Assembly (NCBI GenBank): GCA_030693205.1
Contig: JAUYBG010000011.1
Span: forward strand, 56,793 to 120,792
Reading direction: 5' to 3'
Source of the DNA: a bacterium
GTDB taxonomy: Bacteria; Patescibacteriota; Minisyncoccia; JAHIHE01
DNA length: 64,000 nt
Part shown: positions 1 through 64,000 of the stretch, in pieces
How positions within the stretch are numbered: the first letter of the stretch is position 1
Layout of the letters: each line of letters starts with the position of its first letter
Position numbers and translations under genes: made by a program
Notes under the pieces: model-generated
Told to the model about the DNA's origin: nothing
The model's input: the letters and a program-made list of their open reading frames with translations, nothing else
Database searches by the model: none

Positions 1-81
1 TGCAGTAAGCATCAAAGAAAGATTGCCACGGCGGTCAAAAGAGCCAGAACCATGGCGCTCTTATCGCCTTCCTATAAGTAA
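1..81 (+). CDS. possible 3' end (last ~26 codons) of an unidentified plus-strand CDS entering from upstream; frame 1 ends with TAA at 79-81
   Basis: Open frame from position 1 to a TAA, followed at ~98-120 by a GC-rich hairpin (AACCCTCC..GGAGGGTT) and a T-run. No recognisable family. Confidence 0.2.
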   Translation, partial: CSKHQRKIATAVKRARTMALLSPSYK

Positions 82-97
82 AAAGTACATACTAAAT

Positions 98-130
98 AAC
101 CCTCCTGGAAATGGAGGGTTATTTTTAATC
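98..130. terminator. hairpin AACCCTCC-N7-GGAGGGTT flanked by T/A runs, downstream of recA (and of the possible plus-strand fragment)
   Basis: 8-bp GC-rich stem followed by ATTTTTAAT on the plus strand and TTATTT on the minus strand. Confidence 0.55.
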
Positions 131-140
131 TTATTTTCTA

Positions 141-1190
141 TTATTTTGCCGCAAGCGCTATTTTCGCTTTTATCTGTTTCTGGATCTCCGGAGCTACTTT
201 CGGATTCTCTTCCAAATATTTCTTGCTCGCTTCCATTCCCTGTCCCATTTTTTGTCCGTCAAAGGAGAACCAAGTGCCGGCTTTCTGGACTACGCCATAT
301 TTAACTCCGGTAACGATCAAATCGGACAACCTGGAAATTCCCTGGTTGTAAATAATATCGAATTCCGCTATCTGAAAAGGAGGAGCGACTTTATTTTTCA
401 CGATTTTGGCGATCGTGTGATTTCCTATGACCCGATCCCCTTCCTTGATCTGCTCTTTTCTCCTGACATCAATTCTGACTGAAGCGTAGAATTTCAGCGC
501 ATTGCCTCCGGTCGTCGTTTCCGGATTGCCGAACATCACGCCTATTTTCATTCTCAATTGATTGATAAAAATAACCGTGGTATTGGTCCGAGAAATTGCT
601 CCGGTTAATTTTCTCAAAGCCTGGCTCATTAGCCGCGCCTGAAGACCCATATGGGAATCTCCCATCTCGCCTTCAATTTCCGCTTTCGGAGTCAAAGCCG
701 CCACCGAATCAACCACGATCACATCAATACTGTTCGAACGCACCAGCGCTTCAACTATTTCCAAAGCCTGCTCGCCATTATCAGGCTGAGAAATAAACAA
801 ATCATTTATTTTTACACCGATTTTTTTCGCGTATTCCGGATCAAGCGCATGCTCAGCGTCGATAAAAGCCGCCAAACCGCCGCGTTTTTGAGCCTCAGAC
901 ACAATATGGAGAGCTAAGGTAGTTTTACCGCTGGATTCTGGGCCAAAAATTTCAATCACCCTTCCTTTAGGCACTCCGCCTATCCCCAAAGCGATATCAA
1001 GAGAGATCGATCCGGTAGGGATCGCTTCCACGTTCATTTTCCGCGCTTCCCCCAATTTCATAATAGATCCTTCCCCGAATCTTTTCCTGATATCTTCCGC
1101 CGCTGTTTCAGCCAGCTTATTTTTGGGATTTGTCTCCACTTTTGCCTTTTTTACATCCTTCTCCTTTTCCTTTTCTTTAACTATGACCAT
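141..1190 (-). CDS. recA: recombinase RecA
   Basis: Translation carries the Walker [13 protein letters not shown] and the IDAEHALDP segment with full-length RecA architecture. A lysine/glutamate-rich N-terminal extension is present. Confidence 0.97.
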
Positions 1191-1200
1191 GGTATTTTAA

Positions 1201-1938
1201 TTATTTTATTAAAGCTTGAGTTTGTTTGTACTGATACAATAAATTGGTTTCGGCCGCTTTTTTATTTTCTGCTTTTAAAACCACTGTCCTCGTAATTTCG
1301 CTTATTTTTTTAAATCTATTGGTTGCCGAGATCTTAATTATATTAGAACCCGGGGTCAGACTGATCTCTTCCAAGATTTTTCCGTCTTTTAGTCCTATCG
1401 CCTCTCCATTAATATAAACAACGGAATCAGGATCGCCAACCGAGCCTTTGACCAATACAGGCGTAAAATCCACAACGAGCTCGTCGGTGGGAAAATCTAT
1501 CAAAAGCTCCGGTCCTTTGAAAATCGCGCTGACCTGATAGCCGAAAAAAACCACAAAAGAAACCAAAATAATGCTTACGGCTAAAGCGGTAATGGTGCGG
1601 GGAGTGATGATAAAAGTCGGGGCATAGTTTAAATTAATGGAAGAATGATTATTTTTATCAATATTCCGCCTAATGCACTCTTCTTTTTTATAAAGCCTGA
1701 GAAAGCCCTTTACATCAACGCCGTAAAAATCGGCTATTTTTTTTAAAAAATCTTTCACATAAATTTCCGCCGGCATCTTATCAAGCCTTCCATCTTCCAA
1801 ATAAACCAAATATTTCTTGGTAATCTTGGTTTTATCGGCAAGATTATCCAAGTCTATTTTTTGGGCAGTTCTAATTTCTATTAATTTTTCGGAAAGAGTA
1901 TCAGACCCTTTCACTTTTTTTGTTGTAAACCAAGACAC
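1201..1938 (-). CDS. RodZ-like cytoskeleton protein (N-terminal XRE-type HTH, single TM, C-terminal DUF4115-like domain)
   Basis: N-terminal HTH region (LSEKLIEIRTAQKIDLDNLADKTKITKKYLVYLE), a central hydrophobic helix and a beta-rich C-terminus. The stop lies 10 nt upstream of the recA start. Confidence 0.65.
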   Translation of the reverse strand: MSWFTTKKVKGSDTLSEKLIEIRTAQKIDLDNLADKTKITKKYLVYLEDGRLDKMPAEIYVKDFLKKIADFYGVDVKGFLRLYKKEECIRRNIDKNNHSSINLNYAPTFIITPRTITALAVSIILVSFVVFFGYQVSAIFKGPELLIDFPTDELVVDFTPVLVKGSVGDPDSVVYINGEAIGLKDGKILEEISLTPGSNIIKISATNRFKKISEITRTVVLKAENKKAAETNLLYQYKQTQALIK

Positions 1939-1944
1939 GGTTAT

Positions 1945-2060
1945 TTAATTTTCAAGCACCAATTTTCAATTTTCAAAAAAACTTAAACTGTCGTTTGAAA
2001 ATTTAAAAATTGAGATTTGATTGAAAATTGAGATTTGTAAATTGAAAATTTTAAAACCAA
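1945..2060. repeat. AT-rich array of GAAAATTGA-type 8-9-mers in opposite orientations (AATTTTCAA x2-3, then TTGAAAATTGAGATTTG x2, TTGAAAATT), forming a long imperfect dyad
   Basis: Lies between the ftsK stop and the rodZ-like start. The 13-mer GATTGAAAATTGA is shared with the array at 22300-22355. Confidence 0.6.
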
Positions 2061-2076
2061 AACTTACTATTTATTT

Positions 2077-4386
2077 CTACCTTTTCTCCATATCCACTTC
2101 TCTATCGTTTCTGAATTCCGTATTCAAACCATCGCTCGCCGCGCTTTCCGCGACCAATATCGTCCGAGGCTTTGCGCCATCAGAAGGCCCTATGATCCCC
2201 TGCTCTTCCAGAAGATCAAGAAGCCTCGCCGCTCTGGCATATCCCACGCGAAAACGCCTTTGCAAAAGAGACGCTGAAGCTTTTTTTGACCTGATCACCA
2301 TTTCTTTGGCCTGCTCATAAAGCTCATCCTCTCCGGCATCATTATTGCTCAAAGAAAAATCAACACTTGAAGCCGGAGCCTTGGCAATGACGCTTTCATC
2401 GAGCATTTGCGCGCCTTCTTTGTAATTCTCTTTGAGCCATTTTACCACTTTTTTAACCTCGTTCTCGGAAACAAAACAGCCTTGCAGACGCTTAGGCTTG
2501 GCCGTACCTGTCGCCAAATAAAGCATATCCCCCCGGCCTAAAAGTTTTTCCGCGCCGCTATGATCCAAAATCGTCCTGGAATCGATCAAGCTCGCTACCC
2601 GAAAAGCGATGCGAGCCGTAATGTTGGCTTTAATCAAGCCAGTAATGACATTAACTGATGGTCTTTGGGTTGAAATAACTAAATGAATTCCCACGGCTCT
2701 CGACATTTGAGCCAAACGCACGACCGCCGCTTCCACTTCGCGGGGAAAAGTCGCCATCAGATCCGCCAATTCATCAATGATCACTACGATATAAGGCAAA
2801 GGTTCTTTATCCTCAGATTTGGAAGCGATCATTTTTTTATTATAGGAATCGATGTCGCGGCTGCCAACTTCAGCAAGCACAATATACCGCCTCTCCATTT
2901 CCGAGACCACCCATTTCAAAACCCCCACCGCTTTTTCATTCTCCACGATCACCGGCGTCAGGAGATGAGGAATACTATTATACAAAGTCAATTCCACTCT
3001 TTTCGGATCAATCATTATAAGCTTCAGGGCATCAGGAGAATTATTATAGATCAAACTCATTATCAAATTATTAACAAAGATTGTTTTTCCGCTTCCGGTA
3101 GAACCGGCGATCAATAAATGCGGCAAGCCGCCAAGATCAACCCAGTGCGGATTTCCGGAAACATCCAAACCCATCGCCACTTTAAGCGAGGCAAAATAAT
3201 CATTTTTATAAAAATTGGAAAACGTTTCCAAAAGATTCCTAAGCCGGACGATGGCGGCGGACACATTGGGAATTTCTATTCCCACCAGGGATTTACCCGG
3301 AATCGGAGCTTCGATCCTAATGGAACTCGCGGCCAGGCTTAACGCCAGATCGTTTTGCAAAGCGGTGATCTTACTAAGCTTCACTCCCACTGACGGCTTA
3401 AAAGTGTATTGGCTTACAGTCGGCCCGATAAACACTTTTCCCATTTCTACTTCAATGCCAAAGTTTGATAAAGTTTTTTCGATGATCGAAGCATTGCCGT
3501 CAATATCGCCGCTATCAGCGCTGGTAAAATCGCTTTCCAAAAGATCCAATGGGAATTTGCTCCACTGAACCATTATTCTAGCTTTTTTCTTAGCCATTTT
3601 TTCCGAATAGGCAAAACTTTCCGCGCCAATATTCTTTTCCTGCTCATTCGCTTCCCCATTTTCTTTATCTTCAAGCGATTTTATTTTAAAAGAAGGCGCC
3701 AAACCATTTTTTTTGGCGTTTTCTTTTTCAAGCGCGGAAATATTATCTCTATAATTTTCTTCCTCTACTTTCGTTCTCTTGTTTTTCTTAGTTTGAGAAA
3801 TGAAACTGTAATAGCTATAAAAAGCTTTAATATTATAAACGATCCTGCTTAAAAAAGATTCAAGGGAAATATTAAAAATAAAAAGCGTTAAAATAATAAT
3901 CGCCATTATTAATATGACGCTGGCTACCGCCGGACCGGTAAAAGAAGTTAAAATAATGGAAAAAATCAAACCAAGATAACCGCCGCCGCCATAATTTACG
4001 GCAACGGATCGGAAATCATGCGGGAAAAACAGCAGGTTTACCAAAGCTAAAAAACTCAAAAGCACTACGGTAAAAGCTATAAGCATAACCGGAGAATAAT
4101 TAAAACGCCGCATCTGGCTATTATTATCGGCGGTTTTGGCAATAAGAGAAAGTCCGCCAAGAAACAAAAATACGGGCGCCAGGATAAATAAATGCCCGAA
4201 AAGCAGCCTTATCAACGAATGAATTCTTGCGCTGAACGGATCGTTAACCCCTATCAATCCCATAATACTGATCACGCCCAAAGCAAAGAAAATAATCGCT
4301 AAAATGTTGTATTTAAGCCCTTTTGAAGCATAATTTCGCTTGGAATAATTCTGGCTATTGTTGTTTTTCCTTTTATTTCTCGCCAT
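2077..4386 (-). CDS. ftsK: DNA translocase FtsK/SpoIIIE
   Basis: Four or more N-terminal TM helices, Walker A GSTGSGKT, and a C-terminal gamma winged-helix region (LYEQAKEMVIRSKKASASLLQRRFRVGYARAARLLD). Confidence 0.95.
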   Translation of the reverse strand: MARNKRKNNNSQNYSKRNYASKGLKYNILAIIFFALGVISIMGLIGVNDPFSARIHSLIRLLFGHLFILAPVFLFLGGLSLIAKTADNNSQMRRFNYSPVMLIAFTVVLLSFLALVNLLFFPHDFRSVAVNYGGGGYLGLIFSIILTSFTGPAVASVILIMAIIILTLFIFNISLESFLSRIVYNIKAFYSYYSFISQTKKNKRTKVEEENYRDNISALEKENAKKNGLAPSFKIKSLEDKENGEANEQEKNIGAESFAYSEKMAKKKARIMVQWSKFPLDLLESDFTSADSGDIDGNASIIEKTLSNFGIEVEMGKVFIGPTVSQYTFKPSVGVKLSKITALQNDLALSLAASSIRIEAPIPGKSLVGIEIPNVSAAIVRLRNLLETFSNFYKNDYFASLKVAMGLDVSGNPHWVDLGGLPHLLIAGSTGSGKTIFVNNLIMSLIYNNSPDALKLIMIDPKRVELTLYNSIPHLLTPVIVENEKAVGVLKWVVSEMERRYIVLAEVGSRDIDSYNKKMIASKSEDKEPLPYIVVIIDELADLMATFPREVEAAVVRLAQMSRAVGIHLVISTQRPSVNVITGLIKANITARIAFRVASLIDSRTILDHSGAEKLLGRGDMLYLATGTAKPKRLQGCFVSENEVKKVVKWLKENYKEGAQMLDESVIAKAPASSVDFSLSNNDAGEDELYEQAKEMVIRSKKASASLLQRRFRVGYARAARLLDLLEEQGIIGPSDGAKPRTILVAESAASDGLNTEFRNDREVDMEKR

Positions 4387-4442
4387 AGATAGCTTTTTAA
4401 AAAACTATAAACTACCAATTATCGCCTGCTAATTGTCTTTCT

Positions 4443-4470
4443 ATTATACTACTTTTAAAGAAAAAATCAA
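4443..4470 (-). promoter_or_regulatory. sigma70-like promoter for ftsK (TTGATT-N16-TATAAT on minus strand)
   Basis: Reverse complement shows TTGATTttttctttaaaagtagTATAAT about 55 nt upstream of the ftsK ATG. Confidence 0.5.
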
Positions 4471-4481
4471 AGAAATTGGAT

Positions 4482-4510
4482 AAAAAAAGCGAATGAATAA
4501 ATCCACTCGC
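4482..4510 (-). terminator. rho-independent terminator after the radical-SAM gene, immediately followed by the ftsK promoter
   Basis: Minus-strand reading GCGAGTG-gatttatt-CATTCGC-TTTTTTT. Confidence 0.6.
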
Positions 4511-4525
4511 CTAAACGATTTTATT

Positions 4526-5593
4526 TTACAACAAAGCTTTTGGAGCAAGCAGATGAGTTACGCTCCAGACACATCCCTCGCGCTCGCAGCATTTTTTTAC
4601 TTCGGCATCGCTTTGATAGATAAAAGGCAATCTTTTGCGAATATTTGAATCCCTAAGATCAGATGTCACAAGCCTAGGAATATCCGAACCTTTTATATCG
4701 CTGCATGCTCTCAGTCGAAATGATGTTTTGCCATCTCGCAAAGATTTACCGACTTCCGAACTCACTCGCAAATATGGCAGGCCTAAACCGCCGCAATTTG
4801 CCGAATACGGTTTCGCCGAATCCTTGCAGCTTTCGATAACCATTTTCAAATAGTCTTCGGATGGAATAATTTGCTTTGGATATTCCCTTTTAAGTTTGCG
4901 AATTTCCATTATCGATCTTTCTATGGTCTTCCTGTCGTTTTTTACAGCAGCAAGTCCGACTACTGGAGAACGAAAAGTGAACTCCAAACCCGAATCATAT
5001 TTTTCCCGCTTATAAATAAGCGGGCACAAACTGAAAGATCCTCCCGTCTTTGCGACTTTAAGAGCAATTTCGGCAAGATTCGCGCCGTTTATTTTATTTA
5101 CCGCGCAATTCGCTCTTACCCAGCAATGTTCGCTAAATTCCTCAAGCGCTTTCCAGCCGGCAATGCTTTTTTTTACCATTCCCGTATCTATTCCGGCACT
5201 TAGCAATTCATCGCATTGTTCGAGCGTATAATTTATACTCACTGCCAAACCGCCTTTTTCTTGGGAAAGTTCCGGTTTGATCCTTTGCAGAGCATCGCGC
5301 GATATCGCATTAGTAAGAATGGCAAATCTTTTTATTTCTTTTTGCCGATTTAAATACTCAAGCGCCGCCGGAAGATCCCTATACAGCAAAGGTTCTCCGC
5401 CAATGAATTCCAAATTTTGGACGCCGGCGCATATCAGATCGTCTATGCAGCTAATAACAAATTCTATTTTAGGATGTTGGTAGCCTGCCGTGATTTTATT
5501 TCTAACCTGGCACCCTTCGCATTCCAAATTGCAATCGGTTATCAATTCCCATTGGCAAAATTTAAACTTGGCTTGAATATTATTTTTTTCCAT
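4526..5593 (-). CDS. radical SAM protein with C-terminal Cys-rich SPASM/twitch-like region
   Basis: N-terminal CNLECEGC (Cx3Cx2C) radical-SAM cluster motif. Additional Cys clusters near the C-terminus (CWVRANC, CGGLG, KKCCEREGC). GAGGTG ribosome-binding site 5 nt before the ATG; the stop is tightly coupled to the upstream upp-like gene. Confidence 0.8.
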   Translation of the reverse strand: MEKNNIQAKFKFCQWELITDCNLECEGCQVRNKITAGYQHPKIEFVISCIDDLICAGVQNLEFIGGEPLLYRDLPAALEYLNRQKEIKRFAILTNAISRDALQRIKPELSQEKGGLAVSINYTLEQCDELLSAGIDTGMVKKSIAGWKALEEFSEHCWVRANCAVNKINGANLAEIALKVAKTGGSFSLCPLIYKREKYDSGLEFTFRSPVVGLAAVKNDRKTIERSIMEIRKLKREYPKQIIPSEDYLKMVIESCKDSAKPYSANCGGLGLPYLRVSSEVGKSLRDGKTSFRLRACSDIKGSDIPRLVTSDLRDSNIRKRLPFIYQSDAEVKKCCEREGCVWSVTHLLAPKALL

Positions 5594-5612
5594 TAATTCA
5601 CCTCGTCATATA

Positions 5613-6269
5613 TCACAACAAATTTCCTTTACTGGTTATTCCCATCCATCTATCGCCGGCATCGCCTACGACCGGCTTGCCTGAATCAAGATAAATCACG
5701 TATCCCTTTTCATTTAAACCGATGTTTGTCCCGGTAAAACCGACAATATTTTTTACATCCGGATGGTTATCCCGAAGTGCCTTTAATCCATCCTTTGATG
5801 CAACTCCGAATATACAGGTTATATCTTTAAATCCGCGTTTTTTAAGCTCTTGGATCGTCATGATACTGCTTGTAGCAGTGGCACACATCGGATCCAGGAT
5901 TAAGACCGGCATACCGCGAGGAATTTCACGCGGCAAATTGCAGTTTAGCATTTCAGCCTGTATGGATATTTCATTCCGAAAAGTCCACACCATAAATACG
6001 GGCATCTCATACCTTAATAGCCTCTCTTTCATGGCTAGTAATCCGGCATTAGCAGCTCTCAAAATTATTACGAGCCCCACATTATCCTTATTACCGTTCA
6101 AACTCCTGAAATAGACTGATAATAATCTTTTGTATATAATTTCCCACTGCTGCCGAAATTTAGCAGTTGAAAGATTTAAGTCGGGATGCATTCTATCTAC
6201 CGCTATATTTATCTGTGCGTTCTGTACATATTCCACGTTCGGAAATTCTTCTCCGTTTATTTCTAACAA
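5613..6269 (-). CDS. uracil phosphoribosyltransferase (Upp)-family protein, divergent
   Basis: Aligns to Upp over ILRA(G)..GL.M, the PRPP loop LILDPMCATATS (Upp consensus DPMLATGGS) and the C-terminal HPDV...GY.I..GDAGDR..G. The GG-to-AT change in the PRPP loop and a short insertion make it non-canonical. The start appears to be TTG. Confidence 0.75.
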   Translation of the reverse strand: MLEINGEEFPNVEYVQNAQINIAVDRMHPDLNLSTAKFRQQWEIIYKRLLSVYFRSLNGNKDNVGLVIILRAANAGLLAMKERLLRYEMPVFMVWTFRNEISIQAEMLNCNLPREIPRGMPVLILDPMCATATSSIMTIQELKKRGFKDITCIFGVASKDGLKALRDNHPDVKNIVGFTGTNIGLNEKGYVIYLDSGKPVVGDAGDRWMGITSKGNLL

Positions 6270-6390
6270 ATTTCATCATCTCCTGTTTTTTTCAATTTTA
6301 AGAGAACAATCATATTGTCCCCCTTTATGCAAATTTGCACCTGTATAAATCTAACAGATAAGGAAAAATTGTCAAATATTCTAATTTACA

Positions 6391-6418
6391 TTGACAAATT
6401 CCACTATAAATGTAGAAT
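6391..6418 (+). promoter_or_regulatory. sigma70-like promoter for pyrI-like gene (TTGACA-N16-TAGAAT) in divergent region with upp-like operon
   Basis: Perfect -35 and good -10, ~28 nt upstream of the ATG. Flanked by the direct repeat TTGTCAAAT / TTGACAAAT. Confidence 0.55.
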
Positions 6419-6446
6419 ACGGCTAGTACATTTTTATGGAGGGCTC

Positions 6447-6929
6447 ATGCAAACAGAAGAAACAAAGGAAAAAAAGGAAGGAAGGAGAATAGCAAAAATT
6501 GAAAAAGGAACGGTCGTTGACCGCATTTCTCCGGGACACGCGCTAAAAGTCCTTGAAATTCTGGGCATTCTGTCCAACATCAGCGCAAAAGTAAGTTTCG
6601 TAATGAATATTCCAAGCTTAAAACTGGAAGGCGGAAAAAAAGACATAGTAAAGATCGAAAAACGGGAACTTACGGAAAATGAAACCGATAAAATTGCAAT
6701 AATTTCTCCCCATGCCACGATAAACATAATTAGGGATTATAAAGTGGTTGAAAAATATCAGGTTAGTTTACCGGATGAAATAATCGGCATCGTCAAATGC
6801 TCGCGGACTACCTGCATTACCAATAATCCCAAAGAAGCAGGGGGTCGTCGAAACAAAATTCGCCGTGATCGAACGAGATCCGGTCACACTGGAATGCCAC
6901 CATTGCGAGACGCAAATAAGCGGAGATGA
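6447..6929 (+). CDS. pyrI: aspartate carbamoyltransferase regulatory chain (PyrI)-like, interrupted by a frameshift at a G5 run (~6840-6844); the conserved Zn domain continues in the +1 frame to ~6954
   Basis: Translation from the ATG at ~6447 aligns to PyrI (IEKGTVVDRI.., IPSLKLEGGKKDIVKIE, LPDEIIGIVKCSRTTCITN). After KEAG the listed frame diverges, while the +1 frame reads VVETKFAVIERDPVTLECHHCETQISGDDIPKCIKC*, which is the PyrI zinc-domain C-terminus. GGAGG 4 nt upstream of the ATG; TTGACA-N16-TAGAAT promoter at ~6391-6418. Confidence 0.65.
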   Translation: MQTEETKEKKEGRRIAKIEKGTVVDRISPGHALKVLEILGILSNISAKVSFVMNIPSLKLEGGKKDIVKIEKRELTENETDKIAIISPHATINIIRDYKVVEKYQVSLPDEIIGIVKCSRTTCITNNPKEAGGRRNKIRRDRTRSGHTGMPPLRDANKRR

Positions 6930-6985
6930 TATACCAAAATGTATAAAATGTTAATTCTTGCTTTTAGCAAGAATTTTTTTATTAA

Positions 6986-7014
6986 AAATAAAAAAAGAAG
7001 GGGTTTAATCCTTC
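6986..7014 (-). terminator. rho-independent terminator after the Cys-rich small ORF (GAAGG-N8-CCTTC plus T7 on minus strand)
   Basis: Reverse complement gaaggattaaaccccttcttttttt. Confidence 0.65.
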
Positions 7015-7025
7015 AAAAATTTCTT

Positions 7026-7223
7026 TTAGTCGTTCCAAACTTTTGGATTCGGGCATTCCGGATTCGGGCATTGATTATTATTGACAAATTCTTCATAAAG
7101 AGCGATGTGTCCGCACTGCCAGCAATAATCCATTCCAGGCGGACAAATTTTACCATTCGGCACACCTCGAATTAAAACCTCTCTTGGTCTATTTAACCAC
7201 TCTAACGACTCTTCTTCCACCAT
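7026..7223 (-). CDS. small Cys-rich (putative zinc-ribbon) protein, 65 aa
   Basis: C-x6-C-x2-C...C-x4-C pattern (CPPGMDYCWQC ... CPNPEC). Strong AAGGAGGG ribosome-binding site 4 nt before the ATG, overlapping the stop of the upstream gene. Hairpin plus T-run terminator immediately downstream. Confidence 0.55.
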   Translation of the reverse strand: MVEEESLEWLNRPREVLIRGVPNGKICPPGMDYCWQCGHIALYEEFVNNNQCPNPECPNPKVWND

Positions 7224-7234
7224 TCATCCCTCCT

Positions 7235-7627
7235 TTACCTTCCGTATAATATCACTAGCCTTGTCAGCTCCTGGATAATTTCTTTTTCACCCAATTGTTC
7301 AATCGTTGGTATAAATTTTTCCGGCGACACGGTCGCAGAAGTTTTTACCAGACCATCGAGGCATGTCGCCAGATTGATTCTATTGCCATCTCCCTGTCGA
7401 AGAAAAGCACTATTGCCAGTCTGACTGCGGACTTTAACATTGCCATTGGACCAATCCCAGTGGCATTCCGCGTCTGGAAGTATTGTTATCCAAGAATATT
7501 CGCTTTCGCCGTCTTTCGCAAGAAAAACATTTTTCTTGTTTATCCTTGCCAACAATTCTCCTACCGAAGCGGTTTTACTTAATAAAATACCGCCGGGCAG
7601 CTGAATCACGTTTATTGCTTTTGCCAA
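7235..7627 (-). CDS. hypothetical protein, 130 aa
   Basis: ORF with an AGGAGG ribosome-binding site 8 nt upstream of a TTG start. Translationally coupled to the Cys-rich ORF. No recognisable family. Confidence 0.5.
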   Translation of the reverse strand: MAKAINVIQLPGGILLSKTASVGELLARINKKNVFLAKDGESEYSWITILPDAECHWDWSNGNVKVRSQTGNSAFLRQGDGNRINLATCLDGLVKTSATVSPEKFIPTIEQLGEKEIIQELTRLVILYGR

Positions 7628-7680
7628 ATTTTATTCCTCCTGTATATTTAACTATTTTAACAATCCTAACATAAGTGAGG

Positions 7681-7717
7681 GTTTTGTCAATAAAAAAGAA
7701 GGGTTTTAGTCCTTCAA
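7681..7717 (-). terminator. terminator (GAAGG-actaaaac-CCTTC plus T6) whose T-tract runs into an ATTGACAAAA -35 element for the next gene; same junction motif recurs at ~8158-8177
   Basis: cttttttattgacaaaa(c/t)cc is present twice on the minus strand, each upstream of a small gene. Confidence 0.6.
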
Positions 7718-7723
7718 TATTTT

Positions 7724-8128
7724 TTACAAATTTGGCTGGCGGTTGAATTCCATCTCGCCTGTTTCGGAAAGCTGGAAAATCTTATCCATCTGTAAATACA
7801 TGATCTGACTTATATTTATCCATTTGTCGAAAACAATCGTTTCCGGAGGCATGCCTGCGATCACTGTTTCACAATCAATAATGAACCTCCTGTCATTATT
7901 ACTCCAATTACGCGCACTAACGCTTTTGATTTGAAAAGATACGCCTTTTAGTCTTTTTGGCACAGGATTTTTACCGATTACAATTGGCTTTCCAGCTATC
8001 CATTCATATTTTTCTTTCGCGCCTTCTTTTTTACCATTAATCCGAATTATGATGTAGCCCATAATGACAACTGCTACAATCAAAACCGATTCTAAACCGC
8101 TATACATTTTATCAACTCCTTTGTTCAA
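7724..8128 (-). CDS. membrane-anchored hypothetical protein, 134 aa
   Basis: N-terminal TM helix (VLIVAVVIMGYIIIRI), AAGGAG ribosome-binding site, own promoter-like TTGACA and terminator hairpin. Confidence 0.5.
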   Translation of the reverse strand: MNKGVDKMYSGLESVLIVAVVIMGYIIIRINGKKEGAKEKYEWIAGKPIVIGKNPVPKRLKGVSFQIKSVSARNWSNNDRRFIIDCETVIAGMPPETIVFDKWINISQIMYLQMDKIFQLSETGEMEFNRQPNL

Positions 8129-8227
8129 ACTGTTTTAAAATCATATCACAATTACGGATTTTGTCAATAAAAAAGCGGCTAAGAAATTTTTCTCAAATCA
8201 CTAGTTTCACTTTTTTTTAATCATATT

Positions 8228-8731
8228 TTATTTCCCCGCTTTAAACCCTATCTTCCTCACCGACCCATCCTTCCCATCATCCAAAAGTTGCCTTAATGTA
8301 TCGAAAACTATTTTAAATTTCTTGTCATATTTTTTCTCCATTTGTTCGATTTTCAATCTCAACTCGCGATTACCGGCGATCATTTCCCGCAATTTGATAA
8401 AAGTCCGAATAATTTGAATATTTACTTGCACAGCTCTCTTGCTATTTAATATACCGGAAAGCATAGCCACACCAGGTTCGGTAAAGACCAACGGCGTTCT
8501 TCTTAGCCCCATTTTTTCGCGATTGGAAGTGCCAAATTGGTACTTCCAATTTTCCATTTCCTGCTTATTCATTTGAAACATAAAATCTTCGGGAAAGCGA
8601 TCAATATTGCGCCTCACTGCGCAATTAAGCATTTTGGTTTCCACTCCATACAGCTCTGCCAAGTCTCTATCAAACATTACTTTCTTGCCTCGCATTAAAA
8701 ATATTTTATGTTCTATTCTTTCGTCTGGCAC
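8228..8731 (-). CDS. ORF6N-domain (KilA-N-related) DNA-binding protein, phage/mobile-element associated
   Basis: IFLMRGKKVMFDRDLAELYGVETKMLNCAVRRNIDRFPEDFMFQM matches the ORF6N signature (RGQ.VMLD.DLA.LYGVETK.LNQAVKRN..RFPEDFMFQL) plus a C-terminal coiled-coil region. Confidence 0.75.
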   Translation of the reverse strand: MPDERIEHKIFLMRGKKVMFDRDLAELYGVETKMLNCAVRRNIDRFPEDFMFQMNKQEMENWKYQFGTSNREKMGLRRTPLVFTEPGVAMLSGILNSKRAVQVNIQIIRTFIKLREMIAGNRELRLKIEQMEKKYDKKFKIVFDTLRQLLDDGKDGSVRKIGFKAGK

Positions 8732-8819
8732 AATAATCGCTAGATTTTTTGATTACATAAATTTATTTATTCTTAACTTCGATTTATTATACAACAATGT
8801 GTGTCATAAATAAAGCCGA

Positions 8820-8885
8820 ATTTTTGAGGTCATAATTTGCAACCTCAAAAAAACTACCCCGATCTCTCAGGGTAGTTTTTACTTT
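8820..8885. terminator. two adjacent bidirectional hairpin terminators downstream of rpoC (GAGGT..ACCTC and CTACCCC..GGGTAG, each flanked by A- and T-runs)
   Basis: Seen directly in the sequence. Ends the rpoBC transcription unit and separates it from the ORF6N gene. Confidence 0.7.
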
Positions 8886-8893
8886 CTTTAATT

Positions 8894-11800
8894 TTATTTT
8901 CCAAATCCGGTTCCGGCAGGGATCAACTTGCCAATAATAACATTTTCTTTCAAGCCTTTCAATTCATCCGATTTGCCGAATAAAGCGGCGGAGATCAGCA
9001 CGCGAGCGGTTTCCTGGAACGAAGCGGCGGCCAGGAAGCTTTCGGTCGAAAGCGAAACTTTCGTAATACCAAGCAATAATTCTTCGCCTTTGGCCGGCTT
9101 CTTGCCTTCCTTTTTGGCAATGGAATTCACTTTATTGAACTGCGCCTCTTCCACCACGCTGCCTTCCGGCAATTGCGTGTCTCCGGCGTCATTAATTATA
9201 ATTCTCGAGAACATCTGCTTCACGATCAACTCGATGTGCTTATCGTTGATGCCTTCGCCTTGAGCGGTGTAAATTTCCTGCACTTCGCCGATAATATATT
9301 CCACTACCGCCATTTTATCAACCAGATTGAAAAGCTCATGAATATCAATATGCCCTTCGGTCAATCTTTGTCCTTTCTTGATCGCCGCGCCCTTCTCGAC
9401 GGAAATCGCGATGTCGGAATCCACTTCATATTCTTTCACTTCAGCTTCCGTTTTTCCTTTTTTATCCACGACATTGATGCGAATGATCTTTTTATTGGTC
9501 AGAGGAACAACATCAACGACTTTTCCAGATACTTCAGAGATCAAGGCTTTTCCTTTCGGAACACGGGCTTCAAAAATTTCTTCCACGCGAGGCAAACCCT
9601 GGGTAATGTCCCGTCCTGCAACTCCTCCGCTATGGAAGGTTTTCATGGTCAGCTGAGTTCCCGGCTCGCCGATAGCTTGCGCGGTGACGATGCCGATAGC
9701 TTCGCCTTTGGCGATCGGCTTATTCCTGCCCAAATCATAGCCGTAGCATTTTTGGCAAATTCCCCGTTCGGCCTTGCAATAAATAACCGTGCGAACTTTA
9801 ATAAAATCGATCCCGGAAATATTTTCGATCGTCTTGGCGATATCTTTGGGAATAAATTCTCCTACCGGCACCAGCACTTTTTTCGTTTTTGGATCAATAA
9901 TATCTTCCGTGACAACCCGTCCGTAAATTCTCGCCGCAAATCCCCGGCTTAATCCATATTGATCAAGCCTGGGAATAATAATGCTTTTCTTGCTTCCGCA
10001 ATCAATTTCATTGATAACCATATCTTGCGCCACATCCACCAAGCGCCTGGTCAGGTATCCCGCAGTGGCGGTTCTTAGAGCGATATCAGTCATACCTTTT
10101 CTGGCTCCGTGAGTGGAAATGAAATATTCCAGCACATCAAAACCTTCCTTGAAACTATTTTTGATCGGCAGTTCGATCGTTTCTCCGGCCGGATTCACCA
10201 CCAACCCTTTCATACCCATCATCTGCGCGACTACTGCCCAAGAACTTCTGGCCCCCGATTCGATCATCAAAAAGACCGGGCTGTTTTGATCCAAAGTGTT
10301 TAGAACGGCTTTGGTAACTTTATTCTTGGTATCGGTCCAGGTTTCGATTACCTTGGTCCTCCGCTCTTCACTGGTAAGAAGCCCCTCATTATACTGGCGC
10401 TCGATAATTTCCGCCTGTTTTTTCGCTTCTTCGATCAAAGCGGCTTTTTCTTTCGGTATTTTCAGATCGCTCATTCCCCAGCTAAGCCCGGAAATGGTCA
10501 CGTACTCAAAACCCAGTTTTTTGATCCTGTCGACCAGATCCACCGTTTCTTCAGCGCCGGCTTTTTCCAGCGAATCAGCCACCAAAGCTTTGAGATTCTT
10601 GGCATCCATAACTTCGTTCACGAACCGCAAGGATTTTGGCAAAGCTTCGTTGAAAATAATACGCCCGGCTGAAGTTTTTAAATATAATCCTTCGTTAGGC
10701 TCTTCTTTTTTAATAACATTAATATCGAAATCTTTTCGCAATTTTATTTCCGCCTTAAGGTCAATGATGCCCAATTGATAATTCAAAATCGCTTCTTTGG
10801 CATCGTAGAAAACCTTGCCCTCGCCCTTTCCGCCGGAAATAATTTTGGTCATATAATAGCAGCCCAAAATAATATCCTGATAAGGAATGACGATCGGATC
10901 TCCGGTTGCCGGCTTCAGCAAATTCTTGCTGGAAAGCATGATCTCTCGGCCTTCGCGCTGCGCTTCTTCGCCCAACGGCAAATGGACTGCCATCTGGTCT
11001 CCGTCGAAATCAGCATTGAAAGCCTTGCAAACCAAAGGATGAATTTGAATGGCCTTGCCTTCGATCAGCACCGGATAAAACGCCTGGATGCTCAAACGGT
11101 GAAGGGTCGGAGCGCGATTTAAAAGCACTACTTTGCCGTTGATAATATTTTCCAAAATATCCCAAACCTCCACAGTCTCCTGCTCGATCAAACGGGTGGC
11201 GCTTCGGACGTTGTAGGCATAATTTCCTTCAATTAATTTTCGCATCACGAAAGGCTTGAATAATTCCAAAGCCATATTTTTCGGCAATCCGCATTGATTC
11301 AATTTCAATTCCGGTCCGACCACGATCACGGAGCGTCCGGAATAATCCACGCGCTTGCCGAGCAAATTCTGCCTGAATCGGCCTTGCTTTCCTTTTAACA
11401 TATCGGCCAGGGACCGAAGCTGCCTTTTTTGTCCGGTAGAAGCGATAGTCACTTGTCCGCGCTTAATGCTATTGTCGATCAAGGCGTCAAGCGCTTCCTG
11501 CAACATTCTTTTTTCATTCCGGCAGATGACTTCCGGAGCTTTCAATTCGATCAAATGCTTCAAGCGATTATTGCGGTTGATAACTCTTCGATAGAGGTCA
11601 TTCAAGTCGGAAGTGGCAAAACGCCCGCCATCCAGCTGCACCATTGGCCTCAAGTCCGGCGGGATCACTGGCAAAACCGTGAAACACATCCATTCCGGCT
11701 TTACTCCGGCTTTTATCATTCCTTGCGCCAGCCTTAAGCGCTTGGTAATTTTTTTTCTTACGACATCGTTGCTGACATTTTTCAGTTCTTCGGTCAAAGC

Positions 11801-12490
11801 ATCTTTAAGCTTTTTCAGATCGGTTCGGGCAAGCATTTCTCTCACCGTTTCCGCTCCGATGCCGGCCTTGAACACGGAACCGAATTTCAGCGACAAATTC
11901 CGGTATTCAATTTCGGAAATCACCTTCATTGGAACAAGACTTTTTATTTCCGCCTTAGCTAAATCTCTGGAGGCTTTCAGCTCGGCAATATTTTCCTTGC
12001 TTTTCTGCTCTTTGCTCCTGGTCTTGAACTCGCGGTCTATTTCTTTAAAAGCTTCTTCTTTATTTTTTTCATTTACTTCGGTAACAACATAAGCCGCGAA
12101 ATAAATGATTTTTTCCAGATCCTGCACGGAAATATCAAGAACCAAGCCAATGCTCGAAGGCACGCCTCGGACAAACCAAATATGAGTGATCGGCACAGCC
12201 AATTTGATATGGCCCATGCGTTCGCGCCTGACCGAGGAACGGGTAACCTCCACTCCGCATTTATCGCAAACGATCCCTTTGTACCTGATCCTCTTGTATT
12301 TTCCGCAATAGCATTCCCAGTCTTTGGTCGGACCAAAAATACGCTCGGAAAAAAGCCCGTCCGGTTCCGGACGCTGAGTCCGGTAATTGATCGTCTCCGG
12401 CTTGATCACTTCGCCGTGCGACCAGGCCATGATATTTTCCGGGCTGGCCAAGGTTAATTTTACTGATTTGAAGGTTGATGTTTTATACAT
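8894..12490 (-). CDS. rpoC: DNA-directed RNA polymerase subunit beta'
   Basis: 1198 aa. N-terminal Zn-finger Cys (CYCGKYK...CDKCGVEV), the NADFDGD catalytic motif and a full beta' architecture. Confidence 0.98.
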   Translation of the reverse strand: MYKTSTFKSVKLTLASPENIMAWSHGEVIKPETINYRTQRPEPDGLFSERIFGPTKDWECYCGKYKRIRYKGIVCDKCGVEVTRSSVRRERMGHIKLAVPITHIWFVRGVPSSIGLVLDISVQDLEKIIYFAAYVVTEVNEKNKEEAFKEIDREFKTRSKEQKSKENIAELKASRDLAKAEIKSLVPMKVISEIEYRNLSLKFGSVFKAGIGAETVREMLARTDLKKLKDALTEELKNVSNDVVRKKITKRLRLAQGMIKAGVKPEWMCFTVLPVIPPDLRPMVQLDGGRFATSDLNDLYRRVINRNNRLKHLIELKAPEVICRNEKRMLQEALDALIDNSIKRGQVTIASTGQKRQLRSLADMLKGKQGRFRQNLLGKRVDYSGRSVIVVGPELKLNQCGLPKNMALELFKPFVMRKLIEGNYAYNVRSATRLIEQETVEVWDILENIINGKVVLLNRAPTLHRLSIQAFYPVLIEGKAIQIHPLVCKAFNADFDGDQMAVHLPLGEEAQREGREIMLSSKNLLKPATGDPIVIPYQDIILGCYYMTKIISGGKGEGKVFYDAKEAILNYQLGIIDLKAEIKLRKDFDINVIKKEEPNEGLYLKTSAGRIIFNEALPKSLRFVNEVMDAKNLKALVADSLEKAGAEETVDLVDRIKKLGFEYVTISGLSWGMSDLKIPKEKAALIEEAKKQAEIIERQYNEGLLTSEERRTKVIETWTDTKNKVTKAVLNTLDQNSPVFLMIESGARSSWAVVAQMMGMKGLVVNPAGETIELPIKNSFKEGFDVLEYFISTHGARKGMTDIALRTATAGYLTRRLVDVAQDMVINEIDCGSKKSIIIPRLDQYGLSRGFAARIYGRVVTEDIIDPKTKKVLVPVGEFIPKDIAKTIENISGIDFIKVRTVIYCKAERGICQKCYGYDLGRNKPIAKGEAIGIVTAQAIGEPGTQLTMKTFHSGGVAGRDITQGLPRVEEIFEARVPKGKALISEVSGKVVDVVPLTNKKIIRINVVDKKGKTEAEVKEYEVDSDIAISVEKGAAIKKGQRLTEGHIDIHELFNLVDKMAVVEYIIGEVQEIYTAQGEGINDKHIELIVKQMFSRIIINDAGDTQLPEGSVVEEAQFNKVNSIAKKEGKKPAKGEELLLGITKVSLSTESFLAAASFQETARVLISAALFGKSDELKGLKENVIIGKLIPAGTGFGK

Positions 12491-12540
12491 AGAAGTTTAA
12501 ATATTGGATAATTGAAGGTTGATTAAATTAATTTGAATGG

Positions 12541-15500
12541 TTAAAAATTCCTGCGTTCATTTTCCTCTTCTCCTTCAAGCTCAATATTCAATCCTAGCGC
12601 TTTTAACTCGTTTACCAGCACAAAGAACGAAGCTGGAATATAAGGACTTTTTATCGGTTCACCTTTAATTATCGATTCGTAAGACTTGCTTCTTCCGGCA
12701 ACATCATCGGATTTGATCGTCAAAACTTCCTGGAGCGAATGCGCCGCGCCATAGCCTTCCAGCGCCCAAACTTCCATTTCTCCGAATCTCTGTCCGCCGA
12801 ATTGGGCTTTGCCTCCAAGAGGCTGCTGAGTGATCAGCGAGTATGGCCCGATCGAGCGAGTATGGATCTTGTCTTCCACCAAATGATGAAGCTTCAACAT
12901 ATAAATAATTCCAACGGTCGATCTCTCGTTGAATTTTTCTCCGGTTCGTCCGTCATAAAGCTGAACTTTGCCGTCTTCCGGCAATCCCGCTTTTTTCAAT
13001 TCCACTTTGATCTCGTCTTCCGAGATACCGTTCAGCGCAGGGCAAGCCACTTTGTAGCCCAATTTCACAGCCGCCCACCCCAAATGTGTTTCCAAAATCT
13101 GGCCGATATTCATACGGCTCGCGACGCCGAGCGGATTCAAGATTATATCAACCGGCGTACCGTCAGCCAAATGCGGCATTTCTTCTTCCGGCAAAATTTT
13201 TGAAATAACTCCTTTGTTTCCATGGCGTCCGGCTAATTTATCGCCAATGGAAATTTTCCTAAGCTGAGCAATACTCACTTGGATCATTTTGATAACTCCG
13301 GCTGAAAGCTTGTCGCCCTGTTCCCGGGAAAATATTTTGATTCCGACCACTTTTCCGCGCTCGCCGTGCTGGAGATAAAGCGAGGTATCTTTCACATCGC
13401 GCGCTTTTTCGCCGAAGATCGATCTCAAAAGGCGCTCTTCCGCAGTCAATTCGCTTTCGCCTTTGGGCGTAATTTTTCCCACCAAAATATCGCCGGATTT
13501 TACCTCGGCGCCAATTCTAATAATACCTTCCTCGTCCAGATCTTTCAATTTTTCCTCGCCAACATTGGGAATATCCCGAGTGATGACTTCCGGACCCAGC
13601 TTGGTATCGCGGACTTCAATGGAAAAATCTTCGATGTGAATAGAACTGAACACGTCCCTCTTCACTAATTTTTGGGAAAGAATGATCGCGTCTTCGTAAT
13701 TCGCTCCGCCCCAGCTCATAAAAGAAACCAATAAATTCTGGCCGAGAGCGATCTCTCCGTCTTCGGTCCCCGCTCCGTCAGCCAATAATCCGCCAGCCGG
13801 AACGATCTGATTTTTTTCCACCCGCACCGTCTGATTGATGCTGGTCGCGGCATTCGAACGCACAAATTTTTTAAATCGATAGCTTTTTCTGGCTTTATTT
13901 TTTGCGCTTTCCACTACCACGTGATTGGCGTCCACTTCGACGACTTTTCCCGCTTCAGTGGATAGCGTAACATAACCGGAATCGGCCGCCACTTTGGCTT
14001 CCACTCCGGTGCCGATAACCGGCGCTTCCGGCCTGATGCAAGCCACCGCCTGGCGCTGCATATTCGAACCCATCAAAGCTCTTTGCGCGTCGTTGTGCTC
14101 AAGAAAAGGAATAAGAGCGGTAGCAATACTGATGGCCTGATGATGGGCCACATCCATATAATCAACTTTACTGGATTCAATAATTCCGGGGTTTTGCTTG
14201 ATGCGGGCTTCCACTTTTTCTTCGATAAATCTTCCTGCTTTATCCAGCGGCACTCCGGCATGCGCGATGTTCACCGTATCTTCGGCCACCGCATCCAAGT
14301 GAACAATTTGATTTGTCACTTTGCCGTGCACCACTTTCTTATAAGGCGTTTCAATAAAACCATAATCATTGACTACGGCGTAACTGGCTAAGTGTCCAAC
14401 CAAACCGATATTCGGACCTTCCGGGGTCTCAATCGGACAAATTCTTCCATAGTGGGAAGAGTGCACATCACGGACTTCAAAACCGGCTCTTTCGCGCGTC
14501 AAACCGCCCGGACCCATCGCCGAAAGCCGCCTCTTGTGCTCAAGCTCGGCCAAAGGATTAACCTGATCCATAAATTGGGAAAGCTGAGAAGAAGCAAAAA
14601 ATTCCTTGATCACCGCAACGAGAGGGCGGCTATTTACCAAATGCACTGGGGAAACCAAAGAAGAATCAACCGTACTCATACGATCTTTGATATTTCGCTC
14701 CATTCTGGTCAAGCCCAAACGAAAACGTTCCTGGATCAATTCTCCGACGCCTCGCACTCTTCTGTTTCCCAAGTGATCGATATCATCGGCAAGAGCGTTC
14801 GCGTTATTGCTCAAAGCGATAATTTCTCTGACTGTTTTTATGAGATCGCTGACCAAAAAAACCCGATGTTCCGGAGTATCGGAAAGATTGAGCCCTAAGC
14901 GCTGATTAGCCTTATAGCGCCCGACTACACCCAAGTCATAATGCGCAAAATTGAAAAACATATTTTCCACCAATTGCCTAGCATTCTCGATCGTCGCGAG
15001 ATCTCCCGGCCTGATCCTCCGGTAAACTTCAATAAAACCGTCTTCGCTGCTTTTGGTGGTATCATGTTTGAGAGTTTCTTCGATAAACTTAATATCTCCC
15101 GTATCAATATCTTTGAATAAATTCAAAATTTTCTCATTCGTGCTGTAGCCAAAAGCGCGGATCAAAGAAGTCGCGGCAATTTTTCTTTTGCGGTCAATAC
15201 GCACATAGATCGATCCCGAGGAATCCGTGTCTATCTCAAGCCAGGCTCCGCGATTGGGAATAACTTTCGCGCCAAAAAATCTTCGCTCGGCTTTTTCCGC
15301 GGAAAGATGGAAGAATATCCCGGGAGACTTGATCAGCTGGCTCACAACCACTCTCTCTACGCCGTTTATAACAAAATTGCCCCTGTCGGTCATTAAAGGA
15401 AATTCTCCAAAATAACACTCCTGCTCTTTTACGGCATGAGTTTTTTTATTGGTTAATTTCGCTTTAACCCGCAAAGGGGCTTCATAAGATACATTTTTTT

Positions 15501-15762
15501 CAATCGAGGTTTTTTCGTCGTACTTGGCTTCATCCAAATAATAATCGACAAACTCCAGCTCCAGTTCTTTATTATAACTTTTGACCGAACCGACTTCTTT
15601 GAACAATTCTCCCAGTCCTTTTTCAATAAACCAGCGATAGGAGTTATGCTGAATTTCTATTAAATTATGCAACGGGGTTTCTTTCGCCTTATGGAAAAAA
15701 TTCCGAGGCTTAACTGAAACGCTGGCATGGACTTCTCCTCTGGTCTTCTTTGAAACAATCAT
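12541..15762 (-). CDS. rpoB: DNA-directed RNA polymerase subunit beta
   Basis: 1073 aa with conserved beta-subunit blocks (e.g. GNKGVISKILPEEEMP, SMGPGGLTRERAGFEVRDVH). Lies immediately upstream of rpoC. Confidence 0.98.
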   Translation of the reverse strand: MIVSKKTRGEVHASVSVKPRNFFHKAKETPLHNLIEIQHNSYRWFIEKGLGELFKEVGSVKSYNKELELEFVDYYLDEAKYDEKTSIEKNVSYEAPLRVKAKLTNKKTHAVKEQECYFGEFPLMTDRGNFVINGVERVVVSQLIKSPGIFFHLSAEKAERRFFGAKVIPNRGAWLEIDTDSSGSIYVRIDRKRKIAATSLIRAFGYSTNEKILNLFKDIDTGDIKFIEETLKHDTTKSSEDGFIEVYRRIRPGDLATIENARQLVENMFFNFAHYDLGVVGRYKANQRLGLNLSDTPEHRVFLVSDLIKTVREIIALSNNANALADDIDHLGNRRVRGVGELIQERFRLGLTRMERNIKDRMSTVDSSLVSPVHLVNSRPLVAVIKEFFASSQLSQFMDQVNPLAELEHKRRLSAMGPGGLTRERAGFEVRDVHSSHYGRICPIETPEGPNIGLVGHLASYAVVNDYGFIETPYKKVVHGKVTNQIVHLDAVAEDTVNIAHAGVPLDKAGRFIEEKVEARIKQNPGIIESSKVDYMDVAHHQAISIATALIPFLEHNDAQRALMGSNMQRQAVACIRPEAPVIGTGVEAKVAADSGYVTLSTEAGKVVEVDANHVVVESAKNKARKSYRFKKFVRSNAATSINQTVRVEKNQIVPAGGLLADGAGTEDGEIALGQNLLVSFMSWGGANYEDAIILSQKLVKRDVFSSIHIEDFSIEVRDTKLGPEVITRDIPNVGEEKLKDLDEEGIIRIGAEVKSGDILVGKITPKGESELTAEERLLRSIFGEKARDVKDTSLYLQHGERGKVVGIKIFSREQGDKLSAGVIKMIQVSIAQLRKISIGDKLAGRHGNKGVISKILPEEEMPHLADGTPVDIILNPLGVASRMNIGQILETHLGWAAVKLGYKVACPALNGISEDEIKVELKKAGLPEDGKVQLYDGRTGEKFNERSTVGIIYMLKLHHLVEDKIHTRSIGPYSLITQQPLGGKAQFGGQRFGEMEVWALEGYGAAHSLQEVLTIKSDDVAGRSKSYESIIKGEPIKSPYIPASFFVLVNELKALGLNIELEGEEENERRNF

Positions 15763-16063
15763 AAAAATTGCTCAGTTTCATTTTCACGTAAATTTAAAAA
15801 GTAAATTTCAGACTCTTTAAAATTTGTGAATTATCCCCTCTTTCGAAACAAAAATAATCCGTTGCTTTTTTCTGAAAATAAAAAAACAGCGAAGAGATGA
15901 GTTTCAAAATATGCCAGTGAAGGCTGGGGTGAAACTTATTTAATAAAAAGTATTATAAAAAAAACTGCTATTTTCCCGCCAAAAATTAAAATAGACCAAA
16001 AAAACACTCTCGGTCTTTTGGTAACCTTAATTAATTTATTTGCTTTGTTTTGCTCATAGCGTA

Positions 16064-16339
16064 TTAATGTTTCTTCTCAAGCCAATTCACGACGCTAACT
16101 ACCGAATTTCCTATTAAATTACTGACGAAACTCTCTGATTCGGAGATGAAATAGCTCCGAATTCTTTCTTGTTTTTTAAGTCTAACATATGCCAAATTTT
16201 TGTCAAGACCGTTTATGATCTTGTCGGACAAGTCTTTTTGATAGGTGTCTTTGACCGTATTCAAAATTTCCTTGCCTCTTTGAGCCGAAACTTCCAAAGT
16301 TTTCATATCCTTGTCGAGCTTTACTAAGAGTTTTAACAT
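16064..16339 (-). CDS. small protein (91 aa), possible ribbon-helix-helix-like; N-terminal 33 aa duplicated at 18813-18950
   Basis: ORF 4 nt downstream of the secreted-protein gene. The DNA at 16232-16339 is ~85% identical to 18846-18950. Confidence 0.5.
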   Translation of the reverse strand: MLKLLVKLDKDMKTLEVSAQRGKEILNTVKDTYQKDLSDKIINGLDKNLAYVRLKKQERIRSYFISESESFVSNLIGNSVVSVVNWLEKKH

Positions 16340-16343
16340 AAAT

Positions 16344-17441
16344 TTATTTTATAAATTTGAAAGTCGAAAGAATTTGGTTAACAGTTTCTTCCTTCTGTTT
16401 CAAATAATCAATTCGAAAAATAATGTCACTTTTTTTAAAAAATTGAGTTACTCTATCTATTGGTGACACTGTTGTATCTTCAAGAACATAAGTCTGCGTA
16501 AAATATTCCAACATATCAACCCCTTTAAATTGTTTTTTTACTAAATTCGGCGTAGTGTTATGGCTATAATAACCTTGAATATCACCTTGTGAAACAATAA
16601 ATTGTTCTAACGTCTTTTCCTCGTCTAATACAATACTGTAGGCGGATAATAAACCATAAACACCCAGATCATCAGGTTTTGTCCAATTTAAGTGTAGCTC
16701 ATTGGCAGTTTCAGACTCTATTACAAAAATCAGATTTGTTGGATATTTTACTTCAAATCCATATTTCTCGTTTTTGTAAGTTTTTAAGTTTACTATTTCG
16801 TCTTTTTGAATAAATCTAAAGGTAGAAAGAATTTGTTTTATTACCCCATCACTTTTTTCATCATAAGAAGTAGAAATTGTATAAGCTGCTCCATTTTTCA
16901 AAAAATAATACAAATCTCCGACTGGCGCTTGTCCCTTTCCAGGCAACCAACTAAACCCTACAGCTTCTTTTCCATCAATAGAAGTTTTAAGAGTAAGCTT
17001 CTCTGTAACTCCTCTTTTTGCTAAAAATGTTTTTATATCTTTATCAACTATTTCATTTTCTATATTTATATCTATGGATAACCAATAATCTCGATCGCCA
17101 GAATAACTAAGATTGAATTTTGCCAAAACTAAGTCGCTTCCATCGTTTTCATTTTTCAAAGTCCATCCAGATGGATATTGAAATCCAAAACTATATTTAT
17201 CGCTTCTGTAATTTTGCCACCCCTCAATATTTTCACTAATATCTGGCGTAATTGCAGGTGTCGGGGTTGTTAAAATTTCTGGCGTAATCGACGCTACCGG
17301 TTCGCTATCTACAGCCGATTTATTATTCGCCAAATACCCCGCTACCCCAAGCACTATGCCGAAAGAAACTAAAAAAATCACGAGTAAAATCAATTTCGTC
17401 GCCGCTAAATTCAATAATCTGGGTTTTTGCTCCGGTATCAT
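16344..17441 (-). CDS. signal-anchored secreted protein with two internally repeated ~150-aa domains
   Basis: N-terminus MIPEQKPRLLNLAATKLILLVIFLVSF is paralogous to the N-terminus of 18963-19706. The domain ends ILSTFRFIQK and ILSTFKFIK are repeated. Confidence 0.6.
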   Translation of the reverse strand: MIPEQKPRLLNLAATKLILLVIFLVSFGIVLGVAGYLANNKSAVDSEPVASITPEILTTPTPAITPDISENIEGWQNYRSDKYSFGFQYPSGWTLKNENDGSDLVLAKFNLSYSGDRDYWLSIDINIENEIVDKDIKTFLAKRGVTEKLTLKTSIDGKEAVGFSWLPGKGQAPVGDLYYFLKNGAAYTISTSYDEKSDGVIKQILSTFRFIQKDEIVNLKTYKNEKYGFEVKYPTNLIFVIESETANELHLNWTKPDDLGVYGLLSAYSIVLDEEKTLEQFIVSQGDIQGYYSHNTTPNLVKKQFKGVDMLEYFTQTYVLEDTTVSPIDRVTQFFKKSDIIFRIDYLKQKEETVNQILSTFKFIK

Positions 17442-17470
17442 AAAATTTATTTAATAATTATAATTAAAAC

Positions 17471-18727
17471 TTATTTAAAATCCACAAATGGCAAAAGAAC
17501 AGCGGGAATAAAATATACCTCATTTTCTTTTTTTAATAAATCTTTTGTGGTAATCAATTTTCTCCCCACATTATCGTACCGCTCAGTAAAATTCTCCATT
17601 ATTACAGGCACTTTGACTTTATTCCTATATTTTACCTCGCAAAGCATTAATTTATTATTTTTATCCTCAATCACAAAATCAATTTCCGCGCCGCCGGAAG
17701 TGCGATAAAAATGAATGTATTCTTTATTATATTGAACAAGCAAAGTATTATAGACAAAATTTTCAATCACCTCGCCTTGCCCATCTAATCTCGTTTCAAA
17801 AGATCGCAAAAGATAATTGCGAATACCGGCATCTAAAACATAAACTTTTGGCATTTTAGAAATCTCCGAACGAATATTTTTAAAATACGGCGTTACTAAA
17901 TCTATAATATATGTGCCGGCCAAAATCTCCAGATACTTTTTTAATGTATTTATCGACAGATTTGCCGTATTCGAAAGCTCCTGGCTATTTACCAATTGGC
18001 CGATTTGTCCGGCTAAAATTTTTATCAGATTATTAAAACCAGTTACATTTTCAACATTCAGTTGATTGATAATATCCTTATCGATATAGGTTTTAATTAT
18101 TGATTTCAAAACTGTCTCTTTTTCTTCCACGCCTTGAGTAGTCAAAACCTCGGGATAGCCGCCGTAAGATAAATATTCACCAATACTCAGTTCCAGTTTA
18201 GGCTTAAAAGTTTCAAAAAACATTTCGAGCTCTTTTAAGTCAGCCAAACCATGTCGCTTAGTGTTTGTGCCTTCGCGAAAATCAAAATATTCTTTGAAAT
18301 TAATCCGATCAACATTGAAATGAATCGCCCTTCCTGTTAAATATTCCGAATTTTTATTTATTTCCAAAGCGCTTGATCCGCTGACAATCAGTTGAATTTT
18401 ATTTTTATGCTTATCAAAAATATTCTTGAGCAATAATCCAGCTTCTTCTATCGCTTGAAATTCATCAATCATCAAATAAATAAACTCATCGGGAAAATTA
18501 AAATATTGCTCCAGATACAACTCCAAACTAGCCGAAGTTTTCAGTATTGGATTATTGTCAATTTCATCCGCCAATAAATAAGCAACCCTCTTGCCGGATT
18601 TTTCCAAATCTTTTTTGATCTCTTTGAGTAAATAAGTTTTACCGACCTGTCGAGCGCCTTTTATAATTAAAATTTTCTCTTTGCCCAGCCAAGGTTTTAT
18701 TTTTTGCAATATTTCTCTTTGTATCAT
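17471..18727 (-). CDS. AAA+ ATPase (AAA_14 N-terminus plus DUF4143 C-terminus family)
   Basis: Walker A GARQVGKTYLL, Walker B LMIDEFQ, and the typical ~400-aa architecture of this widespread accessory ATPase. Confidence 0.85.
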   Translation of the reverse strand: MIQREILQKIKPWLGKEKILIIKGARQVGKTYLLKEIKKDLEKSGKRVAYLLADEIDNNPILKTSASLELYLEQYFNFPDEFIYLMIDEFQAIEEAGLLLKNIFDKHKNKIQLIVSGSSALEINKNSEYLTGRAIHFNVDRINFKEYFDFREGTNTKRHGLADLKELEMFFETFKPKLELSIGEYLSYGGYPEVLTTQGVEEKETVLKSIIKTYIDKDIINQLNVENVTGFNNLIKILAGQIGQLVNSQELSNTANLSINTLKKYLEILAGTYIIDLVTPYFKNIRSEISKMPKVYVLDAGIRNYLLRSFETRLDGQGEVIENFVYNTLLVQYNKEYIHFYRTSGGAEIDFVIEDKNNKLMLCEVKYRNKVKVPVIMENFTERYDNVGRKLITTKDLLKKENEVYFIPAVLLPFVDFK

Positions 18728-18812
18728 ATGTTTTCATTTATTATCATTTATGCCAGAATTGTATCACATACTTGATAATAAAACAATAGAAAACTATCAA
18801 ACTGCTAACAAA

Positions 18813-18950
18813 AAAGCTTGACTTTTATTACTTCAGTCGTGTCTTTTTGATAAGTATCCTTAGTCGTATTTAATGTCTCCCTACCTCTCTGAGCCGAAAC
18901 TTTCAAAGTTTTCATATCTTCGTCGAGTTTTACGAAAAGTTTTAGCATAA
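18813..18950 (-). pseudogene. truncated paralog (45 codons) of the 91-aa gene at 16064-16339
   Basis: MLKLFVKLDEDMKTLKVSAQRG.. matches MLKLLVKLDKDMKTLEVSAQRG.., then diverges and stops. Sits in the same position relative to a paralogous secreted-protein gene. Confidence 0.4.
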
Positions 18951-18962
18951 AATTATTTTAAA

Positions 18963-19706
18963 TTAATCTTTAAGACAGCGAAGGGAAAAACCATTTGCCT
19001 TGCTAATTAAAGTACGGCTAATATTCCCTCCAGCATCCCCTAAAAATATGTATCGACTCCATGCATTAGATCTATCGTCGATGTATTCATCGGCAGAAGT
19101 CCAATAATTATTGGACATGTTTCGACCATAGAAAAACCCAGCGGATGAACGTTCACCGCAGCCAATACCTTCAAATCCACTAGAACCGCTTAGTCCAAGC
19201 TTTATCCCAGCAGTAGCACAACCACCTGGACCGTTTCTGTCTTTTAAGCAAGTTTCGCCATTATCCTTTAATCCATTTTCTAACACATACCATTCCGAAT
19301 CTTTCGGCACGTGCCAGCCATTCGGACAAATGCCTTGAGCACCGTCTGTGACGGATTTATTCATTGCCGTATTCCAATCATACAATCCGCCGTCCGTTTC
19401 GCAAATTTTAGGATCATTATTATAGCAATAACGAGTAATTGATTTTCCTGCCGGATTTTTCGTAACTTTTAGATTTTCTTTCAACCAGCATTGCTCGCCA
19501 ATCTGCACCGTATTATAAATATTATTATCTATATCGGAAACGGTAGAAGTGCCACAGAAAAAAGAAGCTAAATTTTGTAATAATGGTTTTCTCACCAAAT
19601 ACTCTGCCACACCAATCACGACAATAAACGAAATTAAAATAACCGCGGCTAAAATTAATCTTGACGTGGCTAAATTAGCTGGCTTAGGTTTTTGTTCCGG
19701 AGACAT
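18963..19706 (-). CDS. FISUMP-domain (Fibrobacter succinogenes major paralogous domain) secreted protein
   Basis: YNTVQIGEQCWLKENL....GGLYDW..AM.....ICPNGWHVPKDSEW is the TIGR02145-type signature. N-terminal signal anchor paralogous to 16344-17441. Confidence 0.75.
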   Translation of the reverse strand: MSPEQKPKPANLATSRLILAAVILISFIVVIGVAEYLVRKPLLQNLASFFCGTSTVSDIDNNIYNTVQIGEQCWLKENLKVTKNPAGKSITRYCYNNDPKICETDGGLYDWNTAMNKSVTDGAQGICPNGWHVPKDSEWYVLENGLKDNGETCLKDRNGPGGCATAGIKLGLSGSSGFEGIGCGERSSAGFFYGRNMSNNYWTSADEYIDDRSNAWSRYIFLGDAGGNISRTLISKANGFSLRCLKD

Positions 19707-19717
19707 AAAATTAAAAT

Positions 19718-19963
19718 TTAATAATTATTATAAGTTTTATCCGATCTTTTTTCGATGGCCAAAATAAAACAACGGCCATTATCTTGTTTTTTGAAAATAA
19801 CTCTTAATTTTCCTTTTCTAACGCGAAAAATATTATCGCAGTTTTTCAATTTCTTTAAATCAAGCCCTGATAAAGAATCACTCTTTATTTTTAAAAGAAT
19901 AGTCTTTATCAAACCTCTATCTTTAACCGATAATTTTTCGAGCGCCTTGACAATTTTATCCAT
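19718..19963 (-). CDS. RelE/ParE-family type II toxin (putative)
   Basis: 81 aa; C-terminal IFRVRKGKLRVIFKK..GRCFILAIEKRSDKTY is the RelE/ParE-like strand pattern. 4-nt gap to the upstream small ORF. Confidence 0.6.
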   Translation of the reverse strand: MDKIVKALEKLSVKDRGLIKTILLKIKSDSLSGLDLKKLKNCDNIFRVRKGKLRVIFKKQDNGRCFILAIEKRSDKTYNNY

Positions 19964-19967
19964 AAAA

Positions 19968-20183
19968 TTATAAAGCGGCCAAAAGCGCCTCTATGTCAAC
20001 GCCTTTTTTTTTTATTTTGGTAAAATTAATAACTTCCTCCCATTCATTGTCTTCGTCTATCGGACTTATTCTAAAAATCGGTTTGCTTTGTTTCAAAACG
20101 ATAAAAGATTTTCCAGCTTTTACTTCAGCCGAGTATTTCCCCATATTAAGCCGCAAATCTTTTAAGGCAATTAATTTTTCCAT
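19968..20183 (-). CDS. putative antitoxin (Phd/YefM- or AbrB-like) of the adjacent toxin
   Basis: 71 aa and acidic. Pattern ..KSFIVLKQSKPIFRISPID. Antitoxin-first gene order. Palindromic operator-like repeat over the upstream promoter. Confidence 0.5.
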   Translation of the reverse strand: MEKLIALKDLRLNMGKYSAEVKAGKSFIVLKQSKPIFRISPIDEDNEWEEVINFTKIKKKGVDIEALLAAL

Positions 20184-20194
20184 ATATTTTGATT

Positions 20195-20235
20195 AGTAAA
20201 TAAGATTATCTAAAGTTTAACAAAAGATAATCCCG
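20195..20235 (-). promoter_or_regulatory. toxin-antitoxin promoter (TTGACA-N17-TAAACT, minus strand) overlapped by the inverted repeat AGATTATC-N15-GATAATCT
   Basis: Typical autoregulatory operator geometry for a type II toxin-antitoxin pair. Confidence 0.45.
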
Positions 20236-20345
20236 ATGTCAAGCAGGCATACTTATTCGCACTATGTCAATATTTCCAAAAAAATGTTAAAATACATTTA
20301 CTGACTAAGTTGATTTTACTCTAAATCATTAAATGCTTCAAATAT

Positions 20346-20780
20346 ATGCTAGGTCTATATTTCATCATTCCTCTTTTCGCGGTCATCAGCGCGCAAATAA
20401 TCAAGGTTGTCATAATGAGCCTAAAAACTGGCAAATTTGAGCCTTCTTATTTTCTCAAGCACGGACGCATGCCTTCCGCGCACACCGCACTAGTTGCATC
20501 TTTGGCAACTGTCGCCTTTTATTATGAAGGCTTGCATTCTATGGCTTTTGCTATCAGCATTACAGTAGCGTTTATCGTAATAGACGACGCGATTCGCTTC
20601 CGCTTTTACTTGGGGGAACAAGCCAAAACCGTCAATCGCCTGATTAAAGAAATTCTTCCGCCGGAAAAATCAGCCCAATATCACCGCCTTCATGAAACTC
20701 TGGGCCATTATCCCAACGAAGCACTGGCTGGCGCGATCTATGGAGTTGGCATATCGTTATTACTTTTAAAAATTTTATAA
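20346..20780 (+). CDS. divergent PAP2-like membrane protein (DUF212 / acid phosphatase-vanadium haloperoxidase related)
   Basis: The GRMPSAHTA motif matches the G.MPSSHSA of DUF212. Multi-TM. Confidence 0.7.
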   Translation: MLGLYFIIPLFAVISAQIIKVVIMSLKTGKFEPSYFLKHGRMPSAHTALVASLATVAFYYEGLHSMAFAISITVAFIVIDDAIRFRFYLGEQAKTVNRLIKEILPPEKSAQYHRLHETLGHYPNEALAGAIYGVGISLLLLKIL

Positions 20781-20784
20781 AAGA

Positions 20785-21552
20785 TCAAAAATAATGCGTT
20801 TCGCCATTTTTTAAGATCAATACTTTTTTTTCAAAGGGAGTTCCTTTGATTTTTTCTTTTAAAACTTCCGCTGACTCGTTTGGCGTATCCAAAGACATCA
20901 TAAAAGATCCCCAATGGATCGGGATCATTTTTTCCGCTCCGATGATTTCCATAGCGCGAAGCGCTTCTTCCGGATCAGTATGAATATTTTTCAAAATCCA
21001 TCGGGGATAATACGCGCCAATTGGCATAAGAAGAATGCCAATTTTAAATTTTTCGGCAATTTGGGAAAAAATATCTTTATCAAAAGCCGTATCGCCGGCA
21101 AAATAAATATTTGCTTCGCTTGTTTCTATGACAAAACCTCCGGCTTTTCCTTTTGGATTCAAAAGCAAAGTGCGCTTATGCTTTGCTGGCACAAAAGTTA
21201 ATTTTATTTTTTTATCAAAAAGATCTCTCTCCTGCCAATATTCAAAACCGATGATTTTTTTAAATTTATGTTCTTCCAAATGATTTTTACTCTCATTATG
21301 GATCGCTATGGGAATTTTTTTCGAGATTTTTTTAAGGGTTGGGTTGTTGAGGTGGTCTCGGTGCGAATGAGAGATCAAAATAATATCCGCTTGATTCAGG
21401 TCATCAATGTTTGTATCCAGCCTTTTCAGCCGGGGCATTCCGAACACAAATCTTGCTAAATTCGGATCAGTAAGTATTTTAACGCCGCAAACATCGATCA
21501 GCACGGTCGAATGGCCGATAAATTTTATGGAATTTTGCATAATAATTTTCAT
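20785..21552 (-). CDS. MBL-fold metallo-hydrolase
   Basis: HSHRDH (HxHxDH) motif; downstream His/Asp ligands. Start overlaps the ruvA stop by 4 nt. Confidence 0.8.
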   Translation of the reverse strand: MKIIMQNSIKFIGHSTVLIDVCGVKILTDPNLARFVFGMPRLKRLDTNIDDLNQADIILISHSHRDHLNNPTLKKISKKIPIAIHNESKNHLEEHKFKKIIGFEYWQERDLFDKKIKLTFVPAKHKRTLLLNPKGKAGGFVIETSEANIYFAGDTAFDKDIFSQIAEKFKIGILLMPIGAYYPRWILKNIHTDPEEALRAMEIIGAEKMIPIHWGSFMMSLDTPNESAEVLKEKIKGTPFEKKVLILKNGETHYF

Positions 21553-22121
21553 TTTTTCTTCCCCAGACTTTTGAGCGCCAGGCGAACTTTTTCCGCCGGA
21601 TCAATCACTGTATCCGGCACTTTTTCCAACGCCCCGAAAGCCTGTGCGCGGCTATAGCCCAAACTCATCAGAGCTTCCAGGGCATCGGACATTCCTTCCG
21701 TCTCGCGCGTCGCTTCTCCAAAAACTTTTACTTTGGAAGATAGTTCCAGGATCACCCTTTCAGCGGTTTTCTTGCCTACGCCGGAAACTTTTGTTAAAAG
21801 CGAAATATCGCTCCTCGCGATAGCGGATTTGATCGAATCGACTGTCGCCATATTCAAAATTCCCATGGCTGATTTCGGGCCAATGCCAGTAACAGAAAAT
21901 AGGAGTTCGAACATCTGCTGATCCTGGCGATTAATAAAACCGTAAAGCCGCGCGTCATCTTCGCGAACATAATGATAAGTGAAAAATTCTACCGTATCGC
22001 CGATATTCAAGCTCGCCACATCCCGCTCGATCGTAAAAATTTTATAACCGATATCATTGGCTACCACTATCACAAAATTCTCTTCCTTGACTTTGATTGT
22101 ACCTTTTATATAAGAGATCAT
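21549..22121 (-). CDS. ruvA: Holliday junction branch-migration complex subunit RuvA
   Basis: 190 aa. OB-fold N-terminus, HhH motifs (GIGPKSA.., GVGKKTAERVILEL) and a C-terminal RuvB-interaction domain. Confidence 0.9.
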   Translation of the reverse strand: MISYIKGTIKVKEENFVIVVANDIGYKIFTIERDVASLNIGDTVEFFTYHYVREDDARLYGFINRQDQQMFELLFSVTGIGPKSAMGILNMATVDSIKSAIARSDISLLTKVSGVGKKTAERVILELSSKVKVFGEATRETEGMSDALEALMSLGYSRAQAFGALEKVPDTVIDPAEKVRLALKSLGKKK

Positions 22122-22299
22122 GGAGCTGATTTACGATTTAAAATTTAAGAATAAAAAATTAATTATTCATAAATCATACTTCATATATCTTAAATCCATT
22201 CTACGTCTATTCTAACTCCTCTTGACCAATTTCGCAACTTATGGTACATTTTCTCTATCGTTATAAATAAACAGCTTACTTAATAAATATCGAATTTCC

Positions 22300-22356
22300 G
22301 GTTTTAAAATTGAATCATTGAAAATTGATTGAAAATTGAAAATTGGAAATTGAAAA
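22300..22356 (+). repeat. tandem TTGAAAAT octamer array (~6 copies) ending 10 nt before the rpsT start codon
   Basis: aaattgaatcattgaaaattgattgaaaattgaaaattggaaattgaaaatt. Confidence 0.65.
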
Positions 22357-22366
22357 TTAACACCCC

Positions 22367-22651
22367 ATGCCAATCATTAAATCAGCAAAAAAAGCTTTAA
22401 GGCAAAACATTGCCAGACGCGAGCGAAACGCGAAAGTGAAAGAAAATGTCCGGGCTTTGGCAAAAAAACTTACCAAGATTGTTGCCGCTAAAAACGCCGA
22501 AGAGATCAAAAAAACTTTGATCTTAGCCATTAAAGCTATTGATAAAGCCGCCAAAAATCATATTATCCCGAAAAACACCGCTTCCAGAAAGAAATCACTC
22601 TTAGCCAAGCTTGCAAATGCAGGAATGAAAGAACCAACCAAAAAATCCTAA
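22367..22651 (+). CDS. rpsT: 30S ribosomal protein S20
   Basis: MPIIKSAKKALRQNIARRERNAKVKENVRALAKK.. is a classic S20 N-terminus. Confidence 0.9.
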   Translation: MPIIKSAKKALRQNIARRERNAKVKENVRALAKKLTKIVAAKNAEEIKKTLILAIKAIDKAAKNHIIPKNTASRKKSLLAKLANAGMKEPTKKS

Positions 22652-23679
22652 GATAAATTTCCGATTTCAATGATCAGCAATTCTAAGGCCGCCTCAGCGT
22701 TGAGGCGTCCTTTTTTGATCAAAAAATCAAACTTAAAAAATCTTTTATATAATTTGCGCAAATATTCGTAGCTGAATCCGTTCGCCTGCGCAATCGTTTT
22801 ACTTACGACAAAAGGGTGCAGTTTGGTTTCCTCGGCTATCACTCCGGAATTAGCGGTTTTTTTCCGCGTCATCGCGTCTTTCACTTTCAAAAGATTCCGG
22901 AATTGATAAACAAACATCGTAAATAAATAGATCGGCGCTTCGCCTTTTTCCAAATGCCCGGCCAAAAGCTTCAAGGCTGTTTTTTTATCGCGGCGCGCTA
23001 AAGCATCAATGGTCGAAAAAATATTGCTGGGCAAATCGCTTTTTACCAGATCCTCGACATCTTGTTCGTTAATTTCTGCATAGTCTTCATATTTTTTCTC
23101 CTTGCTAAAATCCATTTTCAATAAAACTAATTTTTCAATTTCTGCATTGAGCCGCCACAGATCGCCGCCGACAAAAAGCGCTAACTTATTTACTGCTTGC
23201 GGCGTTATTTTAATTTTTTCTTTCGCAATCTTAGCACCAATCCATTTATTGATCTCAGCTGGCGCCATCGGCGCAAAATTAAACACATTGCCTTTTTTCG
23301 CCAAAGCGCTCCATTCTTTTCCGCCGGCCGCGCCTTTCTTGCCGATTTCCAGCCTTTCAAAAAATACAAAATCCACTTTAAAACCCTGTGGTGAGCTTGT
23401 CGAACCATTTTTCTTATCCATCTCGATAACATAATCCGGGATTTCTTCTTTTGTTTTAATGTCTCCTTCACTGAACAGGTTTTTTATTATTATCATTCTG
23501 GCCGGAGAAAAAAAACCCAGCGACTGGCTCGCGGCCTTGATATTGTTCGCGTTCATATTTTCCACATCAAAAACCTCCAAATTCATCCGGCCTTTATCTT
23601 TCGCTCCAAATTCGGCGATCAATTCCTTTAATTTTTCGTGAGCGCGGAATGAATCCACGCCATGGATCAGATAGATCAT
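22648..23679 (-). CDS. holA: DNA polymerase III subunit delta
   Basis: 343 aa. N-terminus MIYLIHGVDSFRAHEKLKELI and overall delta-subunit features. Confidence 0.75.
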   Translation of the reverse strand: MIYLIHGVDSFRAHEKLKELIAEFGAKDKGRMNLEVFDVENMNANNIKAASQSLGFFSPARMIIIKNLFSEGDIKTKEEIPDYVIEMDKKNGSTSSPQGFKVDFVFFERLEIGKKGAAGGKEWSALAKKGNVFNFAPMAPAEINKWIGAKIAKEKIKITPQAVNKLALFVGGDLWRLNAEIEKLVLLKMDFSKEKKYEDYAEINEQDVEDLVKSDLPSNIFSTIDALARRDKKTALKLLAGHLEKGEAPIYLFTMFVYQFRNLLKVKDAMTRKKTANSGVIAEETKLHPFVVSKTIAQANGFSYEYLRKLYKRFFKFDFLIKKGRLNAEAALELLIIEIGNLS

Positions 23680-23696
23680 ATCTTTATTTATAAATA

Positions 23697-25055
23697 CTAC
23701 CTCCCGCTTTTCTTTTTTGCAAGCTCCTTGATCATATCATAAGTATCGAATTCAGGCGCCAAAGAATCATAATTCCGGTATTTGCCGAAAGCAAGTATTT
23801 TCGCGCTCGGCCCCATATAACCGCCATGCGCAGGATAAATAAAGTTAACACCAACTTCCGCAAAAGATTCATCAAGATCTTGCAACAAAGTGCTTTGCTG
23901 TTTTTTATTCAACTTCTGGCTAAAATTAACCATCGGGGATTGATCTGTACTCCAGTCAATAAAAGCAAAGACTGGGGTATTGCCGTATAAATTTCGCGTA
24001 TTTGTTATTTTTTCATAAATTTCACTGAGTTTTTTGTCAAAAATTTCGTTATCGACAGGCGTAATAGTTATAAAATCAATATTTTGAGGAATATTTTTAA
24101 TTCCTTCAATAAATTTAAGCGGTATGCCCCATGAGCCGACATAAATATATTTGCCTTTTGATTCGCCATATTTATGTATCTCGTCAATAATTTTTTCCGA
24201 TGCATTATATAGATCTTTAAGCATCGGGTGTTTATTATCATTTGTAAGTGGATAAAAAAATAAGGTTTGGGGCAGTCCATCTATCCAGATAGCATTTGCT
24301 CCCGCGTCAATTTGCCTGTAAGCCCAGCTTAAAAGAATCTCCTGATATTCCTGATTCGTAATATCGGGAAAATACGCTTCAACCTTATTCGGGTCATACT
24401 GTCCTGCTCCTCCCCAACCGTGCCACTCGGCAAATTGAGCCTGAAATTCTTCTTTTGTAAATAACTTGCCGTTTTTTTGTATATTCCATTTTCCAGGATC
24501 AAGAGCCATTGCCCATGTTTCTTCGGTTGTATAAATTTTGCCGGTAATATCATTCTTATCAATTCGATTAATACGTTGGGCGGGAATTGCGCCGACGAAT
24601 ATGATTTCTGGATTTTCTTTTTTAATCAAAGCTATTCTTTTTTCAAGTTCCATGTAATTATATCCGCTTTTCTCAACAAGAAACGAGAGTTCGTTCGGCT
24701 TTATTTTTACCTGCTCGGCATAAAATGCAGCAAGCTCCGGATATATATCTCGCGGTGAATCAAAAGCCGGATACCATCTCCAAAATCCGCGGAATATCAT
24801 ATCCGCATTAGTTTCTTTTAAAATTTTAATAACCTCATTCGTATTTCTCTCTAAACCAACAGGAAGACCATCGGTTATGTTTTCATAAAGAACCGCGGCT
24901 TTGACTTTGCCTAAATCGTTCTTTGAGTTAGTCCACTCGCTGCTTAGCGTGTTGTTTATTTGATCCGAAGTTTTAAACGGAATGCGTCGAATTATCAAAA
25001 CAGCGATAATTGCAATAAAAAATACTGCCACAAAAATTAGAATTTTTTTGTTCAT
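23697..25055 (-). CDS. signal-anchored hypothetical protein (possible glycoside-hydrolase-like TIM barrel)
   Basis: Start set at MNKKILIFVAVFFIAIIAVLII (the ORF-track start lies further upstream and overlaps the next gene). Aromatic-rich catalytic-like region; family not recognised. Confidence 0.5.
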   Translation of the reverse strand: MNKKILIFVAVFFIAIIAVLIIRRIPFKTSDQINNTLSSEWTNSKNDLGKVKAAVLYENITDGLPVGLERNTNEVIKILKETNADMIFRGFWRWYPAFDSPRDIYPELAAFYAEQVKIKPNELSFLVEKSGYNYMELEKRIALIKKENPEIIFVGAIPAQRINRIDKNDITGKIYTTEETWAMALDPGKWNIQKNGKLFTKEEFQAQFAEWHGWGGAGQYDPNKVEAYFPDITNQEYQEILLSWAYRQIDAGANAIWIDGLPQTLFFYPLTNDNKHPMLKDLYNASEKIIDEIHKYGESKGKYIYVGSWGIPLKFIEGIKNIPQNIDFITITPVDNEIFDKKLSEIYEKITNTRNLYGNTPVFAFIDWSTDQSPMVNFSQKLNKKQQSTLLQDLDESFAEVGVNFIYPAHGGYMGPSAKILAFGKYRNYDSLAPEFDTYDMIKELAKKKSGR

Positions 25056-25069
25056 AAAAAGATTGTCCT

Positions 25070-26194
25070 TTAATTGTTTACTTTCCACTCCGTCTTCTGA
25101 TCCGTCTGCATAATTTCCACCCAAATATTCCCGAGTGCGAATTTTATTTCCGTGCCAAAATTATCCAAATAATAAAATTTTGCCGAAGATGGATTTTTCT
25201 GCCAAATGCCTTCAGTTTTTCCGCCGTTCACATAAAATTCCGCCCTGCCTTTGCCTTCCAGGGCGACATCGTTGTAATCGCCTTCGATTTGTTTGGATAC
25301 TGCGAACATTACGATAACGTTTTTTGCTGTCACTTGTTTTTTATTATTCCTGTCGATCTCTTTTTTCCCTCCCCGGCTTCTTTGATAGGAATTTGTCGCG
25401 GCATCATATTTATACTCTACCCGAAATTCTCCCGGATAGCCAATTTTCAACGTGCCATCAACAGCATCTTTACATTTAATAGATTGATTGCTTTCTTTTT
25501 CGCATTCCACACGGGAAAACCCTTTGAATTTATTCTCTACTCTGTAACCCAGTTTTTTAGCAGATTCAAGCAGTTTTTCGCCATTAGTAAAACCGTTATG
25601 CGGAGCCGGCAAATTATTTTTACGGTAAAAAACACTGTAAGGATTAACTAGGGCATCGAGTTCGTCTATCGTACCTATTTTTAAATTATCCAGCGCAAAA
25701 TGCGATCCGCCCCAATGCGCGTAAATCGCATCAATACTATTGGCCAGATCGATAAAATCATGGCGCGCGCTTCTGATACTCCCGATCTCTTTCGGAAGCG
25801 TACAGCCGAAAACCGCCATCAAGCGCGTAATACTATCGGTGATCACTGGCATTTCAAAAACAATATCCGCTTCGCTGATCCCCGAAAGCGGACGCGTGAT
25901 CGCATCAGTGGCTAACATTACGGCGATGGATCTCCTTGTACTATCTTTGCAAGATTCTTGCCCGTAAGGAGTAACCGCTTCATCGCTAAACTCATCAGCG
26001 TTTTCCTTTTTAACCTCTTCGTCTTTTATAACAACTGAGAGCTCGGGGTTGGAAATTACCGTATCTTTTTTATCATTGGTAATTTCATAATTATGTTTGC
26101 TAAAAAACCCGCTATTGCCGAGATAAGCGAAAACTAAAAATAACACCAACACTAAAATAATTTTTATTTTATGTTTTTTAAATAAATTTTTCAT
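25070..26194 (-). CDS. DUF3048-family lipoprotein/secreted protein (YerB-like)
   Basis: SIAVMLATDAITRPLSGISEADIVFEMPVITDSITRLMAVF...SIRSARHDF matches the DUF3048 core. Confidence 0.7.
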   Translation of the reverse strand: MKNLFKKHKIKIILVLVLFLVFAYLGNSGFFSKHNYEITNDKKDTVISNPELSVVIKDEEVKKENADEFSDEAVTPYGQESCKDSTRRSIAVMLATDAITRPLSGISEADIVFEMPVITDSITRLMAVFGCTLPKEIGSIRSARHDFIDLANSIDAIYAHWGGSHFALDNLKIGTIDELDALVNPYSVFYRKNNLPAPHNGFTNGEKLLESAKKLGYRVENKFKGFSRVECEKESNQSIKCKDAVDGTLKIGYPGEFRVEYKYDAATNSYQRSRGGKKEIDRNNKKQVTAKNVIVMFAVSKQIEGDYNDVALEGKGRAEFYVNGGKTEGIWQKNPSSAKFYYLDNFGTEIKFALGNIWVEIMQTDQKTEWKVNN

Positions 26195-26226
26195 AAATTA
26201 GCTTATAAATCAAAAAATTCTCCGCC

Positions 26227-26396
26227 TTCCGCGACAATTTTATTTTTATTAAAAGCACATTTTGGAGTTTTGGCAAAACAAGATTATATGCTAAAGACCG
26301 AAAACGACAAAATCTGAGCGAAGCATTTAAATATCAATGAATAACTCCTATGTATCTGCTGAGCGTCTTTTAATTAAAAATAAAATTGTCGCGGAA
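26227..26396. repeat. 29/30-bp near-perfect inverted repeat (TTCCGCGACAATTTTATTTTTATTAAAAG ... reverse complement with 1-nt indel) separated by ~111 bp; MITE-like or cruciform element
   Basis: Located in the polA 3' / DUF3048 5' intergenic region. Confidence 0.7.
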
Positions 26397-26436
26397 ATAG
26401 CTTAATAAAATAACTTTTAACTTTTCATTTTTAATT

Positions 26437-29181
26437 TTAAATTTCTTCCGTCTCTCCCCAGTTCTCTCCCTGATAAGCGCTGACTTTTATCGGCACTTTC
26501 AGCATATAAATATTTTCCATTATTTTTTTAATCTCTTCGGCATAGACATTGATCTTTTCTTTCTTCGCTTCAAAAACCAATTCGTCATGCACCTGAAGCA
26601 CCAGATTGATATCCGGATCGCTTCCGTATTTTTTATCAACCGCGATCATCGCGAGCTTGATGATATCCGCGGCTGTTCCCTGGATCGGCATATTGATCGC
26701 CATCCGCTCAGCCGCGGAACGCACTTGAAAGTTGGGCGAACGCAGCTCCGGAAGCCAGCGCCGCCGCCCAAAAACAGTTTCGGCATAGCCTTTTTGCTTG
26801 GCCTTTTCGATCAATTCGGCGCGAAAGCGGTCAATGCCGGCGAATTTCGCCAAATATTTTTCAATGAATTGCTTGGCCTCCGCCATACTAAGCCCTGTCG
26901 CCAATGAAAATCCATGAGCGCTCATTCCGTAAATTATGCCGAAATTAAGCGCTTTAGCTTCACTTCGCATTTTTGCCGTCACTTGGTCAACAGGAATTTC
27001 ATAAACTTCAGCGGAAGTCTGAGTGTGAATATCGCCGCCATCCAAAAAAACATTGATCATTTTCTCGTCATTCGCCATCGAAGCGATGATCCTTAGTTCG
27101 ATCTGAGAATAATCAAAACTCATAAGCTGCCAACTCTTATGTCTGGCAACAAAAGACATCCTGATCTCGTTGCCAATATCGGTCTTGATCGGAATATTTT
27201 GTAAATTAGGATCGGAGGAAGAAAGCCGCCCGGTCGAAGTCAGCGCCTGATTAAAAGTGGTATGAACCGAACCGGTATTGGGATTAATAAGTTTAGGAAG
27301 CGCGTCGGTATAAGTTGATTTTATCTTGGCCAGTTCCCGATATTGAATTATCGGACCAACGATCGGATGCAGCGGTTTTATCAGATCCAAAGTATCGGCA
27401 GCGGTGGAATAATTTGTTTTTGTCCTTTTAACGCCTTCCGCGGGTATGCCGAGTTTTTCAAAAATAATGCGTGAAAGTTCTCTGGTAGAATTTACATTAA
27501 ACGTTTCTCCCGCCAAAGAAAAAATCGTTTCTTTTATTTTATCGATCTTCTCGCCGATCTTAAACGACAAATTTTCAAGGCGCTCAACATCGAGCTTGAC
27601 TCCGGTCATTTCCATCTTGCTTAAAACCGGCACCAGCGGCAACTCTATTTCGCGCGCCAGCGAGATCAAGTTTTTTCTTTCCAGATCTTTGATCAAAACT
27701 TCCGATAGTTCCCCTATCAAAGCCGCACGCGAAGCAACGCTTTCAGCCCCATTGGCCGCCAAGTTTTCCCTGCCAAGATGCTCAAAAGCCATTTTTTCCA
27801 CGCTATAATCCCGCTTGCCGGAAGTAAGAAGATAGGCACCGATCATTATATCAAAATCTTCCGGCGCGATATTCATTTTTACGCCCAGAGCGGCGAAAAC
27901 TTTAATGCTCGTTTTTAGATCATAACCGCTTTTGACAATTCCCATGTCTTCAAAAATATTTTTTAATGCTGCTAAAAAATCTCCTTTGATATTTTCCGTC
28001 TTGATCTCCCAAGCCTCCTCACCCAAAGCCAAACCCAAAGTTTTTAAACGATATTCATATTCTTTGAATTCATACTCGATCGCGAAAGAAAACTTTTTTT
28101 GTTTTTTAATCTTTTCTTCAGCTGTTTTCATCTCAATAGAATTTTCTACCGCTTTAATATTTATTTTTTGTCCACTAAGCGGCGGATTAATCATTTCTTT
28201 TTCTTCATTCAGCGCGGTATTTCCGCTTGCACTCGCTGTTTCACCTGACCCAAAAACAGTTACTTGCCCATTGCCGTTCAATCGATTTATCAAACTGAAA
28301 AAGTTCAATTCTTGAAAAAGTTTTACGATCTTCGGCCGATCGACCGGGCGCACCCGGCTTTCTTCCAAATTAAAATCCAACGGCACATCCAGCCGGATAG
28401 TGCCTAGATGTTTGCTGAAATACGCTTGCTTTTTGAATTCCGCGAGTTTCGCGGCAAGCTTGGGCTTGATCCTGATATCAAACACATCTTTATCTTTTTT
28501 TTCTTCCAAATTTTTATAAATTCCATCGATACTGCCAAATTCTTTCAGTAAGACGCCGGCTGTTTTTTCGCCAATTCCCGGCACGCCAGGAATATTATCC
28601 GAAGGATCGCCCCGCAAACCCTTATAATCCACCATTTGGCTGGGTTCAAGCCCGTATCTTTTTTGTATCGCCTTTTTATCATAGGTCACCGTATCACTGA
28701 TGCCTTTTTTAAAAGTATAAATCACGACATTATCGTTTACCAGCTGCAGCGTATCAAGATCGCCGGTCAATATAATAATTTCGTAAGGCGTATCCAAAAA
28801 TATTTTTGGCGCTTCCACTGCCAGCGTGCCGATAATATCATCCGCCTCAAACCCTTCCTTCTCATAAACCGGAATGCCGAAAGCCGAAATAATTTCCTTG
28901 ATCACGGGAATTTGAGTATAAAATTCTTCCGGTGCTTTAGCTCGATGCGCTTTGTAATCTTCAAATTCATTGTGCCGAAAAGTGGGCGCCGCCATATCAA
29001 AAGTGCAAACAATATAATCCGGAGAAAACTCTTTCATAATTTTAAGCAGCAGCGCGGTAAAGCCATAAACAGCATTAACCACCTGGCCTTTTTTATCGGT
29101 AAGGGGCGGAATTGCGTGATAAGCGCGATGCATAAGGGCGTTGCTGTCCACAAGAACTAGTTTTTTCTTTGTTTCAGCCAT
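26437..29181 (-). CDS. polA: DNA polymerase I (5'-3' exonuclease, 3'-5' exonuclease-like and polymerase domains)
   Basis: N-terminus LVLVDSNALMHRAYHA (FEN domain). Polymerase motif A/B region (..SFDYSQIELR.., RSEAKALNFGIIYG) and motif C (VHDELVFE). Confidence 0.97.
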   Translation of the reverse strand: MAETKKKLVLVDSNALMHRAYHAIPPLTDKKGQVVNAVYGFTALLLKIMKEFSPDYIVCTFDMAAPTFRHNEFEDYKAHRAKAPEEFYTQIPVIKEIISAFGIPVYEKEGFEADDIIGTLAVEAPKIFLDTPYEIIILTGDLDTLQLVNDNVVIYTFKKGISDTVTYDKKAIQKRYGLEPSQMVDYKGLRGDPSDNIPGVPGIGEKTAGVLLKEFGSIDGIYKNLEEKKDKDVFDIRIKPKLAAKLAEFKKQAYFSKHLGTIRLDVPLDFNLEESRVRPVDRPKIVKLFQELNFFSLINRLNGNGQVTVFGSGETASASGNTALNEEKEMINPPLSGQKINIKAVENSIEMKTAEEKIKKQKKFSFAIEYEFKEYEYRLKTLGLALGEEAWEIKTENIKGDFLAALKNIFEDMGIVKSGYDLKTSIKVFAALGVKMNIAPEDFDIMIGAYLLTSGKRDYSVEKMAFEHLGRENLAANGAESVASRAALIGELSEVLIKDLERKNLISLAREIELPLVPVLSKMEMTGVKLDVERLENLSFKIGEKIDKIKETIFSLAGETFNVNSTRELSRIIFEKLGIPAEGVKRTKTNYSTAADTLDLIKPLHPIVGPIIQYRELAKIKSTYTDALPKLINPNTGSVHTTFNQALTSTGRLSSSDPNLQNIPIKTDIGNEIRMSFVARHKSWQLMSFDYSQIELRIIASMANDEKMINVFLDGGDIHTQTSAEVYEIPVDQVTAKMRSEAKALNFGIIYGMSAHGFSLATGLSMAEAKQFIEKYLAKFAGIDRFRAELIEKAKQKGYAETVFGRRRWLPELRSPNFQVRSAAERMAINMPIQGTAADIIKLAMIAVDKKYGSDPDINLVLQVHDELVFEAKKEKINVYAEEIKKIMENIYMLKVPIKVSAYQGENWGETEEI

Positions 29182-29228
29182 AAATTATAGTTTTTAACTT
29201 AATAACTTTCAGCTTTATAACTGCTTTC

Positions 29229-29257
29229 ATTATAGCTTTTTTTAGTATTTCAAGCAA
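29229..29257 (-). promoter_or_regulatory. polA promoter (TTGCTT-N17-TATAAT) followed by a ~45-nt AT-rich leader with AAAGTT repeats ending AAGTTAAAAACTATAATTT-ATG; paralogous copy at 37291-37319
   Basis: The same architecture (-35, N17, TATAAT, AAAGTT-repeat leader, identical last 19 nt before ATG) occurs upstream of the gene at 36333-37229. Confidence 0.55.
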
Positions 29258-29287
29258 AAAAAATCCGAAGTCTTAAGAAAACTCCGG
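29255..29287 (-). terminator. rho-independent terminator after the giant surface-protein gene (CCGGAGT-N9-ACTTCGG plus T8, one G-U pair)
   Basis: Reverse complement gaccggagttttcttaagacttcggatttttttt. Confidence 0.6.
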
Positions 29288-29350
29288 TCGCTTTTAATAT
29301 TTTAATTTAACTTGATTTAATTCGATTCATTCTTTGTTCTTTGTTTCCTC

Positions 29351-32300
29351 CTATTTTTTTAATCCTATTGTCGCGTACCTTGATGTTCCGTCATCCAGTT
29401 CAATCCTTATCTGCCAGGTTCCTATTGTTAAGGGCTTAGTTGCCAGATTGAAAATATACTGGTTTGCTATGCTGTCATACCTGAACAGATTGCCTGTCGT
29501 CGAATTGCTGGTGGAAGTACCGTTTATTTCTGTGCCAATGATTCCGTTCGTGATGTTTGTCAGATAAATTCTGGCAATAGCAGTAGAAATATTATTTCCA
29601 CCTGCATTCCACAATTGGAATTTTATCGGTATCGTGCTTCCGAGTTTGAAACTGCTTCCGTTTGCATTAATAGGCGGTAATAATCCGCTGTAGTTATAGA
29701 CAACATTGTATGTCAGATTTTTCGTTCCCTGATTTCCGGCATTGTCTGTGGCATTTACACTGAAGTTTTTTGTTCCGATCGTTGCCGTATCGATAGGTGT
29801 TCCATTTAGAACTGTCGCAGTCGCTGATGCAATTCCTGATATCAGATCATTGGCTGCCCAAATGGCAATTACTGATTGATTCAAGACATAGCTTCCGTTG
29901 ACCGGTGTAGCTACGGTTATTTCTGGTGCAGTTTTGTCGATTTTGACGGTTTGGTTTTTGATTGGCTCAGTATTGCCTGCATTATCTACGGATCTGTAAT
30001 AGATCATGGCTATACCTTCACTGCTCATATTAAATGCGGTGGTAAAGATATTCCATGTTATATTGTCAAAGCTGTATTCAGTGGTATTAACACCTGTACC
30101 GCCTTCGTTGTCTGTCGCTGTGAAATTTACTTGAACATCAGAGGTAAACCAGCTGTTATTGCCGAGGGTTCCGGAAAGTACAAGCGTAGTATTTGGTGCG
30201 ATCGAATCAGGAACTTCGATTCTCACAAGTCCTACATTCAGATCAAATACCGGTGGAGGAATATTCACTACAATACTGTCTGCGGAATAATATCCTGCAG
30301 CTTCAACATGTATGCGGTAGATTCCTTCCAAGACATCCCACTGGTATTGACCGTCCGCATTAGTTATTAGCGGATTCTCATTGGGTTGCATTCTTGCCGG
30401 AATTTCTGCTATTGAAACATTGTTCCAACCGCCAAATCCATCAGGTTGCTGTAACCAGACACTGGCTCCGGAAATACGAGCTCCTGTGGCCGCATCATAG
30501 ACGAATCCGGCAGGATCGATGTAGATATTGAAGTTCACCGATGCTTTTTCACATCCTGTGACAGTATAGGTTACAGTTGCGCTTCCGTGATTAGGCGCGA
30601 ATTTCGGAACAGTATAGCTCCACTTATTGTCTTCGGTCTCAGTCATTGCGCCTGATATATCAGACCCGCCTTCATTCATATGGATATTGATAGCCACGCT
30701 TTCGGCGCAAGAACTATAATAGTTGAATGTTATCGGATCTTGCCAGAAGACTGAAGTTTCGCCTCCAATATTGTTTCTAGTGTTGTCTACGGTGACGCTT
30801 TCGGGAAGATTCGATTTCACGACTTGAGTTACGGCTTTGGTCTCGAAACTTTGATCTCCATATTTGATTGTGGCAGTATTTTCGATCACGGTGGTTCCAG
30901 CCATCACCTTGTCAGGATTTATTCTGACAGTAACAGTTTTTGAACCAAGCCCTTGAGGGAAAGCTGCGACTGAGTCTATGTTCCAAGAAATAACTTTTTC
31001 GGCATTGGGTACTTTACCACCAGATGCGGAAACGAAATCCACTTCGATCGGAAGCTTATCTTCCAGAACTGCTTGTGAATCGTAGGCTCCGCCGAAATTT
31101 TGGTAGTACAGCGTATAAGTCATTTCACTTCCTGGGGACATAGCCGCAGGCGCTTTTTTGGAAACCTTAAGAATGGCAAGCTGCTCTTTTGGCACAGAAA
31201 CATACAGCGCATCCAAAGGAATTGGTACGAAAGCACTTTTTCCCGGAGCTTTCCATTCCAGTTTAAGAACCGCTTCGCCGCCATAGCTTTCAAAATACTT
31301 CACCAGGATGCTATGGTATCCTTTTTCAAGTTCCAAATCCTGCTCTAGTCCACGCGGCGAGTGATCTCCGCCATTATTGATAAGCATTGCTCCATCTATA
31401 TATAGCCATGAACCATCATCGGATGTGAGCCTAAATCGATATGTTCCCGGTTCGTCAATTTTTATATAGCCTTTCCAGTCTCCGCTCCACCAGCCATCGT
31501 TGATGATTTCGACAGGTCGTTGACTGGGATTAATATGCCAGGCGAAGTTCAGATTCGGATCGATTCTTAATGCATCGGGTTTTGCGACCGTTTCAAGATT
31601 GTTTCTATAGATTGGTTCGTTGTAATACGAGGCCTGTAAGCCGTGTATCCTTTCAAACCGTACTGTATCGATATTGAATCCGACAGGAACATCATTTATT
31701 TTTACATATGGCTCTTGAGCTTTTGTGAGATAATATGTTCCCAAATTCACAGTTCGCCAGTTACCCGTATTTTCTTGTTTTACAGTTACCTTGCCTATCT
31801 CTACATCGCCTTTATTGTATATGACATATTCTACATCATCTCCTACATTATTATCGTAGAAAACTGCATTGATGTCATAGTATCCGTCACCGTCGGTTAT
31901 GAGGGATGGTATCCACTTCGCCCAATGTCCAGATTCTATAGTGTAATTCCAGTTTCCCAATGCGCCATAGTATGTTTTCCAGATATATTCTTTAGTAGTC
32001 TCACTTATTTTACCAATATCATCCAGTTGAACTTTATTGGTATCAACTACAACTGTATATTTTCTTTGGAAATCGCTTAACTCTGGGTTAAAGGTTATCA
32101 TATTTCTTTTGCCATTAATCCAGCTATAAAGTGTGGCATATGATACCTCACCATTATTTGGGTCAGGAAAATCTGGATCCCAAACCCTCCAATTTGGATA
32201 TGGGTCGTTGATATAGAATTTGTCATCTGAAGTACCAGGCTTATCGCCTTCATCATAACCTCTCAAAACGATAAAATGCCCTGTTGTATATGCATGGCTG

Positions 32301-32881
32301 ACACTCAATATCAAAGGCCTTTTCTTAATTTCTTTTATTATATCCGCCATTGTAGCTTCACCTTTAAAGAAACCAGAACTTTCTCCGCCCCATATTTGAT
32401 TTAAATATCGGGATCCATACTCTGAACCACGCATCCCAGAAAACTGTTCTGACTCAGGTATATAATTTTCGGCATAATATTTTCTATAATCTGCCTCGAC
32501 ATCCTTCAAGCCTTGGTTATTATTTGCAAAGCTAACAAGCTTGAAGCCTATAGCAGGTCCTTTTATGTGAGTAGTTGGCTCTTCGTAATATGTGAATCCC
32601 TGTAAACCAGAGCCATACACTTCTTTCAGTCCAACTAAACTACTGGGGTCGCTTTTGGGATAATAATAATTCAATATCATGGCAATTGACGTTGGGCCAC
32701 AAGCTGATTCTCCAATTTTGGTGTCAGTGAGCTGATTAATGTACGGAACGGCATAATCATATTTTGTTGCACTTGCTGTCATCGCAACACTACTGACTAT
32801 TAATCCCACAACTAATGCCACTTGGCAAATTCGTATTCCGAATTTAACAAGTAAATCTATTGCCTTTACTTTCTTGTTCAT
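29351..32881 (-). CDS. giant secreted surface protein with C39-like papain-fold peptidase domain, PA14 domain, CarboxypepD_reg-like and Ig/CARDB-like domains
   Basis: Signal anchor; ESACGPTSIAMILNYYYPK (C39_2-like Cys motif); PA14 signature (GTYRFRLTSDDGSWLYIDGAMLINNGGDHSP...YFESYGGEAVLKLEW); NADGQYQWDVLEGIYRIHVEAAGY (CarboxypepD_reg-like). Confidence 0.8.
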   Translation of the reverse strand: MNKKVKAIDLLVKFGIRICQVALVVGLIVSSVAMTASATKYDYAVPYINQLTDTKIGESACGPTSIAMILNYYYPKSDPSSLVGLKEVYGSGLQGFTYYEEPTTHIKGPAIGFKLVSFANNNQGLKDVEADYRKYYAENYIPESEQFSGMRGSEYGSRYLNQIWGGESSGFFKGEATMADIIKEIKKRPLILSVSHAYTTGHFIVLRGYDEGDKPGTSDDKFYINDPYPNWRVWDPDFPDPNNGEVSYATLYSWINGKRNMITFNPELSDFQRKYTVVVDTNKVQLDDIGKISETTKEYIWKTYYGALGNWNYTIESGHWAKWIPSLITDGDGYYDINAVFYDNNVGDDVEYVIYNKGDVEIGKVTVKQENTGNWRTVNLGTYYLTKAQEPYVKINDVPVGFNIDTVRFERIHGLQASYYNEPIYRNNLETVAKPDALRIDPNLNFAWHINPSQRPVEIINDGWWSGDWKGYIKIDEPGTYRFRLTSDDGSWLYIDGAMLINNGGDHSPRGLEQDLELEKGYHSILVKYFESYGGEAVLKLEWKAPGKSAFVPIPLDALYVSVPKEQLAILKVSKKAPAAMSPGSEMTYTLYYQNFGGAYDSQAVLEDKLPIEVDFVSASGGKVPNAEKVISWNIDSVAAFPQGLGSKTVTVRINPDKVMAGTTVIENTATIKYGDQSFETKAVTQVVKSNLPESVTVDNTRNNIGGETSVFWQDPITFNYYSSCAESVAINIHMNEGGSDISGAMTETEDNKWSYTVPKFAPNHGSATVTYTVTGCEKASVNFNIYIDPAGFVYDAATGARISGASVWLQQPDGFGGWNNVSIAEIPARMQPNENPLITNADGQYQWDVLEGIYRIHVEAAGYYSADSIVVNIPPPVFDLNVGLVRIEVPDSIAPNTTLVLSGTLGNNSWFTSDVQVNFTATDNEGGTGVNTTEYSFDNITWNIFTTAFNMSSEGIAMIYYRSVDNAGNTEPIKNQTVKIDKTAPEITVATPVNGSYVLNQSVIAIWAANDLISGIASATATVLNGTPIDTATIGTKNFSVNATDNAGNQGTKNLTYNVVYNYSGLLPPINANGSSFKLGSTIPIKFQLWNAGGNNISTAIARIYLTNITNGIIGTEINGTSTSNSTTGNLFRYDSIANQYIFNLATKPLTIGTWQIRIELDDGTSRYATIGLKK

Positions 32882-33111
32882 TTTCTATCACCTGTTTCTA
32901 TTTTTATTCTTTTGTCTATACATAGAAATCTACCAGATTCCCCGTTTTTTAACCCTATGTTGTAAAAGAACATTTCGCTCCTTTATTATCACTTTTTATT
33001 AAAGTGAACCTCTGTAGAATAGTATGTTTTGGCTAATTTGTCAATATTTATACTGCGAGCTTTCAAGCTTACAGCAGTAAGGCAAAAAATACTAATAAAA
33101 AATATATTAAT

Positions 33112-33145
33112 CAAAAATAATCGCCCAGACAAGCGATTATTTTTG
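33112..33145. terminator. palindromic terminator AATCGC-N8-GCGATT plus ATTTTTG after gene 33193-34434
   Basis: Followed within ~80 bp by a TTGACA-N17-TATTCT promoter-like element (minus strand) for the giant gene. Confidence 0.55.
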
Positions 33146-33192
33146 AAACTCTGTTAGACAAAATGTAATTATTTTTTTTATAAGCTAAATTA

Positions 33193-34434
33193 TTATTCCT
33201 TAAGACTGGTATACAAACATTGTCCATGTTCATGGGCTTTATCGCAAATATATTTTCCCAAATCAACATTATTACAATACAAATTACTATCTTTAGTATA
33301 GACAACATTATCTTCAATAAGAGTTGCGAAAAATACGGTTGCCGAAGCCCCCAAGTTATTCCCATTAAAAATTAAACTATAGCTACCACCTTCTTCGCCT
33401 TTATAAAGAATATTTTTACCGTCAATTCTAGACCCCTCCCCTTTTCCTATGTAAATACCATCAAAATATATATCATTACCATTTACCCAAGCTATGTGGC
33501 CATTTTTCATTTGAGCATTTCCACCCTCACCCAGATCTTTTTCATTTAAAAAAACATATTGACCTCCATCAACGCCTGTTACTATTTTTTCAAACAAAAC
33601 ATTTTCGCCTTCAACATTACGTATCAAACCACTAATCTTTTTAATCTCCTTACCGTTATACCAAATACTATTATTATTTCGTTGTGAAAAAAACACGCCG
33701 CCGTCATACATATGAAGAGACCCTGAACCCCAAATTTCTCCCAAATCTTTTCCATTATAAACTACTTTTGAATTTACGATATACGCAATATCGTTTCCTT
33801 TGACTTGTGGAATCTCACCTTCTCCTAAATCTTTGCCATCATAAATTATATGTCCCCCTCTCACGAAAGCTAAATGTCCATTATCTAATTTAGGACCTTC
33901 ACCAACCCCAATATTTTCGCCATTATAAATTATATATGGCTGCCAAGACTTATTTTCATCATATCCATATCTGATAAAAGCAATATTATTTCCATCAATT
34001 ACCACACTACCACCTTGCCTGTAATTTTTTCCATCATAGATTATATTTTTATTTTTATCCCAATATAACGGCTTATTCCCAGATAGATTATATACTAGTC
34101 CTTCTCCCAAGTCTTTATTATTAAAAATAACATGTGTTTTACCCTGTACAGACCTTTCGTATAAAACATTTAAAGGACATTCATTTTTTATCTCTTTGTT
34201 TAATTCCGATGCACTTTTTATTAAAGATAACGGTGAAGCTATTGTCGGCTCAGGCGTTAATGTTACAATCGGCTCTTCCGTCGGTTTTACAGCAACTGGC
34301 GAAGATTTTTCAACAGAAGATAAAAAAGCTGTTACGGCTAATGCCGCAACAATGGTAAACAGAATAACAGAGATTAAAATTAAAATTGACTTTGGTGATG
34401 ATAATTTATTTTCAGCCATATTATTTTTAAACAA
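33193..34434 (-). CDS. signal-anchored protein with ~10 tandem ~28-aa repeats (..YDGKDLGEG....G..IA[YF][IV]..), beta-propeller-like
   Basis: The repeat periodicity is visible in the translation. N-terminus MFKNNMAENKLSSPKSILILIS is paralogous to 34552-35304. Confidence 0.65.
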   Translation of the reverse strand: MFKNNMAENKLSSPKSILILISVILFTIVAALAVTAFLSSVEKSSPVAVKPTEEPIVTLTPEPTIASPLSLIKSASELNKEIKNECPLNVLYERSVQGKTHVIFNNKDLGEGLVYNLSGNKPLYWDKNKNIIYDGKNYRQGGSVVIDGNNIAFIRYGYDENKSWQPYIIYNGENIGVGEGPKLDNGHLAFVRGGHIIYDGKDLGEGEIPQVKGNDIAYIVNSKVVYNGKDLGEIWGSGSLHMYDGGVFFSQRNNNSIWYNGKEIKKISGLIRNVEGENVLFEKIVTGVDGGQYVFLNEKDLGEGGNAQMKNGHIAWVNGNDIYFDGIYIGKGEGSRIDGKNILYKGEEGGSYSLIFNGNNLGASATVFFATLIEDNVVYTKDSNLYCNNVDLGKYICDKAHEHGQCLYTSLKE

Positions 34435-34551
34435 TTATAAATTCGTAATAACACAGGAGGATTAAAATATCAATATTAAAAGCTGAAACTATTAATTAAC
34501 AGGCAACTCCATAATTTTCAGAAGTTACGGAAACCTACATTCCTGCGCCTT

Positions 34552-35304
34552 CTACTTCAATAAAATATTTTTGTAAATATTAACTATATCCGTCACGTCT
34601 TTAGGTGTTTTTTCTACATACACTCCATTTGCAAACGACCAATAGCTTATTTGGGCTTTTATAATATCACCATTTTCTAGCAAATAGGCAAATTGGTATC
34701 TCAAACAAGACTCTCCGCCAGTGCTTGGACACATAAACGATACTGGAGTATGAACCATTTGCACTTGTTGATTATACTTTGTTCTTATCAATTTTGCGTT
34801 TATGGCTTTTTCATACCAGCTAAGAATTTCATTACTATCGATGTAACTGTTAATATCGCTTTCGTTTTCCTTGTCTTTCCAAATTGTTAATATGGTAAAA
34901 CAATTTGGCTTTAAAGTCGGATCATCGTTATCATTCTCTGGCTCGCATGGTTTGATTCCAATTACATTTTTAGGATTTTTATCACGAAGACTTTCAATAT
35001 GCTGTGTATCAAATTTAATATAATTCTTAGGTAATTCGGATAACAAATTATTTATAAATACATTATCCAGTTCATTTAAGATTAAATTTTCTGGTTTTGG
35101 CTCAATCGAACTTATTATTGGAGTTGGCGATGGAGTTGGTGTCGGCGTCACTGTCGGCTGCACAGCAATAGTCGGAGTATTTTTAATGGAAGATAAATAA
35201 CTAACCACACTCAATGACGCAATAAGAACAAATAAAATAATGACAAAAATTAAAATTGATTTTGGGGATGATTGTTTATTTTCAGCCATATTTTCTTTTA
35301 ACAA
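34552..35304 (-). CDS. signal-anchored secreted protein, paralog (N-terminus) of 33193-34434, with Pro/Thr linker
   Basis: MLKENMAENKQSSPKSILIFVIILFVLIAS plus a TPTPTPSPTP linker. The upstream non-coding DNA is also shared with its paralog. Confidence 0.6.
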   Translation of the reverse strand: MLKENMAENKQSSPKSILIFVIILFVLIASLSVVSYLSSIKNTPTIAVQPTVTPTPTPSPTPIISSIEPKPENLILNELDNVFINNLLSELPKNYIKFDTQHIESLRDKNPKNVIGIKPCEPENDNDDPTLKPNCFTILTIWKDKENESDINSYIDSNEILSWYEKAINAKLIRTKYNQQVQMVHTPVSFMCPSTGGESCLRYQFAYLLENGDIIKAQISYWSFANGVYVEKTPKDVTDIVNIYKNILLK

Positions 35305-35403
35305 TTATAAATTTATAATAGCATGCTGGACGAGATTTAGCAACAAATAGATCTAAAACAAAAAAACGACCTTTTGCTGGTTGTTTTTTTGTTTACATAG
35401 TAA

Positions 35404-36291
35404 TTACAGCCCAATCATCCATTTCACAATATTCTCGTGTTCGGACGCAGGATATTCGTGCCTCGTATCCGGCAAAATCTTAAATTCCATTTTCGCGCCA
35501 TACTGCAAAAGTATTTTTTCTTGTTTTATCACCGCTTCCGTTTCTGCGTCACTGGCTCCATGCACCACATAAAAATTAACATCTTTGGCTTTGCTTAATT
35601 TATCAATGATCCCCGCCTCCAGCGGCAAATAGCCGTCAATCGGAATAACTCCTCGGAACTTTATGCCGCTATCCAGCGCAACGATATAAGCAGCTGACGA
35701 GCCGGCCGAATACCCCGTAAGAAATATTTTATTTTCATCTATTTTATATTTTTTCCGAACATTAGCCAGCGCGGCTTTGGCAAAATCGCTTATTTCAAGC
35801 CACGGATAAGACTCAACTGTAGCACCGCTGGGATATGTCTTGGAATAAGCTTGCAGCGCGATCACCAAAAAACCATTTTTATCGGCATCGGACTGCCAAA
35901 ATCTGATATAATCTTTTGCCTTGTCGCCAAAACCATGCAACCCGATTACCAAAGAATGTTCTCTGTTCAAGTCGATATCAGCCGGCGCGTAAAAAGAATA
36001 TTTCCAATTTTTATTCGACAAAGAAACTTCTTCTTTAAATACCGCCGGACCGGACAACGCGGAATTTATTGAAACTGGAGTTGTTGACTCGTAGGGAAGA
36101 ATTCTGGAAATATAACTGCGTTGTTCAATTCCCTCACTTTTATTTTTCTGGCTTTCCGCGTTGCTTGAATTTCCTTCCAAAAAATTATCTCCTTTTACAA
36201 ACATCGAAGCTCCACTCAGCAATACAACCAACGAACCGACTAAAATAAACAGCGATAATCCAATAATTATTTTTTTCCTGCCGATTTCCAT
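35404..36291 (-). CDS. secreted alpha/beta-hydrolase (esterase/PHB-depolymerase-type)
   Basis: N-terminal TM/signal. HGFGD oxyanion region, the GYSAGSS nucleophile elbow (GxSxG), and downstream Asp/His. Confidence 0.75.
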   Translation of the reverse strand: MEIGRKKIIIGLSLFILVGSLVVLLSGASMFVKGDNFLEGNSSNAESQKNKSEGIEQRSYISRILPYESTTPVSINSALSGPAVFKEEVSLSNKNWKYSFYAPADIDLNREHSLVIGLHGFGDKAKDYIRFWQSDADKNGFLVIALQAYSKTYPSGATVESYPWLEISDFAKAALANVRKKYKIDENKIFLTGYSAGSSAAYIVALDSGIKFRGVIPIDGYLPLEAGIIDKLSKAKDVNFYVVHGASDAETEAVIKQEKILLQYGAKMEFKILPDTRHEYPASEHENIVKWMIGL

Positions 36292-36332
36292 TTTTTTCTT
36301 TTTCTTAATTTTCTATTTCTTAAAAACATAAA

Positions 36333-37229
36333 TTAATTTTCCGGAAAAAGTTTATCATAGACATCAATGCTGACATATTTAATATCTTTTTTAACCTTTT
36401 CAAATTGTTCCGGAGTATATTTATCCCAAGGGCGCAAAATCATCGGGCTATAACCGCCTTGGATCTCTTCAAAATCATCATATCCATCGCCATCCGTATC
36501 TTTTTTATAAGGATCCGAGCCCAGCATTTTTTCAACTTTATCGGTTAATCCGTCATTGTCCGTGTCTATCTTGTCCCTCGCCTCGACACTTTCTCCGTTT
36601 TCACCGCCAACCGGACAATCTAAAGTATTAATAAAATTCAGGGTTCTTCCTTCGCTGTATTTTACAGAACTATTAACAGCAACGGCTATGATATTGCCGC
36701 CGCTACTCTTATTTTTTAAACAATCCAGACTGCCGATGATCCCCGTTTTGGCGCCGTCCGCGCTATTCCACCCAACCACGCTATAAACAAATTCTTCTCC
36801 GATCCTTCCTGTCTTATTCCCGCTGCTCTTTAAATAAGAATTTCCCAGGCCGTATTTTTCCAAAAGTTTTTTTTGAATATTGTCTTTTATTTTCAGAATC
36901 TCTTCTCGGGTAAAGCTGACGTCGAAAATCATCAGCGTATTGCCGCTTTTTTTGTCTTTTATCGTTACCACGCCGATATTTTTATTATCGAGGGCAATAT
37001 TCTCAAAATTTTTCAAAACATAGCTAGCATCCGGAAACTCCCAATTGCCTATTTTTTGCGCTTCTATGGTTTGTTCCCCGCTATACAGCGGAACATTAAA
37101 ATATTTCAGCGCAAAATACAAAACAGCAATGACAAAAACACCCAACGCCAAACTTGCAATAAGCTGAAAACCCATTATAATTTTTCTTAGATACTCCTTA
37201 ACCCCAAAACGTTCTGTGTTTCCCGGCAT
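36333..37229 (-). CDS. membrane-anchored protein with C-terminal thrombospondin-type-3-like Ca-binding repeats
   Basis: TM helix near the N-terminus. C-terminal DTDNDGLTDKVE...DTDGDGYDDFEE (DxDxDG repeats). Confidence 0.6.
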   Translation of the reverse strand: MPGNTERFGVKEYLRKIIMGFQLIASLALGVFVIAVLYFALKYFNVPLYSGEQTIEAQKIGNWEFPDASYVLKNFENIALDNKNIGVVTIKDKKSGNTLMIFDVSFTREEILKIKDNIQKKLLEKYGLGNSYLKSSGNKTGRIGEEFVYSVVGWNSADGAKTGIIGSLDCLKNKSSGGNIIAVAVNSSVKYSEGRTLNFINTLDCPVGGENGESVEARDKIDTDNDGLTDKVEKMLGSDPYKKDTDGDGYDDFEEIQGGYSPMILRPWDKYTPEQFEKVKKDIKYVSIDVYDKLFPEN

Positions 37230-37290
37230 AAATTATAGTTTTTAACTTTAAAACTTTCAACTTTAAAAACTTTATAACTATTCTTATTAT

Positions 37291-37319
37291 ATTATACTCT
37301 TTTCCGCGTTTTTGGGCAA
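37291..37319 (-). promoter_or_regulatory. promoter (TTGCCC-N17-TATAAT) plus AAAGTT-repeat leader for gene 36333-37229; paralog of the polA promoter-leader
   Basis: See 29229-29257. Confidence 0.5.
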
Positions 37320-37516
37320 AAAAATAACCGAGTTAATCTACCAACATCGTTTCGTTGTCTTTGCCTTTTAAAAAGAAATAGCCAAGCCCTTGACTAACTT
37401 TTGAATATAGTGTAAATTGACATATTAGCTTCACCGTCTTGCCGAAGGCGAAACAAGGCGAACGAATTAACATAGAAATATATTAACAAAATTTGCTTTA
37501 TTTTTGAATTAATTTT

Positions 37517-38674
37517 ATGGCCTTAAGCCTTAAACAACAAACTTACGAAATGATCAAAAAAAGCTCCCGCCCTTTGATCTTAATTCCCAAAAATCCGGAG
37601 GGCGACGCCATCGCAAGTGCTTTAGCGCTTTTTTTAATTTTAAAAAAACTGGATAAAGATCCGCGCATTGCCTGCTCTAACGCAATCGCGGAAAAATTTT
37701 TATTCTTGCCTGCGCAAGAAGAGATCCATCATCATGTTTCCGGCGAACGCACATACAAAATATCCCTTGATGTGGGGCATAACGAGATCAAAGAATTGTC
37801 TTATGAACAAATCGGCAATATATTGAGCATAAATGTTCTTACCAAATCCGACGGCATCAATAAAAATTCACTGAACCTTGAACCATCCAAATTTAAATAC
37901 GACCTGATCTTTACCATATCCGCTCCCGACCTGGAATCTTTGGGGAAAATTTACTTTGACAACACGGAACTTTTTTTCCAAACGCCGATCATCAATATCG
38001 ACCACCATCCTTCCAATGAATATTTTGGCACTGTCAATTTGATAGAAGTTACGATGGCCTCTACCGCGGAAATCGTGGCCGGGCTCAAAGACGCGATCCT
38101 GTCCGAAAAAAACGACGTAGAGATCAGCACTTTGCTTTTGGCCGGAATTATCGCTGAAACTAACAATTTCCAGTCAAGCGCCATTAATCCGAACACATTC
38201 AGCACAGCCGCGTCTTTGCTCGCCGCAGGCGCGAAACAGGAAGAGATCATAAAAAATTTTTACAAAACCAAGCCTCTTTCCGTGTTGAGGCTTATCGGAC
38301 AGATCGTGAACAACATGAACTTTGATCCGGGATATTCTCTGGCTTGGGCGAAATTAAGCCAGAATGATTTTGAAAAAAATAACGCTAACCCGCATGATAT
38401 TGATATGGCCATAAATGAATTGGTCAATAACTCAAAAGATATTGATATTTTGTTTATCGTTTACCAGGATAATGAAAAAATTATCGGCAATATCTGGATG
38501 GACAGAATATTTGACGCAAAAACTTTGACCCGCGAACTGAACGGGGAAAAGATAAATCATAAAATCATTATTTCCGAAACAAATCTGTCAATTATTGATT
38601 TTGAAGAAAAAATCCTGGCTAAGCTGAAATTATTTATAAAAATTTCTCAAAAAAGAATGGGGGCGATCGAATAG
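37517..38674 (+). CDS. DHH/DHHA1 phosphoesterase (NrnA-like oligoribonuclease/pAp phosphatase)
   Basis: The IINIDHHPSN (DHH) motif, N-terminal Asp-rich region (GDAIAS) and a C-terminal DHHA1-like region. Confidence 0.8.
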   Translation: MALSLKQQTYEMIKKSSRPLILIPKNPEGDAIASALALFLILKKLDKDPRIACSNAIAEKFLFLPAQEEIHHHVSGERTYKISLDVGHNEIKELSYEQIGNILSINVLTKSDGINKNSLNLEPSKFKYDLIFTISAPDLESLGKIYFDNTELFFQTPIINIDHHPSNEYFGTVNLIEVTMASTAEIVAGLKDAILSEKNDVEISTLLLAGIIAETNNFQSSAINPNTFSTAASLLAAGAKQEEIIKNFYKTKPLSVLRLIGQIVNNMNFDPGYSLAWAKLSQNDFEKNNANPHDIDMAINELVNNSKDIDILFIVYQDNEKIIGNIWMDRIFDAKTLTRELNGEKINHKIIISETNLSIIDFEEKILAKLKLFIKISQKRMGAIE

Positions 38675-38716
38675 GCTTTTCCTCTCTGCCACGCATTGCA
38701 TTAAAGCCGTAAACAT

Positions 38717-38748
38717 ACTAGAATAATAGTAATAATTCTAGTTTTTTA
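38717..38748 (+). terminator. rho-independent terminator after the NrnA-like gene (ACTAGAAT-N10-ATTCTAGT plus T6)
   Basis: 8-bp stem followed by a T-run. Confidence 0.6.
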
Positions 38749-38777
38749 ATTCTAAGCATTGGTATTAAAAATGTTAA

Positions 38778-38810
38778 AATGCTAGAATGTTAAAATGTTA
38801 AAATGTTTTT
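38778..38810 (+). repeat. tandem AATGTTAA/AATGCTAG octamers (~4-5 copies) abutting the pilB start codon
   Basis: aaaatgttaaaatgctagaatgttaaaatgttaaaatgtttttATG. Confidence 0.6.
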
Positions 38811-40502
38811 ATGACTATTAGAAAATCTGATGTTTCCAAACAATATATAAATACCGAAAAAAAGCGGGAGGAAAGGCATGAAAAAATCAAATCTATCCTC
38901 CAGGAGTCAAAAGAAAAAGAAACCGCTGCCAAAGCCAAGGCTCTGGGCTATTCTTATCTGGACCTGAATATTGTGCCGATTGAAGCGGACGCGCTTTCCA
39001 CAATTACTCTTGAAAAAGCCCAGCAAGGGAAAATAGCCGTTATTTACAGAGTCGGGCAAAAACTTCACCTTGCCACTCTGGATCCGATGAATGTAAAAAC
39101 TCAAGAAATAATGAAAGAACTGGAAGAAAAAGGCTATAATATTACAACCATAATAGTTTCTCAGGCAAGCCTTGAAAGAGCCTGGGAAAACTATGACACG
39201 AGTTTGATCGCGAAAAACAAGCTGGACCAGCTCTTAACTCTAAACGAGGAAGAACTGAACGATATTGAAAAAAGCATCGTCGACTTGAGCAAGCTTACGG
39301 AAAAAATAACCAGCGCTCCGGTCGGCGAAACATTGGGAATTATTATGGCCGGAGCGGTAAAAGCCCAAGCCAGCGATATCCATCTTGAACCGCGCGCGGA
39401 CGAAATTCGCTTGCGCTATCGTATCGACGGAGTTCTCTCGGATATGGCTATTTTTCCAAAAAATATCTATACTTCTCTCTCTAACCGCATAAAAATGCTT
39501 GGGCGTGTTAAGCTGAATATTTCCGGAGTTCCGCAAAACGGCAGATTTACCCTGGCGATCGGGAAAGAAAACACCGATATTCGCCTTGCCCTTTTGCCAA
39601 GCGCTTTCGGAGACGAAATAATTATGCGCTTGCTGTATCAAAGCACCGCCTCTCTGGACCTAAAAAATATCGGATTAAAAGGGGAAATATTAAAAAAGAT
39701 CAACCATGAGATTTCCAAGCCAAATGGAATGATCTTGGTTACCGGTCCTACCGGAAGCGGCAAGACAACCACTCTTTACGCTTTTATCAATATCTTAAAC
39801 GAACCCGGCACAAAAATAATCACTATCGAAGATCCGATCGAATATAAAATTTCCGGCATCTCTCAAACCGCGGTAAACCAGGAAGGGGGCTATACTTTTG
39901 CCAACGGACTTTCCGCGATCATGCGGCAAGATCCCGATATTATCATGGTTGGAGAAATGAGAGACCCTGACACCGCTTCGGCGGGAATCCAGGCGGCACT
40001 CACCGGACACCTGGTTTTTTCGACTCTTCACACCAATAGCGCTGTCGGCGCGATCCCCCGTCTTATAGAATTAGGCGTACGGCCGGCCTTGATCCCCTCG
40101 GCTACCAATGCGATCATCAGCCAAAGGCTGGTAAGAAAACTTTGCCCGTTTTGCAAAGAAGAATATTCTCCCGCTCCGGAAGTGCAAGAAAAGATCAAAA
40201 AATTATTATCTGATATCCCCGCCGCCATGCAAACTAAAACCGCCGGCAAAGCAGAAACCCTCTGGAGATCAAAAGGGTGCCCAAAATGCAATCACGGCTA
40301 CAAAGGAAGAATCGGAATTTTTGAAGTATTCTTGATCTCTCCGAAAACAGAAAAACTTATTTTAGATTACGCGCCAACTTCCGAAATAGAAAAAGTTGCC
40401 GTCGAGGAAGGAATGATGACCCTCAAACAAGACGGATTGCTGAAAGCCATGGAAGGGATCACTACTATCAGCGAAGTGGAAAAAGCCGCCGGAGAAATGT
40501 AA
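38811..40502 (+). CDS. pilB: type IV pilus assembly / type II secretion ATPase (PilB/GspE family)
   Basis: Walker A GPTGSGKTTTL, Asp/His boxes, and the tetracysteine CPFCKEEY...CPKCNHGY typical of GspE/PilB. Confidence 0.92.
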   Translation: MTIRKSDVSKQYINTEKKREERHEKIKSILQESKEKETAAKAKALGYSYLDLNIVPIEADALSTITLEKAQQGKIAVIYRVGQKLHLATLDPMNVKTQEIMKELEEKGYNITTIIVSQASLERAWENYDTSLIAKNKLDQLLTLNEEELNDIEKSIVDLSKLTEKITSAPVGETLGIIMAGAVKAQASDIHLEPRADEIRLRYRIDGVLSDMAIFPKNIYTSLSNRIKMLGRVKLNISGVPQNGRFTLAIGKENTDIRLALLPSAFGDEIIMRLLYQSTASLDLKNIGLKGEILKKINHEISKPNGMILVTGPTGSGKTTTLYAFINILNEPGTKIITIEDPIEYKISGISQTAVNQEGGYTFANGLSAIMRQDPDIIMVGEMRDPDTASAGIQAALTGHLVFSTLHTNSAVGAIPRLIELGVRPALIPSATNAIISQRLVRKLCPFCKEEYSPAPEVQEKIKKLLSDIPAAMQTKTAGKAETLWRSKGCPKCNHGYKGRIGIFEVFLISPKTEKLILDYAPTSEIEKVAVEEGMMTLKQDGLLKAMEGITTISEVEKAAGEM

Positions 40503-40535
40503 AAAACATATATTAAAAATGTTTATATACCAAAA

Positions 40536-40566
40536 ATCACCTCGAATAAGCGAGGTGATTTTTTCC
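40536..40566 (+). terminator. strong rho-independent terminator after pilB (ATCACCTCG-aataag-CGAGGTGAT plus T6)
   Basis: 9-bp GC-rich stem followed by a T-run. Confidence 0.8.
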
Positions 40567-40580
40567 ATCGGCTAGACAAT

Positions 40581-40722
40581 ATTTTTCTGTAGACAACAAG
40601 AGTTTTTTGGGGTATAATCCAGACAGAAGCTTGCACTTGCCGCCCAAATTACCCAAATTCCATAAAAACTCCCGTGTAACATTCTCCGCTAAAAGCAAAA
40701 AAGAACTCGTCTACAGAAAAAT
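40581..40722. repeat. perfect 14-bp inverted repeat ATTTTTCTGTAGAC (40581-40594 and reverse complement at 40709-40722) flanking a 114-bp segment that contains a TTTTTTGGGGTATAAT promoter-like element
   Basis: Lies in the 370-bp pilB-ruvB intergenic region. Confidence 0.6.
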
Positions 40723-40875
40723 AGCGTCTAACACTATCTTTCTTTACTTTTCTTCGTGCTATATTCGCCATAAGGCGTAATATGCGGTGAACTATTCATT
40801 ATAACAGGTCTATTTAATTTGTCAACCCCAGAAAACCCAAATTATCAAATCTGTTAAATTTAAAATAAATATCTT

Positions 40876-41883
40876 ATGTCAATTATTCAGCCAAAGGAAA
40901 AACCTGAGGACGAAAAGCTGGACTTTGCTTTAAGGCCGGAAAGCTTGAGTGATTTTATTGGACAGGAAAAAATCAAGAAAAATATCGAGATTTTTATCGC
41001 CGCGGCAAAAAAACGGGGCGAGCCCATAGAACACACCCTTCTCCATGGACCGGCGGGGCTCGGAAAAACAACTCTGGCTCACATTATTGCCAAAGAATTC
41101 AAAAGCAATATCAAGATCACTTCCGGCCCGGCTATAGAAAAAGTCGGCGATCTCGGCGCCATTCTTTCGTCTTTGGAAGATGGCGATATTTTGTTTATTG
41201 ACGAAATCCATCGCCTGAATAAATTGATCGAGGAGGTCCTCTATCCGGCCATGGAAGATTTCGCGCTGGATATAATCATCGGCAAAGGGCCTTCCGCGAG
41301 AACTCTTCGCCTTAATTTGCCGCGTTTTACCCTGATCGGCGCCACTACCAGAATCGGACTCTTGACTTCTCCGCTTCTAAATCGTTTTGGCTCGACATAT
41401 CACTTGAGTTTTTACGCCCAAGACGATATTGAAAAAATAATCAAAAGATCAGCCGGTTTATTAAAAATAGACATTGATGATGGGGCATTAAAAACCATCT
41501 CCCAGTCTTCCCGCTTTACCCCCCGAATCGCCAATCGCCTATTGAAGCGCGTCCGCGACTATGCGGAAGTGAAATGCAATGGAATCGTCACCAAAAATAT
41601 CGCCGAGGAAGCTTTTAAAATGCTGGAAGTCGATCATCTGGGGCTTGAAGCCACTGACCGAATGATCCTTGATATTATTATCAATAAATTTTCCGGCGGA
41701 CCGGTCGGCATCCAAACGATGGCTGCCGCAAGCCATGAGGACGAAGAAACGATTTCGGACATTTATGAACCGTTTTTGCTCCAGTTGGGGCTTCTCGACC
41801 GCACCAGCCGCGGACGAGTCGCGACCAAAGCGGCTTATGACCATTTGGGAATCAAGTGGCCGGGAAAAGCGAGTTTACTATAA
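40876..41883 (+). CDS. ruvB: Holliday junction ATP-dependent DNA helicase RuvB
   Basis: Walker A GPAGLGKTTLA, Walker B ILFIDEIHRL, sensor regions and a C-terminal winged helix. Confidence 0.97.
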   Translation: MSIIQPKEKPEDEKLDFALRPESLSDFIGQEKIKKNIEIFIAAAKKRGEPIEHTLLHGPAGLGKTTLAHIIAKEFKSNIKITSGPAIEKVGDLGAILSSLEDGDILFIDEIHRLNKLIEEVLYPAMEDFALDIIIGKGPSARTLRLNLPRFTLIGATTRIGLLTSPLLNRFGSTYHLSFYAQDDIEKIIKRSAGLLKIDIDDGALKTISQSSRFTPRIANRLLKRVRDYAEVKCNGIVTKNIAEEAFKMLEVDHLGLEATDRMILDIIINKFSGGPVGIQTMAAASHEDEETISDIYEPFLLQLGLLDRTSRGRVATKAAYDHLGIKWPGKASLL

Positions 41884-41990
41884 ATAGTATTTCTACCAGA
41901 AAAACAATAAGGCTAAAATTTTTAATGGGAAAAAATTGCCGAGGATTGAAGCATTAAATAATTAAAAAAATAAAAATAATAATTTTATAA

Positions 41991-42025
41991 TTTCACTATT
42001 GATATTATGCATTATCATAGTGAAA
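41991..42025 (+). promoter_or_regulatory. 9-bp inverted repeat TTTCACTAT-N17-ATAGTGAAA overlapping a TATAAT at ~41986-41991, 17 nt upstream of the FG-GAP gene start
   Basis: Either an operator or a 5'-terminal mRNA stem-loop. Confidence 0.45.
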
Positions 42026-42041
42026 CAAATTAATTAATTCT

Positions 42042-43559
42042 ATGTCTTTTTTCTTTCTCAAAAAATCTATTGTTTTAGTTGGGTTAGTTGGTCTAATCTT
42101 TGCTTTATTATTTATCAAGAGCATTCCCATGGCTACTGCTCAAGTAGTAGCTTGGACAGCCAAATCTGCTTGGAATGCTCCTGATGTAGGGGGTACATCT
42201 GTTCCTGCCTTTGCCGATTTAGATAACGATGGAGATTATGATTTGTTAATTGGGGAAGAAGGGGGAGTAAGTTATGCTTATGAAAATACCGGTTCAAATA
42301 CCAGTCCTACTTGGACAGCCAAACCTGTATGGAACGCTCCCGATGTTGGAGAAGAAGCCGCTCCTGCCTTTGCCGATTTAGACAACGATGGAGATTATGA
42401 TTTATTAATTGGGGAACATTTCGGATCATCTGCCGCTTACGAGAATACTGGTTCAAAGACCAGTCCTACTTGGACAGCCAAACCTGCATGGAGTGTTCCC
42501 GATGTTGGATTTATGGTTCGACCCGCCTTTGCCGATTTAGACAACGATGGAGATTATGATTTGATGATAGGAGGAAACAGTGGAGGAACTATCGGAGTAA
42601 GTTATGCTTATGAGAATACCGGTTCAAAGACCAGTCCTACTTGGACAGCCAAACCTGCTTGGGATGCTCCTAATGTTGCAGACTTGTCCGCTCCTGCCTT
42701 TGCCGATTTAAACAATGATGGAGATTATGATTTATTGATTGGAAAATATGATGGATTATCTGTCGCATACAAGAATACCGGTTCAAAGACCAGTCCTACT
42801 TGGATATACGAATCTGCTTGGGATGTTTCTTTTGATGTTGGATATTATGCTCGACCTGCTTTTGCCGATTTAGACAATGATGGAGATTATGATTTATTGA
42901 TTGGAACTACTGCTGGAATAAGCTTTGCATATGAGAATACTGGTTCACCCCCTCCCACATGCACTCTCTCTGCTTCTCCCGCTTCTATTGTTTCCGGCGA
43001 TTCTTCTGTTTTAACTTGGACTACCGCTAATGCCACTTCTGCCACTATTGATAATAGTATAGGAAGCGTAACTCCTGTAAACACCGGCGGTATAAATGTT
43101 TCTCCCGCCGCTACCACCACTTACATAATGACTGCTACGGGAAGCGGAACATCTACCTGCCAGACAATAATAAATGTTTCTCCGCCCCCGCCTCCTCCCA
43201 CCGGCGGACTTGTTCCTTGCGGAAGACTGGCTAATGCGATTCCTGCCAGCGGACCTGATTTAATCGACGAATCCGCTCCCTGCACCCTTTGTGCTTTGTT
43301 CTATATGCTGAAAAATATCATTAATTTTGTTATGACCTTGTCAGTCGGCATCGGGGTATTTATTCTCGTTATCGCCGGATTGCTCTATGCTTTTTCGGCC
43401 GGAAATCCCGGAAAAATCAGCCTGGCTAAATCCGCCGTCACCAGCGCGATCATCGGCATAGCTATTATTTTTATCGCTTGGATGGCGATCGCGGTGATCT
43501 TGCAAGGAATGGGATACGCTAATATGGCTACCTGGAATCAGGTAAATTGCACGCTGTAA
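42042..43559 (+). CDS. secreted FG-GAP/VCBS-repeat protein (six ~50-aa repeats) with Ig-like middle domain and C-terminal Cys-rich plus double-TM (VirB2/TrbC-pilin-like) tail
   Basis: Signal peptide. Repeats PAFADLDNDGDYDLLIGE....YENTGS.TSPTWTAKP. Then PPPTCTLSASP...; then PCGRL...CTLC followed by two hydrophobic helices separated by AFSAGNPGKISLAKS. Confidence 0.75.
   Translation: MSFFFLKKSIVLVGLVGLIFALLFIKSIPMATAQVVAWTAKSAWNAPDVGGTSVPAFADLDNDGDYDLLIGEEGGVSYAYENTGSNTSPTWTAKPVWNAPDVGEEAAPAFADLDNDGDYDLLIGEHFGSSAAYENTGSKTSPTWTAKPAWSVPDVGFMVRPAFADLDNDGDYDLMIGGNSGGTIGVSYAYENTGSKTSPTWTAKPAWDAPNVADLSAPAFADLNNDGDYDLLIGKYDGLSVAYKNTGSKTSPTWIYESAWDVSFDVGYYARPAFADLDNDGDYDLLIGTTAGISFAYENTGSPPPTCTLSASPASIVSGDSSVLTWTTANATSATIDNSIGSVTPVNTGGINVSPAATTTYIMTATGSGTSTCQTIINVSPPPPPPTGGLVPCGRLANAIPASGPDLIDESAPCTLCALFYMLKNIINFVMTLSVGIGVFILVIAGLLYAFSAGNPGKISLAKSAVTSAIIGIAIIFIAWMAIAVILQGMGYANMATWNQVNCTL
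42150..42950 (+). repeat. six ~150-bp tandem coding repeats (FG-GAP units) with long near-identical DNA stretches
   Basis: For example ccgcctttgccgatttagacaacgatggagattatgatttattaattgg recurs with few substitutions. Confidence 0.7.
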
Positions 43560-43610
43560 GAATCTTTTACAAAATTATTATTAATTTGGGAATAACTATA
43601 AAAAATAATT

Positions 43611-43973
43611 TTGATTTTTCTTAAAATTTATGCTATGATTTTAATAGGTAAAAAGGAGGAAATATTTATTTTTCATAGAAAAAAAACACCAACAAAAGAC
43701 ATCGGGCCTGTAGTGATAAGTGCAACAAAAGAAACCCAATTGCCTATAGGCGAAGAGGTAAAAGAAGTAAGAATATTACGCACAAAAGACAAAGTGCAAC
43801 TTGTCTTAATGAGCGCAATAATAATGCCAACGGGCAAAATAATCGATACAAGCAACAACGAAACTAACGAAACTTGGGAGCCTAACGAGGCAAAAGCTAT
43901 AAGCTGCATAGCAATGAGAGAAAGAAACTTTTTAGCACCAATACCGCAATCGACGCAACAAACACTATTTTAA
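43611..43973 (+). CDS. small hydrophilic hypothetical protein (start uncertain: TTG at 43611 or ATG at ~43635); an alternative overlapping minus-strand ORF 43673-43909 encodes a 78-aa two-TM peptide
   Basis: The plus-strand ORF is followed directly by a strong plus-strand terminator (GGCTCAT..ATGAGCC plus T7). Which strand is coding cannot be resolved by eye. Confidence 0.3.
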   Translation: MIFLKIYAMILIGKKEEIFIFHRKKTPTKDIGPVVISATKETQLPIGEEVKEVRILRTKDKVQLVLMSAIIMPTGKIIDTSNNETNETWEPNEAKAISCIAMRERNFLAPIPQSTQQTLF

Positions 43974-43983
43974 TACATACTTT

Positions 43984-44048
43984 GGCTCATCTTTACCTAA
44001 TGAGCCTCTTTTTTTACAAAAAAACCAGCCTGATTTTCATTGGCTGAT
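43984..44048. terminator. two hairpins (GGCTCAT-N9-ATGAGCC plus T7; CAGCC-N10-GGCTG plus ATTTTTAATTTTT) acting as convergent terminators for the plus-strand gene(s) and the PBP1A gene
   Basis: Stems and T-runs visible on both strands. Confidence 0.65.
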
Positions 44049-44123
44049 TTTTAATTTTTCCAAAAAACACTTTCGAACAGTAACAACTTTATCGGAAGTC
44101 CGGACCATTCAAACAAATATATT

Positions 44124-47087
44124 TTATTTAACAATCACGCTCTTTCTTCCGCTTACCGCTTCGTTGCCCCGCTTATCAACCGCCTTTGCCCAAACCTCAT
44201 AAGACGTTTTTTCCAGCATATCGATCGGCCAAACTATTTGATACAAAGCTCCGTCCACGATCGGCATAACGTTAATTATTTGAATTACGCCTGTTCCCGT
44301 CCTTTGATAATAAAAATCCACGCCTCCCACGCCGCTTCCGCTATCAGTGGCTGTGGCGCTTACAAAACAATCATATCTTCCGCAAATCGGTTCTTTTACG
44401 GAAATTTCCGGATTGAGAAAATCGAGATCAAAGATCACGTTTACAGTGTCGGAGGTTTCAATATTTGACCTGTCGAAAACTTTTACGGAAATTTTATGAT
44501 TGCCGTTTTGGCTGTTTTTATTCAGAGGCAAGCTTACCTCCCAAGGCGCGCTGGACCTGGTCCCGATCAAACTATCGTCAAAAAAGAAATTGGCCTGATT
44601 TATTCCGCTCGTGGAATAAATACTTGCCGCGATTTTTAAACTGGAACCGGAAGAAGCGCTATCCGTCATCGGTCTAATCGTTTCGCCGTTAAAAGGCGCG
44701 ATAATGGAAACTTTCGCTTTTTCAAAATTAGGAACTTCGCAATATTCCGTGGGAGGGGTTTCATTTTTATAACCATTGGTGGCAGCCCATTCCATAACCG
44801 AATTTTCCCAATTATTATACTGCGGGTCTATCTGGGGATTAGCCGGGATCGGGCCAAGAGGATCTTCCTTGTCGACATAAAACAAAATATTATGCGCCAG
44901 CTTATAACTTCTCGGCTCCACTCTTTCAATGGCAACGTCCGGCTTGGCTAATTTATCGCCGCAAGCTCTGTCAATAAGCACGGTTATTCCGCCGTCAAAT
45001 TGCCCATCCAGCATGCTTTTTCCGGTTATCGGAATTTCAGGCTTAACGAATTCTTCCACCGGCGTATCTTTTAGCGCGCGATCCATAAAATTACGCCAGA
45101 TCGGAGCCGCCGCCGAAACGCCGCCGGCGCGATTCATCTCAGAATTATCATTATTCCCCGCCCAAACTCCGGCCACCAAGCTCGGCGTATAACCGACTGT
45201 CCAAGCAGCGCGATAATCGTTGGCTGTTCCGGTTTTAGCCGCCACGGGACGATTGGGAAAAAATAGCGGGCTGGCCGCGCCAAACATCGGAGTTCGCGCT
45301 TCATTGTCAGAGAGCACATCAGTAATTTCTCTGGCAATATTTTTATCCAAAACTTCTTTGCCGGGATTGTCAGCGGTATTATCTTCCAAAACAGTGCCAT
45401 CGCTTGAAACAACTTTTAAAACCATCTTGAGGTCTTTTTTTATTCCTTCATTGGCAAAAACTCCATAGGCGGCAGTTTCTTCCAAAAGTTTAACTCCGCC
45501 TCCGCCCAAAACCAAAGAAAGATTTGAGTCTCTTTTTTTGTCTATGGAAATTATTCCGAAATCATTGGCGGTCTCGATGCTTTTATCCATACCCGCCAGA
45601 TAAAACGCTTTCACTGCCGGAATATTAAGAGACTGGGCCAAAGCGTTTCTTACTGAAATCGGGCCCCTAAATTTCAAATCGTAATTATCGGGATGATAAC
45701 AATCTTTCTCTTTTATTCCCGAAATAATAGGAGCATGAAGCGGATCGCAAGCAATATTGAATTCGGTTTCCAAATCAAATAAAATCGTGTTGGACGTGTA
45801 TCCTTTTTTAAATAAAGCGGCGTAAACGAAAGGCTTCAGTGAAGACCCCGGAGAAAGCATAGAGACAGCGGCGTTTGTGTTCGGATCAAATACGCAATTT
45901 TTTCCCGGCGTACACCCTTCCGGCAAAGACGCCGGCGCAAAATAATCTTTTGACCCCACCAACGCCAATAAATATCCGGTTTTGGGATCAACGGCAACCA
46001 AGGCGGCGTTGCCAACTTTGTATTTCTTGCTATTTTTTTCAACCCCGCTAAGCACTGCATCTTCCGCAATTTTTTGCTTTTCCATATCAAGCGAAGTGGT
46101 TATATTTAAGCCTCCTTTTTCCAGAACATTGTCGCCATACTTATCGGCCAAATATTCTCGGACCATCATTACAAAATGCGGCGCGATGATTTTATCGTTG
46201 AAAGGCCGCACTTTTTCCAAAGCATTCTCTTCAATCCCCGCTTTTGCTTCTTCGCCACTAATAAACCCCTGCTCTTTCATGTCTTTTATGACTTTTTCGG
46301 CGCGAGTTTTCAATTCCTCACGGCGAGTTCCGTATGGAGAATAATAGGTTGTCGCTTTAGGCAATACGGCTAATATTGAAGCCTCGCCTACAGTCATATC
46401 CTTGGCGGATTTTCCAAAAAAAGTTTGGCTGGCTGCTTCAGCCCCATAAGCATTTGAGCCATATGGGATTTGATTCAAATACATTTCAAATATCTGGTCT
46501 TTGGAAAATTTTCTTTCCAACTGAAACGCCAGGATCCATTCTTTGATCTTGCGGGTATATGTTCTCTCTTTACTGAGAATGGAGTTTTTAATCAGCTGCT
46601 GGGTGATAGTCGAACCCCCTTGCTGCATATCGCGCGCCGCAATACCCCGCCAAAGTGCTCGGGTAATGCCTTTTAAATCAACTCCTTCGTGCGAATAAAA
46701 ATTCTTGTCTTCCGTCGCGATTGTCGCGTTTTTCAGATAAGGAGAAATTTGACCAATCTTGACAACGGTCCGTTTTTCCTCGCCATGCATTTCATAAAGC
46801 AAAATCTTGCCGGTAGCGTCGTATATCTTGCTCGACTCCGTCACTTCTCGGTTCCTTAAACTGGACGGATCAGGAAGATCTTTGGAAAAATAAAGAAAAG
46901 CTCCGGCGCCGCCGATTAGCGATAAAAAAAATAAAACTATCGCCGAAATCAGCAAAGTTTTTACAATGCCTCTTTTTTTTCTGAGGCCGAAACCGCGAGA
47001 AGGCCTTTTAAGCGGATTAATATTCAAAAAGAACCCGCTGTTCGTTGATGATGAGCCTCTGCTGGGATATCTTTTTCGTATTGCCAT
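44124..47087 (-). CDS. penicillin-binding protein 1A (bifunctional glycosyltransferase/transpeptidase) with C-terminal Ig-like extension
   Basis: TM anchor. GT51 motifs (EDKNFYSHEGVD, GGSTITQQL). Transpeptidase SxxK/SxN/KTG region (..AKTGTANDYRAAW). Start set at the internal MAIRKRYPS. Confidence 0.9.
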   Translation of the reverse strand: MAIRKRYPSRGSSSTNSGFFLNINPLKRPSRGFGLRKKRGIVKTLLISAIVLFFLSLIGGAGAFLYFSKDLPDPSSLRNREVTESSKIYDATGKILLYEMHGEEKRTVVKIGQISPYLKNATIATEDKNFYSHEGVDLKGITRALWRGIAARDMQQGGSTITQQLIKNSILSKERTYTRKIKEWILAFQLERKFSKDQIFEMYLNQIPYGSNAYGAEAASQTFFGKSAKDMTVGEASILAVLPKATTYYSPYGTRREELKTRAEKVIKDMKEQGFISGEEAKAGIEENALEKVRPFNDKIIAPHFVMMVREYLADKYGDNVLEKGGLNITTSLDMEKQKIAEDAVLSGVEKNSKKYKVGNAALVAVDPKTGYLLALVGSKDYFAPASLPEGCTPGKNCVFDPNTNAAVSMLSPGSSLKPFVYAALFKKGYTSNTILFDLETEFNIACDPLHAPIISGIKEKDCYHPDNYDLKFRGPISVRNALAQSLNIPAVKAFYLAGMDKSIETANDFGIISIDKKRDSNLSLVLGGGGVKLLEETAAYGVFANEGIKKDLKMVLKVVSSDGTVLEDNTADNPGKEVLDKNIAREITDVLSDNEARTPMFGAASPLFFPNRPVAAKTGTANDYRAAWTVGYTPSLVAGVWAGNNDNSEMNRAGGVSAAAPIWRNFMDRALKDTPVEEFVKPEIPITGKSMLDGQFDGGITVLIDRACGDKLAKPDVAIERVEPRSYKLAHNILFYVDKEDPLGPIPANPQIDPQYNNWENSVMEWAATNGYKNETPPTEYCEVPNFEKAKVSIIAPFNGETIRPMTDSASSGSSLKIAASIYSTSGINQANFFFDDSLIGTRSSAPWEVSLPLNKNSQNGNHKISVKVFDRSNIETSDTVNVIFDLDFLNPEISVKEPICGRYDCFVSATATDSGSGVGGVDFYYQRTGTGVIQIINVMPIVDGALYQIVWPIDMLEKTSYEVWAKAVDKRGNEAVSGRKSVIVK

Positions 47088-47293
47088 AAAAACATAATTG
47101 ATACATAAACAATAATAATAATACAACAAAAACGAAGCTTTGACAACAAGTTAAGCCATCCGCTCTGTCAGCTTGCTTTGAATCAATAATTATGATAAAT
47201 TGGAGTCATATTAACTCCGCCAGTGGGCGGATCAGCATATGAACATAATGCTAAAAATAATCTCGGGTTTTGTTAAAATATTAAAATAAATTT

Positions 47294-48496
47294 ATGCCAA
47301 AAATTATCATTGACGACAACAAGATCAAAGAGCTTTTAACTCGCGGGGTGGAAGAAATTTTTATCCGTGAAAGCCTGGAAAAAAAACTGAGAAACGGAAA
47401 AGAACTCAGGATCAAGCACGGCATTGACCCAACCGGAGAAAAAATACATCTTGGCAGAGCTTCCCTTCTCTGGAAACTCCGACAATTCCAGGAATTGGGA
47501 CATAAGATCGTGCTGATAATCGGAGACTTTACCGCTCAAATCGGCGATCCTTCGGACAAGCTGGCAAAGCGCCCGTTCTTAAGCGAAGAACAAATAAAAA
47601 AGAATATGGCCAATTACAAAACACAAGTCGGCAAGATTTTAGATATGGAAAAAGTAGAATTGCGCTATAATAGCGAATGGCTGGCAAAACTGACCTTCCA
47701 GGAGATCGGACAGCTGGCGGAAATTTTTACCATCCGGCAAATGATGGCCCGCCGGAATTTCAAAGAGAGAGATGAGAAAGGCGAAGAAGTAAGCTTAAGA
47801 GAGTTTTTATACCCATTAATGCAAGGATATGATTCCGTCGCGATCAAGGCGGATGTCGAGATCGGCGGTTTTGATCAATTGTTCAATTTGAAAGCCGGGC
47901 GCGAAATACAAAAATTTTACGGCCAAAACCAGCAAGATATTATGACAACCCAAATGCTGGAAGGAACTGATAACCGCAAAATGAGCACCAGCTGGGAAAA
48001 CGTCATAAATATTTCCGATAATCCGAATGAACAATTTGGAAAAATTATGTCGATGAAGGACGAGCTGATCCTGAAATATTTTCTTCTTTGCACGCAAATT
48101 TCACGAAAAGAAATATTATTGATAGAAAAAGGGATCGTGAGCGAAAAACTTAATCCTCGCGACACCAAAGTCCGCCTGGCCAAAGAAATCGTCACAATGT
48201 ATCATGGAGCCGCCGAAGCGGCCAAAGCGGAAAAAGAATTCAATAAGATCTTCCGCGACAAAGGAGTGCCAAGCGAAATGCCGGAAATCAAGATCAGCGA
48301 AAAATCCCTGGCAATTCTGGATCTGCTGGTAAAAATAAAACTCGCTTCTTCAAAAAGCGAGGCCAAAAGATTGGTGGAAGGCAAAGCCGTGGAAATCGAT
48401 AGCAAAATTATTTCTGACTGGAAAACGGCAATTGAAATTAAAAGCGGAATGGTGATCAAAGCTGGAAAAAGAAAATTCGCGAAAATAATTTTATAA
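47294..48496 (+). CDS. tyrS: tyrosine--tRNA ligase
   Basis: GIDPTGEKIHLGRASLLWKLRQFQELGHKIVLIIGDFTAQIGDPSDK aligns to the TyrRS HIGH region; KMSTS; C-terminal S4-like domain. Confidence 0.9.
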   Translation: MPKIIIDDNKIKELLTRGVEEIFIRESLEKKLRNGKELRIKHGIDPTGEKIHLGRASLLWKLRQFQELGHKIVLIIGDFTAQIGDPSDKLAKRPFLSEEQIKKNMANYKTQVGKILDMEKVELRYNSEWLAKLTFQEIGQLAEIFTIRQMMARRNFKERDEKGEEVSLREFLYPLMQGYDSVAIKADVEIGGFDQLFNLKAGREIQKFYGQNQQDIMTTQMLEGTDNRKMSTSWENVINISDNPNEQFGKIMSMKDELILKYFLLCTQISRKEILLIEKGIVSEKLNPRDTKVRLAKEIVTMYHGAAEAAKAEKEFNKIFRDKGVPSEMPEIKISEKSLAILDLLVKIKLASSKSEAKRLVEGKAVEIDSKIISDWKTAIEIKSGMVIKAGKRKFAKIIL

Positions 48497-48519
48497 TAAA
48501 CAAATTTTTATCATCATTT

Positions 48520-48550
48520 ATAAAACAGGGCTATTTGCCCTGTTTTAATT
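48520..48550. terminator. bidirectional terminator AAAACAGGGC-tattt-GCCCTGTTTT between convergent tyrS and the three-Cys/TcmP/lexA-like operon
   Basis: Perfect 10-bp palindrome with an A-run and a T-run. Confidence 0.8.
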
Positions 48551-48580
48551 TATATCCTACATAATACCTTTTAATATCAT

Positions 48581-49420
48581 TTAAACCGCATTATACCGTA
48601 ATAATAACTTTCTAAATTCACTAGTATTTTCTTTTTGTTTTAAGATGGAATTATCATCTATTGTACCCTGTTTAATATGGCATTTTATATTATTTTTTTC
48701 ACAAAATTTTATAACCTTATAGGCGGAATCATTATAAAAAGTTTTGTAATCTTTAAAATAGCCAACCATGCCATTATAATTCCATTTGCCAAAAACTATT
48801 TTATCAACAAATTTTATCTCTCTTAAAATTTCTTCTATATCTTGCTTGATAAAATTCGGCGTAGGATATGGCTCCATACTTACCCAAGTTTTTAATCCGC
48901 TGTCATGCAAAAATTTTAATGCCTTAATTCTCTCTTTAATTGGCGCGGCAAAAGGCTCATGCTTTTTTTTAAAATCTTCCAATAAAGATACTATTGTTGA
49001 ACCATATTCATTATCAGCTCCATAAATTTCTTTTTTTACCAATTGTTTCGGATAAATGCCTTTGCTTATGCAAACCGATTTTATATTATCTTTATTTAGT
49101 CTCTCAGTAACTTTTAAACTTAAATCACAAATTTCTTTTTGCTTATACATAAAAGGGTCCGTTGCAAAACATAAAAAAACATATTTTATGTCTTTTTTGT
49201 ATTTGGGAATTTCTTTGTCCAACAATTCCAAAGCATTACTAACAATTTTAGGCTTTAACCATTCTTTATAGCTGTTAATAATTCCACAGCGCTTTTTCAT
49301 CATCATCGCATAGCAAGGATATGTGCATCCATGAGAACATCCTTCGACATGATTTAAGCCATAGTCAGCATATTCCACACCGCTTTTGTATAAAAGTGTT
49401 TTGCGAGTGATTTTTTGCAT
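48581..49420 (-). CDS. Cx3Cx3C 'three-Cys-motif' protein (radical-SAM-like but non-canonical Fe-S motif), partner of TcmP-like gene
   Basis: The N-terminal EGCSHGCTYPC cluster (C-x3-C-x3-C) differs from radical-SAM Cx3Cx2C. Last gene of the lexA-like operon, with a 14-nt gap to the upstream gene. Very AT-rich codon usage. Confidence 0.7.
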   Translation of the reverse strand: MQKITRKTLLYKSGVEYADYGLNHVEGCSHGCTYPCYAMMMKKRCGIINSYKEWLKPKIVSNALELLDKEIPKYKKDIKYVFLCFATDPFMYKQKEICDLSLKVTERLNKDNIKSVCISKGIYPKQLVKKEIYGADNEYGSTIVSLLEDFKKKHEPFAAPIKERIKALKFLHDSGLKTWVSMEPYPTPNFIKQDIEEILREIKFVDKIVFGKWNYNGMVGYFKDYKTFYNDSAYKVIKFCEKNNIKCHIKQGTIDDNSILKQKENTSEFRKLLLRYNAV

Positions 49421-49434
49421 AAGATTATGCGTTA

Positions 49435-50583
49435 TTAAAAAATAATGATATCGCTATTGTCAATACCACCCTTTCGTGTTCTTCCATTACCATCTATTTT
49501 AATTATACCACTTTTTTCAAGTTCTTGTAATATCTTTTTAATCCCACTTTCCAAAAAATCACATTCATCAATAATTAAATTTAATAAACTGCCATAAGAA
49601 ATCTTTTTACGTTTAAGCTTACTTAATAAATTATCAATAAAAATTTCTCTTTTTTGATTTTTTTCCAAAGGTTTAAATAATGATTCTTGTTTAAAACCAT
49701 TTCCTTTATATTCTAAATCTCCAATATTAAACTTAGCAAAACTATCCTTAAACCTAATACAGCCTAATTGATGATTGCAAAGATGAAAAAGATAATAATA
49801 TGGCATATCTTTATCTGGAAAACTTAACCTGAACGGATATACAAATTTAGCCTTCCCATACTCCTTGCACTGCTTCCTAAACAAACTAACTAAATATCTT
49901 TCTTTTTCATCTGTCCTTTTACCTATATATTTTTTCCACTCTTTACAGCCAAATAAATTATCGTAATGAATTTGCAATTTAGGATTAGGATGACTAACCC
50001 ATCTTTGAATTGCATTATACATAAAATTTATAATTATTTCCGATTTAGGTTGTTTCAAAATTCTTGCAATTGTTTCCATTTTTACTTGAGAAAAACCAAA
50101 AGGATCAATCAAAAAAAATGTTGGAGCCAGTGATTTCACTTCTTTCTCAAAAGAATCTAAAATTCTATTGATTTCTTGATCAAAATTCCCTTCTATAAAT
50201 TGAATATTTTCAGTATTTACTTTGTTGTACCCTAGAACTTCCTTTAAGTTTTGTATATTTCCCTTATCTTCATCTATAATAACAATGCTGGCTTTACCGA
50301 TTTTACTATTTTCTATCAACTTCTTAATTTGCAAAGCAGCCACAACGGGAGAACCAAAATTATTAGATAAATATTTATTAGCTTCAATATCTTTTTTAGT
50401 GTGATATGCTCCTATTCCCCCAAAACCATCAATGTAATTTAGTCCCTTATTCCATTTACCCAATATTTGCAACCATTGAGGAAAATAATAACTAAGAACC
50501 CTATGCTTCATTTTTGTTTGTTCTTCGTACTCCCATGTTTTAAATGGAACATTATTCCATGATTTAGATTCTTGTTTCGACAT
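49435..50583 (-). CDS. TcmP-like (three-Cys-motif partner) protein with Rossmann methyltransferase-like N-domain
   Basis: Motifs YIDGFGGIGAY (motif-I-like), GSPVVAAL, acidic IIDED and FFLIDPFG (DPPY-like motif IV degenerated to DPFG). ATG at ~50583 lies 5 nt after the lexA-like stop (ORF-track TTG at 50601 would overlap). Confidence 0.7.
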   Translation of the reverse strand: MSKQESKSWNNVPFKTWEYEEQTKMKHRVLSYYFPQWLQILGKWNKGLNYIDGFGGIGAYHTKKDIEANKYLSNNFGSPVVAALQIKKLIENSKIGKASIVIIDEDKGNIQNLKEVLGYNKVNTENIQFIEGNFDQEINRILDSFEKEVKSLAPTFFLIDPFGFSQVKMETIARILKQPKSEIIINFMYNAIQRWVSHPNPKLQIHYDNLFGCKEWKKYIGKRTDEKERYLVSLFRKQCKEYGKAKFVYPFRLSFPDKDMPYYYLFHLCNHQLGCIRFKDSFAKFNIGDLEYKGNGFKQESLFKPLEKNQKREIFIDNLLSKLKRKKISYGSLLNLIIDECDFLESGIKKILQELEKSGIIKIDGNGRTRKGGIDNSDIIIF

Positions 50584-50588
50584 AAATA

Positions 50589-51230
50589 TTATTTTGACCA
50601 ACTTACTATTGGCTTCTTAATAACATATTTTACAACACCATTTATTAAAAACCTATCCTTCTCGTGAATAAATATAATCGGATGATTTTCCGTTGATTCC
50701 GAAAATAATGATATTGTTTTATTTTTTGAATCCATTGAAAACCTTTTTATATTTGCACAGTCATCGATTATAGACAAAACATAGTCTCCATTTTGAGGTT
50801 GTCCGCCATAATCCACAATAACATAATCACCATCTTCAATATTTTGTCCTTTTACATTGGCTTTATTCATCGAATTACCAGAAGCTTTAACGGCTAACAT
50901 TTTATCGCCAACTTTTATTATATTTTTTGATACTCTTATGTACCCCGAAATTTTTTCAACAGCAAAAATTGTTGCTTCTCCGCAATTTGCTTCTCCTAAA
51001 ACAGGAATGGTAATAAATAATCCTTTTTGAACTTCGCCTTCTTTCATCCTTTTTATACCCCCGGTCTTTTTATCAATTACTATAAACCCATTTTCTTCTA
51101 ACTTTTTTAAATGATAAGAAATTTTAAAAGGATGAGGCTCGCCCACCAACCTACCAATTTGTCTTAAACCGTCTCGTTTTAAGTTTATTTTATCCGCAAG
51201 ATTAAATAATTTTTGTTGTACATAATGCAT
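50589..51230 (-). CDS. LexA-like S24-family repressor (N-terminal wHTH, C-terminal autopeptidase domain)
   Basis: GNSM serine nucleophile, downstream KR lysine and a possible CG cleavage site. Promoter TTGACA-N17-TATACT whose -35 lies inside the palindrome TGTCAA-N13-TTGACA. Confidence 0.8.
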   Translation of the reverse strand: MHYVQQKLFNLADKINLKRDGLRQIGRLVGEPHPFKISYHLKKLEENGFIVIDKKTGGIKRMKEGEVQKGLFITIPVLGEANCGEATIFAVEKISGYIRVSKNIIKVGDKMLAVKASGNSMNKANVKGQNIEDGDYVIVDYGGQPQNGDYVLSIIDDCANIKRFSMDSKNKTISLFSESTENHPIIFIHEKDRFLINGVVKYVIKKPIVSWSK

Positions 51231-51257
51231 ATATATCGTTTATTTTATTCTACTTTT

Positions 51258-51310
51258 AGTATATTATTTCTCTTGCTACTTGTCAAGTGCGTAAACTCAT
51301 TGACATCTGT
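51258..51310 (-). promoter_or_regulatory. lexA-like operon promoter (TTGACA-N17-TATACT, minus strand) with -35 embedded in the palindrome TGTCAA-N13-TTGACA; a further inverted repeat CTAGTT-N7-AACTAG upstream at ~51349-51367
   Basis: Candidate autoregulatory operator. The motif is not a classical CTGT-N8-ACAG or CGAAC-N4-GTTCG SOS box. Confidence 0.55.
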
Positions 51311-51421
51311 TTATATATCTGCTAAAATGCGCTGTAGAAAGTGCACTCTTACTAGTTCCTTAGAAACTAGCCAATTAACCTAATCTGAATCTAAGGTGAA
51401 GATTAATAACCTATAATTGCT

Positions 51422-51643
51422 ATGTCAAAACAGGTCTTCATTAGCCCTTCTGACGAGGGCTGGAAAGTTAAAACTGTTGGGGCTGAAAGAGCAGCCGGAA
51501 TTTTTGAAACAAAAGCAGAAGCGGTTGAAAAAGGAATTGAAGTAGCCAAAAATAGCCAAGCGGAACTTCTAGCTCAAAACCTAGATGGAACTATTGGCTG
51601 GCGCAACTCCTACGGCAATGATCCTCGTCGCTCCCGGGGATAA
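51422..51643 (+). CDS. DUF2188-family small protein
   Basis: FISPSDEGWKVKTVGAERAAGIFETKAEAVEKG...GWRNSYGNDP matches the DUF2188 pattern. A terminator follows. Confidence 0.7.
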   Translation: MSKQVFISPSDEGWKVKTVGAERAAGIFETKAEAVEKGIEVAKNSQAELLAQNLDGTIGWRNSYGNDPRRSRG

Positions 51644-51657
51644 ATTGCAAAATAATA

Positions 51658-51695
51658 AAAGGATAAGATCGCGACTTGTCCTTTTTAATTTTTAT
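51658..51695. terminator. bidirectional terminator AGGATAAG-atcgcga-CTTGTCCT with flanking A/T runs between the DUF2188 and Smr genes
   Basis: 8-bp stem with one G-T pair, TTTTTAATTTTT downstream. Confidence 0.6.
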
Positions 51696-51780
51696 TATTT
51701 TCAACAATTTTAATCTCCTCCTCCATCAATCCATACAGTTCATAAACCTTTTGGTCAATAATTTTATCGGTCAAATTGCT

Positions 51781-52065
51781 TTAATCCAATTCAACATCGA
51801 TCGCGCCATCTCCTCCTTCGGATATTTTAGCGTTAGAATATTTTAAGCCCTTACTTTCAAGGGCTTTTTTAATATATTCGCTCAATACCCCTCGTCCGCT
51901 TTCCGAATGCAAGCCTTTGCCTGTGATTATTCTTACTTTTTTATATTTCTTGTTTTCAGCATCTTTTAAAAAATTGCCCAGAGCAATATTGGCTTCATTT
52001 TTGGTAAACCCGTGCAAGTCAATTTCCGCCTGTATTTTTTCTAAATATTTATTTTGATGCTTCAT
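51781..52065 (-). CDS. Smr-domain protein
   Basis: EIDLHGFT...VRIITGKGLHS is the Smr signature (DLHG ... ITGKG). Confidence 0.8.
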   Translation of the reverse strand: MKHQNKYLEKIQAEIDLHGFTKNEANIALGNFLKDAENKKYKKVRIITGKGLHSESGRGVLSEYIKKALESKGLKYSNAKISEGGDGAIDVELD

Positions 52066-52083
52066 TTGTTTAAATCTATTCTT

Positions 52084-52968
52084 TCATGTTGCTTCACTCG
52101 CCATCCATGCCGCGCCGAGAGCAATGGCATTTTGTCCAAGTTTTGAAACCACGATCGGAGTTTTAGCCAAAACCGGCAAAAAAACCTTCTTTTTTGCGTA
52201 TTCTTTGGCTTTGTTGATAATCAAATCCACTTCCGATAATCCTCCGCCAAGAACGATTATTTCCGGATTTAAACTTTGAATTATATTTGCCAAAAGTATG
52301 CCTAAAGTTTTCGAAACAGCATCAGTTGCCATTAAAGCGCTAAAATCTTTTTTTTGGGCCAAATCAACGATCTGAAAACTGTTTAAAATTTCTCCGGTAA
52401 TTTTTTTATAAACATTAACCAACCCTGTCCCCGAACTTATTAACTCGAAGTCTTCTTCCTTGCCAATCTCGCCTATTCGCATATGCCCAAATTCTCCGGC
52501 AAAATTGGCAGCCCCCCGATAGATCTTGCCATTGATTATTATCCCGCCTCCTATACCAGTGCCAAGGGTCAAAAATACCGCATTTTTCTTTCCCTGCGCC
52601 TTGCCAAAAGCACTTTCGGCAAAAAGAAAACATTTGACATCATTGTCAACGGCGACTTTAGTTTTTACTTTTTTTTCAAGATCTTTCTTAAATTCAATTT
52701 CGCCCGTTCTCAGCCGCGGCCCTTTTATCGCTATGCCTTTTTTATAATCCACCGGTCCGCAAAATCCGATTCCAATGCCGCCGATTTTATATTTTTCCGC
52801 TAAGTTCATAAAATTTTTCTCAACCATTTCCAAAATTTCCGCTTCTACCTTCGGGGTCGCAACCTTAATAGCTTCTAAAATCTTATACTTCGCTCCTTTA
52901 ATTTGCACCGTTAAAAAAATTGTCTTAGTCGCGCCGACATCAACGCCGAGATAAATATTTTTACTCAT
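52084..52968 (-). CDS. ROK-family sugar kinase (glucokinase-like)
   Basis: N-terminal GVDVGATKT, the central LGTGIGGGIIINGKIYRG and GEFGHM. Start overlaps the stop of the next gene by 4 nt. Confidence 0.85.
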   Translation of the reverse strand: MSKNIYLGVDVGATKTIFLTVQIKGAKYKILEAIKVATPKVEAEILEMVEKNFMNLAEKYKIGGIGIGFCGPVDYKKGIAIKGPRLRTGEIEFKKDLEKKVKTKVAVDNDVKCFLFAESAFGKAQGKKNAVFLTLGTGIGGGIIINGKIYRGAANFAGEFGHMRIGEIGKEEDFELISSGTGLVNVYKKITGEILNSFQIVDLAQKKDFSALMATDAVSKTLGILLANIIQSLNPEIIVLGGGLSEVDLIINKAKEYAKKKVFLPVLAKTPIVVSKLGQNAIALGAAWMASEAT

Positions 52969-54830
52969 ATTTTATATCTTGAATCGGTTAATAATTGATA
53001 ATATTTCCTGATAATGCGCCGCGCACCCACCGCGCTCCAGAGCTGCACCTTAGAAAGCGATACTTGCACGTTCGGCTGATCGGAAAACAATCTCGCGCTG
53101 CCATTATCATCCCAGTAAAGCTCGGGGATAGACCCCATTTTTTCAAAAGCGCCAAGAGTATTTTCCGAGGTTATCAAAATAGCCTTCTTGATCTTCCTGA
53201 TCAATTCCTTGTCCCACTCCTCAATGATCGCCGTTTTTAAAATCCGGCTTAAAGCCAAGATCGTAAAAGCAGTTTGTTTGACCCAGATCACCAATCCGTG
53301 ATACTCCGCCGTAGTATATCCGTAAGTATTATTTTTAGCGATAAGCAGCGGCCCTGATTCGGTATAAAAATACTTTTTATCCAGCAAACGATCGCAAAAA
53401 CTTTCGGCTTCTTCTTTCGACGCGATGCTGTAAGTATACAAATACGACTCATCCAGATGGTTCACCTCCATTTTTTTCCACAGGCTTTTTTTGCTCTTGG
53501 GTTCTGAATTATACAAAGCCAGCGCGTAAGCGATCCTGCCGTCAGCGTTTTTAAAAAGATACTCCTTTTTCTTATTCTGCCATTTCAAAATCAGCTTATC
53601 GATATCCGCGATCCTGATGCCCAGTTTTTCCTGGAAATCTTTGAGCACTTTCAGAGCTTCGGGGTAAAAAACCGCGTTAACATCAAAAGGTGCGATCCCT
53701 TCGGCGATTTTTTTAAAAGCCCAGGAACCATCCCGCCAATTGCCGGACTTCTGATATTTTTCTCCGGGTTTCTGCAGTTTGGAAGGCAGTTCTTTAAAAA
53801 TGATATAATTATGCGCCCTGGCGTTTTCGACGACATAATTGGCCGTGAGCTTTAATTTTTCCCTGTTTTCTTTATTGAGAAAAAAATCGTTCGACAAGAA
53901 TTTCATTCCGAGAATATAGTGCGGCTCGATATCGATCATATGCCGGTCCAGAATATCTTTGCCGGCAATTTCAAATTCATATTTATATTCCCCGACCACA
54001 TCCTCATGCCACCCTTCGCCTTTTTTATTGACATTTTTTAGCGACGCTTCGTACATATAGCTCCTGACCTCGTCATTTAGGTCGTGAGTTCCCAGATCGG
54101 CGGATTCCATCCAATCGCGCGGGAATATCGTTCCGAAACGATCCCCGGATGTTTTACTCCAGCTGATCAAATGCTTTATTTCTTTTTCCGTTCTCAGCCA
54201 TATTTTTTTTATCAATTCTTCCCTTTTCCCGAAAACTCCGAAATCCAGCTCTTCCTCTTTGATATTAAAAAAATTGCCGAATTTTTTGCAATTAATATCA
54301 TTGGTTGACGCCTTGATCAAAAAGTTTATTTTCTTTTCTTTGCTCGAAAGCTCAAACCCTTTATACGGTTTTACGATTTTTTTTATTTTTATGTTTTTGT
54401 TAAATTCAAAAATTGATTCATAGTAAAAATCTTCGTCATAAAACCGCCTGAAACTTATGCTGGAAACGCCATTGTTCTTCTTAAGCTTAATAAACTGCGG
54501 GATCGACCGCTTAAATTCGCGCCTTATTTCCAAAAAAGACTTCGTGTGGTCTTTGCCTTCTTTTTTTAGCTGGCGCATCGTCCTGATGTCATCCATGGCC
54601 GGATAATATAAATTTATGCTGGAAGCGGTAAAAAACCCTTTCACGTATAAAACATTGTTTTTCTCGGCTACGTTTTTAATTTTTATTTTATGGAAAGGAA
54701 TATCGATCAACCCGCAATATAAATGATTATTCGGGCCAATGATCCTGAATTGCCCGATTTCGTCAAAGTCGACATAATAGCCGCCCGCGATCCATAAAGT
54801 TTCTTCAAGTTTTGTGTCATTGCGATCCAT
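52965..54830 (-). CDS. large hypothetical protein, possibly (alpha/alpha)6-barrel glycosidase-like (GDE_C/GH63-like)
   Basis: 621 aa. GDRFGTIFPRDWMESA resembles amylo-alpha-1,6-glucosidase-type motifs. Sits in a sugar-metabolism gene cluster. Weak assignment. Confidence 0.45.
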   Translation of the reverse strand: MDRNDTKLEETLWIAGGYYVDFDEIGQFRIIGPNNHLYCGLIDIPFHKIKIKNVAEKNNVLYVKGFFTASSINLYYPAMDDIRTMRQLKKEGKDHTKSFLEIRREFKRSIPQFIKLKKNNGVSSISFRRFYDEDFYYESIFEFNKNIKIKKIVKPYKGFELSSKEKKINFLIKASTNDINCKKFGNFFNIKEEELDFGVFGKREELIKKIWLRTEKEIKHLISWSKTSGDRFGTIFPRDWMESADLGTHDLNDEVRSYMYEASLKNVNKKGEGWHEDVVGEYKYEFEIAGKDILDRHMIDIEPHYILGMKFLSNDFFLNKENREKLKLTANYVVENARAHNYIIFKELPSKLQKPGEKYQKSGNWRDGSWAFKKIAEGIAPFDVNAVFYPEALKVLKDFQEKLGIRIADIDKLILKWQNKKKEYLFKNADGRIAYALALYNSEPKSKKSLWKKMEVNHLDESYLYTYSIASKEEAESFCDRLLDKKYFYTESGPLLIAKNNTYGYTTAEYHGLVIWVKQTAFTILALSRILKTAIIEEWDKELIRKIKKAILITSENTLGAFEKMGSIPELYWDDNGSARLFSDQPNVQVSLSKVQLWSAVGARRIIRKYYQLLTDSRYKI

Positions 54831-54884
54831 AAGCTTGATAGATATACGCTCTTAATTTAACCTTATTCTTTTTATATTATATCT

Positions 54885-55976
54885 TTATTTGTTTTTCTTT
54901 ACAATTTTTTCATACACTTTTTCGTATTTTTCCACCATTTTCTCCAAAGTAAAATTTTCTTCCACGTGCCGCCGGCAAGCAGCCCGATCAATCTTATCGA
55001 CCTTTTTAACCGCCTCGGCCATTCCTTCAATATTCGGTTCGCCTTTTTTATTAAGCGGAGGAACGATGAATCCGGTTACTCCATCCTTTATCACTTCCCT
55101 GACCGAGCCTCTGTCAAATGCGACGACTGGCGTGCCGCAAGCCATCGCCTCGATCATCACCAAGCCGAACGGTTCTTCCCACTGGATCGGAAAAATAAAA
55201 GCCTTCGCTTTCCGATACAGCTTGGGAAGTTCGACGGGAGAGATCATTCCTTCATAGCTGATATCGCCTCCGATAAACGGTTTGATTTTTTCTTCCCAAT
55301 GAACAGGATCAAGAATTTCTCCGGCAATTTTTAGAGGCATTCCGGACATTTGAGCGATTTTTATCGCCAGATCAAACCCTTTCAACGGCACAATACGCGA
55401 CGCTTCAAACAAATAATCCCCGCCTTCTCCGTCAAATTCATACTTTTTAATATCAATGCCATTATAGACCGTATCGGCATAATTTATTTTCTTGCTCGGC
55501 CCGCGCTGAGAATCGCTGATCGAAACAAAATTAATATTCTTATTCTTTGAATAAAGCTCATAGACAAATTTTCTCCAGCAAGAGATCGGGTCATGAAGAG
55601 TAAAAACCGTCGGCGCTGAACTGTTGACCGCGAAATTAATGGCGATATCAACCGGATGGATATGCACAATATCAAACTCTCCTTTTTGGGCGCGCCGATA
55701 AATTTCCGATACGTATATTTGCTCGTAAAAATTGATCACCCGGTCTTTCCGAATATCAATGCACCCGGGCAACGTCGGATGCGTTTCCAGCGGCGGCAAT
55801 CCCAAATCAACCACTTTTCCCTTGGACTTTGAGCCCTTGGCGCCAAATAAAGTGACTTCGTGCCCTCTTTTCGCCATTTCGTCGGCCAAAAAACTGGCAA
55901 TCCAAAGCGGAGCAAAAATCACGTCTTCTTTTGGAGGCGTGGGATATCGCCCGCTGCAAAACATTGCAATACGCAT
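54885..55976 (-). CDS. GT4-family glycosyltransferase
   Basis: EPFGLVMIEAMACGTPVVAFDRGSVREVIKDGVTGFIV is the GT-B/GT4 EX7E region. Confidence 0.88.
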   Translation of the reverse strand: MRIAMFCSGRYPTPPKEDVIFAPLWIASFLADEMAKRGHEVTLFGAKGSKSKGKVVDLGLPPLETHPTLPGCIDIRKDRVINFYEQIYVSEIYRRAQKGEFDIVHIHPVDIAINFAVNSSAPTVFTLHDPISCWRKFVYELYSKNKNINFVSISDSQRGPSKKINYADTVYNGIDIKKYEFDGEGGDYLFEASRIVPLKGFDLAIKIAQMSGMPLKIAGEILDPVHWEEKIKPFIGGDISYEGMISPVELPKLYRKAKAFIFPIQWEEPFGLVMIEAMACGTPVVAFDRGSVREVIKDGVTGFIVPPLNKKGEPNIEGMAEAVKKVDKIDRAACRRHVEENFTLEKMVEKYEKVYEKIVKKNK

Positions 55977-55980
55977 ATTT

Positions 55981-56922
55981 TTATAAATTTTTAATTGCTT
56001 GATTAAAAGCTGTTAAAATTTTAGCTATTCCTTTCTTTCGGTTTTTCTCGCTGGCATGCGATGATTGCATAAATATCGTGATCATTTTAGGGGCTAATTT
56101 CAATATTGAGAGGAAGAAGCACTTTAAAAATACTTCTTTGTTCTCAGCCCGTTTCATCTCAAGAGCGAATAACTTTTCTCTCCAACCCTCATTAAGCCAG
56201 AACAAGAACCACACAAAAGCCAGATCAATATAGGGATTATCCAAGTGAGCGTATTTCCAGTCATGAACGACTATCTTGCCCTTGTTATAGACAAAATTTC
56301 CCGGATGAAGATCGCCGTGCGCCAAGTAATTATTGTTTTTTTCCAAAAATTTTTCATACTTATCGAATATCTCCAAAACTTTTTTTTGCTGTTTGGCGTT
56401 TATGAATTTCTTGGCTACGCGCAGATAATCTAAAAAATATTTTTTATACGTGGTGACATTGTGTTTTTCGAACAACCGATAATTATCGTCTTTTTTTTGA
56501 CGATTGAATTTATCCGAAATATCATTGCGCACGAAATCCAAAAAATTTGAAATTTCTTCCGGCGATATTTTTTTAACGAATTCCCGGCTGAATCCCCATA
56601 CATCGCCCATTCTTTTCCCTTCCGTGTATTCTCTGATCATCCACTCCGGTTTTTTCACGATTTCGCTTTTATAATATTTAGGCGTAATAAAAAACTTATT
56701 ATGAAAAAAATTTTCTGACAAAAACTTCGTAAGTATCACCTCTTTGATAAAACTTTTATGGCTTACCAACTTCGGATAAAGGCGGATTTTTATGTAAACC
56801 GTTTCTTTTTTTCGGTTCAGGCAGACAGAAGCATAATTGTGATATCGGGAACTGACATTTACAACTTCAACTAATTTTTGCTTTTTTAGTATTGCTTCGA
56901 CTTCGGATAGTTTTTTTGCCAT
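55981..56922 (-). CDS. APH/ChoK-fold phosphotransferase (putative sugar or small-molecule kinase)
   Basis: AHGDLHPGNFVY (catalytic HGD.H.GN) and the VHDWKYAHLDNPYIDLA Mg-binding D-x-E/D region. Confidence 0.7.
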   Translation of the reverse strand: MAKKLSEVEAILKKQKLVEVVNVSSRYHNYASVCLNRKKETVYIKIRLYPKLVSHKSFIKEVILTKFLSENFFHNKFFITPKYYKSEIVKKPEWMIREYTEGKRMGDVWGFSREFVKKISPEEISNFLDFVRNDISDKFNRQKKDDNYRLFEKHNVTTYKKYFLDYLRVAKKFINAKQQKKVLEIFDKYEKFLEKNNNYLAHGDLHPGNFVYNKGKIVVHDWKYAHLDNPYIDLAFVWFLFWLNEGWREKLFALEMKRAENKEVFLKCFFLSILKLAPKMITIFMQSSHASEKNRKKGIAKILTAFNQAIKNL

Positions 56923-57067
56923 AATAGCTATTAAGACCTAAAATAATGGAATTGAATCATTCCACCACCTCTGGAAATCATTAAATTATTTAATTAATCC
57001 AAACACGGCGCATCTCCTCTTTTTCGCGAAGAGGAGATGAAATTTATCCGCATGATCATTATGGTTA

Positions 57068-58105
57068 TTATTCAGCGGCTGAATCTTTTTTCTCGATCTT
57101 TCCTTTAACAGCCTTAATTTCTCCAAGCTTAACCATATTTTCGATGATCTTCATATTGCATCCCTGGTAAGAAAACTTCCAGTAGTCGCCTTTTTTTCTG
57201 GCGTTATCAAGCAGATCATTCATTTTTTCCCAATTTTTATCATCAAGTTTTATCCGGCTTCTGAGCTCAGGGAAACACTCTGCCACATATCTGATCCTTG
57301 AAGCCAATTCCCATGCATTTACTTTCTTCCCGGCCGCCTCGTCACCCTTCAATTCCTCAATATGTTCCAGCATACCTTCTTTATCGCTCGAATCGAACAA
57401 AGATCGGGAGATATCGCCAAATTTTTCCGGATCAAGATTATTCATATGCCCCATACGCGGGATAACCTTATGCCAGTCTTTTTTACCGATCAGATCTCCC
57501 AAATCTTTAACCATTTCTTTCCATTCTTTTTCGCCAATTTCAAAACTACTCTCCTTGAATTCTTTCTCATTCAAAATATCCTTTAAATAACTTGATTGAA
57601 ATTCCCGGATCCATGCTTGTTCTGACTTGATCTCATTTTTAATTCGCTCCGACAATTGAAATTGTTCTTCCGGAGTATTTTCATCTGTCTGTATTCGTCC
57701 TACTTTTCGCTTCTCTTTCATCCAATCTTCCTCAACTTTTTTGGTTTTAGCCTTAACAGCATCTTCAATGTCTTTTTCCATTCTTTCCTTACAATTCTTA
57801 ATATCCCCTTCAGACAATTCTACTTTTTCTATTCCGGCTTCCGGCGCTTCTTTTCTTAGACGAGCAAGCGCCGAGGCTTCAAAAGCCAAGCTTTGTTTGC
57901 CCTCTGTCCCCTCTTTTTTCTTTTCTGATTCCATCTGAGCTTCAATGCCTTTTATATCTTCCGGTCTTATTTCCAGCTCTTCAAGCGTTATTTCCTGATC
58001 GATTTCAGCAATTTCAGGATTCTTTCCCTTCCCTTCCTCTTCAAAAAATTCTTCAGGGAATTGAAATTTCGAATAATCTTCCCTGCCTCTTTTTTCTCGT
58101 TCCAT
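57068..58105 (-). CDS. highly charged E/K-rich hydrophilic protein (hydrophilin/LEA-like composition)
   Basis: 345 aa dominated by E, K, D with no TM segment. Embedded between glycosyltransferase genes. Confidence 0.55.
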   Translation of the reverse strand: MEREKRGREDYSKFQFPEEFFEEEGKGKNPEIAEIDQEITLEELEIRPEDIKGIEAQMESEKKKEGTEGKQSLAFEASALARLRKEAPEAGIEKVELSEGDIKNCKERMEKDIEDAVKAKTKKVEEDWMKEKRKVGRIQTDENTPEEQFQLSERIKNEIKSEQAWIREFQSSYLKDILNEKEFKESSFEIGEKEWKEMVKDLGDLIGKKDWHKVIPRMGHMNNLDPEKFGDISRSLFDSSDKEGMLEHIEELKGDEAAGKKVNAWELASRIRYVAECFPELRSRIKLDDKNWEKMNDLLDNARKKGDYWKFSYQGCNMKIIENMVKLGEIKAVKGKIEKKDSAAE

Positions 58106-58151
58106 ATTTTTATCATTTACTTCACGCTTCCTGAGAGCGTGAAATTATTTA

Positions 58152-59234
58152 TTAAAAGCTTTTATTTTTACTAAGTATTTTTTCGTAAATTTTTTCATAA
58201 GCATCGGTCATTTTTGAAGCGGTAAAATTATCCAAAAAATACTGATGGCAAGCTGACCTGTCGATCTCGTTGATTTTTTTCATTGCCTCTACCAATCCGT
58301 CAATGTTGGTTTTTTTATTTTTATCCAATGGTTTGACTATAAAACCGGATTTGCCTTCGCTTACCACTTCTCTCACCGAACCTCTGTCAAAAGCGATCAC
58401 CGGCGTGCCGGAAGCCATCGCCTCGATCATTACCAGGCCAAACGGCTCTTCCCATTCGATCGGATACAGCAAAGCCTTGGCATTAGAGAAAAACTCGAAC
58501 TTTTGCTTTTGGTTTATTTCGCCGACATATCTTATCTTTTTATTCAAGCGCGGCTTGATTTGAGTATTAAAAAAATCCAATTTCGCAATATCGATCCGTC
58601 CGGCGATATCCAAACGCGCTCCTATTTTTTCGGCCGCGAGAACCGCGTTAAAAACTCCTTTCACCTCGTCAATCCTGGCAATCCAAATAAACTTATCGTC
58701 GGGGTTTAAATTAAACTTATATTTTTTTGGATCCAGCCCATTGTAAGCATTGCCGACAAAATTCAAATTTATCATGGAGTTCTCTCTTTGCTTGAAGCTG
58801 ATCGACACGAAATTATTTTTTCTGTAATGGCGATAGGTAAAAATCCTGCCGGCGTATTTTCTCTTGGTATGCATATTATTATGCATCGTGCTTATTACCG
58901 GCGTTTTGATCAAAGGAATAAAAAATTGGTCGTAAAGATCAACGTGAGAGTGAATAATATCAAACTCATCCGCGCGCTCAAAAGCTCTCGCGACGTTCAT
59001 CATATCATAAGAAGTTTCTTTCCATGGAATTTTATCCCTTAGAAGAGCTCTGGGATAAATAGAAACGAGTTTAGCCGATGTTTTTGAATCTCCGCTGGCA
59101 AACAGCGTAACCTCATGTCCGCGGCGCACCAATTCTTCGGTCAAAGAAGAAATTACCAGCTCGGTTCCTCCATATTTGGCCGGCGGAACCGAAACCCACA
59201 TTGGCGCGATTTGCGCGATTTTTAGTTTTTTCAT
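58152..59234 (-). CDS. GT4-family glycosyltransferase
   Basis: EPFGLVMIEAMASGTPVIAFDRGSVREVVSEGKSGFIV. Paralogous to 54885-55976. Confidence 0.88.
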   Translation of the reverse strand: MKKLKIAQIAPMWVSVPPAKYGGTELVISSLTEELVRRGHEVTLFASGDSKTSAKLVSIYPRALLRDKIPWKETSYDMMNVARAFERADEFDIIHSHVDLYDQFFIPLIKTPVISTMHNNMHTKRKYAGRIFTYRHYRKNNFVSISFKQRENSMINLNFVGNAYNGLDPKKYKFNLNPDDKFIWIARIDEVKGVFNAVLAAEKIGARLDIAGRIDIAKLDFFNTQIKPRLNKKIRYVGEINQKQKFEFFSNAKALLYPIEWEEPFGLVMIEAMASGTPVIAFDRGSVREVVSEGKSGFIVKPLDKNKKTNIDGLVEAMKKINEIDRSACHQYFLDNFTASKMTDAYEKIYEKILSKNKSF

Positions 59235-59302
59235 TCAATATCCTTTCCAATCCCTTGCTCGTAAATGTTGCAAAAATAAGGAAACTTAATTATTAACCTT
59301 GC

Positions 59303-60787
59303 CTACTTGGGAGTACCGGGCGGTACTTTCAAGCTCGATAGCTCCAAAATAAATTTTGACGCCCACCGATAAACATTCTTTTCTTTAACGATCTCTTTCA
59401 TTTTATTCATGCGTTCAACTCGTTCTTTGGCAGGCATCTCCAGAGCACTCTTGATCGCATCCGCCATCTCATCAACGTCATAAGGATTCACCAGCACCGC
59501 ATCGCTTAACTCTCTGGCCGTACCGGTAAAATGCGAGAGCACTAGCATGCCTTTTTCCGGATCAGCGGCGGCAACGAACTCTTTAGCCACAATATTCATT
59601 CCGTCGTCCAGCGAATTAACCATGCAAATATCGGCGTTTTTATAGAAAGGAATGAGCTCTTCGATGCTGAATATATCATCGGTAAAGCTTATCGGATACC
59701 AAGAACTGGAATAATATTTCCAGTTTATCCTTTCAACCAAATTTTTAATATCCTTCAGTAAATTTTGATACATAGGAATGCGCATCCTGGAACGCGGAGC
59801 AATTCCCAAATAAACGAATTTTTTCTGATACTCGGGATATTTTTCCAGAAACCGGTCAATAGCTTTGAGGCGTTCGATCGTTCCTTTGATATAATCAACC
59901 CTCTCAACGCTTAAGCATAAGTATTTGTAATTACTGCTGATATATTTTTCGGTCAGCTTCTGCCTGGTTTTCCGGCTTTTGCCCGCCAGCGAATTGATCA
60001 ACTCATAGTCTATGCCGATTGGAAAAGCTTTTACTATAGTATTATGGTCTTTGTAAGAAACCACCGAGCGCTCGTGGTCTACCTTCGCTTCAAGCTCTTT
60101 GGCAATACTGTTAAAAAAATTGGTGCAATAATAACCCAGATGGAATCCCAGCAAATCGTTCGCCAAAAGTCCTTCTAAAATTTCTTTTTTCCAAGGACAA
60201 ATCCTGAAAATTTCGGCAGCCGGCCAGGGAGTATGCCAAAATTGCGCCACGATCAAATCCGGCCTTTTCGCCTTGAGATATTTTGCGACCAGCGCAAAAT
60301 GATAATCTTGGATCCAAATAAACGCCTTAGCCGAACCCACTTTTTTCAAAACAGCTTCGGCGAATTTTTCGTTTACTTTCTTGTAACACTCCCATTCCGC
60401 CTGATTAAAATTAGGCCGAACGTGAGCCAAATGGCAAAGGGGCCAAAGAGTGCCGTTTGAGAACCCGTCATAATAACAATCCTGCTCTTTTTTGCTAAGC
60501 CAGACTCTTTTAAGAGTATAGCGGGGGTTTTCCGGCGGAACCATTATCTCGTCGTTTTTATCGACTACTTCCTTGTCCGCATCACCGCTGCCGTTAGCGA
60601 TCCAAACTCCTTTTGTGGTTTGCATGATGTAATCCAAAGGAGTTACCGCTCCGCTTACCGCCCGAATGCACTTTATTTTGTTTTCGCTGTAAATATGGCT
60701 ATAAGGTTCGCGGTTGGAAATGACCACGAACATATGATCTTTTAATTTTTCTTTAATAACCTCTTTAAGCGAGTCTCTTGTCCACAT
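59303..60787 (-). CDS. otsA: alpha,alpha-trehalose-phosphate synthase (GT20, OtsA-like)
   Basis: NREPYSH.., the WIQDYHFALVAKYLK (HDYHL-like) and FWHTPWPAAEIFRICPWKKEILEGLL blocks typical of GT20. Confidence 0.88.
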   Translation of the reverse strand: MWTRDSLKEVIKEKLKDHMFVVISNREPYSHIYSENKIKCIRAVSGAVTPLDYIMQTTKGVWIANGSGDADKEVVDKNDEIMVPPENPRYTLKRVWLSKKEQDCYYDGFSNGTLWPLCHLAHVRPNFNQAEWECYKKVNEKFAEAVLKKVGSAKAFIWIQDYHFALVAKYLKAKRPDLIVAQFWHTPWPAAEIFRICPWKKEILEGLLANDLLGFHLGYYCTNFFNSIAKELEAKVDHERSVVSYKDHNTIVKAFPIGIDYELINSLAGKSRKTRQKLTEKYISSNYKYLCLSVERVDYIKGTIERLKAIDRFLEKYPEYQKKFVYLGIAPRSRMRIPMYQNLLKDIKNLVERINWKYYSSSWYPISFTDDIFSIEELIPFYKNADICMVNSLDDGMNIVAKEFVAAADPEKGMLVLSHFTGTARELSDAVLVNPYDVDEMADAIKSALEMPAKERVERMNKMKEIVKEKNVYRWASKFILELSSLKVPPGTPK

Positions 60788-60853
60788 TGTAGTTTTATAA
60801 ATTTTAAATTTTAAAACGGTTCTAAATATTAGGAATGTCTTTTATAACTATAC

Positions 60854-62116
60854 TTACATTTTATGGGTTTCCTTTATAAACACTTCTGCCACTGCATTGG
60901 TCCAGCCAAAACCGGATTGGGGCGGATACCTGTCAAAAGGAACTTTTTCGCCGCTTTCCTCTTCGCCGTCGTATTTCTCCCAGATCTTCCCGGTTTTTTT
61001 CCAATTATCGTAAACCAGTTTCACAAAATCTTTGTTTATTTTTTCTGCCTCTTTCGCGTACCCGTATTTTTCCATTCCTTTGGCCGCTACGTACTGAAGC
61101 GGAGCCCAAACTATCGGATAATTCCACTGCCGGTCTTGATAGCCATAATCTTTATCACAAGCGGCCAAGCCTTTTTTGGTCTCAAAAATTTTAAGATTAT
61201 CTTTCATTTTTTCCGCTTGTTCCTGGCTGGCCAATCCCGTAAACATCGCCTGATAGCCGGCCAATGATTTTATTTTTTTTTGCTCGCCGGTTCTGTAATT
61301 ATAATCATAAAATAAACCATCTTCCTCGCTCCACATCAATTCGTTGATAGTTTTTTTCCTTTCTTCCGATTTTTTATTCCAAATCATTGCCTCATCTTCC
61401 TGGCCAAGTTCTTGGGCAAATTTTTCAAATTCTTTTTCGTATTGATATAAATTGCAATTTAAGTCTATCGGCAACAAGTCATGGACATCTTCGTCGTCAA
61501 ATCTCGGCGACATATCCCAAGACGCTTCGGCGCGGGATTTATAAGTATGCGGTTTTTTATAATCTCCAATTGGCTTATCGCCGCTTTCATCGTAAAAACG
61601 GCTTAAACCGGAAGGCGTTAAATGAGATCCGTCCAGCCAGTATTCATTATACTCTTTTTTTACCAAATCAAAAGCTTTTTCCAGCCATTTTTTATCGTGA
61701 GAATCTTCATAAGCGTCCCTGATCATCGGCGCTAAATACGGCGTTTGCGAACGGGTAGACCATTTTTTCTTATTCGCGTTCAGCGCCTTGCCATAATTCT
61801 CTACCTGATATAAGCAATTGTCAACCATACCCTTGATCAAATCCTGCCTGCCTTCCTCGGTTTTCAGTCCTTTTATTATAAAATAACTGTCCCAATAGAA
61901 CATCGTATTGAATTTTTCTTGATTGGGAGCGACGTATTTTTCCGGCAAATACAAGATATCGTCGGCGTTATCGCTATCCCTGGTAGCGTTTTTAGCTTCA
62001 AAAATAAAATCATCCCATTTTTTTTCAATAAATGCTAAAAGCTCCTTGGCTTGTTCTTTACTAATTTCTTTTTCCATATCATTTTCTTTTTCAGTTTTAA
62101 ATTCGTTTTCTCGCAT
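60854..62116 (-). CDS. alpha,alpha-trehalase (GH37)
   Basis: FNTMFYWDSYF matches trehalase signature 1 (RF.E.YYWDSY). RQWNYPIVWAPLQ matches signature 2 (QWD.P..W.P). Confidence 0.85.
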   Translation of the reverse strand: MRENEFKTEKENDMEKEISKEQAKELLAFIEKKWDDFIFEAKNATRDSDNADDILYLPEKYVAPNQEKFNTMFYWDSYFIIKGLKTEEGRQDLIKGMVDNCLYQVENYGKALNANKKKWSTRSQTPYLAPMIRDAYEDSHDKKWLEKAFDLVKKEYNEYWLDGSHLTPSGLSRFYDESGDKPIGDYKKPHTYKSRAEASWDMSPRFDDEDVHDLLPIDLNCNLYQYEKEFEKFAQELGQEDEAMIWNKKSEERKKTINELMWSEEDGLFYDYNYRTGEQKKIKSLAGYQAMFTGLASQEQAEKMKDNLKIFETKKGLAACDKDYGYQDRQWNYPIVWAPLQYVAAKGMEKYGYAKEAEKINKDFVKLVYDNWKKTGKIWEKYDGEEESGEKVPFDRYPPQSGFGWTNAVAEVFIKETHKM

Positions 62117-62235
62117 AAATTAAATCTATTGGCATATCTTAAAAGCGAAGCCAATTTATTTTTGATTGTACAAGGGGATTCAGGGGTTACCCCTATACAA
62201 GCAAAAATAATTGGCGAGCTTTGCCTTACAAAAAA

Positions 62236-63321
62236 TTAAACCTTTTTCAAATAACTAGCTAAAACTTTCTCATACACTCTTTCGTATCCTTCAGCCATCG
62301 CTTTGGCGCTAAAATGTTGGACCGCGTGTTTCTGGCAAAAAGCGCGGTCGATTTTGCCTATCTTTCCGACCGCTTCCGCCATCTCATCGATATTTTTGAC
62401 GATAAATCCGGTTTTTCCTTCAATGATCTGTTCCCTGACCGGTCCGTTATCAAAAGCGATTACCGGCGTGCCGCAAGCCATGGCTTCGATAGTCACAAGG
62501 CCAAACGGTTCGTTCCAGTTTATCGGATTCAATAATGCTTTAGCATTCCTTAGAAGCTCAATTTTTTCTTTATCACCAAGCTCGCCTAAATAAACAATTT
62601 GTTTTCCATCGATGTGCGGTTTTACTTTTTCTTCATAATATTTCTTGTATTCCTCATTGGCCCAGTCGATCTTTCCACCCATTATTAATTTCATGCCGGT
62701 TTTCTTGGCGACCTGGATCGCTTCGTATGTGCCTTTATCGTGGCAAAATCTTCCCAGCCACGCCAAATAATTTTCCGGCTTAGGGTTGAACTTGAATTCA
62801 GAAAAATCAAGACCGTTATAAACTGTGCCCGCGTAATTTAAAAAACTCAAAGTTCTCTGCGCATTAGAAATAGTGACAAAATTATTTTTTTTATATTTTT
62901 TTAAAAGAAGCAATCTGTCTTGTTTTGCCGGATCGTTCTCTCCCGGCATAACAAAATGAATTGTGACCACAACCGGAGTTTTAATCCAACTGGCAAACGC
63001 AAGCGCTACATAGTCTTGCCTAGTGTTCAGATGCATGTGAATAACATCAAACTGATCGGCTTTGTCGAATGCGTTTGTTATGTGCAAAAGCGGATATAAT
63101 GGATTGCTCCACGGAATTCCATCGCGATAAAGAGCTCTGGGATAAACTGATTCCAATTTTCCTGAAGTTTTTGAATCGCCTGTGGCAAAAAGAGTCACGT
63201 CGTGCCCGTGCCGCACCAGTTCTTCGGTTAAATTATAAACAATTCTCTCTGTCCCTCCATAAAGCGGCGGCGGAGTGGTTTCCCAAATAGCTCCAACTTG
63301 CGCGATGCGAAGTTTTTTCAT
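62236..63321 (-). CDS. GT4-family glycosyltransferase
   Basis: EPFGLVTIEAMACGTPVIAFDNGPVREQIIEGKTGFIV. Tandem paralog of the next gene. Confidence 0.88.
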   Translation of the reverse strand: MKKLRIAQVGAIWETTPPPLYGGTERIVYNLTEELVRHGHDVTLFATGDSKTSGKLESVYPRALYRDGIPWSNPLYPLLHITNAFDKADQFDVIHMHLNTRQDYVALAFASWIKTPVVVTIHFVMPGENDPAKQDRLLLLKKYKKNNFVTISNAQRTLSFLNYAGTVYNGLDFSEFKFNPKPENYLAWLGRFCHDKGTYEAIQVAKKTGMKLIMGGKIDWANEEYKKYYEEKVKPHIDGKQIVYLGELGDKEKIELLRNAKALLNPINWNEPFGLVTIEAMACGTPVIAFDNGPVREQIIEGKTGFIVKNIDEMAEAVGKIGKIDRAFCQKHAVQHFSAKAMAEGYERVYEKVLASYLKKV

Positions 63322-63372
63322 AAATATGTTTTACAGATTATTTTCCTATAAATTTTATACTTTAGTCAGAGG

Positions 63373-64000
63373 CTAAGAAGCGGAAGCGATTACTTTTCTG
63401 TAAACATCTTCATACCCTTCCGCCATCACCTTGGCGCTAAAAAATTTATTTGCTCGTTCATAGCATTTCCTACGGTCAAGATTATTGATTTTACTGACGG
63501 CTTCAACCATTTCATCAACATTTTTTACAATAAAACCTGTTTCGCCATCAACAATCTGCTCGCGAATCGGCCCCCGGTCAAAAGCAATCACTGGTGTCCC
63601 GCAAGCCATCGCCTCAATCGTCACAAGGCCAAAAGGTTCATTCCATTTTATAGGATTCAGTAATGCTTTCGCACTTTGTAAAAGTTTGATTTTTTCCTTA
63701 TCTTCCACTTCTCCTATATAACTAATTTGCTTACCGTCAATAAATGGTTTAATATCTTCTTCATAATATCTTATATCCTCAGGAACGGCCGAATCAATCT
63801 TACCTGCGAGAATCAATTTCGTTTTTACTTTTATGGCCGCTTGAACCGCCTCAGCAGTACCTTTGGTAGGAGTTATTCTACCCAACCAAACTAAATATTC
63901 TTCCGGTTTATCGTTAAATTTAAATTCGGAAAAATTAAGCCCGTTATGAACCATGCCGGCATAATTCAAGAATTTTAGAGTTTGTTGTGCGCGAGAAATG
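63373..64000 (-). CDS. GT4-family glycosyltransferase, C-terminal ~209 codons (N-terminus beyond window end)
   Basis: EPFGLVTIEAMACGTPVIAFDRGPIREQIVDGETGFIV. The frame stays open to the window edge (..ISRAQQTLKFLNYAGMVHNG). Confidence 0.85.
   Translation of the reverse strand, partial: ISRAQQTLKFLNYAGMVHNGLNFSEFKFNDKPEEYLVWLGRITPTKGTAEAVQAAIKVKTKLILAGKIDSAVPEDIRYYEEDIKPFIDGKQISYIGEVEDKEKIKLLQSAKALLNPIKWNEPFGLVTIEAMACGTPVIAFDRGPIREQIVDGETGFIVKNVDEMVEAVSKINNLDRRKCYERANKFFSAKVMAEGYEDVYRKVIASAS

Follow-up and report, generated by a model that had tools for sequence, protein, structure and literature searches.

Two adjacent genes on the minus strand of the window (the whole 64-kb stretch of DNA that we analysed), one encoding a Upp-family phosphoribosyltransferase (PRTase) homologue and the other a radical-SAM enzyme, form a conserved cassette of a few Patescibacteria lineages that is real and previously undescribed. 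On balance, we favour the view that the pair is a UMP-centred two-enzyme nucleotide module that makes or alters a pyrimidine nucleotide, with PyrI as its syntenic neighbour. The genomes of Patescibacteria are tiny, and these bacteria are believed to rely on nucleotide scavenging. Therefore, a conserved, dedicated Fe-S radical enzyme tied to a PRTase and to pyrF, pyrE, pyrC and pyrI would point to new nucleotide chemistry in these bacteria. Radical-SAM enzymology gains a new, defined family that comes with a strong hint at its substrate, namely a uracil-type nucleotide. The analysis also flagged a PyrI clade that never adjoins pyrB and a candidate pyrimidine-linked regulatory leader.

The operon and its conservation

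The minus-strand genes encode a divergent Upp-family PRTase (5613..6269(-), 218 aa, Pfam UPRTase) and a radical-SAM protein with extra Fe-S cysteines (4526..5593(-), 355 aa, Pfam Radical_SAM PF04055). An initial annotation of the window had placed both in one operon opposite pyrI, and the ORFs and Pfam matches agree with this and with the positions that it gave for all three genes. The 19-nt spacing was also correct: inspection of the intercistronic gap (5594..5612(-)) revealed the RBS GAGGTG and no terminator, and a single terminator-like hairpin (11-bp stem, TTTTTTT tail) at 4487..4512(-) ends the operon. The proposed TTG is the earliest possible start of the Upp-like gene, and TTG together with AGGAGATGATGAAAT is kept in 5 loci. 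The control region, put initially at about 175 bp, measures 177 bp between the divergent genes and carries two sigma-70-like promoters back to back. The promoter described for pyrI, TTGACA-N16-TAGAAT, is present at 6391..6418(+) with 11 of 12 matches. The other, TTGACA-N16-TAGATT with a TG (6348..6375(-)), belongs to the Upp-like/radical-SAM operon, and its -35 and -10 elements are kept in an alignment. The small ORFs between pyrI and rpoC (65, 130 and 134 aa) were rejected as conserved partners because they have no homologue at other loci. A candidate defence gene, PDC-S05, lies 2 kb off at 8228-8731.

Homologues of both proteins came exclusively from Patescibacteria or metagenomes. Identity runs from 47 to 79% among the Upp-like homologues (n = 27) and then falls to canonical Upp at 37%; among the radical-SAM homologues (n = 28) it runs from 44 to 85% and then falls to 30%. 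When 1.84 billion representative proteins were searched exhaustively with HMMER for the radical-SAM protein, only 7 clusters reached E<=1e-30, and the GTDB representative genomes yielded one additional true pair locus, together with distant radical-SAM proteins in Nealsonbacteria and other phyla. The synteny check proposed initially showed that the linkage is conserved in related genomes: the two genes are adjacent at every pair locus, with a spacing of -11 to 25 nt and a GGTGA-type RBS in all. Because the pair recurs in at least nine distinct loci, the arrangement is not a matter of chance. The divergence of the two partners is discordant (Upp-like/radical-SAM identity to the window proteins of 30/71% in L014 and 71/26% in L003), and the pair is missing at the syntenic FtsK-PyrI junction in L023. 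A 351-aa and a 220-aa gene in L024 were considered as a disguised pair and rejected (hhalign probabilities of 0.2% and 5.6%); the 220-aa protein is PyrE-like.

Among 2.9 million viral contigs, neither family profile picked up a relative, which gives no sign of a viral origin. PADLOC produced no match for the Upp-like protein or PyrI, and for the radical-SAM protein only a weak similarity to pVip (36 bits, N-terminal half only). The pairing had been called undescribed, and indeed it appears in none of NCBIfam, Pfam beyond the superfamily level, PADLOC and Rfam; nor did full-text literature searches turn up a description of the PRTase/radical-SAM/PyrI association.

The two proteins and their relatives

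The Upp-like protein belongs to the UPRTase family (PF14681, 79.1 bits vs. a cut-off of 27, E=4e-22) and falls short of both Upp equivalog cut-offs (TIGR01091, 74.1 vs. 208.35 bits; NF001097, 79.7 vs. 114 bits). The best 27 PDB matches of its AlphaFold model (pLDDT 80) in Foldseek were all UPRTases (TM 0.70-0.75, 22-26% identity). With canonical Upp it shares the fold, the ILRA-type Arg71, Arg98, the Asp126-x-x-x-Ala-Thr-x-x-Ser PRPP loop and GDAGDR, and alignments show that R71, R98, D126, A130-T131, S134, Y190, D203 and G205 are invariant in the Upp-like family. It differs from canonical Upps, to which it is just 22-37% identical, in that its first 60 N-terminal residues are re-made, the GG of the PRPP loop is replaced by (A/G)T, a 10-residue C-terminal extension is present, and a radical-SAM gene always follows. 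The C-terminal insertion noticed initially measures 6-8 residues and lies before GDAGDR, in the uracil hood, which reads GYVIYLDSGKPVVGDAGD instead of the canonical GYI(I/V)PGLGDAGD; an insertion of 6 residues is kept across the family. The PRPP loop DPMCATATS is likewise present as described, but the loss of GG, to which the initial annotation had drawn attention, is only mild, since the Upp of Thermotoga maritima, a solved UPRTase, itself has ATGVS. PyrR, a bifunctional pyr attenuator and uracil PRTase with an HGPRT-like type-I PRT fold, was rejected as the identity of this protein, as no PyrR profile matched and the fold matches are Upp, not PyrR. Judged from its sequence, the protein is a catalytically plausible type-I PRTase that probably derives from Upp, with the loop closing over uracil remodelled.

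The radical-SAM protein is a member of its superfamily (PF04055, 35.9 bits vs. a cut-off of 29.5, E=1e-8). The cysteines of its CX3CX2C cluster motif (CNLECEGC, residues 21-28; C21/C25/C28) are invariant in an alignment of 23 homologues, and a GGE motif is also present. Four basic residues, K142, R208, K235 and R276 (window numbering), are conserved in the alignments, as are C190 and C256 at the family level. The C-terminal part has cysteines at 256, 267, 297, 335, 336 and 341, of which only C267, C297, C335 and C341 are kept across the wider family (C267-x29-C297-x37-C335-x5-C341). The label SPASM did not survive. A SPASM domain, for which a domain model exists, is defined by seven cysteines, CX9-15GX4C...CX2CX5CX3C...C, that bind two auxiliary clusters, and here no SPASM Pfam match was obtained at E<=0.1 and the motif CX2CX5CX3C is absent. 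A twitch domain is a shortened SPASM-like C-terminal domain in which 3-4 cysteines ligate one [4Fe-4S] cluster; the window protein has four conserved cysteines, a number that fits one such cluster, and its AlphaFold model (pLDDT 89.6) superposes full-length on SkfB and BlsE. We consider the C-terminal cysteines to be one twitch-like set, with a predicted single auxiliary Fe-S site. The protein resembles twitch/SPASM enzymes (BtrN, SkfB, BlsE and anSME) and MoaA in joining a radical-SAM core to a Cys-rich C-terminal domain (full-length superposition at TM 0.50-0.57), but has neither the CX2CX5CX3C of SPASM nor the CX2CX13C of MoaA.

Among PDB structures, the best Foldseek matches of the model were viperin, SkfB, MoaA, BlsE and anSME at TM about 0.55, a similarity that, in a predicted structure, we read as generic likeness of the radical-SAM core. 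The nearest solved structures are nucleotide-acting or twitch-type radical-SAM enzymes. No curated NCBIfam radical-SAM subfamily scored above its cut-off (best 31 bits vs. cut-offs above 180), no characterised homologue lies near enough for a function to be carried over, and both MoaA (GTP 3',8-cyclase; TIGR02666, 28.9 vs. 284 bits; CX2CX13C absent) and viperin/pVip (NF038283, 30.4 vs. 180 bits) were rejected as identities. Viperins, nucleotide-dehydrating radical-SAM enzymes with an NTP-binding C-terminal extension, are nonetheless the best structural neighbours; the two share a CX3CX2C partial TIM barrel, and in both the substrate is probably a phosphorylated nucleotide supplied by a partner enzyme. 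In contrast to viperins, to which it is 14-16% identical, the window protein has a Cys-rich C-terminal auxiliary-cluster domain, its partner is a PRTase and not a kinase, and its genomic context is metabolic.

A wider branch of the radical-SAM family, type B, whose sequences served as the query in the metagenome scan for radical-SAM relatives, is fused to or adjoins PyrR-like uracil PRTases. In P0188, the radical-SAM-like domain is joined in one protein to a PRTase domain of PyrR-like type (NF003549, 99.9 bits), and in L027 a separate PyrR-like gene lies immediately upstream of the radical-SAM-like gene, paralleling the Upp-like partner. The parallel is not identity: the window partner belongs to the Upp family, the PyrR-like partners stay below the PyrR cut-off (72-100 bits vs. 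138), and the PRPP loop of P0188 is TLTT where PyrR has TGRT. Type-B relatives do not have the middle Cys of CX3CX2C and carry a type-B-specific Cys (GGCS). Because close Upp-like homologues in L003 and L004 (60-71% identity) are paired with such a type-B relative, radical chemistry may be inessential to the role of the pair, unless the GGCS Cys replaces the ligand; tblastn found no type-A radical-SAM gene in L004. The type-B loci L026 and L028 have no adjacent PRTase, and cytosine-deaminase-like and YfbR-like genes adjoin type-B members. Since the pair is compact (two genes, about 1.7 kb) and has a natural fusion variant and an incomplete-motif variant, it is amenable to heterologous expression.

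Pyrimidine genes, the operon leader and PyrI

The pyrimidine theme read initially from the window extends to the relatives, where PyrF, PyrE-like, PyrC, PyrI, nucleoside kinases and a pyrimidine 5'-nucleotidase recur beside the pair. A pyrF, pyrE-like, pyrC or pyrI gene lies within 6 kb at 8 of the 9 distinct pair loci; L016 is a pair locus without one. PyrF (TIGR02127, 291 bits vs. a cut-off of 110.6) occurs at 6 of the 9, PyrE-like and PyrI at 3 each, and PyrC at 1. In L014/L015, the neighbours of the pair include a nucleotidase of UMPH-1 type and two nucleoside-kinase-like genes of the PfkB kind. PyrD and PyrB were seen at none of the pair loci.

The Upp-like/radical-SAM operon has a conserved 5' leader (6264..6347(-)), described by alignment and a covariance model, R1. 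It comprises an operator-like palindrome, TGCAAATTTGCA, at 6327-6340, a predicted hairpin of 10-11 bp at 6300-6324 that would sequester an AGGAGG-like sequence (z = -2.5), an A-rich linker and the SD AGGAG (6280-6284). R1 found the leader before all TTG-type Upp-like genes and, outside the training set, before the PyrE-like gene in L024 (54 bits, E=6e-8) and as a weak match in L016. Covariation is weak, consisting of one-sided changes only across 5 sequences, and an Rfam search at E<=1 over 4300-8900 found no known RNA element in the leader or the region. As a pyrE-like gene of a relative has the same leader upstream, the pair behaves like a member of a pyrimidine regulon, and we regard the leader as a candidate pyrimidine-linked cis-regulatory element.

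The allosteric domain ascribed to the pyrI product (6447..6954(+)) was borne out (PF01948, E=1e-27), but the gene is not the single ORF that had been assumed. It contains a +1 frameshift, caused by one extra G in a run of five (6840-6844), and encodes 168 aa once frame-corrected. The in-frame ORF stops at 6929 after 160 aa, without the second Zn Cys pair; the C-terminus of the Zn domain (VVETKFAVIERDPVTLECHHCETQ...KCIKC*) lies in another frame and ends at 6954. A terminator-like hairpin with a T-run (6953..6975(+)) directly follows the frame-corrected stop codon, a position that speaks for 6954 as the original end of pyrI. Removal of one G raises the score against TIGR00240 (cut-off 148.55) from 131.2 to 153.9 bits, and C118, C123, C150 and C153 fall at the positions of the invariant Zn cysteines (CX4C...CX2C), the second pair lying past the frameshift. 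An independent Logan assembly, with 100% identity over 13.7 kb, has the same G run. In this genome, pyrI is either frameshift-inactivated or mis-sequenced. The suggestion of a decaying remnant fits this copy only and not the pair, whose genes are unbroken in every relative.

'PyrI-like' proved too weak a term, as the protein, once frame-corrected, shares 50-55% identity with archaeal PyrI, has all four Zn cysteines and passes the TIGR00240 cut-off, and its orthologues carry both Pfam domains. Unlike a PyrB-linked archaeal PyrI, which scores 211 bits, the CPR clade stays close to the cut-off (129-157 bits); it bears a Lys/Glu-rich N-terminal extension, and pyrB is adjacent in 0 of 5 CPR loci, whereas the nearest archaeal relative adjoins pyrB. 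The sequence suggests a borderline true PyrI of archaeal ancestry, the regulatory chain of ATCase. The absence of pyrB from the window was confirmed with Pfam on all ORFs >=120 aa and with tblastn using E. coli and archaeal PyrB, for which a positive control worked; the window showed no PyrB/OTCase-family ORF, and PyrB was likewise missing from all 30 CPR loci inspected. PyrC adjoins PyrI in L003, which makes it likely that the de novo pathway is dispersed. PyrI had been presented as an integral third component. However, it adjoins the pair at two loci only, the window and L025, lies 5 kb away in L003 and is missing from the other six pair loci, and orthologues occur without the pair in L022/L023 and L024. 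Its link to the pair appears to be lineage synteny (3 loci), that of a neighbour and not of a required subunit; in this lineage, pyrI has stayed close to pyr genes.

Proposed function and alternatives

For the proposed UMP-centred module, we infer the following substrate, sequence of steps and chemistry. The PRTase would convert PRPP and a uracil-like base into a uracil-type nucleoside 5'-monophosphate, and the radical-SAM partner would perform a radical step, probably of a redox or dehydration type, on the phosphorylated pyrimidine or its base. This step would feed or draw on the UMP pool, and the operon would be driven by its own promoter and by the leader with its palindrome and hairpin. 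A more specific version, which we regard as doubtful, is a radical-SAM step, not recognised before, in how ultra-small bacteria metabolise pyrimidine nucleotides. It might start from dihydroorotate (or dihydrouracil) and reach OMP/UMP by way of a phosphoribosylated intermediate, a flavin-free route that would stand in for PyrD/PyrE; or it might deoxygenate UMP to dUMP at the monophosphate level, independent of ribonucleotide reductase. In that case, a new lineage-specific cis-regulatory leader would control the pair, and the orphan PyrI clade would regulate a target other than PyrB.

Several other readings must be weighed against the module. The pair could be a de novo bypass to UMP, in which the radical-SAM protein is a flavin-independent dehydrogenase taking the place of dihydroorotate dehydrogenase and the Upp-like enzyme phosphoribosylates orotate or dihydroorotate, yielding OMP for PyrF. 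PyrF is the commonest neighbour, PyrC-PyrI is nearby in L003 and PyrI adjoins the pair in the window and L025, no pair locus shows PyrD or PyrB, an auxiliary cluster is typical of radical-SAM dehydrogenases (the structural neighbours include BlsE, anSME and DesII), and the enlarged base pocket could fit a 6-carboxylate. We still think this unlikely, because PyrE-like genes also occur beside the pair at 3 loci and would render the Upp-like enzyme superfluous, type-B relatives sit with salvage-type partners (PyrR-like and cytosine-deaminase-like), and one SAM spent per turnover is costly for a housekeeping step. An anti-phage or conflict module, with the PRTase supplying a nucleotide that the radical-SAM enzyme turns into a chain-terminating or toxic analogue, as in viperin and its partner kinases, seems to us rather unlikely. 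It would account for viperins as top structural matches, the weak pVip match, the patchy, cassette-like distribution with discordant partner divergence, the empty FtsK-PyrI junction in L023 and the nearby PDC-S05 gene, but the protein scores far under the viperin cut-offs (30 vs. 180 bits), viperins have no auxiliary cluster, metabolic pyr genes and not defence genes neighbour the pair at 8 of 9 loci, the leader is common to a pyrE-like gene, and no relatives turned up in the viral contigs searched.

Quite improbable, in our judgement, is a regulatory, non-catalytic complex in which the PRTase-like protein senses PRPP/UMP, the Fe-S protein acts as a redox or iron-sulfur sensor or as a scaffold, and PyrI possibly senses CTP/ATP. 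Type A retains all radical-SAM catalytic motifs and the Upp-like protein its catalytic residues, a nucleic-acid-binding domain was not detected, and PyrI is missing from most pair loci, even though PyrR, with which type-B members are fused or paired, is an established regulator that senses nucleotides, type B has no full CX3CX2C, both kinds of partner have other residues in place of the PRPP-loop glycines (ATATS in Upp-like, TLTT in P0188), and an orphan PyrI adjoins the pair at 2 loci. The match to the Pfam UPRTase family, the UPRTase fold and the heavy reliance of CPR bacteria on salvage would also suit chance neighbours with ordinary housekeeping roles, namely a genuine uracil-salvage Upp and an unrelated radical-SAM enzyme that modifies tRNA/rRNA or a cofactor, beside a relic pyrI. 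This is very improbable and largely refuted by the conserved linkage: the Upp-like protein reaches 74-80 bits against equivalog cut-offs of 208 and 114, the radical-SAM protein is above the cut-off of no known family, the pairing is strict in at least nine loci at distances of translational coupling, and a PRTase-radical-SAM fusion exists in P0188.

The Upp-like/radical-SAM gene pair

The window belongs to a metagenome-assembled contig of the Patescibacteria (CPR). Its 64 kb contain recA, ftsK, rpoB/rpoC, polA, ruvAB and many glycosyltransferase genes, and the relatives of its Upp-like protein are named Patescibacteria or Minisyncoccia. As the initial annotation had described, an Upp homologue is followed after 19 nt by a radical-SAM gene on the minus strand. 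The Upp-family ORF (5613-6269, 218 aa) begins with TTG, no start codon being possible further upstream; the gap contains GAGGTG; and the radical-SAM ORF (4526-5593, 355 aa) carries the motif CNLECEGC. The terminator proposed to be common to both genes was found as a single terminator-like hairpin 3' of the radical-SAM gene (4512-4487, minus strand). Two sigma-70-like promoters lie back-to-back within the 177-bp divergent region, one on the side of the pair (6375-6348, minus strand) and the expected plus-strand one on the pyrI side (6391-6418).

When 5.8 billion proteins were searched by word index, 27 relatives of the Upp-like protein came up at 47-79% identity, after which identity fell to 37% with ordinary Upp, and 28 relatives of the radical-SAM protein at 44-85%, followed by 30%. 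Among 1.84 billion cluster representatives searched exhaustively with HMMER, only 7 clusters had E≤1e-30. All readable contigs had the two genes side by side in the same order, separated by -11 to 25 nt with a GGTGA-type ribosome-binding site, and the pair is a conserved unit. The divergence of the partners was discordant between loci: the related locus L014 shares 71% identity with the window in the radical-SAM protein and only 30% in the Upp-like protein, and the Upp-like proteins of loci L003 and L004 are 71% and 60% identical to that of the window, with partners only ~26% identical to the radical-SAM family.

The best PDB matches of the Upp-like model (pLDDT 80) were all UPRTases (TM 0.70-0.75), and the residues that bind PRPP and Mg do not vary (R71, R98, D126, A130-T131, S134, D203-x-G205). 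The protein falls below both Upp equivalog cut-offs. The replacement of the GG in its PRPP loop was indeed present, but the change to (A/G)T is a mild departure because Thermotoga maritima Upp has GV at this position. The true departures are a 6-residue insertion in the uracil-binding loop (GYVIYLDSGKPVVGDAGD versus GYIIPGLGDAGD) and a C-terminal extension; the first 60 residues are also new.

The radical-SAM protein (model pLDDT 89.6) was nearest to viperin, SkfB, MoaA, BlsE, anSME and DesII, at TM ~0.55. It matched no curated family, the best score of 31 bits being far below cut-off. The SPASM label had to be dropped, since the SPASM motif is absent. Cysteines conserved in the wider family are C21, C28, C267, C297, C335 and C341, with C25 in addition in the members that have the full CX3CX2C, the window's own among them (type A). 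K142, R208, K235, R276 and D299 are conserved as well. This pattern would fit one auxiliary cluster of the twitch-like kind and a substrate that is anionic and probably phosphorylated.

Type-B relatives and a conserved leader

The partner in L003 and L004 lacks the middle cysteine of CX3CX2C (C-x8-C) and keeps the aromatic residue; hhalign linked the L003 partner to the radical-SAM family at a probability of 98.6%. Such type-B members were found in L003 (2246-3451), L004 (2475-3656) and L026-L028, and as proteins P0185, P0187, P0188 and P0223. They share a specific conserved GGCS cysteine, which might replace the missing cluster ligand. P0188 (533 aa) is a fusion of type B with a uracil-PRTase domain of the PyrR-like kind, and in L027 a separate PyrR-like gene immediately precedes the type-B gene. 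Taken together with the adjacency to Upp-like genes, the adjacency to PyrR-like genes and the fusion link a uracil-type PRTase to this Fe-S family in three independent ways. Where a type-B locus has no PRTase, the neighbouring gene encodes a cytosine-deaminase-like amidohydrolase or a YfbR-like 5'-deoxynucleotidase. L026 also encodes an argininosuccinate synthase (634-2280) whose fused C-terminal segment is similar to the allosteric end of the large subunit of carbamoyl-phosphate synthase, and a weak PyrB C-terminal-like fragment (3415-3534) just upstream of its type-B gene.

The 85 nt 5' of the Upp-like start are better conserved than the proteins or coding sequences, with ~80% identity shared by the window and L014, two loci with Upp-like proteins that are only 30% identical. 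This region (6264-6347, minus strand, in the window) consists of a promoter, a palindrome (TGCA-N-TGCA) close to position +1, a hairpin of 10 bp in which an AGGAGG-like, Shine-Dalgarno-like sequence is sequestered by pairing, and an A-rich linker followed by AGGAGATGATGAAAT-TTG. A covariance model built from five sequences matched, outside its training set, upstream of a pyrE-like gene in L024 (1009-1087, minus strand; 54 bits, E=6e-8), and weakly in L016 (5532-5613, plus strand). Covariation was weak, with one-sided changes only, and the leader had no Rfam match. The leader, which the initial annotation had not described, may be a pyrimidine-linked operator or attenuator.

Pyrimidine genes around the pair and the disrupted pyrI

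Among nine distinct loci with the Upp-like partner, pyrF was present in six, with a type-2 form (291 bits, cut-off 110.6) and type-1-like forms elsewhere. Three have a pyrE-like gene of 300-311 aa (L014, 8060-9153; L017, 4496-5574; L019, 4042-4944) that scores below the PyrE cut-offs and carries an N-terminal extension of ~90 aa, which could be a regulatory or DNA-binding domain, given weak GfcR-like matches. A conserved 51-aa ORF follows the pyrE-like gene in L014/L015 and L017, and L014/L015 also contain two PfkB nucleoside-kinase-like genes and a UMPH-1-type HAD nucleotidase. The pyrI gene occurs in three of the nine. In the window and L025 it is the divergent neighbour of the pair; in L003 it lies at a distance of 5 kb, and a fragment or homologue of pyrC comes after it (TIGR00857, E=4e-40). 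Only L016 lacks any pyr gene. The neighbours of the pair and of the type-B genes all converge on uracil/UMP.

The PyrI-like gene (ATG 6447 to 6954, plus strand) proved to be a PyrI homologue, but not one ORF. The frame from ATG 6447 stops at 6929 in a nonsense tail, while the canonical Zn-domain end (VVETKFAVIERDPVTLECHHCETQ...) lies in the next frame, with its stop at 6952-6954 and a terminator hairpin directly after it (6953-6975). A G5 homopolymer at 6840-6844 shifts the frame by +1, so that the encoded protein lacks the second Zn-binding cysteine pair. Removal of one G gives a 168-aa protein with the full set of four Zn cysteines and 76% identity to a relative that is intact and also 168 aa long; its TIGR00240 score is 153.9 bits (cut-off 148.55), versus 131.2 as encoded. 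The window copy is disrupted; since the Logan assembly of SRR13727537, which is independent and matches at 100% identity across 13.7 kb, has the same G5, the shift is either real or a systematic read error.

Relatives' pyrI genes are intact (165-168 aa), and CPR (Patescibacteria) orthologues are at 62-76% identity. The gene keeps its ftsK...rpoC position in L022/L023, where the pair is absent, is divergent from a pyrF/pyrE-like operon in L024, and lies beside the pair in L025. With PyrI of Thermoplasmata and Bathyarchaeia the corrected protein shares 50-55% identity, and the gene for its nearest non-CPR relative, an archaeal protein at 54%, is divergently adjacent to pyrB. From this archaeal identity and the CPR synteny, sequence comparison argues that PyrI is a horizontally acquired, lineage-conserved pyr gene. 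The reported lack of a nearby pyrB stood: Pfam scans of all ORFs ≥120 aa revealed no ATCase/OTCase-family gene in the 64 kb, and tblastn with E. coli and archaeal PyrB queries, which recovered PyrB in archaeal control loci, found nothing in the window or any CPR locus. In the five CPR loci seen, pyrB was never next to pyrI. In L022 a lone long-form hisG (919-1809, minus strand), encoding ATP phosphoribosyltransferase, another PRPP-using enzyme, adjoins this orphan pyrI; the 15-kb contig shows no further his genes.

Proposed function and other gene groups

The initial annotation had joined PyrI with the pair in a three-part module. The two-gene core stands, but the pyr neighbours, PyrI included, are facultative. 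Most likely, the pair is a UMP-centred two-enzyme module, in which the remodelled PRTase would make (or bind) a uracil-type nucleotide that the radical-SAM partner would transform. The radical-SAM step could be a dehydrogenation replacing PyrD, a dehydration, a deoxygenation or some other modification. A defence role, with the pair as a viperin-like analogue maker, is possible and less supported; viperin is among the nearest structures, and the gene neighbourhoods point to uracil/UMP.

The interval between pyrI and rpoC is variable, with an ORF6N-domain protein (8228-8731, minus strand) that scores 187 bits against PDC-S05, a candidate defence family of PADLOC, and three strain-specific small ORFs (65, 130 and 134 aa). 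A low-GC stretch at 48-52 kb (GC 0.31) contains a second radical-SAM gene of 279 aa with a weak DUF5131-like match, next to a GMT-wHTH protein (PADLOC PDC-M30A match) and an S24 (LexA-like) peptidase (48581-51230, minus strand), and resembles a small island of mobile or defence genes. Another such stretch (16000-20000, GC 0.33), encoding an AAA_14/DUF4143 ATPase, a PsbP-like lipoprotein and a Fib_succ_major-domain protein, may be foreign DNA. Inside a run of GT4 glycosyltransferases, a GT20 trehalose-6-phosphate-synthase-like gene adjoins a trehalase-family gene (59303-62116, minus strand), which suggests trehalose turnover in a CPR genome.

Follow-up and report, generated by a model that had tools for sequence, protein, structure and literature searches.

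Among the closest described systems is the gene pair formed by TcmP (three-Cys-motif partner protein; TIGR04474) and the three-Cys-motif protein DUF5131 (phage Gp37-Gp68; PF07505), in which the gene immediately after TcmP encodes a small Cys-motif enzyme from the spore photoproduct lyase (SPL)/DUF5131 branch of the radical SAM superfamily. CapH/CapP, CapW (BrxR) and CapK/CapS are portable regulators located upstream of diverse defence operons, which are derepressed in response to DNA damage or single-stranded DNA (10.1101/2022.04.27.489752; PMC11662680; PMC13373217). The window, a 64,000-nucleotide stretch of contig JAUYBG010000011.1, contains a TcmP gene that meets the curated model, directly upstream of a gene for such a small Cys-motif enzyme and directly downstream of a repressor gene. 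The window pair, like TcmP–DUF5131, occurs in mobile and prophage contexts, and neither pair has an assigned function; in the literature searched, no experiment or publication ties TcmP or the radical SAM family to a phenotype or function, in agreement with the sequence-only reading. The three genes are tightly packed on the minus strand with their own promoter and hairpin terminator, and the features are as follows.

48521–48547, no strand assigned: bidirectional intrinsic-terminator-like hairpin, AAAACAGGGC-aaata-GCCCTGTTTT, from the sequence read and a terminator scan
48581–49420, minus strand: radical SAM-like gene, 279 aa
49435–50583, minus strand: TcmP gene, 382 aa counted from ATG
50589–51230, minus strand: S24 gene, 213 aa, first gene of the operon
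51258–51286, minus strand: operon promoter, −35 TTGACA at 51286–51281, spacer of 17 nt, −10 TATACT at 51263–51258
51290–51305, minus strand: probable S24 operator, TGTCAAtgagTTTACG, starting 19 nt upstream of the −35
51300–51328, plus strand: divergent promoter, −35 TTGACA, 17-nt spacer, TG-extended −10 TAAAAT
51422–51643, plus strand: DUF2188 gene, 73 aa (Pfam DUF2188, 63.1 bits), downstream of the divergent promoter

The gene coordinates confirm the intergenic gaps of 5 nt and 14 nt counted earlier by hand; the TcmP gene is also the one described before, but its product is 382 aa long from the ATG instead of 380 aa, and an in-frame TTG upstream at 50601 would give 388 aa. The perfect 10-bp bidirectional terminator of the earlier description is present as a perfect stem of 10–11 bp with an A-run and a T-run on its sides (11 pairs, 5 of them G-C, and a loop of 5 in the terminator scan). 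It lies between the cassette and a convergent gene for a class I Tyr/Trp-type tRNA synthetase with a TyrRS-like C-terminal domain, which fits the proposed tyrS, and forms the 3′ boundary of the cassette. Sliding-window GC content is 0.26–0.31 over 48500–51250 compared with 0.39–0.45 in the flanks. The S24, TcmP and radical SAM genes have the lowest GC content of the 46 open reading frames in the window (0.277–0.304 against a mean of 0.403, sd 0.039; z = −2.6 to −3.3), and their GC3 is 0.21–0.26 against 0.41. Therefore, the unit, already noticed as AT-rich, is compositionally foreign and was acquired horizontally. The DUF2188 gene, with a GC content of 0.464, lies by composition outside the acquired islet, and its adjacency recurs at three loci (L227, L031 and L034).

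The product of the second gene scores 174 bits with the curated NCBIfam model TIGR04474 (cutoff 53), indicating that it is a bona fide TcmP as the sequence-only reading had proposed. The TcmP superfamily comprises 8710 representatives at 50% identity, and the closest relatives of the window protein are solitary and stand amid housekeeping genes. Fold matches support a class I SAM-methyltransferase fold of the RlmJ/DUF519 type for the N-terminal domain, which carries the QTKMKH, DGFGGIGxY, GSP and IDPFG motifs, including the IDGFGGIG, GSP and FFLIDPFG stretches picked out earlier. The C-terminal domain is a GMT-like winged helix (wHTH; residues 303–371). Since motif IV is DPFG and not DPPY, methyl transfer by TcmP is not assured.

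The third protein passes the Pfam Radical_SAM gathering threshold (34.4 bits; 29.5) but not that of DUF5131 (20.3 bits; 28.9), and it scores far below the cutoffs of the NCBIfam radical SAM models, none of which is dedicated to its family; it belongs to PHROG 13321, a family without assigned function. Its cluster motif, C28-x3-C32-x3-C36 (GCSHGCTYPCYA, about 49313–49339), corresponds to CxHGCx[YF]PC, which is kept in 119 of 120 homologues, so that the non-canonical Cx3Cx3C spacing noted before is real and family-wide, although the Pfam score and the predicted fold place the protein within the radical SAM superfamily. The best PDB match of its structure model (pLDDT 84.9) is SPL (E 4.8e-5, TM 0.59), suggesting an SPL-like fold. 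DUF5131 has a C-x6-C-x2-C spacing, and the window partner is part of its own highly conserved family, with 2510 homologues at 63–87% identity. The below-threshold DUF5131 score and the different Cys spacing led to the rejection of the third protein as a classical three-Cys partner. Of the TcmP/three-Cys pair originally envisaged, TcmP thus stands, whereas its partner belongs to a sister family of DUF5131, the classical TcmP partner.

In genomes, 59 of 67 loci have TcmP directly upstream of the radical SAM gene on the same strand, and at viral loci the proportion is 66 of 72. Nine proteins, from some archaea and bacteria, are fusions of an N-terminal TcmP to a C-terminal radical SAM domain that keep both (I/V)DPFG and CxHGCx[YF]PC, and distant TcmPs have a member of the sister family DUF5131 as their partner. 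These observations indicate that the pair is a conserved functional unit. The radical SAM family is found in at least 593 species genomes of Bacteria and Archaea at about 55–70% identity and on 75 IMG/VR contigs. Genes adjoining the pair, often restriction–modification (R-M) genes, encode Type IIG, Type ISP and Type III R-M, Fic, PIN, Schlafen, RhuM and Bro-N proteins. Prophage-like arrays have the order HTH_26–TcmP–(TcmP2)–radical SAM–N6_N4 methylase–ResIII with a divergent M78 peptidase gene, and some carry small Cro/CI HTH genes. The neighbourhoods are therefore of a mobile or defence type, but the R-M adjacency could stem from common residence in variable islands and not from common function.

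The first gene encodes a protein with a Peptidase_S24 domain (Pfam, 63.5 bits) that matches repressor and UmuD-like PHROG families. The GNSM serine and KR lysine pointed out before correspond to Ser120 and Lys162 (IKR), which are invariant in the family alignment together with the Cys83–Gly84 cleavage site, suggesting that the protein is a LexA/UmuD-type self-cleaving repressor. It has 989 homologues, of which the top 120, at 67–78% identity, are in Patescibacteria. Homologues in this identity range head an N6_N4_Mtase+MvaI/BcnI+GmrSD+HEPN cassette as well as HsdM+HsdS, MmeI-like and DUF2130...Schlafen cassettes. The first cargo gene in a dereplicated set of 35 is a DNA methylase in 19 cases, and the remainder include restriction endonucleases, KAP NTPase, ThsB-TIR, AAA_15/21 and 3 TcmPs. 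These data point to a portable controller that mostly precedes R-M genes. TcmP is the first cargo at four independent S24-headed loci (L218, L219, L222 and L231), and the radical SAM gene follows in three of them, L222 stopping at a contig edge. The repressor is thus wired to the TcmP pair at this locus, as first proposed, but its family is not dedicated to TcmP. Seen from the pair, S24 genes lie directly upstream at 6 of 51 loci, tied for the most frequent family there, and about 88% of pairs lack one in this position. In other phyla, repressors from other S24 subfamilies have been independently recruited before TcmP.

The operon promoter has the TTGACA-N17-TATACT sequence recognized earlier and matches 11 of 12 consensus positions. 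Of 70 distinct regions upstream of S24 homologues, 69 have identical −35 and −10 elements, 65 of them with the 17-nt spacer. The divergent promoter is aimed at the DUF2188 gene, and the control region is common to both promoters. The divergent −10, which reads TTTTAGCA on the operon strand, does not vary in alignment A5 and occurs in 43 of 84 S24 upstream regions, and the divergent −35 is the left hexamer of the palindrome TGTCAA-N13-TTGACA (51305–51281). This palindrome, to which the operator had been assigned, is present but not statistically remarkable in the window sequence taken alone; its meaning comes from the comparison of homologous loci, which appears to move the operator elsewhere. 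Of 69 distinct, anchored upstream regions, 59 contain an exact GTCAA-N4-TTGAC that begins either 29–30 nt or 10 nt ahead of the −35, whereas the background is 4 occurrences per 1.74 Mb. This 16-bp palindrome, and not TGTCAA-N13-TTGACA, is the conserved site and the probable operator of the S24 family. The window operator is a one-mismatch copy of the family palindrome (T/C)GTCAA-N4-TTGAC(G/A) and, with this mismatch and a spacing unique to the window locus, is not significant alone. To our knowledge, no SOS box with such a sequence has been described.

On balance, the islet is probably a mobile, autoregulated and damage-inducible cassette of a defence or R-M-like type, consisting of two separable modules. 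The controller module comprises the S24 repressor, the bidirectional promoter and the probable 16-bp palindromic operator, and in Patescibacteria it precedes cargo that differs from locus to locus, for the most part DNA methylases and restriction enzymes but also other defence genes. An S24 dimer most likely binds to the GTCAA-N4-TTGAC-type site beside or over the −35, which would keep the operon and the divergent promoter low and steady. Self-cleavage by Ser120/Lys162 at Cys83–Gly84 would inactivate the repressor. By analogy with LexA, UmuD and CI, RecA–ssDNA filaments may stimulate this cleavage after DNA damage or phage attack to raise cargo expression, and we infer that the cassette is inducible by either. 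The cargo module, the TcmP–radical SAM pair, would be an obligate two-enzyme unit. TcmP, with its predicted RlmJ-like base-flipping amino-methyltransferase fold and wHTH, most likely binds SAM and recognises a nucleic acid, which is probably DNA, and the SPL-like enzyme, with a putative [4Fe-4S] cluster at Cx3Cx3C, most likely performs 5′-deoxyadenosyl-radical chemistry on the substrate of TcmP. The two proteins are probably a SAM-dependent pair modifying nucleic acid, most plausibly DNA, and we favour a conflict system of the modification type, similar to R-M, that would act in defence.

It is possible, although unlikely, that the cassette instead acts by abortive infection, in which the radical SAM enzyme would make a toxic or chain-terminating nucleotide analogue (compare prokaryotic viperins) or damage nucleic acid, TcmP would be a sensor or nucleotide-binding partner, and repressor cleavage during infection would unleash expression. 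A cleavable repressor with tight repression suits a toxic effector, the surroundings of the pair are like those in defence islands, and ThsB-TIR, KAP NTPase and AAA_15/21 are among the cargo of other S24 cassettes. Abortive systems under CapH/CapP, CapW and CapK/CapS control provide an analogy (10.1101/2022.04.27.489752; PMC11662680; PMC13373217). The "A" components of PADLOC PDC-M30 and PDC-M41, which are unvalidated candidate systems, match TcmP (PDC-M30A with 97 bits over nearly its full length), which speaks for the preferred reading as well as for this one, but the full candidate system is absent here because no PADLOC model matches the radical SAM partner or the S24 protein even at E = 10. 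Moreover, the radical SAM fold is nearest to DNA-acting SPL and not to viperin, the wHTH and amino-methyltransferase-type motifs of TcmP suggest a polymer substrate, and TcmP fills the usual DNA-methylase slot in S24 cassettes. Slightly less probable is SOS-controlled DNA repair, in which the SPL-like enzyme would reverse a specific DNA lesion on a base recognised and flipped by TcmP, and damage induction would come from the LexA-like repressor with its intact cleavage residues. This would agree with SPL being the top fold match, with the IMG label "DNA repair photolyase" on the radical SAM homologues, with the TcmP fold typical of base-flipping enzymes plus wHTH and with the repeated recruitment of S24 repressors before the pair. 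However, the radical SAM protein does not belong to the SPL family at the sequence level, most pairs lack any S24 gene, the other cargo of the S24 family is R-M and defence and not repair genes, and the patchy, horizontally spread, prophage-borne distribution beside R-M genes fits conflict systems better.

More doubtful again is RNA modification, in which rRNA or tRNA would be the target of a methyltransferase resembling RlmJ and a radical SAM enzyme in the style of Cfr/RlmN, a mobile pair that might give resistance to a toxin or antibiotic directed at the ribosome. Cfr and other radical SAM rRNA methylases are encoded by mobile resistance genes, the pair stands amid housekeeping genes in several genomes, and in structure TcmP comes nearest to RlmJ, an rRNA m6A methyltransferase, and Trm1, a tRNA methyltransferase. 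Since RlmJ acts on RNA, the substrate of TcmP could be RNA, but the TcmP–RlmJ resemblance is not significant by hhalign and is at the fold level only. The C-terminal wHTH, R-M adjacency and prophage arrays indicate DNA, the radical SAM fold is SPL-like rather than RlmN/Cfr-like, and the S24 controller family otherwise precedes DNA methylases. Finally, it is very improbable that the S24 protein is a housekeeping LexA with unrelated passengers downstream and a palindrome made merely of two back-to-back −35 hexamers, since, although the left hexamer is the divergent −35, the top NCBIfam model is lexA and IMG names the homologues "SOS-response transcriptional repressor LexA", its score (76.2 bits) is under the equivalog cutoff of 110.95, its gene is low in GC and foreign like the cargo, two paralogues lie on a single 147-kb contig, the family heads varied cassettes with a conserved control region, and a separate 16-bp palindrome is far more frequent in these regions than in the background.

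The R-M-like cassette favoured here can be compared with known systems part by part. The radical SAM protein differs from SPL in its Cys spacing, and TcmP differs from RlmJ, the 23S rRNA m6A2030 methyltransferase, in having DPFG instead of DPPY, in its extra wHTH and in lacking sequence-level membership in the RlmJ family. The M78 peptidase and HTH genes adjoining prophage TcmP arrays recall CapP/CapH, but the Cap regulators belong to different protein families with different signal-transduction mechanisms, the CapK/CapS paper mentions neither S24 nor LexA, and the S24 family, as judged from its top 120 of 989 homologues, is confined to Patescibacteria. The controller resembles LexA, UmuD and phage CI in its S24 domain and invariant Ser-Lys dyad, in being first in the operon and in having a palindromic site at its own promoter, and it shares the Cys-Gly cleavage site with UmuD. 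Unlike LexA, it scores below the equivalog cutoff and belongs to a multi-copy, cassette-borne, compositionally foreign family, whose targets are R-M and defence cargo and not an SOS regulon. As with R-M controller (C) proteins, a small autoregulated repressor with an operator at its own promoter heads a travelling R-M cassette, and such logic suits safe establishment following horizontal transfer. C proteins are about 80 aa long, with an XRE-type HTH and no protease domain, whereas the controller in the window is an S24-type, apparently self-cleaving repressor, which would add a potential damage-inducible switch to the C-protein scheme.

Three minus-strand genes, encoding an S24 protein (a LexA/UmuD-type repressor), TcmP (a three-Cys-motif partner protein) and rSAM (a protein of the radical SAM superfamily), form a compact cassette with intergenic gaps of 5 nt and 14 nt, the rSAM gene starting 14 nt after TcmP. 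ORF calls agree with the positions, and counting with the gap lengths, that had been given in the sequence-only reading. The elements of the cassette and of its control region are as follows.

Features of the cassette and its control region (window coordinates, strand, description)
48521-48547: terminator-like hairpin AAAACAGGGC-aaata-GCCCTGTTTT, with a perfect stem of 10-11 bp
48581-49420, minus strand: gene of rSAM, the Cys-motif protein, 279 aa
49435-50583, minus strand: gene of TcmP, 382 aa counted from ATG
50589-51230, minus strand: gene of the S24 protein, 213 aa
51286-51258, minus strand: operon promoter TTGACA-17-TATACT, the top-scoring promoter-like site of the region
51290-51305: putative operator TGTCAAtgagTTTACG, a one-mismatch copy of the palindrome GTCAA-N4-TTGAC

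An in-frame TTG at 50601 is an alternative start of TcmP, giving 388 aa. The hairpin, which had been described as a perfect 10-bp terminator, separates the cassette from a convergent tyrosyl-tRNA-synthetase-type gene. The GC content of the cassette is 0.26-0.31 in a sliding window compared with 0.39-0.45 in the flanks, and the S24, TcmP and rSAM genes are the three lowest in GC of the 46 ORFs in the window (z-scores of -2.6 to -3.3 for GC and -2.1 to -2.9 for GC3), in agreement with the AT-richness noted earlier. A DUF2188 gene (PHROG 3220) at 51422-51643 on the plus strand is left out of the acquired islet because its GC content is 0.464. This gene is divergent from the S24 gene both in the window and in locus L227 (39-260), which has an Eco57I-like cargo, and in two loci from Omnitrophota (L031, 457-687; L034, 3655-3885) it immediately precedes TcmP. 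A tRNA or att signature was rejected: ARAGORN finds no tRNA or tmRNA gene in the whole 64-kb window, and between 48300 and 52100 no Rfam family reaches its gathering score. More low-GC genes (GC 0.32-0.33) lie on the minus strand at 33193-35304 and 16344-18727, among them two ORFs of 413 and 250 aa without a Pfam match and a PsbP_2-like lipoprotein adjoining an AAA_14/DUF4143 ATPase, and these may be other acquired islets. Several housekeeping stretches of the window share 65-78% identity with a contig of Candidatus Moranbacteria (L076), in keeping with a Patescibacteria origin.

The S24 protein matches Pfam Peptidase_S24 (PF00717) with 63.5 bits against a cutoff of 23.3. Its top NCBIfam model is LexA (TIGR00498), whose score of 76.2 bits is under the cutoff of 110.95 and thus short of equivalog-level identity, and the protein is also similar to UmuD. 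Alignment of 26 family members has shown that N82-C83-G84, Ser120 of the GNSM motif and Lys162 are invariant. The LexA/S24 assignment made from the GNSM serine and the lysine therefore holds, neither residue being missing from any of the 26 members. Cys83-Gly84, the putative cleavage site, is of the kind that UmuD uses.

Alignment of the regions upstream of S24 genes with different cargo has shown that TTTTAGCA, TGTCAA, TTGACA and a TATACT-like hexamer are invariant. A -35 TTGACA together with a -10 is present in 69 of 70 distinct upstream regions; 65 of them have a 17-nt spacer, and the -10 hexamer is TATACT in 39 and TATAAT in 16. The exact GTCAA-N4-TTGAC palindrome occurs in 59 of 69 anchored regions, whereas a background of 1.74 Mb of DNA from unrelated loci contains it 4 times. 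The palindrome starts 29-30 nt before the -35 in 45 regions, and 10 nt before it, and so overlapping it, in 15, one of these regions having it at both places. The copy in the window starts 19 nt before the -35, as if 10 bp of the common arrangement had been deleted. Across L161-L247 and the window (51281-51305), the operator thus starts 29-30, 19 (window only) or 10 nt before the -35, and these steps of about one helical turn suggest a helix-face constraint. The promoter TTGACA-17-TATACT of the sequence-only reading is present, but the palindrome TGTCAA-N13-TTGACA, within which the -35 had been placed, does not stand as a conserved operator: the 13-nt spacing is unique to the window, and the palindrome is a by-product, since relatives have 22-23 nt between the two hexamers. 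Its left hexamer also serves as the -35 in a divergent promoter, which is conserved and has a TG-extended -10. No second copy of the operator is found elsewhere in the window, and a trans-regulon was rejected, as no GTCAA-N3/4-TTGAC is found upstream of 123 TcmP genes lacking S24.

The S24 family comprises 989 homologs, the top 120 of which, from Patescibacteria, have identities of 67-78% and lengths of about 212 aa; one 147-kb contig carries two S24 paralogs. Cassettes headed by close homologs contain an N6_N4 methylase with an MvaI/BcnI endonuclease, GmrSD and HEPN, an MmeI-like methylase with a specificity subunit, HsdM with HsdS, or a run from DUF2130 to Schlafen. A metagenome scan for S24 homologs added 79 further loci. 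Among 35 dereplicated first cargo genes, 19 encode DNA methylases (10 N6_Mtase, 5 C5 and 4 N6_N4), and others encode NgoPII and TdeIII endonucleases, a KAP NTPase, ThsB-TIR, AAA_15/21 and DUF2130. TcmP is the first cargo gene in three of the 35. S24-headed loci with TcmP first are L218, L219, L222 and L231, and rSAM follows TcmP in three of them, L222 stopping at a contig edge. The S24 gene is a putative portable controller of swappable cargo. TcmP is also preceded by S24 genes in other phyla, but these belong to different subfamilies; their products are 27-40% identical to that of the window and they are without its operator, indicating repeated independent recruitment.

Of 74 loci, 41 have a divergent HNH-like gene of about 95 aa upstream of S24, at a distance of 140-270 nt (L161-L247; for example L218, 5469-5744, and L161, 3459-3746). 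The conserved divergent promoter presumably drives this gene, which could belong to a control or mobility module of the cassette. The HNH-like gene is absent from the window, where the DUF2188 gene occupies that position. In L161, L167 and L168, the stretch that separates the HNH gene from the control region contains a conserved GC-rich hairpin, CGGGG-TTCGACTGGn-CCCCG followed by TTTT, which lies about 100-140 nt 5' of the S24 promoter. The window lacks this hairpin, which could act as a terminator, an insulator or a recombination site. At 51688-51780 on the minus strand of the window, the stop codon of the Smr-domain gene is directly followed, in the same frame, by 31 codons that read SNLTDKIIDQKVYELYGLMEEEIKIVENNKN, a sequence typical of the C-terminal end of Type IIG or Type I-like restriction-modification (R-M) methylases. 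The DNA of this stretch is 79% identical to L218 5292-5393, which codes for LKIAKTDKKIDAEVYKLYGLTKEEIKIVDGSFNK and occupies the corresponding place upstream of L218/L219, an independent S24-TcmP-rSAM locus. The stretch in the window is probably what is left of a decayed R-M gene, which hints that other cassettes have occupied this site.

The product of the second gene matches the TcmP model TIGR04474 with 174.3 bits against 53, over profile positions 1-260 of 263, in support of the family named for it in the sequence-only reading, and carries a GMT-like winged helix-turn-helix (wHTH) at its C terminus. In line with the methyltransferase-like motifs noticed earlier, the AlphaFold model (pLDDT 93) has RlmJ, an rRNA m6A methyltransferase, and other DUF519 methyltransferases as its nearest folds. 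The invariant residues of TcmP are collinear with motifs of RlmJ (QTKMKH/ADVLKH, YIDGFGGIGAY/YLDTHAGAGRY, FGSP/PGSP and LIDPFG/LIDPPY). In motif IV of TcmP, D160-P161-F162 are invariant and G163 is nearly so, giving DPFG where RlmJ has DPPY. The relation is one of fold and of motifs aligned by eye, without family membership, because hhalign of the TcmP profile with the single E. coli RlmJ sequence is not significant (probability 0.9%). Sequence and profile searches of the PDB (hmmsearch) with TcmP gave chance matches only. An exhaustive profile search yielded 8710 representatives of the TcmP superfamily at 50% identity. The PADLOC candidate-defence models PDC-M30A and PDC-M41A match TcmP, and no PADLOC model matches the rSAM or S24 proteins at E = 10, so that the component sets of PDC-M30 and PDC-M41 are incomplete here, only the 'A' models being present.

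The third protein reaches 34.4 bits with Pfam Radical_SAM (PF04055; gathering 29.5) and 20.3 bits with DUF5131 (PF07505), the classical three-Cys partner family, under its gathering score of 28.9. It is also under the cutoff of every specific NCBIfam radical SAM model. Spore photoproduct lyase (SPL), a DNA-acting radical SAM enzyme, is the top fold match of the structure model (pLDDT 85; Foldseek E 4.8e-5, TM 0.59), and the top Foldseek matches are nearly all radical SAM enzymes, consistent with a predicted partial TIM barrel. Sequence comparison does not place rSAM in the SPL family: a PDB profile search gives no significant match, single-sequence searches of the PDB give chance matches only, and the related NCBIfam models PA0069 and Rv2578c reach 42 and 26 bits against cutoffs of 360 and 430. 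The Cx3Cx3C spacing reported earlier, in place of the canonical radical SAM Cx3Cx2C, is a family trait, present as CxHGCx[YF]PC in 119 of the 120 best homologs, the remaining one being canonical; we take the motif to resemble an SplB-like GCxHxCxYCYA with one Pro inserted. The two DUF5131 partners of TcmP that were compared have C-x6-C-x2-C instead, and the rSAM profile aligns with one DUF5131 partner collinearly but weakly (hhalign E 0.016). Of the earlier reading of a TcmP/three-Cys pair, the adjacency to TcmP is borne out, whereas the DUF5131 score and the Cys spacing do not fit the classical partner family. A lookup for the exact protein found no identical record.

Homologs of rSAM number 2510, the top 120, at 63-87% identity, coming from Patescibacteria, Omnitrophota, Actinomycetota, Chloroflexota and other groups. 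When one genome per species was scanned, at least 593 species proved to carry rSAM, among them DPANN and methanogenic Archaea with identities of about 55-65%. This wide distribution at high identity indicates horizontal spread under strong constraint. In cultured phages and plasmids homologs are essentially absent, with one unannotated faecal phage contig at 52% and others below 30% identity. A same-strand TcmP gene lies directly upstream of rSAM in 59 of 67 genome loci with sufficient room and in 66 of 72 IMG/VR viral or prophage-contig loci. Nine natural TcmP(N)-rSAM(C) fusions retain both (I/V)DPFG and the Cys motif. More distant TcmPs (25-30% identity) are paired with true DUF5131 proteins, indicating that TcmP has partners in two sister families, both from the SPL/DUF5131 branch. 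Adjacency, fusions and this distant pairing together indicate that TcmP and rSAM act together, and the pair is a conserved functional unit. DUF5131 and SPL share one RadicalSAM.org megacluster (PMC9477430).

Apart from TcmP, rSAM has no universal neighbor. The survey of neighborhoods proposed in the sequence-only reading shows that R-M and defence genes recur around the pair, though without a universal third gene. Among 51 TcmP loci of species-dereplicated genomes, the gene immediately 5' of TcmP encodes an S24 peptidase in six, an N-6 DNA methylase in six (four Eco57I/MmeI-type and two Type ISP), a C5 methylase in two and ResIII in two. Beside the pair lie Type IIG enzymes (L024 and L030), a Type ISP enzyme (L019), in L040 a Type III Res that has an endonuclease domain, and in L036 a fusion of ResIII with an S24 domain; Fic, PIN, Schlafen/AlbA_2, RhuM and Bro-N are recurrent neighbors. 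The L036 protein (1743-4907) is a Type III Res-type helicase of 1054 aa with a C-terminal Peptidase_S24 domain, an unusual fusion, located directly 5' of TcmP-rSAM and 3' of an N6_N4 methylase gene. Prophage-like arrays have the order divergent M78, HTH_26, TcmP, often a second and shorter TcmP, rSAM, N6_N4 methylase and ResIII/SNF2 helicase, with HTH_26 (Cro/CI) in 26 loci, the methylase in 17 and ResIII/SNF2 in 11, and large serine recombinases lie near them. In the arrays L086-L160, tandem TcmPs of about 379 and 289 aa are common (for example L131, L141 and L149), an N6_N4 methylase of about 700 aa and a ResIII/SNF2 protein of about 960 aa lie 3' of rSAM, and a divergent 645-aa M78 (IrrE/ImmA-like) peptidase gene and a 190-aa gene without an assigned family lie on the 5' side. 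The nearest relatives of the window TcmP (about 55% identity) are bare two-gene insertions amid housekeeping genes. In L082, a DUF1508 (YegP-like) gene follows the pair.

The cassette thus consists of two separable modules, a controller and a two-enzyme cargo. In LexA, UmuD and CI, cleavage is stimulated by RecA-ssDNA. An S24 dimer would bind the putative operator palindrome and repress both promoters, resulting in negative autoregulation, and self-cleavage at Cys-Gly by the Ser/Lys pair would relieve the repression. If the protein behaves like LexA, UmuD and CI, RecA-ssDNA would stimulate this cleavage, so that more cargo would be expressed on DNA damage or phage infection. The same logic has been demonstrated for other regulator modules of immune operons, namely CapH/CapP (10.1101/2022.04.27.489752), CapW (PMC11662680) and CapK/CapS (PMC13373217); the paper on CapK/CapS does not mention S24 or LexA regulators. 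In the cargo, the wHTH and a base-flipping amino-methyltransferase-like pocket of TcmP may select a nucleic-acid site, at which rSAM would perform radical chemistry.

TcmP sits in the slot of S24 cassettes that is normally taken by a DNA methylase, and rSAM in one often taken by a second R-M component. Because the two hold these R-M slots, an R-M-like conflict system of the modification type is favored, and it is on balance probable that the cassette is an S24-controlled mobile element with TcmP-rSAM as such a system. A bolder proposal, put forward tentatively, is that the TcmP-rSAM and sister DUF5131 pairs are unrecognized, widespread nucleic-acid conflict systems that write a non-canonical DNA mark or attack unmarked DNA, and that Patescibacteria carry them in plug-and-play S24/operator/HNH cassettes coupled to damage or phage infection; such a system would be a radical-chemistry analogue of restriction-modification. 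An abortive-infection or nucleotide-analogue system appears unlikely. The SPL fold of rSAM and the LexA-type control would suit an SOS-inducible DNA repair module, which is rather improbable, and the resemblance of TcmP to RlmJ and Trm1 would suit an RNA modification or resistance module, which is more doubtful still. A housekeeping LexA with unrelated passenger genes is hardly credible.

TcmP is already known as a named family, and PADLOC lists TcmP-containing candidate systems. Searches of the accessible literature on TcmP function, DUF5131 and the PDC-M30/M41 mechanism found nothing beyond passing annotations, which accords with the earlier statement that no function has been assigned to the TcmP/three-Cys pair, and those on the GMT-wHTH domain, COG1533 in defence and S24 controllers of R-M found nothing. 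As far as can be told, the pairing of TcmP with a Cx3Cx3C, SPL-like sister family, along with the fusions, the quantified link of the pair to R-M genes and the Patescibacteria S24-operator-(HNH) control module with swappable R-M/defence cargo are new. TcmP, for years a name without a function, thereby gains a testable anatomy: an RlmJ-like SAM fold with a wHTH, an obligate radical SAM partner that comes from either of two sister families whose Cys spacings are unusual, fusion proteins, and a consistent R-M/defence neighborhood in Bacteria, Archaea and prophages. There is a real chance that the cargo is a new class of nucleic-acid modification system, and if the pair does write or erase a DNA mark by radical chemistry, this would be new enzymology for epigenetic defence and possibly a new tool. 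The S24 module, with its conserved operator, bidirectional promoter, frequent small HNH gene and swappable cargo, may explain how R-M systems are shuffled and regulated in ultra-small CPR bacteria, and would carry the damage-responsive immune-operon theme of CapH/CapP, CapW and CapK/CapS over to a LexA-type switch.

Repressor-controlled defence cassettes and TcmP/three-Cys pairs are each kinds of system already known. In C-protein R-M systems, an XRE-type HTH controller accompanies a methylase and a restriction endonuclease, whereas the controller of the cassette is of the S24 type and its cargo has methyltransferase and radical SAM folds, with no recognizable DNA methylase or restriction endonuclease family.
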